Source of the DNA: Amphiscolops sp. MND2022
Taxonomy: Eukaryota
NCBI GenBank assembly: GCA_964187785.1
Contig: OZ076416.1
Coordinates: 16,554,001-16,618,000, forward strand
Length of the DNA: 64,000 nt
Direction: 5' to 3'
Part shown: one piece after another, positions 1 to 64,000 of the stretch
Layout of the letters: every line of letters starts with the position of its first letter
Numbering within the stretch: position 1 is the first letter of the stretch
The notes under the pieces: model-generated
What the model was told of the DNA's origin: nothing
The model's input: the letters and a program-made list of their open reading frames with translations, nothing else
The model's database searches: none
Position numbers and translations under genes: made by a program

Positions 1-1100
1 CGCTGTCAATGATAAATTTGATTGGTCGGTTATTGACCAGTGCGGTGATTGTGAAGAAGTCCGGTCTGTTGCTGTTTATTGATCGTGTTGATGGATCTTT
101 TGTTTCACTGAATGGATTGTGTTCGGTGTCCAATCGTCTTCATTCGCGCTACTTGTCTCTTCCTCCATTATATGGTTCACTCTTTTATTTGTGCGGCAAC
201 ATTTGGCGAAGTGGCCTATTTTTCCGCATTTTGCACACTTCTTTCCTCGGGCTGGGCATTCGTGTTGTCTTGACCAGTTTGGTGCTCCGCAACGGTTGCA
301 ATCGACTTTTTTGAATTTTGTCGGTTTTTCCGGTTCTTTTGTTGGTTTTATTTTACGTTTATTCAAGTAGCGTATTTTCTTCTCTTCTTCTGTTTCGGGT
401 GAGTCGTTTAATTTGTCGTAAGTGTATTCTAGTATCGCGTCAGTTATTGCTTCTACCGACATGTCGCTCTTTCTGATTTTTTTCTTTAGGTCGTAGTCTC
501 CGGTTGATTTTCCGATGACTGACAAAAATTTTGATGCTAGAAGTTCTGCCGCGGTTATTGTTTCAAATTCGCAGTGTTTTTCAATTTCTAGTATTCGTTT
601 CCACACGTCGCTGCGGATTCACCGTCTTCTCGTTTTAGGTCGAAGAAATCGGCTCTACTATGTTGTACGTTCCTTTCCAGGGTGAAGTGTAGTCGGAAAA
701 GTGTGTAAAGTTTATACAATGGTAGTGAGCTCGGTTCTCTTTCTCTGATTGTTTTTGTCATTTCCGTGATAGCATTTTGTCCAATTGCCCAGATGAAAAT
801 GTCTTTAATTTCCGTTTCGAGTTGGTCACGGTATTGTGTCAGTATCTCTTTGTTGTTTGTCATGGTTGATAGGTCTATTTCTTTCGTCATTTTTATGTAT
901 TGGACGAATTTTCTCCACCACAAGTTTGCACTGGTGTGATCGTATTTCTCCAATGTTGGAATGGTCAATTTCTGAGTGCAGGTCCGGTCAGCCGTCCTGT
1001 TCATTGTATCGTTCGGCAGTGTTTGGTTGTTTTGCCGTGTACCCGATGAAGACAGTGTGTTGTTTCCATCTCTTGGGTTTTCTTCCGTGTTTTCATCCAT
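1..1100 (-). pseudogene. gag-pol: gag-protease polyprotein with two single-base frameshifts (near 600 and near 95)
   Basis: ORF 588-1100 joins ORF 76-606 (CNRCGAPNWSRQHEC and CAKCGKIGHFAKCC knuckles). A third frame reads SINSNRPDFFTITALVNNRPIKFIIDSG, the retroviral-type protease D-S/T-G site. Confidence 0.88.
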
Positions 1101-1150
1101 ATCTTCTTTCTGGATGTTTTGTTTTTGTGTTATTCAGCTTTTTGTTCTAA

Positions 1151-1163
1151 GCTGACTGCGCCA
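1151..1163 (-). promoter_or_regulatory. Primer-binding site, tRNA-Ser type
   Basis: TGGCGCAGTCAGC abuts the LTR end. It is complementary to ...GCUGACUGCG-CCA, the 3' end I recall for invertebrate tRNA-Ser(AGA). Confidence 0.8.
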
Positions 1164-1354
1164 TGTTGTAACTCTCTTCTATAACTATGAGTAGCATGTA
1201 CAATTCAAACTTTATTCTATCTTGTTCTGAGACTTTATGATAGTTCATCATCTGCATACAATAGGCAGGTACTTGATAAAAAGAACAACAGTATATAATC
1301 ATATAAATACAGACTAATTAGCATGTATGTAAAGAGTCTGAGTCTTCTACTACA
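1164..1354 (-). repeat. 5' LTR (about 191 bp) of the gypsy element
   Basis: Termini are TGTAGTA...TACAACA (imperfect inverted repeat). Minus-strand AATAAA at 1211-1216. Directly followed by the PBS. Confidence 0.8.
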
Positions 1355-2063
1355 ATGTTCTTTCCTTATACGTTTCTTCATGCAAAAATTGAAAGGTGAC
1401 AATCCCTGATTACCTTAAAATTCCGACTTTTTTAACTCAAGTTTCTACCGCTGGCAGCTTCGTCAATGAAGTAAAAGCTAAAAGAATCTAAAAGGTGTCT
1501 AAAGCTGTTGGTTGTTTTAGTTTTGGTTGCTTTAAAATTTTAAAATGGTTGTCAAGAAAAAAGACTTACCCGGTATGGTTTTTAAACGTTTTTTTTCTGA
1601 AACTAACTATCGATTCAGACTAATTTTCAATAGCGAAATTTAGTTGTGATATTCGCTTAATTGGAAGAACACTTGCACACTTTTCAAGTATATCCATCAA
1701 GAATATTAAAAACACAGCAAAATTCAATAAATCTTAATTTCAATATCACTTCCATTTTTGCTAAATGGTTTTAGCAAAGTGATGATTGCCTTCCGAACTA
1801 AAAATTCCCTTGGAAAAAACTTTCAAAATTCATTGGATATGAGTCTGTGATTTTACGAAGTGTACCTTGACATCTAGCTCATTATTTTGAAATGTTTTGT
1901 CCGAGGAAGGTTTCAAAAAATAAACAAATATGCAGATCAAAAAATACTGTTCACAAAATTAAAAGGCTAAAATAGCAAATCAGCAGCAAGCTGATTTGCA
2001 GAGAAGAGCAAATCACTATCTGGATTTAAAAGAAAGAACATGAGGCGTAGTGGCACATCGATG

Positions 2064-2847
2064 TTTTTAGTCGGCGCTTATATTAATAAAAGAGCCCGAC
2101 TTTTACAGTCACTCGTTTTTTTTTTTCAAGACAGACTCGAAGCGACGAACGTTAAAATCAACGTTCAACTACTAATTACAGTACTAAACTACTGGACCGG
2201 TAAACGGGGAGTTACCCCCCTTTCAGTTACTCCATTTTTATCGTAAGATACAAAACAGGACGAGGCTATAGGGTCCCCCCTTTGAGTTTTTTTTGGCACT
2301 GTGCGACTTTTTCTGTCTCCAAAGGGCCCCCTTCAAGTTTTTGATATTTTACAGCAAATTTAAGTTTCAAAAAGCCCAAAGGGTCTCCACTTCCAAGTTT
2401 TTCGGCACTATGAGACTGGCTCAAAATTCTTATTTTTCGATTTTTCGTTTTTTTCTCGAATATATATTTTTAATGTCTTGAAAGGGTCCCCCTTCAATTT
2501 TTTAAATGTTTTGTAACATAATAGATATTATGTCTTTGGTGTTTTACTTTTAAAACGTAACCTATTAAACCGGACGATACTAAGGCCCCCCCTTGGATTT
2601 TTTTCGGCACTGTGCGACTTTTTTTTTGAATTTGTTTTGTCTCCAAAGAGTCCCCCCTTTGGTTTTTTTACTTTTTAAACGTAGCCTACAAAACCGGCGG
2701 ATGAGTGTAAAGGGTGCCCCTTTTGTTTTTTTCGGCACTGTGCGACATTTTCTAGAAGTTTTTTGTCTCCAAAGGGTCCCTCCTTCGATTTTGTTGTTAT
2801 ATTTAAGCCTTAGATATAGCGCCGACTTGAGACGTTCCTGTCTTGTT
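2064..2847 (+). mobile_element. HINE/DINE-1-like non-autonomous Helentron-associated element, copy 1
   Basis: T-run, then subterminal IR AGTCGGCGC (2069-2077) with a nearby partial IR CCGACT (about 2096-2101). Internal AAGGGTCCCCCTT and TTTTCGGCACTGTGCGAC repeats. 3' sub-IR GCGCCGACT (2819-2827), then AGACG-TTCC-TGTCT hairpin and TGTT. Confidence 0.78.
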
Positions 2848-3658
2848 CGTACACTGTTACAACGGAAAATTTCCAATAGTGTGGAATCCAAATGTCAAAT
2901 TGACAGACCAGTTATGAAGAGTAGCCGCAGCCGTAGCCAGAGAGTTGATGGTTAACAAACACTAATTAATAGACTATCTATTCATGTTAATTAGAGTGTA
3001 TATTTTTTGTGATATAAACAATAGAATCGAATTGAAGATACTGTTCCATACACCTTGTTTTAACTTAGATTTAGAGGTCGTAACAAATGGATACAATTCA
3101 AGGTAAAGGAACAGAGGATGTATTTTTCCTAACTGAAAAAAATTACAAAAACCAGGTTTTGTGATTTTCCCACAACTCATTTGGTTCGAAAAAAGCCAAA
3201 GTCACTTGTTTCAAAGAGGGATCTTTTGGTTTTTCAACTTCTTTTGAAAGCATAAAATATCAGTTTGATGCGGTGTTATAGCTAAGCTGTGACTTCAGAT
3301 GAAGGATGAAAAACTGATGAGCTGATAACACTGTATTATATCTAGTCCGTAGGGCAAATAGCCATTTGCTCTATTTCCTTTGACACTCTTTCATTTGTAA
3401 ACAACTTTGATGAATGTTAATGAAAGTGTTCAACAACCTGCTTACGATTTTGAGCTGAATTGAATGTTCGAGACTCAACTCTCTCACATGCGGTACTTCC
3501 GTTAACGTCAAACCCACGTGAAAATTCGCGTTAACCAGGTCAGGTAGAAAATGAATTGAAGTTATAGAAGTTATGGCAGAAACTAGTGAAGTAAAAGGGT
3601 TTTAAAAATTCCAGTTGCTAACTTTTGCTATATGTACTATGTTTTTCTTCTCTCCAGC

Positions 3659-4318
3659 TCAATTTGCGAGATCCGGTACTTTTTTGAGACTTCCGGTACT
3701 TTTTCTCTTCTTAACCGCTCCAGTGAACTTACATTTGGACAATAGATAATAAATAGTCAATTTGGGAACTTCTATTAGGTCTATTATTGTGATAATCGGC
3801 TTCCCCCTGTTTTCGTTTATTATAATCGTGTCATCAAAAGTTTCATTTACGACGCCTAAAGGAGTTGTTGTTTGTCTTAATTTGTCCATATCTGAAGATG
3901 GGAAGTGATTATCCTGAATTCTGTTTTTATTGTTTGATGCGTGTTTTTTCTTGAGATGTTTGTTCCCCAAGCTTGAAGAACCAGGATCACAGTTTTCATC
4001 GTCTGTGTCGCAGTTCTTGATTACTCTAATTTCTTTCAATATTTTTTCAAATTTGCTGTTTAATTGTTTCTCGATTTGTGACATTTTTGTGTTGCTCTGT
4101 TCGGCTAGTCTTTGTGAAATAACTTCTATTTCATTGCTGATTTGTGATGGTTCTGTTAACTCGCTACCTAGATTCCTGTCAAAAACATTGTCAATGTTTT
4201 CGGAAACCTTAGTTAAATTCGCATTACCTTGTACAATGCTTGTTTCTGAGAGATTTTCCTCTACATTTGGAGACTGAGACTCGACTCTTCTTAAACGTCT
4301 GTTTCGTTTATTTCCCAT
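3659..4318 (-). CDS. ORF1/gag-like N-terminal coiled-coil ORF (MGNKRNRRLRR...); 177 codons lie inside the solo LTR and the frame runs on into flank
   Basis: Basic N-terminus, S/E/N-rich linker, heptad-like segment KMSQIEKQLNSKFEKILKEIR; open for 220 codons. Confidence 0.55.
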   Translation of the reverse strand: MGNKRNRRLRRVESQSPNVEENLSETSIVQGNANLTKVSENIDNVFDRNLGSELTEPSQISNEIEVISQRLAEQSNTKMSQIEKQLNSKFEKILKEIRVIKNCDTDDENCDPGSSSLGNKHLKKKHASNNKNRIQDNHFPSSDMDKLRQTTTPLGVVNETFDDTIIINENRGKPIITIIDLIEVPKLTIYYLLSKCKFTGAVKKRKSTGSLKKVPDLAN

Positions 4319-4555
4319 AATGAAAAGCAAGTTTGGGTGCGAAAATCTTCGAATTTCATAGAAACTATGAAAATGAAATTGAGGAAGTTATCTTTACAGA
4401 AGGGAAACTGCAAAGTCTGAGATTTGTGGGGTTGCTTGATCAATTAAGTGACTGTACTGCAGAGGTGTATATTTTTTGAATGATTGTGTGGATGTCAGAT
4501 ATAAGGGGTCTCTTCTCAAGTATTCTTATTGGGCGTTATTTTTAGGAACATGACC
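3788..4555 (-). mobile_element. Solo LTR (768 bp) of an LTR-retrotransposon family whose LTR carries an ORF start
   Basis: Plus-strand termini TGTGATA... and ...CATGACC (one mismatch from ...CATGACA). Flanks ATTAT/ATCAT form a 4/5-matching 5-bp TSD. The internal ORF has the same architecture as ORF1 in the 33.6-41.2 kb LTRs. Confidence 0.6.
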
Positions 4556-4710
4556 ATCATTTTTACTTGAATCATCAAAACGTTATATTTTTAGGGTCAA
4601 AAGTTAAAAATAATCCATTACATCATATCCCTAGAAAGTCTAAATATAGATCAATAACAAAGACACTCAGAAATATTATGCAAATTATGCTGATTATCAT
4701 CATAATTCTG

Positions 4711-4910
4711 TATATGCTGTTTCTAAGCCAGAACACCATGTTGTTTTTATGGGGTTTCCGCATATGCTGTTTCTAGGTCAGAACATCATGCTGTTTTTAT
4801 GGAAATCCCGCATATGCTGTTTCTAGGTCAGAAGATTATGCTGTTTCTATGGGATTTCCGCATATGATGTTTCTAGGTCAAAGCATCATGCTGTTTTATT
4901 GGAATTTCCG
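4711..4910. repeat. Minisatellite, 4 x 50 bp
   Basis: CATATGCTGTTTCTAGGTCAGAACATCATGCTGTTTTTATGG...CCG recurs at 4711, 4761, 4811 and 4861. Confidence 0.9.
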
Positions 4911-7900
4911 CATAATATAGTATAAAGCGTGATCATCAGGAAATTTGCACTCATTATGCTGTTTTATCACTAAAACCGCATATGCTGTATTATACAAACC
5001 GCATAATGCAGTATAATTCGCGTTCGTAAGCACGTATTATTGTATTAGGATGTTTTCAATCAGATCATCATACTGTTTTCAAACGATATATGCATAGCTA
5101 TGTTTGAAACATCTTACACATGTGTAGATTCCCAAATGCAAAAATGGTAATAAAACAGGCTTTAGTTCCAAATTGGGTAACTGAGGCGTTACTCTTTTTT
5201 GGTTTTTTATTTGATCAACGCACCTTTTAGTTGAAATAAACTTCAACAACAATTACCATCATTTAGATGGAAACAAATTAGGTCAACAAAACTTTATCAA
5301 CAAACGGAATGATAAAACTGTTTTAAGTCAAACAAAGTTTCATGTGTATATTATCGCTTGCTCCATGCTTGGCTTACGGGTATCGTCGGTGAGGGGTGAC
5401 GCTGTCTGCTTCAGCGGTGTTGCACTCCGGACATCTCGCACGGGTAGGCCTGCGACAATTATATCAGAAACAAACCATTTTTCTGTGGATACTTGTGTAA
5501 TTCTGATTTTACATCTTAAATGCTTGATATCCTCAGTCGAGGCATTTTTGAAAAAAAAAATAATATAAGAAATTAGTAAATTAAATTGTTTCCAATCAGT
5601 CTGAGTTTTGTTTGTTTGCCTATTTTTTAATCGGCCCTCATCTAGGCATTTATTTGGAAAGTGTCACAATCGATTTCTACAATTAGGGGTCCAATATATA
5701 TTTTACAGTTTGGTAAGTATGTCATGAACAACAGCCAAAGTAATGTTGACCTTATTGACAGCAGCGAGCAGCAACACCAGATATTTGAAAACGTGCGTAC
5801 AAATCGAATTAGCGGTTGATACATTTCACGAAAAGGATTTAGACCCCTGGCTGTTTTTCGCGGCCCCGATAATGGGACACTGAAATAAAAAAAACATATA
5901 GAACAGAGACGGTTTTCCCAAGCAAAACTGAGATTCTAAAATTTTCAAAAAGTTCTTAAATATAAGATTGATAAGTAAGATTCTTGAGTTATTAAACTTT
6001 GTCGTTGGAATTTTTAAATCGAGTTTGTCATAAGTCAGTTAGAAAGTCTCCATTATTTGTGAAACTCGTTACTCAGGATAAACTCAATTCGCATGAACGT
6101 GGAGAAACTGTATAGCGGCACACTCGTTAACTTGTCGAAACTTTGATTACAAATTTTCCCCTTTTTTGGGTCAATTGCTAAAAAAATAGAATCAACAGAG
6201 CATGAAAAACAATTGCGAAAATTTTTCTGTGTTTTGATTGCTTTTTCGAGGTCAGACGGTCGCTGTAAATTATTTAAAGCGCTTATTAATTGTCTGAAAC
6301 AGGAAATTTTGCAATAATGAGCAATTGAATCACTAACCTCTACTTTTTTCTCAATCAATGGCTTTCAGATTGCACACTTGTTGAAAAGAGCGCAATTATT
6401 GCGAAATATGTCTGTCTGTCTCCAATGCGTAAATGGAACTAACTCCCAATTGAGAATTGCTTGTTGCCAATTGCGACTGGATCTACGATTCCAGAAGGAA
6501 TTGTTAGTTCTGGGAGGTTGTGAAATTAGCCCAATCTGGTTGTACCTAGTGAGGTAATTAAAGAAGCAGCTACGGACAGGTACTAAGTTGTTCTTGCTTG
6601 TCACGTAAGAATGAGAGAGAACGGGGGAGATACAATACTGAATGGGGGTGAATTTTACTCTCAAAATTTGATTAGCTCGCGATTCTTCTCTCGACTCAAT
6701 AAAGGCAGTAGGAATTGAATTAAAGACAGAGAATACACAAATCAATGTTCAAAGACTCAAATTGGATCGAAGTGTCCTTACTTACTTACAGGTACCATTG
6801 ATCGCTCAGGGGAAATTAACCTCTCTTGTACCCTGTGAACAGGATCATGCCTTCTGATGAATCGAATTTGGGCAATCGGTAATTAAAGCGTGAAAGCGGT
6901 AGTTACGTAAACTAGCGAAATACCTGTGAAAAGGTCCCTTCTACAGCGCTCCTGTTTTTGAGCTAGGTTGATAAGTTTTTCCGGGAAAATTGATTAATCT
7001 CGACTACCTTACTAATGAAAACGAGAACTTTCAGGAAGGATGACGTAAACGTAAAGTGTGAAAAGCAAGGAACGCCCTCTGTTTAGTCTCGTGAAATTGA
7101 GATCTTTTTGGCTGCTCTGTAATTGGTTCTAGATAGCTCGGGAAACGAAAACAGTGTGTTCGAAGCGCGTCGATTTCCAATCATTTGTTGTATTTACTTA
7201 TCAGGTTCTTAACGACAACTTATACCTTGAATATTGTTCAGTAAAAATTGAAGTTATGAAAAGAGAAACATAGAGAAACATAAAGTTTTAGAGAAACATA
7301 CCAGCTATCTCAAGAACATATGTACCATAAAACTTTCTAAAATTGTTTAGAATGTTTTTCTGGAGAAACGTTTGAACCGAATGAAAATCTACATTTTTGA
7401 CTTGCTTGCAAAATGAACAATGAACCCTGGAATTTTGAAGGTCAAATTGTCTTAGCAATTATCGAACACGGCTGTTCATTTTGCCTAGCAAGGTATACCT
7501 GTCATCTTGAACATTTTATAAGCCGAATAATTTGACCGGATTTGTTAAAATAATTTTGTAACAAAATTGGATATTTTGTTAGGTTCAAAAAAGCAGTGGT
7601 CACCTTTTTACATGTTCGCCAATCACTAGCCTTCAATTTTTGCCTGCACATTGGAGTTTTAGTTGTTCAAAACTGCTGCGTGAATCCAAATTAAATTGCA
7701 CAAGATGAAGAAGTTCAGTCTTCTGAAACAAGTCCTAAAAATTTTTTTCTAAATTTTTTAAACTAAAATCTTCAGACATTTTAGAGACGATAAATACAAA
7801 TGAAATTGGTCTGCAATCGTTAGCTTGAATCAACTTTTCAAACAAGAGTTAGCTTGCTTGTTCTGTGTTTTCAAAAAATTCTTCCTTGAGACAAATTTTG

Positions 7901-8439
7901 ATGAGCAAACAGAGCGTTTTTGCAATGATATTCATGGGATCTCTCATCGTCTACGGTGGGGTATTGAGGGATCTACTAGGTAAGTGGTATCCGATATCAG
8001 AGTCTGACGATTTTTCTATGTTGTGAGGAAAATTTTGGATCGGAAAATGATAAATGTGTAGGATAGATTTCCGGCTCAAAGGAAGTAGTCAATGATTCCA
8101 CTGAAATCAGGGAAACTCTGCAGTTCAGAAAAATATCGATATTTGAACGTATTGTTCCAAAATAACGGGAGCTAGATCTCAACTTCTTCTAGTCGTATTC
8201 GTTTTGGTTGAATTTTTCACTTCCATGATACAACTAATTTTGAACTGTCTTGAGTTGACTTTGAACGTTAACATTTCTGATGAGCATTCAATCATTTGAC
8301 GCAACACTCTTCTTGTATGTATGTCGCCATGTGTTTCTCGCAGAGGACCCACTTCTGATAAACAGTTTCAATCTTGAACGTTGAATTCTAAAAGGTCTTG
8401 TTTTTTTCTTCGTTTTTTTGAGGACGAAGAATAACGTTA

Positions 8440-9780
8440 CTTTTTTCAAGAAATTTTTTATAGTAGAAACCACCAAATGGAACCACCAGCCAATGGGTAA
8501 TATCAAAAAAGCGTTGAGGAAAAGGGAACATATACAAAAAATTTGGTCCGAAACTCCCAGTCCTGAAAACCATTTTAAATTTAAGGTGTTCCAAAATAAA
8601 GTTACTTGAACGATTAGAGATGCAAAAAAGACAACTATGATGCGTGGCTAGCAAACACTTCGGCAAAGGCAGTTTACAAAACTCCTAATGCAAGAAAAAT
8701 CAACAACAAGGTTACTGTTCCTTACGGATTTGCAGACTGTTAATAAGTTTTTTTTGTTAAAGTCGGACTATTCTATTCACTAAGTTTTCGGATGTTATGC
8801 AAACAGTCAAATAACCAAGCATGCCGAAAAGAATAGCTATTGATCCAACTGGTTCAAAGGAAATCACGAAAACCATAGACAAGATGAAAAACAAAAAAAA
8901 GAGCTGGTAAAGACATTTTATTGTTTTTCTATTTTTAAATTTTTTTATTTAAATACTTTTCTCCAATTATTGGTCGGTTCGTTGCAATGGCATTTAAAAA
9001 ATCGAAAGTGGGAAAAAATTTACCCAAAGTGCCTCAAAACTGTGAAAATAAATCTTGTTGTTCAAAAAAGGTCATAGATCAAAACCTGAGAATTCAAGAC
9101 CAATTAGTCTGCTGAGTTCATCGAGTAAAGTTTTAGAGAATTTGGTACAAAAACGTATGATCAAGTTTTGCGAGAATTACAATATCTTGGCGTCTACTGC
9201 ATTCAGATTTAAATCAAAAAGGTCATCTATAGATGAGACCAATGCAGTAACAGAGTACATACGAAGTGAAACAAAAGCAAAACGTATTGGTCAAGCATGT
9301 TTCATAGATCTCCAAAAAGCGTTCGATACTTTTGATCATGATATCTTTACAGCGAAGTTAGACAAATATGTGTTCGACAAGTTAGACAAGTATGACAGAT
9401 TGGTTTCACTGTATCGAGCTTATGGTAAACGTGGAAAAGTTTGAGGCTATTTCCTTTCGAGCATGTAACCAGGCCAATTTTCAATTTTGATAAACCGTTT
9501 CCGTCAAAACAATTTCGCAATTACTTGGGAAAACACTTGGATAACTATTTGAGATTTAGAGCACTTATTGTTTACGCTGGCGGTAACTTAGTAGACTTAG
9601 ACTTTTATACCGAGTGCGTCAATTGTATCATAGGAAATGTCGTTTTATTTTCTACGATTCCCTTGCTAAGTCGGGTATTTGCTATGGACTACTTGCTTGT
9701 GGGGCAGCTGCTATAACTACTTTTATTTTCTAAAAAAAAGTTGAAAACACACAAAGGAGATTTTCAAGATCAGTTTTTTT
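8440..9780 (+). mobile_element. Decayed CR1/L2-type non-LTR retrotransposon (ORF2 reverse transcriptase fragment)
   Basis: LFKKGHRSKPENSRPISLLSSSSKVLE...FIDLQKAFDTFDH matches CR1/L2 RT domains 1-3. Upstream IKKALRKRE linker; many stops and frameshifts. Confidence 0.88.
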
Positions 9781-9828
9781 TCAAACGAAACATGATTCAT
9801 TGAATGTCATGCTAGTGCAAAATGAAGC

Positions 9829-10112
9829 TTTTAGTCGGCGCCTTCATTCAATAAAAGAGTCAGACTAATACAGTCACTAGTTTTTTTTTTAGGATAGTCT
9901 CTAATGCGACGAACTTTTTGTTCAATGTTTTCAACTAAACAATTACCTGGGAACAGCATCTAGGTTATGCCAAAGAGTTCCCCTTCCGTTTATACTTTTT
10001 AAAGGCAAAATACATAACCGGACGAGACTAAAGCGCACCCTTACAGTTTTTTGCGGAACTGTGCGACTTAATTTTCCAATTTTTTGTCTCCAAAGGGCCC
10101 CCTTCGATTTTA
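9829..10112 (+). mobile_element. HINE-like element, copy 2 (3'-truncated)
   Basis: TTTTAGTCGGCGC start with partial IR and one internal AAGGGCCCCCTT unit; no 3' sub-IR or hairpin. Confidence 0.72.
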
Positions 10113-10759
10113 TTGAAGTCTCCCCTCGTAATAACCAAAGCCTTCTGTTTTGACGTTATATTCGATCTATTTTGCGTTTAATTCAGGATGCGGAGAAGGA
10201 AAACAGGAGTAGGGACTTCAAATAGCCTTTTTTGCCGCTACTTTAACAATTAAACACGAAATGAGTTTGTCTGAACAAAAATGATTTCAACAAAAAGTGA
10301 CGAATAAACGACGCAACTAAGAATTTCGATACCTGAATTTTATACGCCGGACTGAAATAATATGATTAAACTGTGTTTTTATACGAACAAATCCAATTTT
10401 TTTGATACATAGGAATTCTTATGTGACGAACAAATGATGCTAAGAAAGTATAAATATTTTGGTTTTGTAAATTATATCAGTTAGTTATTAGTGATCTTTA
10501 TTACACTGCTTGTTACGTTGCTAAAACGATTTTTCTTAAAAAATTCAATTCTCTGTGAAACATTTTTTTTCTTATCGAAAATGACAACTCGAAGTTAGAA
10601 AAGCCTGTAAATACATTCATTGCACCTACATCAACTTACATAAAAACCAAAACGACTACTCAAAATAAGACTCCGTTAGATCGTCGTTACAAATATTTTG
10701 TAATTTCATCTGTGTATGAGTTAATTGACTACATTATCCTAAATTTCTTTTATCGCTCC

Positions 10760-11000
10760 AGGCTGACCATACTTTAGGTTTATGGTTCCAGACTGATGAT
10801 AGACTGAACCATATATGGAACAAAACATGGTCAGGCTGGAACCATAAACTTTGCTTTTTTATGGAAAATGGCATATCATAGACTGGACCAAATATGTCCA
10901 GAGTGTGGTAATCCTGGAACCATAAACCTTTATGGACCAGAGTATGATCACCTTGGAATCATACTGTGAGTATGATGGCAGAGTATGATTGACCTGTTTT
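10760..11000. repeat. Degenerate low-complexity repeat rich in GGAACCATA / TATGG dyads
   Basis: Recurrent ACCATA, TATGG and AGTATGAT words at irregular spacing. Confidence 0.5.
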
Positions 11001-11387
11001 TGTATCGGAAGGAAACCCGGGACGGACAACTCCCTAGTTGAGTAATTGAGGCTAGGAATGTCATCACAAGACAGTTATCGTCAACAATTCTTTTCGCCCC
11101 ATACACCGAACGTATCGGTTATACGGAAATGATGGCCTAACAGAATATGTTTTCCAGGGAGTCAAAGCACATGATCAATGTGAAGGTCAGAAGATGCAAG
11201 ACATGCTACGTGGAAGGTAACAATCTTCAAGCGCAAACCCCTTTCTCAGAAAAAATGGTAAACTTGAATCCGTATCAGCACCGAACAGAGAAGTAAAATA
11301 AGATTTAACATGAATTTCACTAAGCTCTCTATAATATATGTATACAATGCCACAGGGATAGTAGATTGCACAGTACGAATAATTTCT

Positions 11388-11530
11388 ATAATAAAAGTTG
11401 CTGGCTACTTTGAAGAACGTGAAGAACATGTAAAACGTTCAAGCAGGTTCCAGAAGAGATTCGTAACGATTCCTTCTTGACTATGCTTGATAGTTTTTCA
11501 TGTTCTTCAAAGTTGCCGGCAACATTTATA
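11388..11530. repeat. Small foldback/MITE-like element with about 35-bp inverted arms
   Basis: ATAAAAGTTGCTGGCTACTTTGAAGAACGTGAA versus the reverse complement of TTCATGTTCTTCAAAGTTGCCGGCAACATTTAT (about 4 mismatches). Confidence 0.7.
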
Positions 11531-11599
11531 AAAAAATATTCTAAAATTCTTACGGAAACTTCAATGCGTTAATATTTCCCTGTTGTCATCAACTTTTAT

Positions 11600-14500
11600 C
11601 AAGCTTTTGTAACGACAAGCTGTTGTCGGTATCTTAACACGATAACAGAGGTGGAGGAACCTGCAGAAATGGGTAAATCGCTCGGGACAGGCGCCCATCG
11701 CCACAGATCCATTTTGCCTCCAGGAGTGAAATACGACCCGAGGCCGTTGGTGCTTCGACGAATACTGTCCAACCGATCTTAGTCTTTGATTGCTAATAAA
11801 AAACGGGCATCTTCCTGACTCTCTAAAGACCACCGCTTAACTGGCATATGAAAACAATGCCAAGAATGAGGTTAAGTTCCAATTCCAGGGTGATAAGTCC
11901 TTAAATGCAAAAAAAATCTAAAACTGCCAAAACTAACGCTAGAGCTAGCTAAAGTCAATGAAAAAACATGAAAACAGGCACGGAAATGGCAAACCACACA
12001 GCTACAAGCTGGGCACAGGGACTCCAAGCACCAAACAAAGATAATTAGGCTACAGGACTCGTTTTTACTGGCTTCCGCTACTTAAGGTAACATACTGCTG
12101 AAATCAAGGTTAGCACCTGTAAAAGTCTATTTTCAGAGGTTTTTGCAGTCTCTGGTGTCTGTTGCAGCGGCTGCCCTTATGTTTTTGCTCGTTCTTGCTC
12201 TTTGTTGTCCTGCCAATTTTGTACAAACAACGAAAAGAGCAATCACATGCTCAGTGGCACGTCACATATCAAATTAGAATTTTTGACAAAATTTCTGAAC
12301 ACGTCAAAGTTGAACAATCGGCTGACTTTGCTGTACCAGAGGGTCCCGTTTCATCACTCCCTGGGCTTTAGGCATGACGTCCCTGTCATGCGGAGAAGCT
12401 GGCATTGAAAACGTCTCCACATCAACTTTACATTCAACTGTGAGTTCAAACGCATGTTGCAAGGGTACAGTGGGACTGTCATTGTTCGCTGATTGAGCGA
12501 TCTTGAGGTCTTGCTTCTTGCCGTCCACAGATTCTACATCGTCCACAAACTGTTCTAGCTAGCCCTCGAGAAAACAAGTACTCAAACATGCACCTAGAAT
12601 TTGATCGAATCTCAAAAATCTATACAACAATCAAGGAGCACCATTTTGTTAGCACGCGTTTTCTGCAACAAAATCGATAGGAACTTGCTAGCAACTTTTG
12701 AGACAACTGAAATTTCTTTTGAGCAGCTCTCAAGCTGCAAAACGCACGTGGTTCTCATGGAAATTCTCTTTTTGAGCAGTTCTCAAGCTAAAAAAACGCA
12801 CATGATTCTCATGGAAATTTTTTTCCACGGAAGTAAAATTTCAGGTTGCTGCAAAGTTAAAAGATGTCCTCGATGAAACTTCTTTCCAGCGGAAAAACCA
12901 CTGTTTAAAAGAAAGGCAAGCTGCTTTTTTCGATATTTTCTTGTTCACATTTCGGCTTGGTTTGGGCAACAAGCACTGATGTGCAGCTCCATACATGAAT
13001 AAAATTCAGTAGAGTCTGTCAAGGAGCACATCAGAAGCGAATCACGAACTGCTCGTGAGAGTTAGCATTGGAGTAGGCAAAATAGACGAAATTCTCTATT
13101 CAAAAACCCGGATTGAGCAAGCTCTGCATTTTTCGATTGTCACGTTTAAACCTGGCAGAAAATACTGGAAAACTTGAGAAATTTACGCAAAACGAAAATA
13201 GCATCTTTCGGGCGAAGCAATACATGTAGAGTTTTTGAGTTAAATCTACATTGTTTACATTGCGACTCCTCGCGCTTCAGTCATTGAGCATGCTCTTTAA
13301 TATGAAGATAGCAGTGACCAACAGAAGATTCAAGAGGATGAAATGGGCGTTGATGACACCCCCCTCCTCCTTGAAAAGAAGTGGAGTGTAGTTTGGTATG
13401 CCGAGGCAGTATCATCCCGTAGCACGCGTGCTACCAAAAGGACGTATCAAGCAAAAATATCAGGAAGTCTAAAGATCATGGAGACTTGGTCTGTCTCAAG
13501 GCTAGGATAGTTGTCCGGAGGGCGGCCACAGCTATATCCGTATGTCCCTTCCATCGGTGCGACCAAGGCAGCAGAAGGGTTGAACGTGGTGGACGGCCAC
13601 GGCGACGTCCATCATACTGGCGAAAAAGCATTTCTTGCCATGAGTGTTCACAGAATGTGCGCGGTGGTCAATCTTATCTAAGTCCAGCTGGTCGAGTTTT
13701 AGATGAACCACCGGGCAAGCCTAGGTTGGAGAGTGCCGGGTTCATTGGAATTAAATCCTTTAGACCACGTTTGGCACAACGTGGCTCAATAGATTCTTTC
13801 AAAACCTCGGCAGCAAGAGGGAGGTTGATATTAGGGACTTTGTTCCAGGGAAGGGAGGATTGCAAACCGAGTACCTTGGAGTTGTCGATAGCTGGTCTCC
13901 AAGATTTGGCGTTGACGCTGTTTTTGTTTTCAACACAGCTTTGGCAGAAAATGTTCTCGTTCCGCAATTTGTTGCAGAACAAGAATCTGGAGTTGAGAGT
14001 ACCATCTCTTTTTTCATTGTAAGAAAGTAAAGGGTTCATCTTTTGTATCACTTGTGCAGGTGTTGCCCTCGAGCAATCCATTGTCATCAGCGTGATAAAT
14101 AGGTATTGTATCAGCAACGCCCATTGGTTGTAGTGTCCAAAGATAGTGGGTCTACTCAAATGACCCTTCCAGTCGCTATCACTGATTTTAGTATGGTGTC
14201 ATTCGATGTGATGATTGTGGCATTAGCGGAGATCGTTGTCTTTTGACATTGTATTGACATGGCAGCACTACTCAACCCAACCACTTCCCTGTTACCTTTT
14301 GTGCTAGAAGACTGTGCATTTCATCCAACAACTGCTGAAACAATTCCCGGTTCCTTGCTTCAACTATCTCCAATAGTGCTTTATCCTCCTCGTCCAGATA
14401 CTCTAAATCCATTGATCGGTCATTTTCATCATATATATGGGATTCTCTTTCTGTTTTCAAAACTGGTTAACTGGTTCATTGTTTACTTGGGCTGCACGGA

Positions 14501-16540
14501 ACCCTCTCCCCTCTTGAAAAAGAAGCGGAAGCGGTCAAAGACCTTTCAACTTTTCATTTGAGCTTCAAATAGCACCAAACTACTTCACAAGAACTCCTCG
14601 TGTACCCAAATACAGTCTCCGGGTCAAAGTCAAGATAAGTTCTAACGTCCAGAGCGTGCTGGAAATTACTCTACTCGTTCTAAGTTACTCGCTGGGCTTG
14701 AAAATCTGCTCTCGAGCAATTTGTTGCAGAGATGTTGGATAATGCGCACCAAACCGTCTTTTGACCTCTCAACTTCAAAGAATTTGAGTAAGTTGCAATT
14801 ACTCAAACGTGTTCTCGGCAGAAGTGACGTGGTAACCGGTGTTTGTTCCACTAGACACGGCAGAATAACACCACTTTGGGACATAAATGCAGTCAAAAAG
14901 GTTCAGGTTCTACACTAGGGCAACTTGGTTAAATTTTTTGTCGCAAGGAGGTAACTCCTCTCAAAATCTCGTAATTTTGGTTAAGTTGAATCCCTCAGGG
15001 TAGTTTCTGGATTTTCAAAACTCTCCTTGGGCCCACAAAATAACACCTAGAGTTGTGATTTTCAAAATTTTAGTCAGTAGTGCGCTGCAGGCTTTTTTGA
15101 CCCCCGATTGGGGCTTTATCGGGAGCAACGTTCAAAGTCTTAGAGAAGTCAAAAGTTTGACCCCTGCCGGCACTTTTTTTGAACCATCGGATTTGCCTCG
15201 TTTGCACCCAAGAATGCCTACCAGGTCCATTTGGCTAGAAAACGAAAATTTTTAGTCTCTGCCTTCCATACAGCGGGAGTACTAAGGTTTTATGTTTTCG
15301 ATTTTTTTACTGTTTTTCAGTCTGTTTGCCAAATTGCGTGTCCAAGCTCAGTCAGAATTAGGTTTATTAACGGTACTGTGAAGAATCTTGCACAGCATGT
15401 TTGTTCAGTCACACAAATTGGAAGAATGACCTCCTGAAGCTGATAACTACCTCCAGTCACAGGCCAGAGACATTTCAACCATTTTTTAGAAATTTCAAAA
15501 TTTTTTGAAAAACACTCAAGTGGCTCTTACAAACACTGGACACGTAGGATCGTGTTCAAAATTAACCACACGGTCCCACATTTAGCCAGGTACAATGCAA
15601 AAGGCACCAATGGGGGCGCAGACTACTGGATGAGTTTCAGATACGGTACAGGCGTTCCGTATCACTGACCCAGTTGTCACGATCTTTCACGTGCAAGCAA
15701 AAACTCTCGTCCACAGTGCTGAGCTAGCGAGCTCATTTTTTCAGCAACGGTGCACCAATTGACACTGACAACAATGGTCCAGAGCAATGTAGTCCCAACG
15801 TTCCAATAAGGCGCGCCGATTGCTCCCAAAAATTGTCCATTTCGTTACAATACACAGGATATCACAACTGTCACGAAATGCCGTGTTCCAGTAGAACAGT
15901 CCACTCGATACTGCGCAAAATTCACACCAACAGCAACATAATTACGAATAGATGTTAACAATAGGGGCTTCCACCGGTTCTCAGCACGTAAACGTGGCTC
16001 TTACCCAATTTCCGTCTTTATGAAACCTTAAACTGAAACAACGGATATGCAAGTCCGAGAAATGTCGAATTTGCTTCCAAGGGTCGAAGCGTCTCGAAAA
16101 GTATACAGCCCTTCAATACTGATGCAATGATTTAAACGGTGAGCCCAGAATTGGGATATTAGGCTCCAGTCACCAGTCAGAGGTTTTCTTCGTATTTTTT
16201 GGGTTTATCAGATTCACTGGAAGAAAACGTAAAAGGTTAGCCTTCTCTCTAGAAGTGTCGAATTGGCCTCAAGACTTGCAAACGATTCCACGTATGATGA
16301 GGTACACGAGAATGGTCGACGATTGGGGCTGGGTGACTAGGTGAAACTCTAAGACAGTACTGACGTTCCGTATAACTGTGTTCCAAGATGCACTGTATCT
16401 CACGTGTCAACCAATATCCCGCACCACGGAGAATAGTTCTCAAGGTCATATTTTTGTCTACGATACAACAAGTGGCCCTAAATACAATGGTGGTTAGCAA
16501 TTTGGCCCAACCATTTGACTAAGGTGTTCAGGCTACTTCA
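11600..16540 (-). other. GC-richer degenerate coding-like region of unknown identity (decayed retroelement interior or host-gene exons)
   Basis: Several minus-strand ORF fragments (12304-12546, 13674-14159, 14272-14460, 14666-14896), none with a motif I recognise. 11.6-11.9 kb is homologous to 49.4-49.7 kb. Confidence 0.3.
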
Positions 16541-17291
16541 AAAAACTTCAAAAAGAATGCCTTTTTGTGAGGTCTGTTTTCGTCACTTTCTCAATGAGTA
16601 ATTTATCAATCAATACTAAACTTGGTAGTCACTGTCAGCAGTACCCACCCACAATCATAGTGGAGTAGTCAAAAAGAAGACGGATGCTTCGTTGATGTTC
16701 CGACCAGGTACAGATACTACTTTCTAAAAAACGGTGTTTTTTGACACTTTTTCCACAAATTGGCTAAGAGGGTCACTCCAAGGAATGTTACGGCAGGCAA
16801 AATTTGCTAATGCGTTGCCCCACTGGCCGTGGCACTGAAAGTATCCCACCATTACCTGTGCTCGTTAGGTATAAGGCACTGTCGGTCCTGTAGTTTTGGA
16901 AAATTTCGGCAGTTTTTACTCTTTACGAGGTCAAAACGTCAGAGAACTTTTCTCAATTTTGGTCAGGGCTAGGCTCACCAAGTTTTCGGCACTAGCGTGT
17001 CTTTTAGTAATAATTAGTGATAAATCAGATTAGTAGTTGAAAAAACAATGTGTGAATGCAACGTGATTGTATCGAATTCAATTGCAGTAGTGGAATTGCA
17101 GTCTAAATTCACCTATGGACTTTACTGAATATTCTGTTTTTTAAAACAATATCGCGCTTGTAGACGTGCAGCATGCAAAAGGTTCCAGCCGTCTCAAGTA
17201 GGGTATGCTGAAATTGTACTTTAGAGCAAACTTTAGAACCTCTCAGTGAGTGTACTAAAAACTCTATGAATTCACAGCGATTACACACGAG

Positions 17292-17798
17292 CAGGGTTGC
17301 GCAATATCGCATTTATATTTATTGATACGATACAATACGTCATTTTATTGCTACAACTATAAAGACTAATAAATAATTAAAGACTTGTTTTAAACAATAA
17401 ATTATTGTAATTTCACAATATTTTATGAATATTGCATCATCATAAATGACTGCACATTGATGCATCCCAATATGTTTTATTGTTCTTCAAAAATAGAACA
17501 TATTCATGATGACACGGCGACATTTAGTTTCGCTGTGGGCAGTAAATACACACTCGCTATTTAATCTTTCGACAATAGTGGATGTGGGAGATATTGATGG
17601 TATATACTACAAAACAAATACATGTAAAACGATCTGTATTCAATGTCCCACTTATTGTCTCATTTATTACATGATGTATTAAATTAATTTAATCATAATT
17701 TTCTGCCAATAAATTATTCATAGTGAAAAGCCTTATAATTAAATTATTTTTTGCAATAATTTATTAACTTTCAAATAGATTATTGCATGCACACCCTG
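17292..17798. mobile_element. hAT-type MITE (507 bp)
   Basis: Imperfect TIRs CAGGGTTGCGCAAT / CAGGGTGTGCATGCAAT. 8-bp TSD CACACGAG (17284-17291) / TACACGAG (17799-17806). AT-rich non-coding interior. Confidence 0.78.
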
Positions 17799-19102
17799 TA
17801 CACGAGAAATGAAAAATCACACTCATCTCTGAAACCGATTGCCGTGATAAACTTTGGAGGAATCCAATAATCGACAATTAACAAAAGTGTTCCAAAAACT
17901 TGGAATATCATAGACAACGACTCCTTGAAATAGATTGTCGTTAGCTCGGAAGAAAAAGAAGAAGTGCAAAAACTTGTAGACTATTTGGCCTTAATAATTT
18001 CGCTATGGAAGATGAAGAAAAGATGGACCATTGACGCCATTAAGATGGGGAATGTGATATGGATAAGAAAAGTTGTCTGGACTACCAAACATTACTGAAA
18101 TTCATATTTCATTCACTAAAACCGGTACTTACATTTACTGTTGCGAGATAAGTAACCTCAATGATAGAATTGTAGTGTCTAACCTAACTTTAAGTTCGAC
18201 TCAAATAGAAAAGTTTTCACGCCTAGGAACCTTCAAGGTTTTTCAACTGAGGAATTATCAGAAAAAAATAGAGTCTATAGAAAAAACATATCGTTCTGAA
18301 AAAGTATTTTTTCTGTTCGTAGATGATTTCGATAGCAAATTTTGACATTAGGGAAGTACTCGGTGATAAGAAAATACACCACTTACTTTCTGCTTTGTGT
18401 GACTCGGAAAAACCCGAAAAATATATTTTGTTGGTACTTTTTTATCCAACTAATATTTGTTACTCAATCAACCGACTTAGCTGAACTTTTAGTTGGTAAA
18501 GGTGAATTTTGTTTCCATATTTCCTTCAAAAAGCCACGATGTATGTTTTCGTTATTTTAGGCCAGGGCGTTCCATCATATAAATCGATGAGTCTTGTATA
18601 AAAAATGGAACAAAATTTATAATTACCACGCCAAGATTTGAAATGTTATTCAACAAGGTAATTGTAACACGATCTTGGAAAATTATCACCTTTAGCATTT
18701 CTATAATGTAAATGGGAGGGGAATGTCACACTTGACAGAGTTTTTTGTCATCTTCGATGTTGCTAATTTCTTCTACCTTCCTGCTCTTGAAATGGCGACA
18801 CAACTAGTTTAGATGTGAGCAATAATTTCCCACTTTTCCTAGTATTCAAGACGGTATAAACTGAAGACAGTATCCTTGCAGGTGGTTAAACGGAAATTGA
18901 TTGAAGTTTGCGATTGAAACGGTTAATAATTAATTTCCAACGTCATTCTGTAAAGTCTACAGTATCATAATTGAATATCAGAAGAAATGAAACGCAAACG
19001 ACTCAGATGAAAATGAAAAAGTAAGCAGTTATAAAGGAATTTCATTTTTTCGCTCTCTCAAGGAAATTGATAAACTTAGTTCACGAACGAACAATTTCAG
19101 GG

Positions 19103-19581
19103 TTTTTTAGTCGGCGCCTTTTCCTTTAAGGAAAAAAGCCCGACTATTACAGTGGCTAGTTTTTTTTCTTTTTTTCGTCAGACCACAGAGCTCATCGCGT
19201 ATGTACCTCATCCACTCATCGCTCATCCACTTTTTGCAGAAACTGATAAGACTACTCAGGCCAAGTCAGGCCAATGGAAACTTAGTGCAAAGGGTTCCCC
19301 CTTTCATTTTTTACCTTTTTTACGTAACCTACAAAACCGGCCAAAGGGCCCCCCTTTCAATTTTTTTTCGGCACTATGCGACATTTTCGAAATTTCAAAT
19401 TTTATTTTGTTCCCAGTCGGGAAACAGTGATTTTCCAGTCATATCGAGCATGAAAGGCACACTTTGGGTGTCTCGGAAGTGTTTTCAAAGCTTTTCATGA
19501 ATACGTCCTGAGCATATTTAGAAAACTTTGCGCTTCTTGAGCCTTAGATATAGCGCCAACTTTAGACGTTCCCGTCTTGTT
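19103..19581 (+). mobile_element. HINE-like element, copy 3
   Basis: TTTTTTAGTCGGCGC...CCCGACT at the 5' end; GCGCCAACTTT-AGACGTTCCCGTCT-TGTT at the 3' end. Confidence 0.78.
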
Positions 19582-19616
19582 GCTTTTATTCAACTACCAA
19601 GTTTCTGGAAATCATT

Positions 19617-19700
19617 TTCCACTTGGCCTAGTGGTTACTGCGTGTCTGTGCGTGGTTGGGCCTGGGAAGCAAGAGTGCTTGGGTTCTAATCTTGCGACCA
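19617..19700 (+). mobile_element. tRNA-derived SINE head (degenerate)
   Basis: A-box-like TGGCCTAGTGGTTA (19624) and B-box-like GGGTTCTAATCT (19681) at tRNA-like spacing; no full cloverleaf seen. Confidence 0.45.
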
Positions 19701-21338
19701 CTCTTTGAGCTTCTTGGAACTGTGCGTCTTTGTGAAAAAATAACTATAAAAATTTTTTATCGGAGTTAGTCTAGGATATGAAGCGAATTCGAGGGCGCTG
19801 AAGAGTCTCCCTTTAAAATTTCACCATTTCTAACTGAGTCCAAATTTTATGTTTTTTCAAAATCTTCATTTCACTAGAGGGACGCCTTTCGCTTTTTCGA
19901 TGTTTGTACTTGAAACAAGGCGTTACTGGAAGCTGAAACGTTTTTGGTTTTCTCAGCATTGTGCGATTTTTCTCGAAAAATATCATTTCACCAGGTTATT
20001 TTTTGGTAATCTCAATTCGCTTTCGACACTACACCATTTTATTTCCAAGATGATGCGTTCCAGTTGTTAAGAGAGTGTAATACAGATTAGAGATAAGAAA
20101 AAATCCTCCAACTAAAATAATGTTTTTTTTTGCATGATCATGTATAAAACCTTTAGTTATCTCTCATTTCAGTGAAGTCTAAATGCAAGCTCAAAATCAA
20201 CGGATAAAAGAAATGCTTTAATATGACGTCAGTGCCACGATGGCCCAGAATGAGGGTTAAATAAAAGTAATCATGACTATAGAAAATTAGTCCAATTTGT
20301 CCAAATTGAATGTTAAAACTTTTGAAATAATATATTTGATGTTTCTATTTTTTACCATTCAATTGAACAGACTTTTTCTTCTGGTAATACTGATCACAAG
20401 TTTCATTCGTTTTTCTTGAAGAAAAATGAGTACTTACTTTTTAGGTGATTATGAAAATCATGAGGAAAGGAAGAACCAATGTTTTGATTTTTTGATAACA
20501 AAATGGCTTTCAGCCTCCAAATATTTTGACTACCGAATGACACCTATTGCTAGGAGGCACTCGCTGACAGTTGCATTAAGTAGAATCAGGGGCACGAACT
20601 CAGAAAATGTCAACTTCGGGCAGAAAACAACAAAAGTGAGATTCTCTTTCGTCAATCAAGCATTTGATGAACGAATTTTTGGAAGTAATGTTTTCTTTGA
20701 TGTCCTTATGAAAAAGGCCAATTCACAGTATTTCGACCATTAGAAAACATTTTAAGCAAATTGAAAAACCCACTAGGTAAATAGAAAAATGATGGAACAT
20801 TGGCGAGTAAATCTTGGGAATGGCAATCACGCTGATTGAAAACAAGTCCTTTTCATTAACAAATGGGTCTCCAAATCTTGATGAAAAGGTTTTCAAATGG
20901 TTTACAAATGAATCTATTTTGACGCTAATATACAACACTTCGCATTATTTACCATACAGCAAATCACAACCTGTTTCGACAACACTGACCTATCGAAGCA
21001 CCATAAAAATGTATCACGATCCATCACAATTAAGGTAACCCTAGAAACCAAAGAAAAAGCAAATTAGTCACCCACCTATTGATGTGTTTCCAAATTCAGT
21101 TTCCTCTGCTAAGCAGACATCGAATTTTGAAAAATTTCAAACATGGTCACTCATATTACGACCATAATTACCATGCTAGTCATAATATGGCCATACTATG
21201 ACCATGTTATGATAATCATTTTTCACCATGATCATACTGTGACATAGTATGAATCACTATTTCTGAGTGTGGGGGTCAACCTGTGAAATTGAAACCCCAT
21301 CATGGTTCTTAATGGCTCCATATGGAATCATTTAGTTC

Positions 21339-21392
21339 TATATAGTTACATGCAAACCTTATGACATCGTGAGGTTTGCATGTAACTGTATA
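21339..21392 (+). other. 25-bp-stem hairpin just upstream of the satellite array
   Basis: TATATAGTTACATGCAAACCTTATG-acat-CGTGAGGTTTGCATGTAACTGTATA; 22 Watson-Crick pairs plus 3 T.G pairs. Confidence 0.85.
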
Positions 21393-21430
21393 TAACCGAA
21401 TAATTCCATAAATAGGCTTATCTCACAATA

Positions 21431-24400
21431 ATTATGGAGTTTCTCAAATCATGTATCGTGATTATGGAGTTTCTCAAATCATGTATCGTGATTAAGGAGT
21501 TTCTCAAATCATGTGTCGTGATTATGAAGTTTCTCAAATCATGTATCGTGATTATGAAGTTTCCCAAATCATGTAACGTGATTACGGAGTTTCTCAAATC
21601 ATGTATCGTGATTATGGAGTTTCTCAAATCATGTATCGTGATTATGAAGTTTCCCAAATCATGTATCGTGATTACGGAGTTTCTCAAATCATGTATTGTG
21701 ATTATGGAGTTTCTCAAATCACGTATCGTGGTTATGGATTTTCTCAAATCATGTATCGTGATAATGGAGTTTCGAGTTTCTCAAATCATGCATCGTGATG
21801 ATGGAGTTTCTCAAATCATGTAACGTGATTATGAAGTTTCTCAAATCATGTATCGTGATTATGGAGTTTCTCAAACCATGTATCGTGAGTACGGAGTTTC
21901 TCAAATCATGTATTGTGATTATGGAGTTTCTCAAATCATGTATCGTGATTATGGAGTTTGTCAAATCATGTATCGTGATTATGGAGTTTCTCAAATCATG
22001 TATCGTGATTATGAAGTTTTTCAAATCAAGTATCGTGTTTATGGAGTTTCTCAAATCATGTATCGTGATAATGGAGTTTCTCAAATCATGTATAGTGATA
22101 ATGCAGTTTCGAGTATCTCAAATCATGCATCGTGATTATGGAGTTTCTCAAATCATGTAACGTGATTATGAAGTTTCTCAAATCATGTATCGTGATTATG
22201 GAGTTTCTCAAATCATGTATCGTGATTATGAAGTTTCTCAAATCATGTATCGTGATTACGGAGTTTCTCAAATCATGTATTGTGATTATGGAGTCTCTCA
22301 AATCATGTATCGTGGTTATGGAGTTTCGCAAATCATGTATCGCGTTTATAGAGTTTCTCAAATCATGTATCGTGATTATGGAGTTTCTCAAATCATGAAT
22401 CGTGATTATGGAGTTTCTCACATCATGTATCGTGATTATGGAGTTTCTCAAATCATGTATCGTGATTATGGAGTTTCTCAAATCATGTATCGTGATTATG
22501 AAGTTTTTCGAATCATGTATCGTGATTATGGAGTTTCTCAAATCATGTATCGTGATTATGAAGTTTCTCAAATCATGTATCGTGATTATGAAGTTTCCCA
22601 AATCATGTATCGTGATTACGGAGTTTCTCAAATCATGTATTGTGAATATGGAGTTTCTCAAATCATGTATCGTGGTTATGGATTTTCTCAAATCATGTAT
22701 CGTGATAATGGAGTTTCGAGTTTCTCAAATCATGCATCGTGATTATGGAGTTTCTCAAATCATGTAACGTGATTATGAAGTTTCTCAAATCATGTATCGT
22801 GATTATGGAGTTTCTCAAATCTTGTATCGTGATTATGAAATTTCTCAAACCATGTATCGTGAGTACGGAGTTTCTCAAATCATGTATTGTGATTATGGAG
22901 TTTCTCAAATCATGTATCGTGATTATGGAGTTTGTCAAATCATGTATGGTGATTATGGAGTTTCTCAAATCATGTATAGTGATAATGGAGTTTCGAGTAT
23001 CTCAAATCATGCATCGTGATTATGGAGTTTCTCAAATCATGTAACGTGAATATGAAGTTTCTCAAATAATGTATCGTGATTATGGAGTTTCTCAAATCAT
23101 GTATCGTGATTATGAAGATTCTCAAATCATGTATCGTGATTACGGAGTTTCTCAAATCATGTATTGTGATTATGGAGTCTCTCAAATCATGTATCGTGAT
23201 TAAGGAGTTTCTCAAATCATGTATCGTGATTATGAAGTTTTCAAATCATGTATCGTGATTATGAAGTTTCCCGAATCATGTATCGTGATTACGGAGTTTC
23301 TCAAATCATGTATTGTGATTATGGAGTTTCTCAAATCATGTATCGTGGTTATGGATTTTCTCAACTCATGTATCGTGATAATGGAGTTTCGAGTTTCTCA
23401 AATCATGCATCGTGATTATGGAGTTTCTCAAACCATGTAACGTGATAATGAAGTTTCTCAAATCATGTATCGTGATCATGGAGTTTCTCAAATCTTGTAT
23501 CGTGATTATGAAATTTCTCAAACCATGTATCGTGAGTACGGAGTTTCTTAAATCATGTATTGTGATTATGGAGTTTCTCAAATCATGTATCGTGATTATG
23601 GAGTTTGTCAAATCATGTATCGTGATTATGGAGTTTCTCAAATCATGTATCGTGATTATGAAGTTTTTCAAATCATGTATCGTGTTTATGGAGTTTCTCA
23701 AATCATGTATCGTGATTATGGAGTTTCTCAAATCATGTATAGTGATAATGGAGTTTCGAGTATCTCAAATCATGCATCGTGATTATGGAGTTTCTCAAAT
23801 CATGTAACGTGATTATGAAGTTTCTCAAATCATGTATCGTGATTATGGAGTTTCTCAAATCATGTATCGTGATTATGAAGTTTCTCAAATCATGTATCGT
23901 GATTACGGAGTTTCTCAAATCATGTATTGTGATTATGGAGTCTCTCAAATCTTGTATCGTGGTTATGAAGTTTCGCAAATCATGTATCGTGATTATGGAG
24001 TTTCTCACATCATGTATCGTGATTATGGAGTTTCTCAAATCATGTATCGTGATTATGGAGTTTCTCAAATAATGTATCGTGATTAAGGAGTTTCTCAAAT
24101 CATGTATCGTGATTATGAAGTTTTTCGAATCATGTATCGTGATTATGGAGTTTCTCACATCATGTATCGTGATTATGGAGTTTCTCAAATCATGTATCGT
24201 GATTATGGAATTTCTCAAATCATGTATCGTGTTTATGGAGTTTCTCAAATAATGTATCGTGATTAAGGAGTTTCTCAAATCATGTATCGTGATTATGAAG
24301 TTTTTCGAATCATGTATCGTGATTATGGAGTTTCTCAAATCATGTATCGTGATTATGTCACTTCTCAAATCATGTATCGTGATTATGAAGTTTCTCAAAT

Positions 24401-27400
24401 CATGTATCGTGATTACGGAGTTTCTCAAATCATGTATTGTGATTATGGAGTCTCTCAAATCAAGTATCGTGATTAAGGAGTTTCTCAAATCATGTATCGT
24501 GATTATGAAGTTTTTCAAATCATGTATCGTGATTATGGAGTTTCCCAAATCATGTATCGTGATTACGGAGTTTCTCAAATCATGTATTGTGATTATGGAG
24601 TTTCTCAAATCATGTATCGTGATAATGAATTTTCTCAAATCATGTATCGTGATTACGGAGTTTCTCAAATCATGTATTGTGATTATGGAGTCTCTCAAAT
24701 CATGTATCGTGATTAAGGAGTTTCTCAAATCATGTATCGTGATTATGAAGTTTCTCAAATCATGTATCGTGATTATGAAGTTTCCCAAATCATGTATCGT
24801 GATTACGGAGTTTCTCAAATCATGTATTGTGATTATGGAGTTTCTCAAATCATGTATCGTGGTTATGGATTTTCTCAAATCATGTAACGTGATTATGGAG
24901 TTTCTCAAATCATGTAACGTGAGTATGAAGTTTCCCAAATCATGTATCGTGATTATGGAGTTTCTCAAGTCATGTATTGTGATTATGAAGTTTCTCAAAT
25001 CATGTATCGTGATTACGGAGTTTCTCAAATCATGTTTTGTGATAATGGAGTTTCGAGTTTCTCAAATCATGCATCGTGATTATGGAGTTTCTCAAATCAT
25101 GTAACGTGATTATGAAGTTTCTCTAATCATGTATCGTGATTATGAAGTTTCTCAAATCATGTGTCGTGATTAGGGAGTTTCGAGTTTCTCAAATCATGCA
25201 TCGTGATTATGGAGTTTCTCAAATCATGTATCGTAATTATGAAGTTTCTCAAACCTAGTATTGTGATTATGGAGTTTCTCAAATCATGTATCGTGATTAT
25301 TGAGTTTCTCAAATCATGTATCGTGATTATGAAGTTTCTCAAATCATGTATCGTGATTACGGAGTTTCTCAAATCATGTTTTGTGATTATGGAGTCTCTC
25401 GAATCATGTATCGTGATTAGGGAGTTTCTCAAATCATGTATCGTGATTATGAAGTTTCTCAAATCATTTATCGTGATTATGGAGTTTCCCAAATCATGTA
25501 TCGTGATTACGGAGTTTCTCAAATCATGTATTGTGATTATGGAGTTTCTCAAATCATGTATCGTGATTATGAAGTTTCTCAAATCATGTATCGTGAATAC
25601 GGAGTTTCTCAAATCATGTATTGTGATTATGGAGTCTCTCAAATCATGTATCGTGATTAAGGAGTTTCTCAAATCATGTATCGTGATTATGAAGTTTCTC
25701 AAATCATGTATCGTGATTATGAAGTTTCCCAAATCATGTATCGTGATTACGGAGTTTCTCAAATCATGTATTGTGATTATGGAGTTTCTCAAATCATATA
25801 TCGTGGTTATGGAATTTCTCAAATCATATAACGTGATTATGGAGTTTCTCAAATCGTGTAACGTGAATATGAAGTTTCTCAAATCATGTATCGTGATTAT
25901 GGAGTTTCTCAAATCATGTATCGTGATTATGAAGTTTCTCAAATCATGTATCGTGATTACGGAGTTTCTCTAATCATGTATTGTGATAATGGAGTTTCGA
26001 GTTTCTCAAATCATGCATCGTGATTATGGAGTTTCTCAAATCATGTAACGTGATTATGAAGTTTCTCTAATCATGTATCGTGATTATGAAGTTTCTCAAA
26101 TCATGTGTCGTGATTATGGAGTTTCCCAAATCATGTATCGTGATTACGGAGTTTCTCAAATCATGTATTGTGATTATGGAGTTTCTCAAATCATGTATCG
26201 TGATTATGAAGTTTCTCAAATCATGTCTCGTGATTATGAAGTTTCCCAAATCATGTATCGTGATTACGGAGTTTCTCAAATCATGTATTGTGATTATGGA
26301 GTTTCTCAAATCATGTATCGTGGTTATGGATTTTCTCAAATCATGTAACGTGATTATGGAGTTTCTCAAATCATGTAACGTGAATATGAAGTTTCTCAAA
26401 TCATGTATCGTGATTATGGAGTTTCTCAAATCATGTATCGTGATTATGAAGTTTCTCAAATCATGTATCGTGATTACGGAGTTTCTCAAATCATGTATTG
26501 TGATTATGGAGTCTCTCAAATCATGTATCGTGATAAAGGAGTTTCTCAAATCATGTATCGTGATTATGAAGTTTCTCAAATCATGTATCGTGATTATGAA
26601 GTTTCCCAAATCATGTATCGTGATTACGGAGTTTCTCAAATTATGTATTGTGATTATGGAGTTTCTCAAATCATGTATCGTGGTTATGGATTTTCTCAAA
26701 TCATGTATCGTGATATTGGAGTTTCGAGTTTCTCAAATCATGCATCGTGATTATGGAGTATCTCAAATCATGTAACGTGATAATGAAGTTTCTCAAATCA
26801 TGTATCGTGATTATGGAGTTTCTCAAATCTTGTATCGTGATTATGAAATTTCTCAAACCATGTGTCGTGAGTACGGAGTTTCTCAAATCATGTATTGTGA
26901 TTATGGAGTTTCTCAAATCATGTATCGTGATTATGGAGTTTGTCGAATCATGTATCGTGATTATGCAATTTCTAAAATCATGTATCGTGATTATGAAGTT
27001 TTTCAAATCATGTATCGTGTTTATGGAGTTTCTCAAATCATGTATCGTGATTATGGAGTTTCTCAAATCATTTATAGTGATAATGGAGTTTCGAGTATCT
27101 CAAATCATGCATCGTGATTATGGAGTTTCTCAAATCATGTAACGTGATTATGAAGTTTCTCAAATCATGTATCGTGATTGTGGAGTTTCTCAAATCATGT
27201 ATCGTGATTATGAAGTTTCTCAAATCATGTATCGTGATTACGGAGTTTCTCAAATCATGTACTGTGATTATGGAGTCTCTCAAATCATGTATCGTGGTTA
27301 TGAAGTTTCGCAAATCATGTATCGCGTTTATGGAGTTTCTCAAATCATGTATCGTGATTATGGAGTTTCTCAAATCATGAATCGTGATTATGGAGTTTCT

Positions 27401-30400
27401 CACATCATGTATCGTGATTATGGAGTTTCTCAAATCATGTATCGTGATTATGAAGTTTCTCAAATCATGTATCGTGTTTATGGAGTTTCTCAAATAATGT
27501 ATCGTGATTATGGAGTTTCTCAAATCATATATAGTGATTATGAAGTTTTTCGAATCATGTATCGTGATTATGGAGTTTCTCAAATCATGTATCGTGATTA
27601 TGGAGTTTCTCAAATCATGCATCGTGATTATGGAGTTTCTCAAATCACCTAACGTGGTTATGAAGTTTCTCAAATCATGTATCGTGATTACGGAGTTTCT
27701 CAAATTATGTATTGTGATTATGGAGTTTCTCAAATCATGTATCGTGGTTATGGATTTTCTCAAATCATGTATCGTGATATTGGAGTTTCGAGTTTCTCAA
27801 ATCATGCATCGTGATTATGGAGTATCTCAAATCATGTAACGTGATAATGAAGTTTCTCAAATCATGTATCGTGATTATGGAGTTTCTCAAATCTTGTATC
27901 GTGATTATGAAATTTCTCAAACCATGTGTCGTGAGTACGGAGTTTCTCAAATCATGTATTGTGATTATGGAGTTTCTCAAATCATGTATCGTGATTATGG
28001 AGTTTGTCGAATCATGTATCGTGATTATGCAATTTCTAAAATCATGTATCGTGATTATGAAGTTTTTCAAATCATGTATCGTGTTTATGGAGTTTCTCAA
28101 ATCATGTATCGTGATTATGGAGTTTCTCAAATCATTTATAGTGATAATGGAGTTTCGAGTATCTCAAATCATGCATCGTGATTATGGAGTTTCTCAAATC
28201 ATGTAACGTGATTATGAAGTTTCTCAAATCATGTATCGTGATTGTGGAGTTTCTCAAATCATGTATCGTGATTATGAAGTTTCTCAAATCATGTATCGTG
28301 ATTACGGAGTTTCTCAAATCATGTACTGTGATTATGGAGTCTCTCAAATCATGTATCGTGGTTATGAAGTTTCGCAAATCATGTATCGCGTTTATGGAGT
28401 TTCTCAAATCATGTATCGTGATTATGGAGTTTCTCAAATCATGAATCGTGATTATGGAGTTTCTCACATCATGTATCGTGATTATGGAGTTTCTCAAATC
28501 ATGTATCGTGATTATGAAGTTTCTCAAATCATGTATCGTGTTTATGGAGTTTCTCAAATAATGTATCGTGATTATGGAGTTTCTCAAATCATATATAGTG
28601 ATTATGAAGTTTTTCGAATCATGTATCGTGATTATGGAGTTTCTCAAATCATGTATCGTGATTATGGAGTTTCTCAAATCATGCATCGTGATTATGGAGT
28701 TTCTCAAATCACCTAACGTGGTTATGAAGTTTCTCAAATCATGTATCGTGATTATGGAGTTTCTCAAGTCTTGTATCGTGATTATGAAGTTTGTCAAATC
28801 GTGTATCGTGATTTTGAAGTTTCTCAAATCATGTATTGTGATTATGAAGTTTTTCGAATCATGTATCGTGATTATGGAGTTTCTCAAATCATGTATCGTG
28901 ATTATAGAGTTTCTCAAATCATGTATCGTGATAATGGAGTTTCGAGTTTCTCAAATCATGCATCGTGATTATGGAGTTTCTCAAATCATGTATCGTGATT
29001 ATGGAGTTTCTCAAATCATATATCGTGATTATGGAAGTTTTCAAATCTTTTATCGTGATTATGGAATTTCTGAAATCATGTATCGTGATGATGGAGCTTC
29101 TCAAATCATGTATCGTGATTATGGAGTTTCTCAAATCATGTATCGTGATTATGGAGTTTCTCAAATCATGTATCATGATTATGAAGTTTCTCAAATCATG
29201 TATCGTGATTTTGGAGTTTCTCAAATCATGTATCGTGATTATGGAGTTTCTCAAATCATGTATCGTGATTATGGAAGTTTTCAAATCTTGTATCGTGATT
29301 ATGCAGTTTCTGAAATCATGTATCGTGATTATGAGCTTCTCAAATCATGTATCGTGATTATGGAGTTTCTCAAATCATGTATCATGATTATGGAGTTCTC
29401 AAATCATGTATCGTAATTATGGAGTTTCTCAAATCATGAATCGTGTTTATGGAGTTTCTCAAATCATGTATCGTGATTATGGAGTTTCTCAAATCATGTA
29501 TCGTGAGTATGAAGTTTCTCAAATCATGCATCGTGATTATGGAGTTTCTCAAATCATGTAACGTGATTATGAAGTTTCTCAAATCATGTATCGTGATTAT
29601 GGAGTTTCTCAAATCATGTATCGTGATTATGAAGTTTCTCAAATCATGTATCGTGATTTTGAAGTTTCTCAAATCGTGTATCGTGATCATGGAGTTTCTC
29701 AAATCATGTATCGTGATTATGGAAGTTTTCAAATCTTGTATCGTGATTATGGAATTTCTGAAATCATGTATCGTGATTATGAAGTTTCTCAAATCATGTA
29801 TCGTGATTTTGGAGTTTCTCAAATCATGTATCGTGATTATGGAGTTTCTCAAATCATGTATCGTGATTATGGAAGTTTTCAAATCTTGTATCGTGATTAT
29901 GGAGTTTCTGAAATCATGTATCGTGATTATGAGCTTCTCAAATCATGTATCATGATTATGGAGTTCTCAAATCATGTATCGTGATTATGGAGTTTCTCAA
30001 ATCATGTATCATGATTATGGAGTTCTCAAATCATGTATCGTGATTATGGAGTTTCTCAAATCATGTATCGTGAGTATGAAGTTTCTCAAATCATGCATCG
30101 TGATTATGGAGTTTCTCAAATCATGTAACGTGATTATGAAGTTTCTCAAATCATGTATCGTGATTATGGAGTTTCTCAAATCATGTATCGTGATTATGAA
30201 GTTTCTCAAATCATGTATCGTAATTTTGAAGTTTCTCAAATCGTGTATCGTGAATACGGAGTTTGTCAAATCATGTATTGTGATTATGGAGTTTCTCAAA
30301 ACATGTATCGTGATTTTGGAGTTTCTCAAATCATGTATCGTGATCATGGAGTTTCTCAAATCATGTATCGTGACTATGGAAATTTTCAAATCTTGTATCG

Positions 30401-32614
30401 CGATTATGGAATATCTGAAATCATGTATCGTGATTATGGAGCTTCTCAAATCATGTATCGTGATTTTGGAGTTTCTCAAATCATGTATCGTGATTATGGA
30501 GTTTCTCAAATCATGTATCGTGATTATGGAAGTTTTCAAATCTTGTATCGTGATTATGGAGTTTCTGAAATCATGTATCGTGATTATGAGCTTCTCAAAT
30601 CATGTATCGTGATTATGGAGTTTCTCAAATCATGTATCATGATTATGGAGTTCTCAAATCATGTATCGTGATTGTGGAGTTTCTCAAATCATGTATCGTG
30701 TTCATAGAGTTTCTCAAATCATGTATCGTGATTATGGAGTTTCTCAAATCATGTATCGTGAGTATGAAGTTTCTCAAATCATGCATCGTGATTATGGAGT
30801 TTCTCAAATCGTGTAACGTGATTATGAAGTTTCTCAAATCATGTATCGTGATTATGGAGTTTCTCAAATCATGTATCGTGATTATGAAGTTTCTCAAATC
30901 ATGTATCGTGATTTTGAAGTTTCTCAAATCGTGTATCGTGAATACGGAGTTTGTCAAATCATGTATTGTGATTATGGAGTTTCTCAAAACATGTATCGTG
31001 ATTTTGGAGTTTCTCAAATCATGTATTTGTATCATGGAGTTTCTCAAATCATGTATCGTGATTATGGAAGTTTTCAAATCTTGTATCGTGTTTTTGTAGT
31101 TTCTGAAATCATGTATCGTGAATATGGAGCTTCTTAAATCCTGTATCGTGATTATGGAGTTTCTCAAATAATGTATCGTGATTATTGAGCTTCTCAAATC
31201 CTGTATCGTGATTATGGATTTTCTCAAATCATGTATCGTGATTATGGAGTTTCTCAAATCATGTATCATGATTATGAAGTTTCTCAAATCATGTATCGTG
31301 ATTTTGGAGTTTCTCAAATCATGTATCGTGATTATGGAGTTTCTCAAATCATGTATCGTGATTATGGAAGTTTTCAAATATTGTATCGTGATTATGGAGT
31401 TTCTGAAATCATGTATCGTGATTATGAGCTTCTCAAATCATGAATCGTGATTATGGAGTTTCTCAAATCATGTATCATGATTATGGAGTTCTCAAATCAT
31501 GTATCGTGATTATGGAGTTTCTCAAATCATGTATCGTGTTCATAGAGTTTCTCAAATCATGTATCGTGATTATGGAGTTTCTCAAATCATGTATCGTGAG
31601 TATGAAGTTTCTCAAATCATGCATCGTGATTATGGAGTTTCTCAAATCATGTAACGTGATTATGAAGTTTCTCAAATCATGTATCGTGATTATGGAGTTT
31701 CTCAAATCATGTATCGTGATTATGAAGTTTCTCAAATCATGTATCGTGATTTTGAAGTTTCTCAAATCGTGTATCGTGAATACGGAGTTTTTCAAATCAT
31801 GTATTGTGATTATGGAGTTTCTCAAAACATGTATCGTGATTTTGGAGTTTCTCAAATCATGTATTGGTATCATGGAGTTTCTCAAATCATGTATCGTGAT
31901 TATGGAAGTTTTCAAATCTTGTATCGTGTTTTTGTAGTTTCTGAAATCATGTATCGTGATTATGGAGCTTCTCAAATCCTGTATCGTGATTATGGAGTTT
32001 CTCAAATCATGTATCGTGATTATGGAGCTTCTCAAAACCTGTGTCGTGATTATGGATTTTCTCAAATCATGTATCATGATTATGGAGTTTCTCATATCAT
32101 GTGTCGTCTTTATGGAGTTTCTCAAATCATGTGTCGTGATTATGGAGTTTCTCAAATCATGTATCGTGATTATGGAGTTTCTCAAATCATGTATCGTGAT
32201 TATGGAATTTCTCAAGTCATGTATCGTGATGATGGAGTTTCTCAAATCATGTATCGTCATAATGGAGTTTCTCAATTCTTGTATCGTGATTATGGAGTTT
32301 CTCAAATCATGTATCGTGATTATGGAGTTTCTCAAATCATGTGTCGTGATTTTGGAGGTTCTCAAATTATGTATCGTGGTAATGGAGTTTCTCAAATCAT
32401 GTATCGTGATTAGGGAGTTTCGAGTTTCTCAAATCATGCATCGTGATTATGGAGTTTCTCAAATCATGTATCGTAATTATGAAGTTTCTCAAACCTAGTA
32501 TTGTGATTATGGAGTTTCTCAAATCATGTATCGTGATTATGGAGTTTCTCAAATCATGTATCGAGATTATGGAGTTTCTCAAATCATTTATCGTGATTAT
32601 GGAGTTTCTCAAAT
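21431..32614. repeat. Satellite DNA array, 30-bp monomer GATTATGGAGTTTCTCAAATCATGTATCGT, about 370 copies with higher-order structure
   Basis: Continuous tandem array of about 11.2 kb; 37-bp (+GAGTTTC) and 29-bp variant monomers punctuate it. Confidence 0.98.
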
Positions 32615-32738
32615 GATCATGAAGAGTTTTGACTTATTTATTGATATAAAACATTGTGGATTTTTCAGAAAACGCTCAAACGTTAGTTGTTGTATAATGC
32701 AAATATGCAAGTTCTATTTTTATCCAATGAAGTCCGCT

Positions 32739-33575
32739 AACAAGACGCGAATATCTAAAGTCGGCGTCAAATCTAAGGCTCAAACAGCTCAAACGTTTTG
32801 AAATTGTAAAAGGGGGACCCTTTGGGTTTTTTGAAAATCCAATTTGTTGCGGGGTGTAACGTTTCAAACTTCGGATATAGCGTGCTGGCCCAAATGGGAG
32901 CGCTTTTTGAACCTCCGCCTCCTCTTCGGTAAAACGGAATATAATTCGGATATAACGTCAAAAATTCGGATATAGCGCTTTACTCAGGATATTACGTCCA
33001 AGTTTTGGATAGTTTTGGAAAAACTTATTGGTAGATATATATTGAGAAAACCTAATTTCAGACGAAAAATGACAATTTTGATCAGTCTCATAGTGCCGAA
33101 AAATCTAAAAGAAGGGACCCTTCGGGATTGTTTAATATCTATTATGTTACAAAATATTTAAAATATTGAAGGGGGTCCCTTTCATGACATTCAAAAAAAA
33201 TTCGAGAAAAAAAAACGAAAAATCGAAGAATAAGAATTTTGAGCCTGTCTCATAGTGCCAAAAACTTGAAAGGGGAGATCCTTTGGGCTCTTTGAAACTT
33301 CAATTTGCTGTAAAATATCGAAAAACTTGAAAAGGGGACCCTTTGGAGACGAAAAAATTTCGAAAAAAAGTCGCACAGTGCCGAAAAAAACTCAAAGGGG
33401 AGACCCTATTGTCTCGTCTTGTTTTGTATCTTACAATAAAAATGGAGTAACTGAAAAGGAGGACCCTTTGCACTATCCTAAATGCACTCCCCGTTTGCCG
33501 GTCCAGTAGTTTAGTACTTTTTTTAGTAGTTGAACGTTAATTTTAACGTTCGTCGCTTCGAGTCTGTCCTAAAAA
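32739..33575 (-). mobile_element. HINE-like element, copy 4 (5' end cut at the LTR element; internal insertion of CGGATATA repeats at about 32870-33000)
   Basis: AACAAGACG...TAAAGTCGGCGTC is the reverse of the 3' hairpin and sub-IR. Body is collinear with copy 1 up to GAGTCTGTC. Confidence 0.75.
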
Positions 33576-33584
33576 CTTTATGAA

Positions 33585-35047
33585 TGTCGCAGGCTGCCGC
33601 CTGTGACGGCACATACTACCAGGTCACTCCAACTAATGACCAAAGCAACCCCGGACCAGGAGTCTTATCTATATAAAACACTCTCAAACTTTTAGAGCCT
33701 CAAAACAGTCAACTGACATTTACTTGCATTGATAAACTGATACAATTTTAATTGCAAGCAATATCTAATGTTTTACTAATTTGACCTGTAGTCATGTAGA
33801 CCGTATGAAATGTTCATTGTATTTATTTGACGTCCTTCATGGTGTAAAAGGAAACACATTCTGCTAAGAAAGCGTTGCAGTCTAATTGACGTGTTGTCCA
33901 CCATGATCACCTACGGCGCTAATAATGATTTTAGTACACTCATGCAGTCATTGTGACGCATAGTCGTATTTTAACTTTATGTAACTAGCAGTGCTAATTA
34001 AGCTATTTGGTGCCGTCACGTCAATTTGACGTTAGGTCAACATGTTCTTTCATGCTGTTTGATATCTATTTGATATGGATATTTTGACGCGATGTAGCAT
34101 CGCGTACATGAATTCACTAGTGATAGTTCGTAAACCACTTAAACTACTTCAATTCTATTTTTAGTGCATTACGTAATGTGACGCAATGTATGATTTGTAG
34201 CTATTTATAGCGAATTTGATGTCATGTATAAATTTAGGTCCTTGACATTCCAAATAATGAGTGTCATGGTCCGAATACTATATATGCTCGGATGCATTTG
34301 TGGATGTAATCATTGTTGATATTGCGAACGCTATTAAAACTGACAATTTCATACACTTTACCATTAGTCAATTCATTGTTGAAAATAAAGCGAACTTTCT
34401 TCACTATGCCTTCAACTAGAAAGCAGAAAGCTAAAGAAAAGAGAGCAAGGCAATCAGACGTAAGGTCAGATATTGAAAACCTTGAGGTTATGCTTGGAAG
34501 CTATTCTAGAGATGCTCTAGTAGAGCAAGGTAATGTTAGTGATGTAGAAAAGGACTTTGAGTCTAGTAGACACCAGCAAAATACTGATCTAATTGAAGGG
34601 AACCTCAGGTCACTTTTAAATGCTAATGAAAGCGAGAACAGTGAAATTACTGCAGAAACTATGAGGGTGAATAATTCAGAATTTTCCTCCCAAATGTCTA
34701 GAGAAAAAGATGAAATTAGATCTGACCTAAATTTGCAAATATTGGATGCTATTAACTCAGCAATCCAAGAAAAGGTGCTTCCTTCCATTGAAAATGCGCT
34801 AAAACCAGTTAAAACAGCTTCAAATGCTAAATGGGACCTTCGGTCAGATGGACCGCAGTCGAGCAGGGTGAATCAGCCATACGTGCAATATGACCTGAAG
34901 TCAGGCGGACTGCACAAAAGCAAGAAAGCTCAAATGAGCAAATACATTGACCTTAGGTCAGATGGACTGCATCTGGACAGATTCGGCCAGGATGCTCAGG
35001 AATGTGACCCTCGGTCAGATAGACCGCACCAAAGCGAAAATACGCAA
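33585..35047 (+). repeat. 5' LTR, missing its last 115 bp
   Basis: Matches 39603-41060, then diverges abruptly after AATACGCAA. Confidence 0.88.
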
Positions 35048-35353
35048 AATTGCGACTTAACAAACACTTCTGATGATCCTCCAGTTGATTCTGGGCACCA
35101 GGACGCCATAATTACAGATTTGGACCTTCAGTCCACCCGACGTGACCAAAATACTGACGACGCTGCTACCTTCGGTCCGCTCGACTGCAGCAAGATACTA
35201 ATTCAGATGAGTCTGAGCAAATGCCTGAGCAGCCGGATGAAAATATTGCTGACACGGACCTTAGGTCAACTCGACCGCAATCAAGTACTGATTCCGAAAT
35301 CGATGAAAATACCTCTAAAAGCCCCTCAGAAGCGGGAAATTCTGATTTTTTGA
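34406..35353 (+). CDS. ORF1 (MPSTRKQKAKEKRARQ...), chimeric across the deletion junction at 35047
   Basis: ATG at 34406 lies inside the LTR; basic N-terminus, coiled-coil segment, 19-aa DLRSDG repeats. Confidence 0.6.
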   Translation: MPSTRKQKAKEKRARQSDVRSDIENLEVMLGSYSRDALVEQGNVSDVEKDFESSRHQQNTDLIEGNLRSLLNANESENSEITAETMRVNNSEFSSQMSREKDEIRSDLNLQILDAINSAIQEKVLPSIENALKPVKTASNAKWDLRSDGPQSSRVNQPYVQYDLKSGGLHKSKKAQMSKYIDLRSDGLHLDRFGQDAQECDPRSDRPHQSENTQNCDLTNTSDDPPVDSGHQDAIITDLDLQSTRRDQNTDDAATFGPLDCSKILIQMSLSKCLSSRMKILLTRTLGQLDRNQVLIPKSMKIPLKAPQKREILIF

Positions 35354-35495
35354 ATTCTAGAGGGAAGGATATAATCGTGCCCGATTTATCAGACAATGAA
35401 GGTGATGAAATGGTTGTAGAAAATGAAAGTCCCAGGGGATGAAAATATAATCTACGTCCTAACCCTACCCTAAACTTTACTGATGAATACAGATA
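35221..35495 (+). pseudogene. Probable C-terminal tail of the deleted pol polyprotein
   Basis: Acidic low-complexity segment ending ...NESPRG*KYNLRPNPTLNFTDEYR*. A YNLR-type tail resembles gypsy integrase C-termini (inference). Confidence 0.4.
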
Positions 35496-35698
35496 ATGGC
35501 CAGAATATGTAAATTAAAGGCCCACAGTCCCCATCAACCGAGGTTATATATTTTAACTGGGCCCAATCTGACTGAAAGTATTCATGACTGCATGGATACA
35601 ATTATGCTAAATATAATACAAACAGAAATCGGATGCAATAATAAAGAACAACTGCGACAAGAAACAACCATAACAAAAAGAAATGAGATACAGTTCAT

Positions 35699-36877
35699 TC
35701 AATTGCAATTAAAGTTTACTACTGGAAGCTCGCAAATCTTCAGCAGAACGAGACAATTCGGTATCTGACAGCAAACGCCTACTACGTTTGTTTGACCTCG
35801 GGACTCCCAGAGACTTTGGGGCACTTCGAGAACTAGATGTAGCGGAATGACCCCCTCGTTCACTGCCGTGTGGATGTTCATCAGGTTCTTCAAGAGCCTT
35901 ACACATTTGAGAGCAAAAGTAGGGTGTCCTTGTGGCAGACTAATCGGCCGGGTCTCACTGAAGTATTTTCTGATGATCTCCCTACTTCCAATAGAGAGGG
36001 CAGCTAATCCGGTAGGCTCCCTGGGCTGATCTATAACAGTGATTTCGCTGGAGTCGTCAGACTGATCAGATGTGTCTCGTCGTACAGTATGAGCCATGGT
36101 TTGTGCAAATGTCGAACGTGGGTGGACGCTAGACTCTTGGTCACTGTCGACAGCATTTGGGGCCTCACTACTAGTGTACCCGATTAACGAAGTACTCTCA
36201 AATTGTTCGCCATCACTTGATGGTGTGTGAGAAGTAGGACGCAAAAATTTGGAAAACGTCCCAAGCTGGAGATCAGGTCCATGCGGCCCGGTAGTCGCGA
36301 TGTTCACTTCTGTCGGCACCTTCTTCTGCCGTGGCAAAGTTCGTGGATCCACTAAAATTGGAGCAGATGTACTCGGGACCAGTTCAGCCTCAATACAATG
36401 GGACTCCTGGGTAGCATCCATGACTGGGGATTCGTCTTCTGTGGTCGTTTCAAACGTTGGGATCTTGTCACTAATACTAACTTTAGGGGACTTCTCGGGA
36501 CTTTCAACTGTGACCTTAAGGTCTTGCATCATGTCCAACTTTCTAGCTATGAAGGCACTGCAGCTTTCTTCTGATCCACTGCTGTTAAACAGTAGCGCAG
36601 CTGCCAAACTCGCCTCATCTTGTTTATTTGCAGTCACATAAACAGGAGTCACGTTGACGGGAGGTAGACTTGAACTTTGGACTAATACACTTTGATCCTT
36701 TTCCAATTCTGGGAAAGAATGGATTTTGGGGGAAACGCCCTGTTCGGGAGCAACAACTGATATCGGAGTCGTGTCCATTTCTTCTTCACCTGTTTGCTGG
36801 GTCGGTTGGCCGTTCGGTTCATTGTCTGAGCAAAAAGATATGAATAAGCGCGGTTCACTTCCTGCATAAAAATCCAT
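35699..36877 (-). CDS. Antisense accessory ORF (about 390 aa; S/T/P/E-rich, unknown function; probable frameshift near the C-terminus)
   Basis: Open frame of 406 codons in the ORF track, first ATG at 36877, inside the LTR element on the opposite strand. Confidence 0.6.
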   Translation of the reverse strand: MDFYAGSEPRLFISFCSDNEPNGQPTQQTGEEEMDTTPISVVAPEQGVSPKIHSFPELEKDQSVLVQSSSLPPVNVTPVYVTANKQDEASLAAALLFNSSGSEESCSAFIARKLDMMQDLKVTVESPEKSPKVSISDKIPTFETTTEDESPVMDATQESHCIEAELVPSTSAPILVDPRTLPRQKKVPTEVNIATTGPHGPDLQLGTFSKFLRPTSHTPSSDGEQFESTSLIGYTSSEAPNAVDSDQESSVHPRSTFAQTMAHTVRRDTSDQSDDSSEITVIDQPREPTGLAALSIGSREIIRKYFSETRPISLPQGHPTFALKCVRLLKNLMNIHTAVNEGVIPLHLVLEVPQSLWESRGQTNVVGVCCQIPNCLVLLKICELPVVNFNCN

Positions 36878-37829
36878 CTTACCGCTTGAAAGACTTCCGG
36901 AAGCAAGTTTAAAATTCAACTATTTCACACAGCGTGTTATTATTTCACGATGGAGGAAGACACTTAGTCAATTGCGAACCCTGATCATGTTCAATTTTGG
37001 CAAATTAAAAGAACCAATCTGATGCTTTTTCCATGACGGAAAGGCAGAAATTTCAGTCTCAGCCAGGAAAAGAAGATAAGTTGACCCGACCAGTGATAAG
37101 TATGTTGGGATTCTCACGCAGTTGAAATAGTCTTCAGCAACCTCTGAGGTTAACTGTATGATTATTGAAATTCCAGGTCAAGAAATTCCTCTCGCTCGTA
37201 AATGTGGATGACCCAAAGTCAACGGGACTGCATACGGATTTTGGTACTCACTGACAGTGTGGATCAGTCGACGACAATGTGTAATCAGATATTCTGCTAA
37301 TCAACTCCCAATTTCTTTTTGATTAAATTCTCACGAGTAATATGAAGGGGAATGGTTAATTCGGACAATTCAAATTCAAAAATTTACAAACTGTGCTAGC
37401 TGAGAGAATAATCTCGCAATTTGTGCGAGAATCCTAGTAGCAATTCCAAGACTAAATTGGAAAGCAGGACTAAAGCAAGAGACTGCATCAAATCCTGACT
37501 GGAATTAACTCAAATCAGTTGAAAGTCCTTGGAAGTTATGTTCAATTGCTAATTATGACATTGAAGCAGAACTATATTGGACACAATATGAACAACTGGA
37601 TTTCAAAGATGAGTACGATACTGTGATTAGATGACGTAATGGCCGTTACCATCTGTCAATCATAATTATCATTTACTTAAGCTGACTGTACATCCGCTTG
37701 ACTACTACTTATTACTTACTTATTAAAAATTACATTATAGGACAATAAGTCCGTTTGACTGCAAACGAATACATGTACTCACTTATTGGAAAAGTTGGTC
37801 CGGCAATACACCTAGCCTCATTCCTCCAT

Positions 37830-37980
37830 ATTGTGACGTCACACATGTTGAATGACCAACGGTCAACCGGACTGCATTCAGTTACTCACATGCACACAAT
37901 CGCTTAGAGAGAATTAAAATCACTCCCACTTTGTGACGTCACCCACGCTGTCTGACCACCGGTCAGCTGGACAGCAATGA
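37830..37980. promoter_or_regulatory. Duplicated module (100-bp period) with CRE palindrome and TGACC-N3-GGTCA
   Basis: TGACGTCA at 37834 and 37934; TGACC-AAC-GGTCA at 37853 and TGACC-ACC-GGTCA at 37953. Lies between the two divergent ORFs. Confidence 0.55.
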
Positions 37981-38866
37981 CCTACTAACTTGAATTCATC
38001 CCATTGGCTGGGACACAATAGGCCTCTGGAATGAAATGAAGTAATTACCAGAAACTATCCTCATTAAAGGACGCTGAGTCCATTTGACCGCCTCAATTCC
38101 TTAACTCTCACCCATTATGAAAATTTAAACCAAATTACGGGTATTGACACAGATAATTCACTTCGTACAAGAAACCTTTAGTACATGAAGAAGTCGTGGC
38201 TAAATACAAATTAACTGAAATTCAGATTTCACGCTTTTCCTAAAAAAATCTACACTGTGATGTCTTCTTGTTCAATTGAACCTGCCAGTGAAGTGAGATT
38301 GTCAAGTAACATCATTTCATTTTCGTTTAATTGGATTCATAATCAAACTTTAACCGCGATCATCATATCTTTTCTTCAGTCATTATCAGTTATCATTTAG
38401 CAAATTAATTCGGTTTCATTTATTTAATTTCATTCTTTCATTTTCATTCATTCATCAACGCCCTCTGATTGGTCATCACGCGGACTGCCGTCAGGCAGAC
38501 CGACTGTCTTTGAACTACTAGTATTGACGAATATTAATGTTTGTAAACACTCATCCGACTGGTTAACACCGCTTAATATATCTTTGAAGGGGAAAGCAAA
38601 CTACCTTCAAGTGGTACTTGACGAGCGATTCTCACAACTCATTCATAATTTGTTGATGACCAACTTATTTTATTCGACCCTAAAAGGGAAAGTTAAGGAA
38701 ATGTTTTGGAGGATTTCCCTCCACCCGTTCCCGCGGAAAAGGGGAGTTGACCCAAGGTCTAACGGACTAGAACGATTCAGTCATAGAATCCAAAATCTAG
38801 TAATCAGTCGCTCAAGATCGAACCAAAATTGCAAACAAACTTCTCCTCAGCCGATACAGCAGAGAT

Positions 38867-39694
38867 ATGTCTCTTCAATTCAAGATAGAAGAATATCCAA
38901 GATCCCTAGTCAGCTCAGCCTACGCTTCCTCTGATGAAGACATGGACATAGACTCAGTGATTTCGATCCAAGATCAGTGGGACAGGGAATCGGGTGATGA
39001 TGAAATTCAGGTACTGACCTGTTATCACGAGAATCCACCGTTCCCCCCGCAACTTGTAGCAGGAAGGACAATGACGACCAGCCTGACCCAATGTCTTGAT
39101 GACTTGAGCTTGCCGTCAACCCATTGTAATGATACCATTGACACTTTCACCGAACCCTCAGGTGAACTGGTCAATTGGCCGATAGGGCACCCACCTGCAA
39201 CTTATGACCATCAACCAATTGAATACCATCCAACCGCAGACTGTGGTCAACTCAACCCAGTAGTCGTGTCACCCGCATCACCCCCTTTGATTGACCACAT
39301 GCCATCCTATCAGTACGAAAACCAGTACCAACCTGGGCACTACATTGACCAGTGGGCACGTAATCCTCACATCACCGGCCTAGCTATTTCAGCTAGCGGT
39401 TCCTGTGGACAATCCAACGATGTGTACCACTCTGACTGTATCGTCTGCGGCAAGTCTTTCCCAGAAATCACTGAAGAAATTACGCTGGGATACCTAGAAG
39501 GCAATCACGTCACAGGCGAAACGTACGACCAACGGATGGAGAGGAGACGAGCGTTTCAAGCTGGTATGAAGGCAGGTTCCTTCATTTTATTCCCCCAGGG
39601 AGTGTCGCAGGCTGCCGCCTGTTACGGCACATACTACCAGGTCACTCCAACTAATGACCAAAGCAACCCCGGACCAGGAGTCTTACCTATATAA
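38867..39694 (+). CDS. Sense accessory ORF (275 aa, unknown) ending 92 nt inside the 3' LTR
   Basis: Uninterrupted ATG-to-TAA frame with acidic N-terminus, Pro-rich middle and HSDCIVCGK (CxxC) followed by a helical C-terminal segment. Confidence 0.65.
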   Translation: MSLQFKIEEYPRSLVSSAYASSDEDMDIDSVISIQDQWDRESGDDEIQVLTCYHENPPFPPQLVAGRTMTTSLTQCLDDLSLPSTHCNDTIDTFTEPSGELVNWPIGHPPATYDHQPIEYHPTADCGQLNPVVVSPASPPLIDHMPSYQYENQYQPGHYIDQWARNPHITGLAISASGSCGQSNDVYHSDCIVCGKSFPEITEEITLGYLEGNHVTGETYDQRMERRRAFQAGMKAGSFILFPQGVSQAAACYGTYYQVTPTNDQSNPGPGVLPI

Positions 39695-41175
39695 AACACT
39701 CTCAAACTTTTAGAGCCTCAAAACAGTCAACTGACATTTACTTGTATTGATAAACTGATACGATATTAATTGCAAGCAACATCTAATGTTTTACTAATTT
39801 GACCTGTAGTCATGTAGACCGTATGAAATGTTCATTGTATTTATTTGACGCCTTTCATGGTGCAAAAGGAAACACATTCTGCTAAGAAAGCGTTGCAGTC
39901 TAATTGACGTGTTGTCCACCATGATCACATACGGCGCTAATAATGATTTTAGTACACTCATGCAGTCATTGTGACGCATAGTCGTATTTGAACTTCAAGT
40001 AACTTGCAGTGCTAATTAAGCTATTTGGTGCCGTCAATTTGACGTTAGGTCAACATGTTCTTTCATGCTGTTTGATATCTATTTGATATGGATATTTTGA
40101 CGCGATGTAGCACCGCGTACATGAATTCACTAGTGATAGTTCGTAAACCACTTAAACTACTTCAATTCTATTTTTAGTGCATTACGTAATGTGACGCAAT
40201 GTATGATTTGTAGCTATTTATAGCGAATATGATGTCATGTATAAATTTAGGTCCTTGACATTCCAAACAATGAGTGTCATGGTCCGAATACTATATAAGC
40301 TCGGATGCATTTGTGGATGTAATCATTGTTGATATTGCGAACGCTATTAAAACTGACAATTTCATACACTTTACCATTAGTCAATTCATTGTTGAAAATA
40401 AAGCGAACTTTCTTCACTATGCCTTCAACTAGAAAGCAGAAAGCTAAAGAAAGGAGAGCAAGGCAATCAGACGTAATGTCAGATATTGAAAACCTTGAAG
40501 TTATGCTTGGGAGCTATTCTAGAGATGCTCTAGTAGAGCAAGGTAATGTTAGTGATGTAGAAAGGGACTTTGAGTCTAGTAGACACCAGCAAAATAGTGA
40601 TCTAATTGAAGGGAACATCAGGTCACTTTTAAATGCTAATGAAAGCGAGAACAGTGAAATCACTGCAGAAACTATGAGGGTGATTAATTCGGAAATTTCC
40701 TCCCAAATGTCTAGAAAAATAGATGAAATTAGATCTGACTTAAATTTGCAAATATTGGATGCTATTAACTCAGCAATCCAAGAAAAGGTGCTTCCTTCCA
40801 TTGAAAATGCGCTAAAACCAGTTAAAACAGCTTCAAATGCAAAATGGGGCCTTCGGTCAGATGGACCGCAGTCGAGCAGGGTGAATCAGCCAGACCTGCA
40901 ATATGACCTGAAGTCAGGCGGACTGCACAAAAGCAAGAAAGCTCAAATGAGCAAATACATTGACCTTAGGTCAGATGGACTGCATCTGGACAGATTCGGC
41001 CAGGATGCTCACGTATGTGACCCTCGGTCAGATAGACCGCACCAAAGCGAAAATACGCAATCTAACCTAGAAACAGGTGAAAATCGCTCTAAAATGAGTT
41101 TTAAAGAAAGTAACCGTGCCAATCATCTCAGAGAGAGTTCAATAGACTCTATTGAGAGTGAAGATGGTTACGACA
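39603..41175 (+). repeat. 3' LTR (1573 bp), complete
   Basis: TGTCGC...TACGACA termini, followed by ATGAC (TSD copy). Confidence 0.9.
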
Positions 41176-41201
41176 ATGACCTTGAGAAACAGTCAGGGTG
41201 A
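40419..41201 (+). CDS. ORF1 copy within the 3' LTR (252 codons with no stop inside the LTR; terminates in flanking DNA)
   Basis: Same sequence as 34406 onward; open through the LTR end at 41175. Confidence 0.6.
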   Translation: MPSTRKQKAKERRARQSDVMSDIENLEVMLGSYSRDALVEQGNVSDVERDFESSRHQQNSDLIEGNIRSLLNANESENSEITAETMRVINSEISSQMSRKIDEIRSDLNLQILDAINSAIQEKVLPSIENALKPVKTASNAKWGLRSDGPQSSRVNQPDLQYDLKSGGLHKSKKAQMSKYIDLRSDGLHLDRFGQDAHVCDPRSDRPHQSENTQSNLETGENRSKMSFKESNRANHLRESSIDSIESEDGYDNDLEKQSG

Positions 41202-42199
41202 TCTCATGGTGAATAAGCTGCACCTTTTTTGCTCTATAAACTTTTTGATTTCACTAGAATCAGTCTCTGAAACTTCCATTGTACTTTTCGTTTTTCAAAA
41301 TGCTCAAACTCTTTTTTTTACAATCTTCTTTAGCTTTAAAAATCTTGATTCCAATCCCCATTGTCTATTCGAACCTAGGAAATCTCGTCGATAACAACTC
41401 GCTGAAATCAAATCGTGGAAATTTCAAAGCGAAAAACTCGTCGAATTGCATGCAACTCGCTGAAAATCTTGCAGCTGCAATTTTTAGCAAACATGGTTGT
41501 GTTTTTGTGATTGTGCTGTTTTGTACACAAAAATATTGCACTGTAAACTATAACAGTAAGGCATTTCAAACAGTTATACAACTACCAAAGTCCTATAATA
41601 TTGATTTTGCGGTTTTTACTCCAGAAACAACACGTGCAAACCAAATTTGACACTTTTCGGCAAGAAGTCTGCAAAAACTGGAGTGTCACAGCAATAAATA
41701 TCTCTAAGTCGGAGCTCAGGTTGTCTGTCATGGCTTTTTCATAGAATTTCATTCATGATCATGAATTTGTCTATACAATACTTCGGGTTCCTTGGAAAAA
41801 TATGGATGGGTCATGGCAGAATTTTGCGCCATGGATTAATCAGCCATGATTTTCAGCCTCATCCATCCACTTTCTGGCATGGTGAAATTTCGCTACGTCG
41901 GAGAAAATTACTTTCTTCGTGTCAGAAGGTCTTGTGTTCCTCTTGGCGTCTTGGAACAAAGTCAGGAGTGATTACCTGTTTTCATTTTTTATTTCAGAGA
42001 GATATTTCAGAAACCGACGTTTTAGTAGCGGAAAGAGATCTACTATCACAGTAATTTTTGCGGGAAAATGGTCTAAAATCATTGTATACTGATTCCAGAA
42101 CTTATTCCACCAAAATTGCGATTTTGCATCTTATACCATCAAGTTGGTCAAATTGCACTTCATTCCCCCGTTCCAGTGGTGGTTACTGTTCTGAATAGA

Positions 42200-45100
42200 T
42201 TTTCAATTGAAATCGATGAGTCATTGCTTCAAACAAATGAGTTCCAACTATAATTCAAACTTTTGAAAGATCATACATGTATCAAAGATGAATGTTTTCC
42301 CCGCTTTTTGTGAATACGTTCATATGTGTTTCCAGTTTTCTAACATCCTGAGTGTTTTAATTGCTAAAATCAACATTTCCGGAAATAAAATTTTTTACTT
42401 TTTTTCCCTTTACTATTACTTTTCTGGCTGATGGAGCGGCCTGGTCTGCCTCTAAAAGATTAGGGCTATCAGTGAGACACAATTTGGTCCGCCGACCCGG
42501 ACATACGAACTTTGAACATTCGAAAAGAAACTACTTTTCGGAACTTTGTCCCTTAAGTTGTCCACTAAGTAACACTTGATTGTCAAGTAACTAATTACCG
42601 AGTAACTCACACGCAAACCCTTCAACCTGCTAGTCTCAGCTTCATTCAGAATTGATCGTCATGCTCCGGTTAGCTTTTTCCATTTTGCAACTTAAAGGCA
42701 ATTCGTTTCTTCGACGGTGAAAAAAATGTGGATCCCCTGATAGTTTGGGCTTTATTATTACCTCCTGAAATTTCGCATACAAATAAAGTCACATTTTTAT
42801 GAAGTTTCTGATCGACAATCAGGTTAACCCTGGCAAACATAGAGAACTTCACTCATGATAAATGTTATCGGTGCAAGTACACTAAAAACGAGCTTTACAA
42901 AATTTGGATAATGTTATTCGAAATACACTTGAAAACTATATCACAGCCATTCCTTCTTTGAGTTTGAACCCCCATGCTCAACGTGATACGCTCAAATAGT
43001 CTTTTCTACTGGATCATGGTATTCGTAAGAATACGAATCAGTTAGTTATTTGGCATGACACCCTGAACAACTCCTTGACTCCCCATAAATCAAACAACAA
43101 TACCGCTCTTACCCCATAGGAATTAGCAACTGAAATGTTGAAATTTAAATCACGTATAGCTTTGGTCTATTGTGAACGTATCAGTGCACCACTTGCATTT
43201 GATGATTTTCGTGATCAAGATTTCACTTTTTTTAAAAGCAAAGTTTGAAAAAATAATGTTGGAAAATTTTATCATATCCGGTGAGTTGAATTCGGTGTTG
43301 TCACTTGATGATTAGCTCATCGGTGGCCAATCCAATTCGACTTTGAGGATTATTCAATTTGTTTGTTCATCGTTCGCGCTAGTGTTGTATTGTAATCAGA
43401 AAATTATCTGTAATTGAACGTAGTGATTCCACCCAACCAGCCACTGATGATAGGAATCTTAGCCGCATCAGAGGTAGTCACACAGGTGCTTTCACTAGAT
43501 TGGAACACAAAGTTGACGATTTCTCGGTCACTGCTATTGACTCTTCCACTGAATTATTTCAAGGTGAAGATGAAGACATTACAAGATCGACTTCCATTGA
43601 TTCCTAAATTCGATGCGGAAATAGATTTATTGATAGAAGATGAAGATGATTCAGTCAGTGAATTGGAACAGCAAACGGAGTTCCTTGTTTCTGCTAGTGT
43701 TACCATTGGTAGGTTGTCTGCATTGATTGAGAAATATGAAACGGAATGTGATAGATCTTCGCGTGAGTTTCAACAGACCCTTTTTCATCAAATTTCGCCA
43801 CATTGGGTAGAATGAAGCTTCCGAAACTTCAATTACCAACTTTCACTGGATCATACACTGACTGGATTTGTTTTTTCGACCTGTTCCCTGCCTCCGTTGA
43901 TTCAAATTTATACCTCTCCAATTCAAAAAAAGCTGAACTATTTGAAGGCCTGTCTAAAGGGTGAAGCAGCGAGATCAATTAGTTCATTCTCGACAACTGA
44001 CGCAAGCTACAATATTGCTTTGAACAAGTGTTGAATATTGCTTTCAAAAACTACCAACTACTTACCAATGAGATTGACGAGCACTTGTTGAACTTGGTCA
44101 ACCAATAGAGCATTGGAATGCTATCTTAGTCTTTGTTCTGACCAACAAAATGAATCCAGAGTCTTGCTGATAGACGTACGTTCGTTGAAAACAAAAAAAC
44201 AATGTTGTAACTGCTTCCAATTAAGACACTCGTCTAAAGCGTGCCCATCTAAGTGAGTGCAAAATGAAACACTACAGCTTGCTTAATCGACCTCATAAAA
44301 CAGCTCCCTGATCAACACACCATTAAAAAGTCTTTTTCAAGTATGATTCCAACTTCCAACAAAATGGAATCTACTAAGCAATTCACCACATGGCACTTTA
44401 GTGCTGACAATGAAATAAACACTGTTCTTCTCTCTTCATCGCTTGTAACAATCATATTGGAAACTCATCGGCAGACGCGATCAAGATTAAGATGTTGCAA
44501 AAGCGCTCATGCTGCCAACTCAGCGCAGCCTGATAAAAAATTCAACCATGGGTCCTTCCTATTTTCAAAAGACTCGAGGCTTATTGTCAGTGAAGTTGAA
44601 TGACACTATCGAAGTTAACCTTCACCTCATACCAAAAACCTCAAATACCATTCACAATAAAGAAATCGACGTTTCGACCATGCGCCATGTGAACAATCTC
44701 AACTTAGCTGATCCCACTTTCAACGTTCCTGGTAAAGTCGATCTCTTGGTAGGTGCAGATGTTATAGAAGATTTTTTGCTTGTTAACATAATAAAAGATA
44801 AAGGCTTGTGCATTCAGGATTCCATGTTTTGGTTGGGTTTTGTCTGATCCTGTGTACTCGTCTGGCAGTAACAACGTTGTGTCTCACGTGACTACAACCC
44901 ATATGACTACTTTACTTTGGATAAGAGTCGTTGTGAAGAGTACTTTGATAACACTACAAGACGCAATGAAGACCGCCGTTTTGTAGTACAGATGCCATTT
45001 AAATATGGACCCCACAACTTAGGCCTTTCGAAAGCGAACGCAATGAAGCGTTTCATTCGTTTTAGATATACATTGCGACACAATGTCGATGTTTTTCGTA

Positions 45101-47845
45101 AGTATTCAGCTTTTATTCGAGATTTCATTGACCTTGGACACTTGGCGAAAGTCCAACCCATGGGGATTTAAAATGCTCCAATCTTCTACTTGCCTCATCA
45201 TCTCGTACTGGAAGATAGTACAACCATAAAGTTGCGTGTTGTAGTTGATGCTTGTGCTAAAACGACAACTGGTTTTTCACTTATTGATTGTTTGCTTGAA
45301 CCCAAACTTCAAGATATTTGTGTAATATTCTTGTACGATTCCGTTTTCTCAAAGTTGCTTTTTCAGCTGATGTTCCGAAAATGTATCAGCAAGTTGAGCT
45401 GGATAAAGCCAATTGGGACTTTCATCGGCTTCTTTGGAGCTGAGGGACAGATTGAAACTTTACGCATGACCAGAGTTACATATGGCGTAGCTTCCTCATC
45501 GTATCATTCAATCCGGTCTTTGCAAAAATTTGCCAATCATTCAGAAGTACCCTCTGACGTGGAAAGAGCTATAATGAGTGATCTTTATGTTGATGACATT
45601 CTCACTGGACTCAATTCGATTGATTAAGCTCGAATACTCCAGAAACCATTAGTAGAAATTCTTAAACGAGGAAGATTTGATCTCCGCAACTGGACTTCGA
45701 ACGAATCAAGCAATATTTTAGACCTTCCGCCGGAGTGAGCAAATGAAAAATAGGAAATTTTAGTGAAAGACCATACAATTAGAACGCTCGGTATTTTTTG
45801 TCAACACTGCGAACATCGCTTTGTTTTTGAGCTTTCCCACATCGAAAAGAATAACTTTGAAAGAAAGGTATCGACCAAACGAAAAATGCTCACTGACATT
45901 TCGAAGACTTTCGACCCAATGGGTTGATTATCATCAATTACCGTTTTCTTGAAACAGTTGATGCAAAGGGCTTGGGAAGCAAGTATTTCATGGGATGATC
46001 AAGTTCCCTTCGAAGTGCAAACAAATTGAATTGGAATCATGTGGGTACCGAGGAAAATCCTGAGCATCCTGCATCTCGAGGAGTTAATCCATGACTTATG
46101 ATGGAATGGTCAGAAGTGGTTAATAACAGGGGAAGATCCCAAATCGTTTTCAATTGGTGAAACGTCTGATGAGCTGAAAAAGTCGACTCTAACAACGCGA
46201 ATTAACAGTTTTTATGACTCTGTGGATCACAGGGAAATCACAAAAGATGTTGTTGATATGTCAAAGTTTAACTCCCTAAACAATGTACTTCGAAAACTGG
46301 CTCACGCTAGGCGTTTTATCAACAAACCAAAGAAGAACGTGGTTGTTTCACTGCCCCAGATTTGGAAAAGTCAATCTTAAATTTGATTCGCCAGGAACAA
46401 AAGAAGCGATATTCAGACGAAATCCGAGGTCACGGAAGAAATTGCACAACAAGTGAAGCCTAAGAGTCAAATATGCAAATTATACACCTTTCTCGATAAT
46501 GGAGAACTTTGTGTTGGAGGAAGATTAGTACATGCAAAGTTGCCCGAAGAAAGCAAGTTTCAGTGACTAATTCTTCAAGACAATCACCTCGCACGCCTAG
46601 CTGTATTGAATTCTCACCAGCTGACACACCATGATGGGACTAGTCACATAATCGCCCATATCAGAACTCGTTTCTGGATTCCCCGTTGTAGAAATTTGGT
46701 TCAAAAAATAATAATGAAATGCGTCAATTGTATTTGCTTCAAGTCGAAGCCAGTTTCCTCCTTGAGTTTTCCCCAAACCCAAGAGTTGACCCAAACTCTA
46801 AAAGCTTTTTTGAGGACGTAGGCCAAAACTATGCAGGGCCTTTCTTTGTAGGAAATCTCCAAAATCTCCTGAAGAGTCCTACTTACTACTTCTTGTGTGC
46901 TTTGCCAGTAAAGCAGTTCACCTGTAAGTAGTGGCTGATCTCAGTACAGCACCATGTATTGCAGCCATTAGAAGATTCGTCTCTCGCAGATGTTGTCCTA
47001 AAAAGTTTTATAGTGACAATGAGCAAAACTTTGTTGGTTCAGAGAAAGAAGATGAACACTGTGACTCTTTGCAGACTGAAGCAGCTGGCTTGCTCATCGA
47101 GTGGTTCTTCATCCCTCCAAGAGCTCCTCACTTTGTTGGCCTATGGGAATCACCAATCAAGGGTGCAAAGATACAACTCCGAAAACTTATGGGAAACAAA
47201 TTTCTCTCCTTCGAAGAATTATGTACTCTGCTTTGTCAAATTGAAATGATTTTGAATTCAAGACCAATCTGCCCCTTATCAGATGATCAAAATGACGATT
47301 TTTTTTACTCCTGCTCGTTTCTGTTTGGGTGGAAAGTTGGAGAATTTACCTTTGAGCCAGACTACTAATGATTTGAAAAAGACTGACAGTACACTTTACT
47401 CTCAAGATTCAAGGATACAAATTCAGAATATGGTCCCTAATTTTTGGAAAAAAATCCGTCAAAGACTTTGTACTCTCACTACAAGAAAGAAAAAATGGAG
47501 ACATGAAACTTCTAACTTAGAAGTTGGTGATATTGTTTTTTTAATTGACGAAAATGTTCCTCCACTGCAGTGGTCGTGGCTAAAATTCAACATCTCTACA
47601 CTGTCCCAGACAAGTTTGTGAGAGTTGTAAAAATAAAAACTGCTACAAGAATCTACAATCGATGCTAATTTCAAAGATTATTTCATATGACTTCGTTCTC
47701 TAACTATTATATTTGTCATACTATGCCCTATTTCATTGCGCTTACCCGTGTTATGTATTGATTTGAATTTCATTTGAAATCGTTGAGTCATTGCTTCAAA
47801 TAAATGAGTTCAAATTATAGTTCAAAATTGTAGAAGATCAAGCAC
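42200..47845 (+). mobile_element. Decayed BEL/Pao LTR retrotransposon
   Basis: Gag KLQLPTFTGSYTDW...KLNYLKACLKGEAA; RT YLPHHLV...KLRVVVDA, TRVTYG, LYVDDILTG; integrase YAGPF, RRFVSRR, SDNEQNFVG, WFFIPPRAPHFVGLWE, VGDIV. A direct repeat at about 42200-42275 and 47765-47840 may be LTR remnants. TTTGGTCC PBS-like site near 42483. Confidence 0.9.
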
Positions 47846-48272
47846 CAGTGGTGTTCACTGGTTCTAAGTTGACCGGTTTAGATAGCAAAACTGCTTATAA
47901 CACCCGCAGTGTCTTTTTCGATTGCTCTTCAATTGTGTTCCATCATTCAGTTTTCTTCCCTCTTTATTCGATAATGGTGGTGCTACATATTGTTTCTGTT
48001 GCGTTGTCGAAAGTCCTATCACTGTCGGTTGATCTTTTTGAACAGCTATTTTGGGATTTTGGGCAAAAGAGAGTTCTTTGAGATCGTGATACACTTTTTC
48101 ATAACTGAAAAGGTCTATATCGATAGGATTCTATTTCCATTATCTTTCCGTTTTAGCGATGGTGCCATCTATTTTCCTCTTGTCGGTAGCCACAGTTGTG
48201 TCAATTGGTTTGCAATCGGCGGCTAGTCACTTGGCAGTAGCTATTTGTGAAAAGTTATGTGAACCTTTTCAC

Positions 48273-48768
48273 AACAAGCCGGGAGCGGCCCAAGTCGACG
48301 CCATATGTAAGGCTTAAAAATAGGAAAACGACTCCAAAATGTCAAAGTATTGGTGAATTGGGGACCCTTTTATGAAGAAACTTTTTTAAAAAGTCTCAGA
48401 ATGCCAAAAAACTGATTGGGGACCATTTGGGATTTTTGAACATCCCTTCTGTCGCAAAACGCCGAACAAATTGGAGTGTGGACCCTTTGGGGATAAAAGT
48501 GTTCCGGAAAAAATGTCCACAATGCCGAAAAAAACTCAAAGGTGTGACCCTTCAGTCTCGCCCGGTATTGTATGTTACGCAGAAAAACAGGAAAAACCTT
48601 TTTGGTTCACTTGGCTGGGCCAAATGGTTCAATTTGACATCATAAAATTTTGTAGAACTTGTAGAACTATTTTCGTCGCTTCAGGTGTATAAAAAAATAA
48701 TAAGAAAACAATGACGAAAAACCATGACTATAGTTGGCTCGTTTTAAGAAAACCGCCGACTACAAAAA
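48273..48768 (-). mobile_element. HINE-like element, copy 5 (diverged)
   Basis: Minus strand starts TTTTTGTAGTCGGCGG and ends GGCGTCGACTTG-GGCCGCTCCCGGCT-TGTT. Confidence 0.7.
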
Positions 48769-49702
48769 GATATGAGACCCTCCTGTATTCATTTTGATGG
48801 TACATCAACATCGTTCCAACATACATTTTTGTCTTCGTTCCTTATTTGAAAGGTATGATGTCGTTTCTCATTTTTGCGACGGTTCGCGAAAGTCAGATTG
48901 GTATACACAGGTTACTGGTATATATTGGTTACTGGTATATACCCGTCAGATATGTTTTTTGAAGGGAACGGTGAAAGATTCATTTTTGTCTGCTGTCAAT
49001 CTTCCAATATAATGATTGTACTTCGTTTTGCTAATGTTTTTGAAAGCTCAGGTTTTTCTTTTTCGTTTCCAGTTGGTTGGTTTACATCGGGTAAAAATTG
49101 ATACGGCACTAGCAGAGAGCCTCCGAGCCACAATGAGGACATTGATAACAATCAGTGAGTGTTACTTCTAGAAAAACTCTATATCCGACAGTTATGCTGA
49201 CTTTATGCATGAGAAACGATAAACCGGTTAATATTTGGTCGTTTACACTTCCATTTCGACGGTTTCCCTTCCTTTGCAAAAGTTTTCCAATTTTTGGTTT
49301 TTTCTAATGACCAAGAATGTTCTGAGTCTCGAACCGCTTGCGAAGATCTTACATATTTTTATAAACTCTTGTTTAATCCTAAAATCCTTGATGAGATGTA
49401 ACGGCAAGCGTGGCCACAAAACGTTGAAGGAACCTGATCAATGGGTATATCGCACAGTGCTGGCGAACTTCAACACAGATCCATTTTATATCCTAGGTGT
49501 CGTGCCAGTAGAAGGAGGTCCTACTCGCCCCAAGAGAAGCTCTCCGATCGAACCCAGTAACAGGCATCTTGCTTTTGCTCTTTGCTCTCTCTGGAATACC
49601 GCTTAGAAATCTTTTCAACACGTTTAGAATGAAGCAGTGTAAATTTCAAATTGTTCAGGTTGACATGTGGAATAACGTCAAAAATTGCAAGAAGTAGCCA
49701 TA

Positions 49703-50414
49703 TGTCACGTCCGACTGGCGGCGCACATCTAGGAAGTGGGACAATGCTTAGGGTGCTTAAACAGGAAACCGTTGTTTTACTACAGCCCTAGGCACAAGTT
49801 TTCTCCCAAAATGGTCTCCCAGGGGGACTATTCTGACGTCAAAGGAGGCTCCTACGTTAGAGCTCCGGGGAGACGCTCGAAGTCCGGACAAGTTCCACAA
49901 GCCGGTAAAAAGGAATCCTAAGGTTCCTAACGTGTTCCCGCGACTCCTACATACCTTCGAGGTCCAAAAACGGTGTTCAGCAAACGTGCATTATATTTGC
50001 AGAATTAGATCAAAAATTAGCAAACAAAATGGGATCTGCTAGATCCAATTTCATCACAAATCTGCTAACAACATTGATGACAATGAAATTAACTACTAAG
50101 AGTTCCTCGGGCATCTACAAGATGTTTCCGGAGTTCTTGCAAAGATCCACTGACAGGTTGCACCTTGATTCTGGAGGGTCACTTCCGACATTTTCCTGAA
50201 TGAAATGGCACCACACTGGCTTTCACTCTCATTTCAGCCTCTTCCGGGTGTCTTCGGGTGTCGGGGCCTACGGGGAGATCTGTTTGTACGTTTGTTTTTG
50301 GTTCTTGTACAATTTTCCTATGCACCGGGTCGGCCATCTTGAATGTGCTTATTTGATACCGCACATTTCGACTTGTTCATCGAAATTTTGTAACATCGAC
50401 TGCCTGACGTTACA
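49703..50414 (-). repeat. 3' LTR of the 49.7-54.7 kb element
   Basis: TGT...ACA termini; homologous to 53984-54687. Confidence 0.8.
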
Positions 50415-50425
50415 TCCTCTCCTTC
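50415..50425 (-). promoter_or_regulatory. Polypurine tract
   Basis: Minus strand GAAGGAGAGGA immediately precedes the LTR start TGTAACG. Confidence 0.7.
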
Positions 50426-53400
50426 ACAAACGAGAGTGGACGTTCACGTCGTCTTGGTTGTCATCATCCAGGGGTACTGTTTCAGCAATATACCATTTCA
50501 GGAACCCGAACAAAAGTTGCTGCCCAAAAAGAAGATTCTGCCCAAAGACAGGTTATTGCTCAAAAACATGAGTTTTTGCCAGCAAACCAGGCTTCCTTGG
50601 ATTCCACACCAACAATGGGTTCTTGCACTGAAAAAGTATTAGCAACTATAGACACTTAGCATTGTATTCAAAACGTTTTCAATTTTTTAATTTTGCAACA
50701 AAATTACTAGCACTTTGTGTTACCGAAACTGTTTAAATATAAAAAGCTTTCATCACAACAGGTTCGGCATTGGCCGGGGTCCCACCTGATAGGCTAGGTT
50801 TTACAAAATGTACGATAGCACTTGAAAAGCGAAAATAAAAAGTAACAGCTGTGGTTTTGCAAAAGTGTCGTAGTTCATGGACAACAGAAACTGCACAATA
50901 AACAGCACCAATGGGAAAACAGAGCTCGAAAACTAAAAATATCATCAAAAGCGAGGACCCATTCAGTCAATAGTGTTAGCAGTGTACGCTTAGATAAAGG
51001 TATCGTCTAGGTAGTATAAGCAACAGTGTATATGTAAGAGATGGAAATAAACTGCTTCTCAAGAGAATGATTATGTCGACAGCGATGATAAAGCAGATCC
51101 AATAAAAATCAAAAATCAGGCATAATAGATCATGAAAACAGTCTTTGGCATTAAAAAGCAGTTCCAGAGCAATCATTCGAGTTTTAAAAGAACGGCCGCT
51201 GGCCAAGCAGTTCTCAGAGCTTCGAAGCTCCAGGTCTTTTATCATGCTTGGTGTTGATTTCTCTCGGGAGAGTACAAGTACTCCCCCGGCCAATCTCTTG
51301 TCCGGTGTTTTCACATCGACATGGTTCACACAACTGTGGTCCCGAGAACCAAGGTACACCTTAGGGAAGAATCGAGCAAAGAATGCTGATATTTTGAGAA
51401 GCCTTCTTGGCTACAGATGCTATACTGTCTGAAAATTCCTTTTGTCTTTCATGCTGCCCTGTTTCTGGTGAGCACAAGCGAGAACGTAAATGTGATCAGG
51501 GACTGGAAATAATAAGTCTTGGGGATAAGTAAGAGGAGTAAGAGGAAAGACACTGAGTAGGAAGCGATTTTTTGCCTTACGATTGTAGTAAGATCAGAAA
51601 AAGCGTTCTTTTTCAACTATGGTAGTCACTACTGTACTTGTTGTTCTGTTTTGAGACGTACTGCTGCGTTCAAAGTCTTAACTTCTAAAAGTGCCTATGA
51701 ACAAACCCCAGCACCCACAGGGTACACAGGGCACCAAACATGCGTGTTCACAACGAATAATTTGAACTTAGGTGTCTTTGATAGCAGTCAGGAGGCGAAT
51801 TACAATTTTTGGGTTTTCACCTCTATGTCTCGTAGACCGTTTTTCCAGAGACTCGAGATCTTAGGGTCGGTTTAGCACCAATCAAAGTGATTCAACAGGA
51901 CGTGCTGAAGGTGCCGGGTATACTAGTTATGTCATTTGGCCGGCACGTACACTGACAAATAGTGTGCAATTTGTCTCAAAAAATTACAAAATCAACAATT
52001 TTTCGTCAACATGCACCTCCGGGGAAGGTGAAAATCACTTCTAGCGCTGCTAGCAACCTGAAAATTTCACACCGTATATTACAGTAGCCAAATCGTGGGA
52101 ATTAACCTCTGATTGCGCCAAAATTGACTCTATGTGAAATGCGGTCACTTGACAATGTGTCTAGAAAAATGAACTAAGTTATGAAATTTGCACAAAGCTG
52201 ACAAACTTGCCTTCTAGGCTTCCTAGCTACCTGAAATTTGGTGTGCGAGTCTAACCTATGCTCACACAACATAGAGAGCCGGCGGCGGGCTGCCTGGATC
52301 AGTATCTGGCGATTCGGGGTGACAAAACCTTGGTGTACCTCATTTTGGCTAGCAGTCGGCTGCTCAAATGGCACAAATCGTCGGGGTTTAATAGCACGTA
52401 TGCTAAAATGCTAGAAAATAGGTGCTGGGGTACCCCCAGAAATATAGCACTGCGCTCAAGTAAAGTTCCATTTTTTCGGCAATTTTATGCACTTTCAGAG
52501 CAAAACTGCGGCTAAGAGTTTCCGACGATTATTGCCAGTAGCGCCACCAAAATCACGCTACTAGCGTAACTGTTTGCGCTCTACACGACGGTGCAGTCCG
52601 TTTTAGCTACTCCCGCTAGGAAAGATTTCGAATTGCCCAAAAAACGTGATTGCCAAATTCCGAAAGTGTCGCAAAAACAACACGTTTTTGGCTATTTCTC
52701 AACAACCACTGGTTGGAATCACTCGCAGTTTTCTGCGTTTGCAACGTTACACTCTATTTTAACAGGAAATAGACAAGCGGAACCTGACAGGTTCTAAATA
52801 AGGTCTCTCAAACGCTTTTCAGATTGCACTTTCTACATTCTCGGAACAGTACTGAAAACACGTATTTTCGCCGAGAACTTCCTGTTTCTCTGTTCTCGGG
52901 CCTTCCGATTAGTTCTTTCAGTAGTGTAGGAATGTGTAACAATTTTATTTGGGGGACTGACTTGGTTTCAATGATTAGTTTAGGTTTTATAACACTGAGG
53001 CCTATGGGAGTCCTTTGCTCAGGTCTATTTGTAACAAAAGAAAGGCACTGATAAATGTTCAATTTATATGGGGGATAGCTAAAAACCGTCTTGGCAGCAT
53101 TGTTTCGTACTGCCAAGCTCAACAACAACACTTTTGGGCTGCTCAAATAGCTTGGAGACTAATGCCCAAGACTTTGCCCTTGCCAAGGTTTGTCGAAACG
53201 GCCAAATTTGTCGAATTTGTAACAAAAATTGCTATATTTTTCGCGTTTTTCACAATTTATCCCAACAAAAGTTTTGTTCCTGACCTAGTAGGTCTGTTGG
53301 AACTGTTTTTTGGTATTCCCGCTGGCCGTGTTCTATTCTACCAAACTTGGATTTTCAAAATTGGTTAAATCGAAATTTGAGCTATATACGGTGTTATTTT

Positions 53401-53983
53401 CATAGTTTTCGCGCTCAAATTTTTTAACAATCGGCCTGAACATCCTTAGGGAATTTTTCCCTGTTAGTTTACATAGAAATAGGCCGAGGAATTTGCTTTG
53501 TCGGCTGCTAAATAAGGAAAATGGGGAATGTAACCCGTTTGATGTGTGGATACGGCAATCACAGGGGTGTGCGCAGTGTGGTTGCGTAGGACGTCACGTC
53601 TTGGTGTCGGCTAGCGGGAACCTTCACTGCATATCCTCTCGGTCCCAATACATTGCAAATTTGCTGTAATGAGGCTACAGAACCCTTTAAAACCAATTCC
53701 GGATTAGTCGGTTTAACTTTTTCAACAGGTATAGTAGAAGCAAAGGGGGTACACTGTTTGAAACCGTTCTTTCTCGTTCCAGACCTCGGGGACATGCAGG
53801 AAACCCCGGAATTCCGTTAGAAGAAATCCTGGTAGGCTCGAAAAAAGCAATAAACACAATCTAGGACCCTCTCATAAGTTTTCATAGATCTGGACCCTCC
53901 GGGACCGGAAGGCAGGACAACCTTCTAGATGGACGCAAAAGTGAAAAATATCCCTTTTTGGTCGCCATAAAAACTATTCCAGA

Positions 53984-54687
53984 TGTAACGTCCGGCTGGC
54001 GGCGCACATCTAGGAAGTGGGACAATGCCTATGGTGCTTAAACAGGAGACCGTTGTTTTACTACAGCCCTAGGCACTAGTTTTTCTCCCAAAATGGTCTC
54101 CCAGGGGGACTATTCTGACGTCAAAGGAGGCTCCTCCGTTAGATCTCCGGAGCGGCGCTCCAAGTTCGGACACGTCCCAGAAGCCTGTAAAAACGAATCC
54201 TAAGGTTCCTAACGTGTTCCCGCGACTCTTACATACCTTCGAGGTCCAAAAACGGTGTTCAGCAAAAGTGCATTATATTTGCAGAAATAGATCTTAATTT
54301 AGCAAAATTGGGATCTGCTATATCCAATTTCATCACAAATCTGCTAAAAACATTAATGGCAATCAAATTAACTACTAAGAGTTCCTTGGGCATCTTCAAC
54401 ATGGGTCCGGAGTTCTTGCAAGATCCACTGACAGGCACCTTGATTCTGGAGGGTCTCTTCCGACATTTTCCCGAATGAAATGGCACCACACTGGGTTTCA
54501 CTCTCTTTTCAGCCTCTTCCGGGTGTCTTCGGGTGTCGGGGCCTACGGGGTGGTCTGTTTGTACGTTTTCTTGGTTCTTCTACGATTTTTGTTCCTGCCG
54601 GGTAGGCCATCTTGAATGTGCTTATTTGATACCGCACATTTCGAATTTTTCACCGAAATTTTGTAACTTCGACTGCCTGACGTTACA
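53984..54687 (-). repeat. 5' LTR of the 49.7-54.7 kb element
   Basis: Perfect TGTAACG...CGTTACA inverted termini; homologous to 49703-50414. Confidence 0.8.
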
Positions 54688-57274
54688 AAACATCACCATT
54701 ATTTCGCAACAATGTACAATAATCGCGTTTTTACGCCAACAATCTTTTGACAAAATCCACATAAGCTGGGGCTCCACAGGTACAAGTTTATAATTTAGGA
54801 AAAAAGACTCATTGCTACACGGATGTAAGAACTACATTAAGTAGCATCAAGCAAAAAGAAACAGCATCCAATTAGTGATTCTAGGAATATCAAAAGCGAG
54901 ATTTTTTTAAAGCTTTCTCGTTCTCTCAGTCACTCGGTCTCTTTTCGTTTCGATGTACGTGCCAAAGTGGCAGAAAAGAACAATCACATACCCAATGCCA
55001 CGACACGAATGGAATTCGAAATCTGTTTCTGCATTACCATCATCATGCTTCGGAAGGCATCAGAGGGTGCCGTTACAAGATCTTGTTTAGGTTCAGTTCC
55101 CAAGTTCCAACAAGACACTTAAAATTGGTTTACTTGCAAAACAAAGGATATCATCGTTCATATTCATTTTGCTACTGTTTAAACAACCGGTTCAGCTGTC
55201 ATTATCGAAAAGGTTGTAACAGTATTATATACCGGAGGCTCTGCAACTTCCGCCCAGAAAGTGATGGAACGACTAGCCGAAAAAATAGCGAAAAACACGA
55301 TGAGCCTAACTCTGACACTATAAACTACATCAGCACAGAGTTAGGCTTTGCTCTCGTTAGAAGATCAATTTTCTTTCTGAAAGGATATATGACTTTGAAT
55401 ATATTGAATCCAGTTGAAAACTCTAGTAGTGCAGTCATTGACGAGGGAAGGTTCTAATGTGTTCGTGTTCCTTTTTTACCATGCGGTGAATTTTTCATAC
55501 GATACAGTTAGTATATTCCTTCCTTGTGTTTTTTTGTGCCCAGGGGACCGTTTATTGACAACTGCACATGAGAGGTCCTGCTTGCAGCAAATTCCAGACC
55601 GAGCCCCAGCAAAAATGGTTTTTTTGTAAAACTTATTCCATTTTCTGTCTATGTCCTATGCCGTTTTCTTGACGACGAACACTGAGGATAGGCACAGTGG
55701 CCTTTATAAGATACTGGAAAACAGCAGAAAAGGACAGCACCATTGAGAGTCCAAAAACGTTTTTTTTTTTTAAAAACTGAGTCTCACAGTTACAAAATCA
55801 TAGAGGAGGAAAATTACTGAACTCACTATACCAGGTGTCACGTAGCTTGCAGTTTTCCTTCAGTATCTAGCAGGTTCACGCCGTTTTTCGAATTTTTTTT
55901 CAAAGTTCGCAGTTTCCTAAAGTGACAAACTTTTGAGAAGCAACTTGAAAGAAAGCAATTTCGAGATGAAGCAAAAGTAATCAAAGTGGAGCTAGTTAAC
56001 ATTGATGCGGATAACTTCCTGTGGAAATGGAACGACTTTCGAGGTGATATAATGGTTTGATTTCATCGAAAAGTAGGTGTCGAATATATTTAAATACAAG
56101 TTCTAATACCTTCGAGAGTGCAGTTGTTAAGTTTGCAAAACTTTCGGGTCTGTGGTGTCTTCAAATTTATAATGTATAAACGACCAGAATTAAAATTAAC
56201 AACATAGTCTAAAGGCATTACGTCCGAAATAATTTGTATATGGTGCCATCAAATAATGCCGACACACCATAAACTGATGATGAAACTTTTTCTAAATTTA
56301 CTTCAGGTCATATAACAGGGTCGTGTTTAATTCATATATGTCTCCCTTATTTTCCAAGCACATACATCCCGTTTTTTCCTCCGTTCTCGCTTCCATTTTT
56401 GACGAACTTTGTCGATGAAAACCTTGTATTGAAGTGAAGTTGTCAAAAATTTGACTATGTTATTTGTGACTTCTTTGCGTTCCTTTCTAAACAAAAAGTG
56501 TTGAAATACGTGCTGAAAACTCTGCTAAAAACACTCTGAAAAGTATTTAAAATTTTGGTGATTTCAAACTCTGATATCCATGACGGCACTGCTTTGAGTT
56601 TTTGTGTTATTGCAATGTTAATTTTTGGCATGAGTTTTAAACTGAAGAAAAAATATATAAAAATGATTCAATCTTGACACAGACAATGAAAATGAAGACT
56701 GAGCCCAATTCAATTCGGTTGCCTAAAACTGTAACCATTGATGAAGAATCCCACATAGTACATTGAATTGTACCGTGTTCGGACTGAAAATTTTCGTTTC
56801 ATTCTGTCCAGATTTGCTCCGCGAGAGCAACATCAAGTATGAGTGATGCAATACCTGCGAGACTTTCCATGGACTTGGGCAATTGCGAAGAATCAGTTGT
56901 TACCAAGTCTCGAACCATCGTGTTTTCTGTTGAAGATCGTGATCTGTTGTTTTTTGAGCTGTTCGCAAACTTTTAGCAACCAGGCATGTATTCAATATCC
57001 ATTCCTTAGGTTACCATAGTTTTAGAAGCTATTGTCGTTGCTAGACAGGTCTTTTTGGCAACAGAAAAAGATTTTTTTCAATTTTTTTCGATTTGGCGGA
57101 CGGTTCCTTCTTTGGCTGTTTAAATTTTTTTTCAAAAAAACAGGATGATAAAAAACCCCCAATGCTCCCCTCTTTGGCATCGTGAGACTTTCGGCACCGT
57201 GAGAATTTTTTGAAATGCTGTTGGATCCTGTGGAAAAGATAAGTTTTCTCAGTGAATGGTTAATATACCTACGG

Positions 57275-57855
57275 TTTTTTAGTCGGCGTATTTTAACAAA
57301 ATGAGCACGACTATTACAGTGGCAAGCTTTTTTCTTTTTTTTCGTCAGGAAGCAGAATGTATGCGTAGTGGACTTTTTTTACAGAACTACTAAACTACTG
57401 AACCGGAAACGCATCTAAGTTAGTGCAAAGGGTCCCCCTTTCAGTTACTCCCTTTTTAACGTAAGATGCAAAACCGGACGAGACTATAGGGTCTCGCTTT
57501 GAATTTTTTTCGGCACTGTGCGACTTTTTTCGAAATTTTTTTGTCGCCAAAGGGTCCCCCTTCAAGTTTTTTGATATTTTGCAGCAAACTGAATTTTCAA
57601 AAAGCCCAAAGGGTCTCTCCTTTCTACCTTTTCGGCACTATGAGACTTTCAAAATTCTCATTTTTTTTGTTTCTTTTTCAAAAATATTTTTCCAAAAATT
57701 TTTCGAATTTTTTTAATGTCTCCAAAGGGTCTTGGATTTTGCAACAAATTTTGCAACAAACTGGATTTTCAAAAAGCCCAAAATTTTACAATTTTAAGAT
57801 TTTGCGCTTTTTGAGCCTTAGATATAGCGCCGACTTTAGACGTTCCCGTCTTGTT
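57275..57855 (+). mobile_element. HINE-like element, copy 6
   Basis: TTTTTTAGTCGGCG...CACGACT at the 5' end; GCGCCGACTTT-AGACGTTCCCGTCT-TGTT at the 3' end. Confidence 0.8.
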
Positions 57856-58199
57856 TTCTGTTTCCAAAAGTTGGTTTTTTCTCAGAAACCTTTTTGGCAT
57901 CCTATAAGTCAAGAGCAGCATTGCTAGGAAACGTAAAACACTTAAGAAATATTCCTCTAAGAAATGCAAAGCATATAAAAAATCTTGCATGTACAAAAAG
58001 AATGAAATTTGTAGAAATTGAAATGATTAACTCCCAAGATATTGCGATAATCTGAAAATAATGACATTTGATCGTTACGCCTTCATCACATTTCAAGATC
58101 TTCTGGATCTTATCACGATTTATGCATCTATGCCTCAGAGTAGTCAAGAACCAATAGGCTTCACTCTAGCCTATGAATATGAAGGTTTCTTCTATTTAG

Positions 58200-58366
58200 G
58201 TCAGATCTATCAATGTGGGGTTGTGTCAACAGGCCCCAAGAACCCAGATTGTGGTCTCACCCCGGGTGCTTACGTCAACTTAGCCATGCCTGATATCATC
58301 AATTGGCTCGTGAAAGTCGGAAGTGCTTCTAATACAAGCCGAATCAGTGAGCATTCCTTTTTATAG
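58200..58366 (+). CDS. Probable terminal exon of a trypsin-family (S1) serine-protease-like gene
   Basis: After a TTTAG acceptor the frame reads QIYQCGVVSTGPKNPDCGLTPGAYVNLAMPDIINWL...*, resembling the S1 C-terminal GIVSWG-C-PGVY-WI pattern. No catalytic exon found. Confidence 0.45.
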
Positions 58367-58746
58367 GGCCCTCGCTTATTGTGATCTTAGCAATTTCTAT
58401 AGTTTTTGATTGTAAGACATAATTTGCGATACATCACAAATTTTGGCGAAATACGTGACGAACTTTTTTCAGAGATGAAAAAGAAGCTCAGAAATTCGTG
58501 AATGGAATTTCAAGAATAGAAGTATTGCTAGCTATGAATTCAAAACTGCTGTATTTTTTAACGACGAGGGGAACAGAAAAAGGACCCGATTTTTAACCCT
58601 AAATGGATGTAGAAATTTCCGGAGCCATCCAAAAATCTGGTGCTTAAACTTTAAACCGCAGTATTGCCTAAACTATTCAAGTCCGACAAACGATTTCTAG
58701 CGCGTTTGAAGGAAGACAATCAATGCTTTCAAATTGATTTTTGAAG

Positions 58747-58794
58747 TGCTGGGCTGGGCTGGGCTGGGCTGGGCTGAGCTGGGCTGAGCTAGCT
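58747..58794 (+). repeat. (GGGCT/GAGCT)n pentamer microsatellite
   Basis: GCTGGGCTGGGCTGGGCTGGGCTGGGCTGAGCTGGGCTGAGCTAGCT. Confidence 0.9.
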
Positions 58795-59479
58795 GCGGAC
58801 TTTACGCCAAAGCTTTGCACGCCTCATGTCTCTGACTGCATTTCAGCATGTTTCAAATCATGCTAGGGCCATTTTCACCCAATCTTGATACCAGTGGGAG
58901 AAGTTGGCCACAAACAAAAACAGGCAAATGGAAAATCGACGCTCATTTAAAAAATTTTTTGGTCCAGTTTTCTTTCTTGATGTCGGAGAATCAAAGCGAT
59001 ATGCCGTGAAAAGGCGTGCAATGCTATGTAAAATTGTCTGAAAATTCAAGAGGTTTCTTTACCATACAGCCAGCTGGTGCCTTCAGAAGTTTGCAGAAAC
59101 TAACTCGTATATATAAACAATTATAAACATCCATAAAATTCTATCAAAGTTAAAACCTTTTAAAAACATTTGTAGACTGTATTCAAGACGGAATATAGAC
59201 ACTAAAACTCCCAAAAGAGAGGAACCAGTTCAAAGTGGACATTTCCTTCAATCTATATTTGAAAAAAAGTGTCAAGGACAAACCTCCAAGAGTGCCTAAT
59301 TTTCTCTAGGTAACTCATATCAGGTTGTATTTTTGCGAACTGTTGGAAGTTCTCAAAAGCCGCTGGTCGTAACAAAAGTTGTAAATGTTCAAGTTTCAAC
59401 CTGGGCCAAAAACAGACTTTTATTTAATATTTATGTTTTCAAAAAATATGTTCGGTTCAAGTTCATTTTTTTGTTACTG

Positions 59480-60102
59480 TTTTTAGTCGGCGCATTTTAA
59501 CAAAATGAGCCCTACTATTACAGTGGCAAGTTTTTTCTTCTTTTTTTGTCAGATAGTAAAATGTGTGAGTAGTGGACACTTTTTACAGAGCTACTAAACT
59601 ACTGGACCGGCAAACGGAAACGCATCTAAGTTATTGCAAAGGATCCCCCTTTCGTGTACTCTCAATTTTTAACATAAAATACAAAACCGGACGGGACTAC
59701 AGGGTCCTTTGAATTTTTTTCGGTACTGTGCGACTTTTTTTGAACTTTTTTGTCGCCAAAGTGTCCCCCCTTCAAATTTTTTGATAGTTTGCGGCAAACT
59801 GAAGTTTCAAAAAGCCCGAAGGGTCTCTCCTTTCTACTTTTTCGGCACTATGAGACATTCAAAATTCTCATTTTTCGTTTCTTTTTCAAAATTATTTTCC
59901 AAAAATTATTCGAATTTTTTAAATGTCTCCAAAGGGATTTGGATCTTTGCGAATTTTTTAAATGTCTCCTCGATTTTTTTTGATATTTTGCAACAAAGTG
60001 GATTTTTAAAAAGTCGAAAGGGTCCCCTTTTTACAATTATAAAAAATTTTGCGCTTTTTGAGCTCTAGATTTAGCGCCGACTTTAGACGTTCCCGTCTTG
60101 TT
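59480..60102 (+). mobile_element. HINE-like element, copy 7
   Basis: Same termini as copy 6 and close sequence similarity to it. Stray sub-IR fragments follow at about 60395, 60490 and 60607. Confidence 0.8.
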
Positions 60103-60899
60103 TCGACATTGTTCGACTGTTTTCGATAAAATTTTCATTATACTTATTCAAAAGGTACCCTTTCACTCTAATGTTTTGGCCTAAAAAAAGCGCTTGGCGA
60201 GCTTGATGCTCCTTTTCCGGAACTATTAAACTTTTGCCTGAAGACAAAAGTTTAAAAGCTAGTGTTGGGAAAAAGCGGTATTCGAGTGTTATGCGTATCC
60301 CTTCAGATATTGTGGCACTGTAAACTTGATAAATGTTTCAAACTAGTGTCTCCTTGCATATTTAAAAAAATTTCGTTTTCAACCTTGAGTGGTGCGCCGA
60401 CTTGGTTTTTGGACTTGATACGTAATGACGAAGATGTTTAGCGGCTTTTTAAACTGCAAAAATTGCCCCACTCTTACAGAGGCAATTTGTTTTAGTCGGC
60501 AGTCACAGGGTGCGCTTTTGGACTCTTGGTTCCTGAAAACTTTGATAATTTGCTTGAAACCACTCTGAGCATATTTGAGACTTTGCGCTTTTCCGGCCTT
60601 GAGAGGGGCGCCGACTTGAGACGTTAGCATCAGACGATAATTTTTTGAATACGCGGTTATTCATTTTTCTCAGGAAACAAACAAGAAAATATATTCATGT
60701 CAGACACAAGATGTTAGTTTAAAATTTGTTTCCAAAGCAATGTATTAAAGGAGACAGGAAGGATGAAAGGATTGGAGATTTCCAAAAAAAAACGAAAGTT
60801 GTGTGTTGAAATTTGTGTACTCTTGTGGGTGATGTACTGCACAAAATATACCTGGCCTTAGAGATTGATATTTCTCGAATTTGTTTTGGTGACAGTTTT

Positions 60900-63800
60900 T
60901 CTGTGATCCCGAAAAAAGTTTTTGTCAATTTTTGTTTGCGTAAGAATTGAAAGGTTTATATAATTGTATAGATCTAGAACAGTAGAACAGAACTTTTACA
61001 CACAATGTTTCTCGAGAGCTACGGGATGCCGATGAAAAGCTGGAAAGTGCTTCCAACTTGGTATAGAGGTTAACGGGATTTTGTTCGTTCTCGTTTTTGA
61101 TTTTTTCATATTAAACCTTTTTTGACCAAATTATGGCATTTTTTCACTCGGTTTTGCCTAGAAGGAAAAATTAAGAATACCCATTTTGAAACTCTTGCTC
61201 GTTTTTTTGTGCTAACCAGAGTAAAGTCTGGACGGTCAAAATTACCTAACAAAAATCCACATGACGAGGATTTTGACAAGAAAACCTTATCGAACAGTGG
61301 CTTGCTTGTTGATCCAAGGAGCTTTTTGGGTTATTTCAGAATACTACATTTCCCAACATGGATAGTCTTGGTGCTACGAGACTGTGATTGTGATCAATAT
61401 TCATAATTGTGATTGTGAAAATATTCATAGCCTCCGAAAATACCAAATTGAGTTCATGTTTTAAAAAATCAGGTGAAAACAACACAAACCTTCGTCTGCT
61501 GAACTTCCAAGCTTAAAAACATTAGGAAAATCAAGGTTCTTCTAATTTGGTTTTATCAAATCTGTTTGATTGATTTTCACCTACATCATGACGCTGCGAA
61601 CACAAAATGTAAACTCTTCTGGAAAGCTGTAATCTACTTCGTTTTCGCGTGTGGTAGAATTGCCAGTTTCCTGGCATGAAGCCAACACAATACGGAAGAC
61701 GGAAGATGAATTGAGACAATTGGCGTGAGATACAAGGAGCTATGATGGTGAGAAATCTGTCTGTTCCAAAAGTCATCAGAGAGGTATATGAAGCACGTCC
61801 AAAAATTCAAAAATAAGATTCATCTTCCAACGATATGTGTTGGTTTGATGGAACTGGAAAAGTGATATAAATGTGCAATGAGTATTTTCAACGAAGGCGC
61901 AATCGACTATAAGATTGTCACAGGTTTATTACGTACACAGACAAAATGAGAAAAGTTATTGCCCCAATTCCGCGGGTCGAAATCCGAACAAGCAGTTCTG
62001 CTTTTCTAAGTCGGCCCCTTTTCGGGGTGCAACTTCAATTCGTCGAACATTCAAATCGCCGAAAATGAAAAGCTATTCTATTGGTCGAAAGAATTCCATA
62101 TCAGCGATTATTTTCATTTGGTTATATTTTGTGGCGGTTAGCATATTTGTTGAAATACTCGGTCGCTTCGCTCATCATCCCATTACGTCATACCATGCTC
62201 GCTGCAATAATACGTGTTCGACGAATTGAAGAGTCCCCCCTCTCGGATACTACTAAGTGACCACAAAAAACGGAACGCACATAAATGTGCGTGTTCAAAA
62301 TCGCCTTATTTGTAAACAAGAGACTGAGATCTTTCGTTTTCTGTCAGTCATTAAGAATGAAGTTGTTACGTAGTCGCATCTTCAACTAAAGATGATTCGA
62401 AACATTTTAAAAAGTGTATAGATCGTTTCAAAAAGTTCGCAAGACTAGAACTATTTAGTCGTCGAAAATACGAGCTTTTTTCCGAGTTTAAGACTTTTCG
62501 CATCATCCAAGGAAGTGTGACAATCAGTTGTTCTTTAGCCCAGCTTCGTTTCAACGGACAGACGATTGTTTGTTTTCTGTGAAACTATTGTTGCTCCAAT
62601 GAAACTTCTTGGCCCAGAAAAGTAGTTCAGTACTAGCGCCTCTTGCCGTACATACGATCGATGAGCTCATTGCCCAACTTCCTGCATACAGAAATAAGAG
62701 TTCTTGTTTTCATTCAAATCAGGGAAAGAGCATTTTAAAAATTTTTGTGTGTTTTGGAATCTTCTTAATATGAGAATGCGACTGAAGACTCTTTCGAGGC
62801 CAATATTCTCAGTTCTTTCAAGATCGGCAAAACGTCTCTTGAATTCAGAGTAAGTATTTCCTTTTTAAATCTGTGATCCCGAAAAAAGTTTTTGTCAATT
62901 TTTGTTTGCGTAAGAATTGAAAGGTTTATATAATTGTATAGATCTAGAACAGTAGAACAGAACTTTTACACACAATGTTTCTCGAGAGCTACGGGATGCC
63001 GATGAAAAGCTGGAAAGTGCTTCCAACTTGGTATAGAGGTTAACGGGATTTTGTTCGTTCTCGTTTTTGATTTTTTCATATTAAACCTTTTTTGACCAAA
63101 TTATGGCATTTTTTCACTCGGTTTTGCCTAGAAGGAAAAATTAAGAATACCCATTTTGAAACTCTTGCTCGTTTTTTTGTGCTAACCAGAGTAAAGTCTG
63201 GACGGTCAAAATTACCTAACAAAAATCCACATGACGAGGATTTTGACAAGAAAACCTTATCGAACAGTGGCTTGCTTGTTGATCCAAGGAGCTTTTTGGG
63301 TTATTTCAGAATACTACATTTCCCAACATGGATAGTCTTGGTGCTACGAGACTGTGATTGTGATCAATATTCATAACTGTGATTGTGAAAATATTCATAG
63401 CCTCCGAAAATACCAAATTGAGTTCATGTTTTAAAAAATCAGGTGAAAACAACACAAACCTTCGTCTGCTGAACTTCCAAGCTTAAAAACATTAGGAAAA
63501 TCAAGGTTCTTCTAATTTGGTTTTATCAAATCTGTTTGATTGATTTTCACCTACATCATGACGCTGCGAACACAAAATGTAAACTCTTCTGGAAAGCTGT
63601 AATCTACTTCGTTTTCGCGTGTGGTAGAATTGCCAGTTTCCTGGCATGAAGCCAACACAATACGGAAGACGGAAGATGAATTGAGACAATTGGCGTGAGA
63701 TACAAGGAGCTATGATGGTGAGAAATCTGTCTGTTCCAAAAGTCATCAGAGAGGTATATGAAGCACGTCCAAAAATTCAAAAATAAGATTCATCTTCCAA

Positions 63801-64000
63801 CGATATGTGTTGGTTTGATGGAACTGGAAAAGTGATATAAATGTGCAATGAGTATTTTCAACGAAGGCGCAATCGACTATAAGATTGTCACAGGTTTATT
63901 ACGTACACAGACAAAATGAGAAAAGTTATTGCCCCAATTCCGCGGGTCGAAATCCGAACAAGCAGTTCTGCTTTTCTAAGTCGGCCCCTTTTCGGGGTGC
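60900..64000. repeat. Tandem segmental duplication, 1970-bp period (copy 1 60900-62869, copy 2 62870 to window end)
   Basis: TCTGTGATCCCGAAAAAAG starts at 60900 and 62870. ORFs 61122/63092 and 61531/63501 translate identically. One SNP spotted (ATAATTGTG versus ATAACTGTG). Confidence 0.95.

What the first reader, a model, noticed from the sequence alone, without database searches (positions are those of the whole stretch)
33782..41041. 24-bp motif repeated about 17 times, all on one strand, through coding and non-coding parts of one LTR element
The consensus (T/G)GACC-N3-(G/A)GTCA-N3-GGAC(T/C)GCA appears in the LTR U3-like region (33782, 39800). It appears four times at an exact 57-bp period inside the LTR ORF (34834, 34891, 34948, 35005, and 40847, 40904, 40961, 41018). 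It also occurs in the post-junction tail (35122, 35166, 35256) and in the non-coding interior (37209, 37853, 37953, 38748). The N3 positions vary while block spacing is fixed. Because non-coding copies exist, the DLRSDG peptide repeat looks like a by-product of a nucleotide-level signal. The first 13 bp are a dyad (TGACC-N3-GGTCA): either an RNA GACC/GGUC triloop hairpin or an everted pair of nuclear-receptor-type half-sites. One-strand orientation favours an RNA signal (packaging, dimerisation, export) or an oriented protein-binding array. Retention in a gag-pol-less element fits a cis signal for mobilisation in trans (inference). I do not know of a described equivalent.
Basis: partly seen in the sequence, partly recalled or inferred. 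Interest (0 to 1): 0.82.

Follow-up and report, generated by a model that had tools for sequence, protein, structure and literature searches.

The report
Conserved motif array in a retrotransposon
A 24-33-base signal is kept letter for letter, about 15-30 times per copy, throughout one large family of LTR retrotransposons, even at silent codon positions on both coding strands, so it is almost certainly a docking site for a still unidentified protein rather than a by-product of a protein repeat.

Summary
The motif is real. All 17 listed copies are present, against about 0.1 expected by chance. The 57-bp period in the ORF is exact. The host element is a single LTR retrotransposon at 33585-41175, flanked by a 4/5 target-site duplication.

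The "LTR ORF" is the first ~214 codons of Gag. In this Ty3/gypsy-like family those codons lie inside the LTR, with the primer-binding site inside gag. The "tail" is the 3' end of pol.

Diverged full-length relatives (45-60% Gag identity) keep the motif at the same places: U3, gag, protease, the integrase tail, and the introns and an exon of an antisense zinc-finger gene.

The constraint is on nucleotides, not on the peptide. The variable residues are exactly the sets encoded by NRG and CNG codons. Silent sites are frozen inside the motif, including one minus-strand copy.

The invariant parts are the half-sites. The spacers are free, covariation is weak, and enhancer-like minus-strand copies sit upstream of the TATA box. 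I therefore favour a duplex-DNA protein-binding array (0.4) over an RNA signal (0.25).

No binder has been identified and I found no described equivalent.

The parts
33585..41175 (+). Whole LTR retrotransposon copy. It is an internally deleted derivative that lacks most of gag, PR, RT, RNase H and most of IN.
   Evidence: The LTR pair is 97% identical. The ends are TG...CA. The flanks ATGAA (33580-33584) and ATGAC (41176-41180) match 4/5 as a target-site duplication. Similarity to relative L002 stops exactly at 41175.
33585..35047 (+). 5' LTR, cut about 128 bp short at its 3' end and joined to the end of pol. It contains U3, a TATA box near 34279, AATAAA near 34385 and the gag ATG at 34406.
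   Evidence: Window 35049 aligns to L002 2744, inside the integrase ORF.
39603..41175 (+). Complete 3' LTR of 1573 bp. It ends in GGTTACGACA.
   Evidence: In full-length relatives this decamer is followed by a conserved TGG-initiated primer-binding site. In the window, L002 and L007 the sequence diverges right after it.
34406..35047 (+). It carries the weak +147 motif copy at 34552 and four copies 57 bp apart at 34834, 34891, 34948 and 35005.
   Evidence: More than 448 relatives were found, some fused to PF03564 and followed by PR-RT-IN.
40419..41201 (+). The same Gag N-terminal ORF in the 3' LTR, 260 aa, running 26 nt into flanking DNA. Motif copies are at 40565 (weak), 40847, 40904, 40961 and 41018.
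33782..33805 (+). U3 plus-strand motif copy, about 200 nt from the LTR start. Its twin is at 39800-39823.
   Evidence: A copy sits at the same offset in L003, L005, L006, L007 and L008 although the U3 sequences have diverged.
33876..34039 (-). Three minus-strand motif copies in U3, at 33876-33899, 33943-33966 and about 34016-34039. They are 67-68 bp apart and 250-385 bp upstream of the TATA box. Their twins lie at 39894-40052.
   Evidence: The same arrangement is seen in every relative.
35049..35442 (+). Last ~130 codons of pol (the integrase C-terminal tail), with motif copies at 35122, 35166 and 35256. The frame is broken by a 34-nt gap relative to L002 at 35167/35168.
35702..36877 (-). Antisense ORF of 392 aa. 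It corresponds to only the N-terminal part of exon 1 of the family's antisense gene. The zinc-finger part and the later exons are absent from this subfamily.
37209..38771 (+). Interior non-coding copies at 37209, 37740, 37853, 37953, 38069 and 38748, lying between the antisense ATG and ORF3. Perfect CRE palindromes (TGACGTCA) at 37834-37841 and 37934-37941 lie 11 nt upstream of two of them. One minus-strand copy is at 38486-38508.
   Evidence: (D20).
38867..39694 (+). ORF3, 275 aa, no known domain. It ends 91 nt inside U3. A motif copy lies about 120 nt upstream of its ATG, here and in L003.

Best explanation
The motif is a family-specific composite recognition site, kGACC-N3-rGTCA-N3-kGAC-n-GCA, often followed by N6-TAC. 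I propose that a sequence-specific protein, probably a multimer, reads it on duplex DNA.

Shown:
- The site is built of alternately oriented GAC/GTC half-sites at a fixed 8-bp spacing, with unconstrained spacers.
- It is conserved at nucleotide level in both orientations.
- It is densest in the LTR. The window's 1.57-kb 3' LTR holds nine copies: one + copy and three - copies upstream of the TATA box, and five + copies in the first 650 nt downstream.
- It recurs next to the internal region between the antisense gene and ORF3.

Inferred:
- The bound factor controls sense and antisense transcription, or the chromatin state of the element.
- Copies inside ORFs are kept by selection on silent sites and on tolerant, disordered protein segments.
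- The binder is either a host factor that reads TGAC half-sites or the element's own antisense-encoded zinc-finger protein.
For: 1. Nucleotide rather than peptide constraint. The residue sets equal the NRG and CNG codon sets. Codons are fixed in peptide-selected copies. Third-codon positions are invariant in 22/40 sites inside the motif against 34/154 in the flanks (p = 1.3e-4).
2. Both orientations are functional. The minus-strand copy in integrase has 8/8 invariant silent sites against 12/40 in its flanks (p = 3e-4). Minus-strand U3 copies occur in every subfamily, 66-70 bp apart and upstream of the TATA box, with the same GCA and TAC extensions.
3. The architecture is that of a DNA site. 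Half-sites are invariant, spacers are free and spacing is fixed. Protein-bound RNA hairpins usually show the opposite pattern, which is my own knowledge.
4. There is no convincing covariation.
5. Canonical CRE palindromes abut two interior copies, and TGACG half-sites form the core of the U3 copies.
6. The motif is strictly element-specific: 0 copies in 87.5 kb of flanks.
7. The family carries an antisense gene with an invariant Cx2Cx16Hx5H finger.
Against: - There is a 72:23 excess of sense-strand copies. This falls to about 10-12 against 4-5 when tandem clusters and homologous sites are counted once, which is not significant. That recount is my own by-eye estimate.
- Many copies lie kilobases from any promoter, inside gag, protease, the integrase tail and antisense introns, where a transcription-factor role is not obvious.
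- An 8-bp half-site spacing is unusual for dimeric DNA binders.
- No binder has been identified. The zinc-finger model matched BED fingers only at non-significant E-values.
- The window/L002 subfamily has lost the finger-encoding part yet keeps the motif.
- All relatives come from one assembly and there are no expression data.
Confidence: 0.4

Rival explanations
1. It is an RNA cis-signal on the genomic (sense) transcript. The copies would be dispersed binding sites or small GACC/GGUC hairpins, or palindromes for RNA-RNA contact. They would serve packaging by Gag-NC, dimerisation or nuclear export.
For: - There is a roughly 3:1 sense-strand excess.
- Three to five copies lie within the first ~650 nt of the RNA. 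A packaging signal would have to sit there, because the 5' UTR is only about 90 nt long.
- Gag is followed by an NC with two CCHC knuckles.
- Hairpin 1 is thermodynamically possible. Its isolated free energy is about -3 kcal/mol and its in-context pairing probability averages 0.44.
- There is a weak association between T1-A13 and G1-C13.
- Precedent: in Ty1 the PBS and palindromic sequences lie in the GAG ORF, and those palindromes bind Gag and are proposed to mediate dimerisation (PMC4974528).
Against: - The stem letters are invariant while the loops are free.
- The closing pair 5-9 is unpaired in 24/61 copies and pair 1-13 in 26/61. The covariation score only marginally exceeds shuffles (10/500), and that signal comes from homologous pol-tail copies.
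- Hairpin 2 shows no signal.
- Minus-strand copies are real, conserved and in one case under silent-site constraint.
- Rfam has nothing.
Confidence: 0.25
2. The signal acts on single-stranded nucleic acid during reverse transcription. It could, for example, provide pause, transfer or priming sites read on plus- or minus-strand cDNA. That would allow both orientations to matter.
For: Both orientations are conserved. Copies concentrate in U3, U5 and next to the pol end, regions involved in strand transfers. The small palindromes could fold in single-stranded DNA (by analogy).
Against: The motif is not purine-rich like known plus-strand primers. There is no positional link to the PBS or PPT. No known precedent has this architecture, and nothing here tests the idea directly.
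Confidence: 0.08
3. It is a short linear peptide motif (D-L-R-S-D-G-x-H) selected in Gag and Pol, for example a cleavage or docking site. The non-coding copies would be decayed remnants.
For: Seven of eight sense coding copies use the same reading frame. The first Gag copy is almost invariant as a peptide.
Against: - The variable residues are chemically unrelated but share codon letters.
- Synonymous codons are fixed.
- Copies in U3, in antisense introns and in one antisense exon cannot encode the peptide, and many have a stop in that frame.
- One protease copy is in another frame.
- The frames reduce to about 5 independent groups, 4 of 5 in one frame, which is not significant. That grouping is my own by-eye estimate.
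Confidence: 0.03
4. It is a neutral by-product. An old minisatellite unit spread by duplication and is kept similar by gene conversion or template switching.
For: Local clusters are tandem: 57 bp in gag, 78-93 bp in the pol tail and 67 bp in U3.
Against: Conversion would homogenise the spacers too, yet the spacers and flanks are unrelated while fixed letters persist across subfamilies with 45-60% Gag identity. Copies sit at homologous positions in all subfamilies.
Confidence: 0.04

Closest known systems
HTLV-1 U3 21-bp Tax-responsive repeats with the antisense-encoded regulator HBZ (own knowledge)
   Same: A retroelement whose U3 carries several ~21-24-bp imperfect repeats with TGACG-type cores upstream of the TATA box. 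It also encodes a spliced antisense regulatory gene.
   Different: Here the sites also run through gag, pol and the antisense gene. The motif has three half-sites plus GCA. The antisense product has a zinc finger rather than a bZIP domain. No binding or regulation has been shown.
Su(Hw) binding-site array of Drosophila gypsy (own knowledge)
   Same: A Ty3/gypsy element with a dozen similarly oriented copies of a zinc-finger protein site with variable spacers.
   Different: The gypsy sites form one non-coding cluster in the 5' UTR. Here the copies are dispersed over about 12 kb, embedded in ORFs on both coding strands, and occur in both orientations.
Ty1 5' cis-acting domain: PBS and palindromic PAL sequences inside the GAG ORF (PMC4974528)
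   Same: Gag starts within the LTR region, the PBS lies inside gag, and short palindromes in gag coding sequence bind Gag and are proposed to mediate dimerisation.
   Different: Here about 214 Gag codons lie inside the LTR. The motif is repeated 15-30 times along the whole element, and nothing has been tested.
Dispersed or repeated packaging signals of RNA viruses, such as alphavirus GGG stem-loops and MS2-type packaging signals (own knowledge)
   Same: Many short, similar elements embedded in coding sequence under silent-site constraint.
   Different: In those systems the loops are conserved and the stems covary, and the signals are strictly on the genomic strand. Here the reverse pattern is seen, and minus-strand copies are conserved.
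Oestrogen-response-type palindrome GGTCA-N3-TGACC of nuclear receptors (own knowledge)
   Same: A subset of copies contains exactly this core, for example at L003 4759 and 12169.
   Different: The base that completes the second half-site (position 21) is free. The base before GGTCA is free. GCA and a third upstream half-site are required.

Membership tests
Ty3/gypsy-type LTR retrotransposon (host element) | Direct LTRs with TG...CA ends and a target-site duplication | tested here: met
   The LTRs at 33585-35047 and 39603-41175 are 97% identical. The flanks ATGAA and ATGAC match 4/5.
Ty3/gypsy-type LTR retrotransposon (host element) | Gag with CCHC knuckles, and a pol order of PR-RT-RNase H-IN | tested here: met
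   This is met in the relatives L003, L005 and L006, with precomputed Pfam hits gag-asp_proteas, RVT_1, RT_RNaseH, Integrase_H2C2 and rve and two CCHC knuckles. The window copy itself keeps only the Gag N-terminus and the pol tail.
Ty3/gypsy-type LTR retrotransposon (host element) | tRNA primer-binding site directly after the 5' LTR | tested here: met
   A conserved TGG-initiated 18-mer follows GGTTACGACA in four full-length relatives. It is absent after 3' LTRs. The tRNA was not identified.
Nuclear-receptor response element (ERE-type IR3) | Two RGGTCA hexamers as an inverted repeat with a 3-bp spacer, both G-G dinucleotides conserved | tested here: not met
   Position 21 is C, G, T or A. Position 17 is T in only about a third of copies. 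The base 5' of GGTCA is unconstrained.
CRE / bZIP site | TGACGTCA palindrome or abutting half-sites | tested here: not met
   The motif's half-sites are separated by 3 bp. True CREs occur only beside two interior copies. The U3 minus-strand copies contain CGTCA-N3-TGACG.
Structured RNA element (Rfam family or novel hairpin) | Match to a curated model, or base pairs supported by compensatory change | tested here: inconclusive
   There is no Rfam match at E <= 1. The inner pairs never vary. The outer pairs are unpaired in 39-43% of copies. Covariation is 0.097 against 0.070 +/- 0.012, with 10 of 500 shuffles reaching the observed score.
m6A DRACH site | D-R-A-C-H at the conserved GAC blocks | tested here: not met
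   Block 1 fits (kGACC). Block 3 is frequently GGACG or CGAC, which violate D or H, and GTCA and GCA remain unexplained.
BED-type zinc finger (antisense gene product, candidate binder) | Cx2C...Hx3-5H finger with the BED fold | tested here: inconclusive
   Cx2Cx16Hx5H is invariant in 42 sequences. There is no Pfam hit above threshold. The AF2 model is confident only for residues ~460-540. Foldseek lists BED fingers 2ct5 and 9l4j at E = 4-9, which is not significant.

The most novel reading that the evidence does not exclude
The motif is the operator array of a self-contained regulatory circuit. On this reading the element's own antisense, intron-containing zinc-finger gene encodes the protein that binds the 15-30 sites spread over its LTRs, coding regions and introns. 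An invertebrate-type LTR retrotransposon would then carry both a sequence-specific regulator and its binding sites, functionally comparable to complex retroviruses.
Probability: 0.15. Interest if true: 0.85.

Novelty: new variant of a known kind. Interest (0 to 1): 0.6.

Why it matters
Repeated factor-binding sites in LTRs are commonplace. A single composite site kept at silent codon positions through gag, protease, integrase, an antisense exon and antisense introns is not. Here it is held at homologous places in subfamilies that share only about half of their Gag residues.

If the site is a DNA element, it shows that a retrotransposon can thread regulatory or chromatin-control sites through its whole body. 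It would also supply a clean sequence handle (GAC/GTC triplets) for finding the factor.

If the site is an RNA signal, it would be the first dispersed packaging-type signal described for an LTR retrotransposon.

The host family is itself unusual. About 214 Gag codons and a long U5 lie inside the LTR, the PBS lies inside gag, and the element carries a spliced antisense zinc-finger gene and a third sense ORF. It is therefore worth describing whatever the motif turns out to do.

Tried and rejected
- Pfam scans of the Gag N-terminal ORF, the antisense ORFs and ORF3 gave nothing above threshold.
- Rfam, at gathering thresholds and at E <= 1, gave nothing.
- Scans for relatives in JGI metagenomes by protein gave none. 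A double-motif DNA pattern found one 1.6-kb contig, L004, taken as chance. IMG/VR gave none. All relatives therefore come from one ENA assembly, ERZ25074608.
- A profile search of PDB sequences with antisense exon 1 gave nothing. The AlphaFold2 model is mostly low-confidence (mean pLDDT 52), and Foldseek against the PDB found nothing significant.
- I considered a splice-signal reading of the sequence downstream of interior copies. The TTACTTAC / TCACCTG strings are the reverse complements of 5' splice sites of the antisense gene, and the motif's TAC block overlaps them. I rejected this as the motif's function, because U3 and sense coding copies have the TAC block without any splice site.
- I rejected m6A, oestrogen-response-element and CRE identities (see the membership tests).
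- I rejected the peptide reading.
- The reading-frame bias (7 of 8 copies in one frame) is not significant once tandem copies are grouped.
- Three literature searches found no description of this family or motif.
- The host organism was not identified.

Full report
**1. Observation**

Sixteen of them are on the + strand and all lie between 33782 and 41041. The weaker copies at 35122 and 35166 are also present. The four ORF copies are exactly 57 bp apart in both repeats.

A stricter pattern, GAC-N5-GTCA-N3-kGAC-n-GCA with up to 1 mismatch, has a chance expectation of 0.01. It also gives 19 hits, but six are on the minus strand, at 33876, 33943, 38486, 39894, 39961 and 40029. The motif is real and the coordinates are right. 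"All on one strand" is wrong.

**2. The element**

- The direct repeat 33582-35047 / 39600-41060 is 97% identical.
- Relative L002 is 95% identical and collinear from window 35049 to 41175, where similarity stops.
- The repeat starts with TG at 33585/39603 and ends with GGTTACGACA at 41166-41175.
- The flanks are ATGAA and ATGAC.
- In four full-length relatives GGTTACGACA is followed by a conserved TGG-initiated 18-mer, a primer-binding site. In three 3'-LTR contexts (window, L002, L007) the sequence diverges at that point.

The LTR is therefore 1573 bp. It contains a TATA box, an AATAAA about 15-20 nt upstream of the gag ATG, the gag ATG itself and about 214 Gag codons. The PBS lies inside gag. 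Ty1 has its PBS inside the GAG ORF too (PMC4974528); that Gag starts within the LTR in Ty1, on a much smaller scale, is my own knowledge.

The 5' LTR of the window copy is cut at 35047 and joined to the last ~130 codons of pol. A 34-nt gap relative to L002 at 35167/35168 changes the frame.

**3. The family**

The ORF has more than 448 relatives, all from one ENA assembly. Some are fused to PF03564. Loci L003, L005 and L006 show full-length elements with this layout:
- gag, followed by an NC with two CCHC knuckles;
- PR, dUTPase, RT, RNase H and IN.

Downstream of pol lies a conserved antisense gene.
- Codon-like conservation on the minus strand and canonical GT...AG introns define at least three exons.
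- Exon 1 (about 715 aa) has an invariant Cx2Cx16Hx5H finger.
- There is no significant sequence or fold match. BED fingers appear only at E = 4-9.

A third sense ORF (window 38867-39694) ends inside U3 and is conserved in L002, L003 and L007. The window/L002 subfamily keeps only the N-terminal ~390 codons of antisense exon 1.

**4. The motif across the family**

In subfamilies with 45-60% Gag identity the motif recurs at homologous places:
- U3, about 200 nt from the LTR start, on the + strand;
- two or three minus-strand copies, 66-70 bp apart, upstream of the TATA box;
- gag +147, +429 and +486;
- two sites in the protease region, one of them in a different reading frame;
- one to three copies in the last 200 nt of pol (in L003 the pol stop codon lies inside block 3);
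- the introns of the antisense gene, 14-37 nt from their donors;
- a variable stretch of antisense exon 1;
- about 120 nt upstream of ORF3;
- minus-strand copies in PR/RT and in IN.

The skeleton GAC-N5-GTC-N5-GAC occurs 72 times on the sense strand and 23 times on the antisense strand in 58.5 kb of element. It occurs zero times in 87.5 kb of flanks.

Letters that were not forced by the search are conserved as well. GCA occupies positions 22-24. TAC occupies positions 31-33 in 36/88 + copies and 10/34 - copies, against at most 7 at any other offset.

**5. Nucleotide or peptide?**

- In 120 relatives, position 3 of the second Gag copy is E 44, R 36, G 12, K 10, Q 6, W 3. These are the six NRG-encoded residues and account for 111/113 sequences.
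- Position 7 is R, L, P or Q, the four CNG-encoded residues, in 109/112 sequences.
- In copies selected by peptide pattern only, Asp is GAC in 38/39 (background 50%). Ser is TCA or TCC in 35/39 and never AGY (background 34%). Position 6 is NGA in 36/39.
- Third-codon positions are invariant in 22/40 sites inside the motif against 34/154 in the flanks (p = 1.3e-4).
- Non-coding copies often carry TGAC in block 3, which is a stop in the peptide frame.

The constraint is on the nucleic acid.

**6. RNA or DNA?**

Evidence bearing on an RNA hairpin:
- The three inner pairs never vary, so they carry no information.
- Pair 5-9 is unpaired in 24/61 copies and pair 1-13 in 26/61.
- The covariation score is 0.097 against 0.070 +/- 0.012, reached by 10 of 500 shuffles. 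The signal is driven by homologous pol-tail copies.
- The alternative hairpin shows nothing.
- Hairpin 1 is marginally stable, at about -3 kcal/mol, with an in-context pairing probability of 0.44.

Evidence bearing on duplex DNA:
- The minus-strand integrase copy has 8/8 invariant silent sites against 12/40 in its flanks (p = 3e-4).
- The U3 minus-strand copies share the GCA and TAC extensions and sit in an enhancer-like array.
- Two interior copies abut perfect CRE palindromes.
- Invariant half-sites, free spacers, fixed spacing and function in both orientations fit a duplex-DNA protein site better than a genomic-RNA signal.

The sense excess is 72:23. It falls to about 10-12 against 4-5 when tandem clusters and homologous sites are counted once. 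That recount is my own by-eye estimate from the site lists.

I therefore prefer a DNA protein-binding array (0.4). An RNA cis-signal comes second (0.25). It is helped by the cluster near the 5' end of the RNA, the ~90-nt 5' UTR, the CCHC-containing NC and the Ty1 precedent.

**7. Comparison and novelty**

The closest analogues are:
- the HTLV-1 21-bp repeats together with the antisense regulator HBZ;
- the Su(Hw) site array of Drosophila gypsy;
- the Ty1 cis-acting sequences inside GAG;
- the dispersed packaging signals of RNA viruses.

None of these shares the combination seen here: dispersal through ORFs on both coding strands, silent-site constraint, both orientations and family-wide positional conservation.

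The ERE, CRE and DRACH definitions are not met, and Rfam has no match. Three literature searches found no description. I class the finding as a new variant of a known kind, namely repeated cis-acting sites in retroelements.

**8. Limits**

- All relatives come from one assembly.
- The host is unidentified.
- There are no expression or binding data.
- Copies found by pattern search are circular evidence for the forced letters. The conclusions therefore rest on the unforced tests.

Noticed in passing
window 21428-32617: An 11-kb tandem satellite with a 30-bp unit, about 88-90% identity between copies and a strong positive GC skew. The long ORFs across it on both strands are artefacts of the periodicity.
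   Followed up: partly
L005 17189-21173, L006 17194-21350, L003 12725-20117, L007 3957-6594 (minus strand); window 35702-36877: The family carries a conserved antisense gene with at least two GT...AG introns and an invariant Cx2Cx16Hx5H finger. It has more than 136 relatives in the same assembly and no known domain. The window copy keeps only the N-terminal part of exon 1.
   Followed up: partly
window 34406-35047 and 40419-41175; L003 6081, L005 10637, L006 10640, L008 10622: About 214 Gag codons lie inside the LTR, and the primer-binding site (TGG-initiated 18-mer) is translated as part of Gag. This explains why most database relatives of the ORF are only 210-260 aa long: they are read from 3' or solo LTRs.
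   Followed up: yes
window 38867-39694; L002 6555-7379; L003 21329-22152; L007 8324-9049: A third sense ORF (about 240-275 aa, no known domain) lies between the antisense gene and the 3' LTR. Its last 30 codons are encoded by the start of U3.
   Followed up: partly
L003 14652-20281: A 1603-bp unit is tandemly triplicated inside the antisense gene of this copy. It duplicates the finger-encoding part of exon 1 and one motif copy per unit.
   Followed up: no
L005 1-9100: Upstream of this element lies a Polinton/Maverick-like gene set on the minus strand, including a double-jelly-roll capsid-like protein (PF21738) and a Pox_A32-type packaging ATPase (PF04665).
   Followed up: no
L005 12190-14646, L006 11789-16966: The pol polyprotein of full-length relatives carries a weak dUTPase hit (PF00692) between protease and RT.
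   Followed up: no
window 2064-2530 vs 33133-33575 (inverted); 57276-57856 vs 59480-60103; 49698-50414 vs 53979-54687; 60900-62030 vs 62870-64000: Other dispersed repeats occur in the window. One fragment (84% identical, inverted) abuts the 5' flank of the element. The 1.1-kb pair at the window's end is 99.9% identical.
   Followed up: no
window 37826-37892 and 37926-37992: A 100-bp tandem duplication. Each unit contains a perfect CRE palindrome, a motif copy 11 nt downstream, and then the reverse complement of a splice donor.
   Followed up: partly
L004 31-99: This is the only hit of a two-copy motif pattern in JGI metagenomes, on a 1.6-kb contig. The protein-level scan of that collection found no relative of the Gag ORF; L004's own coding content was not examined. 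I take the match as chance.
   Followed up: partly

Follow-up and report, generated by a model that had tools for sequence, protein, structure and literature searches.

Long terminal repeats with coding sequence at both borders in Ty3/gypsy-type retrotransposons of Amphiscolops sp. MND2022

The window considered here is a 64,000-nucleotide stretch of DNA from Amphiscolops sp. MND2022 (assembly GCA_964187785.1, contig OZ076416.1, positions 16,554,001 to 16,618,000 of the forward strand), and the locus under study is a retrotransposon copy whose right-hand long terminal repeat (LTR) holds the end of one open reading frame (ORF) and the beginning of another. The features of this copy, in window coordinates, are as follows.

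33580 to 33584, forward strand: left target-site duplication (TSD), ATGAA; the right copy is ATGAC
33585 to 35047, forward strand: 5' LTR, cut short by an internal deletion, 97% identical to the 3' LTR
34406 to 35047, forward strand: predicted Gag start within the 5' LTR; beyond the deletion the frame reaches 35353, out of register with the integrase tail
35048 to 35498, forward strand: integrase C-terminal tail, the sole remnant of pol, found by tblastn with a relative's Pol
35699 to 36967, reverse strand: remnant of an antisense accessory gene, matching residues 1-357 in the 709-aa antisense ORF that a related family carries
38867 to 39694, forward strand: sense accessory ORF3, 275 aa, acidic and proline-rich, with a C-terminal segment (CxxC, helix, Cys) that straddles the LTR start
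39597 to 39602, forward strand: six-purine run AGGGAG within ORF3, at the polypurine tract (PPT) position
39603 to 41175, forward strand: 3' LTR, 1573 bp, TG...CA, ends shared with relatives
39603 to 39694, forward strand: ORF3 tail inside the LTR (2 nt, 29 codons and the stop)
40256 to 40279, forward strand: conserved TGAC-N16-GTCA inverted repeat, lying 36 nt ahead of the TATA box, a possible binding site of a dimeric factor
40292 to 40328, forward strand: TATA box (40292-40298) and initiator-like TCATTG (40323-40328), with a putative transcription start near 40324
40419 to 41175, forward strand: ORF1, the predicted LTR-borne N-terminus of Gag, 252 codons (basic helix, acidic spacer, long amphipathic helix, disordered indel-rich linker)
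41176 to 41201, forward strand: right TSD (41176-41180) and run-on of ORF1 into the host flank, with a stop at 41201

The repeat at 39603-41175 is confirmed as a genuine 3' LTR, belonging to a Ty3/gypsy-type copy that is dead and has lost internal sequence. The 1573-bp unit starts with TGTCG and ends with CGACA, and the copy is bordered by ATGAA and ATGAC, a 5-bp TSD whose two halves differ at one base. When the LTR end was searched against the organism's genome (1.07 Gb), 40 matches were scored, and many of these formed pairs 9-15 kb apart; the unit recurs at about 96% identity in one solo copy and in three full-length relatives (contigs C3, C4 and C5), which have it at both ends, with 5-bp TSDs as well as a primer binding site (PBS). 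The coordinates that the sequence-only reading gave for the LTR are exact, and its description of the contents was borne out: the last 92 nt of the 275-aa upstream ORF lie inside the LTR, the ATG at 40419 opens 252 codons plus one nucleotide before the LTR end with no intervening stop, AGGGAG is the only purine run before the LTR, and coding sequence makes up 54% of the repeat ((92+757)/1573 = 849/1573). It is extremely improbable that the repeat is instead a local duplication, or that the true LTR is shorter with the ORFs outside it or unselected. The left copy in the window does hold just the first 1463 bases of the repeat, but this shortness is due to the deletion; the LTR is not shorter in other copies, and the identical 1573-bp ends of the relatives, with TSD and PBS, rule out both duplication and a shorter LTR, while a codon-position signal is present at both coding ends.

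By comparison with a longer relative (L033, 1932-7874), about 5.9 kb is missing from the window copy, from inside the 5' LTR to the integrase tail, and this deletion took the LTR end, the PBS, the capsid and most of pol. Two further antisense ORFs of the related family are missing as well. Over 1458 aligned bases the two LTRs of the copy show 38 substitutions, plus one 5-nt indel, and, lacking PBS, capsid and reverse transcriptase (RT), the copy is dead. Because its 5' LTR is cut by the deletion, read-through into gag is seen in relatives rather than in the window copy itself.

Paired LTRs, 5-bp TSDs and a PBS directly behind the 5' LTR were found in four lineages of this genome.

MPSTR families: paired LTRs of 1451-1731 bp, 5-bp TSD and PBS
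Family K: paired LTRs of 1634 bp, 5-bp TSD and PBS
MGNKR families: paired LTRs of 1874-1880 bp, 5-bp TSD and PBS
MPERS families: paired LTRs of 1894 and about 2204 bp, 5-bp TSD and PBS

The PBS, TGGTGACAGGAG, is complementary at 12 of 12 bases to the 3' end of genomic tRNA-Leu(CAG) plus CCA, an assignment for which ARAGORN called one of six loci. In the Pol of two relatives, Pfam domains follow the order protease, RT, RNase H, integrase (PR-RT-RH-IN), and a phmmer search of PDB placed Ty3 Gag-Pol first (E 2.5e-48) ahead of a PR/RT/RNase H chain (1.4e-27), so that closeness of the RT to Ty3 over retroviruses is a similarity rank and not a tree. The Gag of relatives matched DUF1759 (3.6e-6) and zf-CCHC (1.8e-4) in Pfam, with Retrotrans_gag and Ty3_capsid under the cut-off, and a fold search returned capsids in its top rows, but at E > 0.2. 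Membership of Ty1/copia was rejected because the integrase does not precede the RT, and membership of BEL/Pao because the two Pol proteins lack Pao-type protease and RNase H domains in Pfam: neither Peptidase_A17 nor DUF1758 was found at E <= 0.5, despite DUF1759 in Gag. The element is classed as a Ty3/gypsy-type LTR retrotransposon.

Some further properties of these lineages were observed. Between protease and RT, residues 342-423 of one Pol (L117) form a dUTPase-like segment (PF00692, E 6e-4, below the cut-off). Another element (L118, 1002-5316, reverse strand) carries three long antisense ORFs of 709, 206 and 387 aa between pol and ORF3, with a weak C2H2 match only; the window's family retains only the first ~357 residues of the 709-aa ORF. 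Head-to-tail elements that apparently share an LTR occur at C13:16.10-16.14 Mb, at C5:3.36-3.40 Mb and in the metagenome contig L205, and at least 7 tandem LTR-like units with a spacing of about 1.94 kb lie at C9:6870000-6883000 (L047-L049). The window itself contains, at 3788-5457 on the reverse strand, a 1670-bp solo LTR of the MGNKR lineage, whose Gag begins MGNKR, with the TSD ATAAT/ATAAT and an LTR-borne Gag start at 4318.

What ORF1 encodes was examined at 90 loci taken from three protein searches, which as top-scoring matches are biased towards intact and redundant young copies. Among them, 44 have a PBS no more than 1 kb from the ATG and 43, being 3' and solo LTRs, are without one; the remaining 3 lack an ATG at the expected place. 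In the PBS-bearing loci the LTR end is in phase in 43 of 44, the frame is open through both LTR end and PBS in 41, and 37 encode a Gag of 519-599 aa; in a further set of 59 LTRs, the PBS-bearing ones are in phase and open in 17 of 21 cases. The junction between LTR and PBS is translated as ...YD|MVTG, YH|MVTG, SY|MVTG or QH|MVTG, and downstream of it follow a spacer, a capsid region and a CCHC knuckle. ORF1 is accordingly read as the N-terminus of Gag, the coat protein, which is likely to be translated straight across the primer site; the sequence-only reading had noted that ORF1 would have to continue through U5 and the PBS, and in full-length relatives it does so, into gag. The number of Gag codons within the LTR is 252 in the window's family and 214-217, 181, 183-186 or 118 in others. 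In the linker (window 40905-41040), one motif is present three times at 57-nt spacing, and these copies are the likely reason for 252 codons here against 214-217 in sister families.

An AlphaFold2 model of a relative's Gag (36-sequence alignment, mean pLDDT 48.8) has, in its LTR-borne part, a basic helix at 4-24 and a long helix at 83-141 with pLDDT 83-90 across 91-130, the remainder being disordered. No Pfam family matched the LTR part of ORF1, and the ESM Atlas gave no usable match for the LTR-borne protein. The segment is predicted to be a matrix-like add-on, composed of a basic tip, a long amphipathic helix and a flexible linker and preceding a Gag that is otherwise complete with capsid and nucleocapsid. 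It had also been proposed that each insertion or solo LTR would leave behind a promoter and a coiled-coil ORF1 fragment; the fragment left by solo and 3' LTRs is real in the DNA, and the coiled coil is better described as one long predicted amphipathic helix. The presence of a complete Gag behind the junction mildly favours growth of Gag into U5 over movement of the PBS into gag. A relative whose Gag starts behind the PBS was sought with two proteins called from the junction Met (P0132 and P0139), which match this genome at only ~52%; their matches here mostly carry the LTR-borne extension, and no such outgroup was found in this genome by this route.

The junction Met (CA|TGG), where the last base of the LTR meets the PBS, is in the Gag frame in all five lineages, and the ~380 residues past it, with spacer, capsid and zinc knuckle, constitute a whole Gag alone. 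Two forms of Gag might therefore be made, the long form starting at the LTR ATG and a short, conventional form at the junction Met by internal initiation or splicing, and in Ty1 a short form is produced from an internal transcript (PMC13709905). We consider this possibility rather doubtful. An ATG is present in any CA|TGG junction, and, since one of the two other frames meets TGA at once, the coincidence has a chance of about 1 in 2; as a by-product of CA|TGG, the junction Met is weak evidence for a short Gag. Its -3 base differs among lineages (G, C, T), and several in-frame Mets lie upstream of it.

At the opposite border of the LTR, the phase of ORF3 across the LTR start is fixed in every lineage (Gly-Val/Leu-Ser), so that the upstream ORF crosses the PPT position, as the sequence-only reading had described, in one phase throughout. 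Of 54 further LTRs whose start was located, 52 have the ORF3 stop at LTR base 92; the stop lies at base 89 in K, at 48 in MGNKR and at 62 in one MPERS family, and one MPERS copy has a shifted tail of 20 nt. In two distant lineages the CxxC motif is wholly inside the LTR (L205, 7958-8037; L212 of MPERS, 5772-5833). Pfam gave no family for the ORF3 of the window, and no envelope family for three ORF3 proteins. No canonical PPT was found before the 3' LTR in the lineages examined. The last 15 bases contain 7-10 purines, with runs of 5-7 of GGGGAG type in MPSTR and K; the MGNKR families (L124, 7225-7247, L126 and L128) have no pure purine tract, reading AAAAATGCTGGAC, nor does L212, reading GAAGCCGAGGAC. 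The LTR pairs of these latter families are 99.8-99.9% identical, which indicates that they moved recently.

Selection on the two coding ends was estimated by the method of Nei and Gojobori, in which dS often exceeded 1 and approached saturation, so that the dN/dS ratios are rough. Of 21 MPSTR/K pairs, 16 allowed dN/dS of the LTR-borne part of Gag to be calculated, with values of 0.13-0.38, and the MGNKR pair gave 0.11; the part of Gag behind the LTR gives 0.03-0.10, and the distal linker, at 0.11-0.81, is weakly constrained. When 21 pairs from 7 families were pooled, pS/pN over the first 140 Gag codons came to 0.64/0.18 in the Gag frame, compared with 0.22/0.27 and 0.24/0.27 for the two remaining frames, and variable columns at the three codon positions number 54, 48 and 120 of 139. 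The 29-codon tail of ORF3 shows the same pattern, with a pooled pS/pN of 0.66/0.20 and 14, 11 and 22 variable columns of 23. Between families, pooled pN/pS is about 0.3 at both ends. Mean nucleotide identity along the LTR, over 28 pairs and against a shuffled control of 0.52, is 0.67 in the ORF3 tail, 0.54 in mid-U3, 0.63 in the core promoter, 0.70 at the Gag start and 0.52 in the linker, and the U3 between the coding ends is unalignable between families. The coding ends at both LTR borders are thus under purifying selection between families. The sequence-only reading had named the dN/dS of the LTR-borne ORF as a check, with common interruption and a ratio near 1 as the adverse outcome; the ORF is open in the great majority of PBS-bearing loci (41/44), and the between-family ratios of 0.11-0.38 are well below 1. 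In the window's own decayed family (family A), pN/pS is 0.47-1.57 in 7 comparisons, and in its sister subfamily 0.10 in 2 comparisons: dead copies decay neutrally, and it is the replicating lineage rather than the inserted copies that is under selection.

Between the coding ends lies a putative promoter. The inverted repeat TGAC-N16-GTCA is present in 56 of 59 related LTRs, mostly exactly 36 nt before the TATA box, and is a candidate site for a dimeric factor, possibly one encoded by the element. A TATA box occurs 112-126 nt before the ATG in 55 of the 59, and a search with the same pattern found no TATA hexamer in two MGNKR families. The cap site, the poly(A) site and the Gag start codon were all placed from sequence; a cap near 40324 would give a leader of about 95 nt and put the PBS ~850 nt behind the cap. 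Among the 59 LTRs no poly(A) hexamer keeps a fixed position, the best bin holding 24, and the AATAAA at 40397 in the window was rejected as a signal for mapping R since it is absent from related LTRs. Recombination breakpoints were sought in 52 retrieved LTRs and 7 family representatives, 8 of the 60 retrieved having been left out (1 without an ATG in place, 5 without a located start and 2 with a displaced start). They were found in 13 of 26 LTR types, scattered without clustering from -293 to +329, too widely for R to be mapped from them. Among the retrieved LTRs (L213-L272), U3 and Gag-start types are freely recombined: a single U3 type is combined with three types of Gag, and a single Gag type with four of U3. 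Comparable mosaics of U3 and Gag are reported for the Tf elements of fission yeast (bioRxiv 10.1101/2022.12.06.519325).

In standard reverse transcription, the U3 of both new LTRs is copied from the 3' end of the RNA and R-U5 from its 5' end. In these elements the Gag frame begins 118-252 codons before the LTR end and is open across the tRNA-Leu PBS, and the last accessory ORF ends inside the LTR start; very probably this is because both gene ends are translated from the element RNA and copied into both LTRs in each round of reverse transcription. Transcription would start ~95 nt upstream of the Gag ATG, and R-U5, together with minus-strand strong-stop DNA, would span ~850 nt in the window's family, most of it coding for Gag. 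The template for U3 would be the RNA 3' end, which has ORF3 in full and from which the ORF3 tail would be inherited; for R-U5 it would be the 5' end, which has Gag in full and would pass on the Gag start in the same manner. Plus-strand priming would proceed from a short or impure purine tract that is constrained by the protein sequence of ORF3. Since each coding end would be inherited from the copy in which it functions, selection could act on a sequence that is useless as a fragment in the other LTR, and inheritance from opposite RNA ends would account for selection at both borders of an LTR whose intervening U3 changes fast. That U3 and Gag-start types are freely shuffled also fits this scheme.

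Every LTR bears promoter motifs together with a Gag fragment, and a first-look search returned 24,339 candidates, which is not a copy number. The fragment could conceivably be expressed from 3' and solo LTRs and act as a dominant-negative control on the copy number of its own family, given that truncated Gags restrict Ty1, with p22 of Ty1 and Drt2 as precedents (PMC13709905). Such a function is very unlikely. The dead copies of family A have the pN/pS values near neutrality given above (0.47-1.57, 7 comparisons), a stop falls within 90 codons in 3 of 7 putative solo LTRs (those with neither PBS nor purine run) against 0 of 27 3' LTRs among the 59, and the known Ty1 restrictors rely on a capsid domain, which the LTR-borne fragment lacks. 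Quite unlikely, too, is the most far-reaching proposal, namely a multi-host clade of large Ty3/gypsy elements in which the LTR would be a two-gene cassette with ~850 nt of coding strong-stop DNA and no canonical PPT, and the Gag fragments of thousands of 3' and solo LTRs would serve as a self-encoded brake on spread. Inheritance of the two coding ends from opposite ends of the RNA is the reading favoured here.

Beyond this genome, a profile search of protein clusters at 50% identity gave 2941 matches at E <= 0.001, and several of the 12 sequences inspected have the same plan of basic tip, helix and MVTG. A metagenome scan yielded 2 loci out of 581 candidate stretches. The metagenome contig L205 has the end of pol, ORF3, a motif that marks the LTR start with unchanged phase, an extension of 129 codons, the PBS known from this genome, and Gag. 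The LTR start was placed, by that motif rather than by comparison with a second LTR, at 1792 bp before the junction. In one query, the N-terminus of this contig's family (P0142) had no match in the present genome, and L205 therefore probably derives from another host. The layout is thus found in four lineages of this genome and in L205, and is kept across lineages whose Gags are 34-36% identical.

Several known systems are comparable in part. In Ty1 of Saccharomyces cerevisiae, a Ty1/copia element, only about a dozen GAG codons lie in the LTR, as against 118-252 here, and no accessory ORF enters U3. Published work describes a Ty1 PBS that likewise lies inside the GAG frame, at RNA nt 94-104 rather than at about nt 850 as estimated here (PMC4974528), and a disordered N-terminal Gag region before the capsid that is required in Ty1 (PMC10372613). 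Given the PBS inside GAG in Ty1, the layout described here is an extreme and not a first; compared with Ty1, the coding in the LTR is much longer and double-ended. The present analysis adds the double-ended coding, its breadth over five lineages, the signs of selection at both ends and the weak PPT. With Ty3 and canonical Ty3/gypsy (Metaviridae-type) elements, the present ones share the PR-RT-RH-IN order, the CCHC knuckle, TG...CA LTRs and the 5-bp TSD, and they differ from them in a Gag that starts in the LTR, a tRNA-Leu primer, LTRs of 1.45-2.2 kb, extra ORFs in sense and antisense, and the lack of a long pure PPT. HIV nef, which runs across the 3' PPT, and MMTV sag are 3' accessory ORFs that read into U3 as ORF3 does, but in these viruses the PPT is long and pure and gag starts downstream of the PBS, and ORF3 has no detected likeness to either protein (no Pfam match). 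Plant elements (Grande, RIRE2, Retand and those with env-like ORFs) carry additional ORFs after pol and before the 3' LTR, in sense or antisense; a review describes these as placed in the internal region, in contrast to ORF3, and its text has no match for 'within the LTR', 'in the LTR' or 'overlap' (PMC7264820). Phrase matching in the literature, a search with most subscription papers and Repbase outside it, gave no account of this clade, of a gag segment of 100 or more codons in an LTR, or of a double-ended coding LTR.

An LTR can therefore carry a coding load of up to 54%, with both ends under selection, and the arrangement predicts that the first product of reverse transcription is unusually long and that the plus strand is primed from a poor purine tract. 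In this abundant clade, any solo LTR resembles a promoter followed by a gene of 120-250 codons and will mislead gene annotation, and tools that demand a PPT or a non-coding LTR will mis-call such elements.

The remainder of the window contains other repeats. At 1-1200, on the reverse strand, lies a different gag-bearing element of apparently canonical layout, with a putative PBS, TGGCGCAG, at ~1163 and a gag ATG at 1100. An 11-kb satellite with a 30-bp unit and many spurious ORFs occupies 21290-32620, and the broken ORFs at 43447-47621 apparently resemble a BEL/Pao element. Finally, 60900-62030 and 62870-64000 form a direct repeat of at least 1131 bp, 99.9% identical and cut by the window end.
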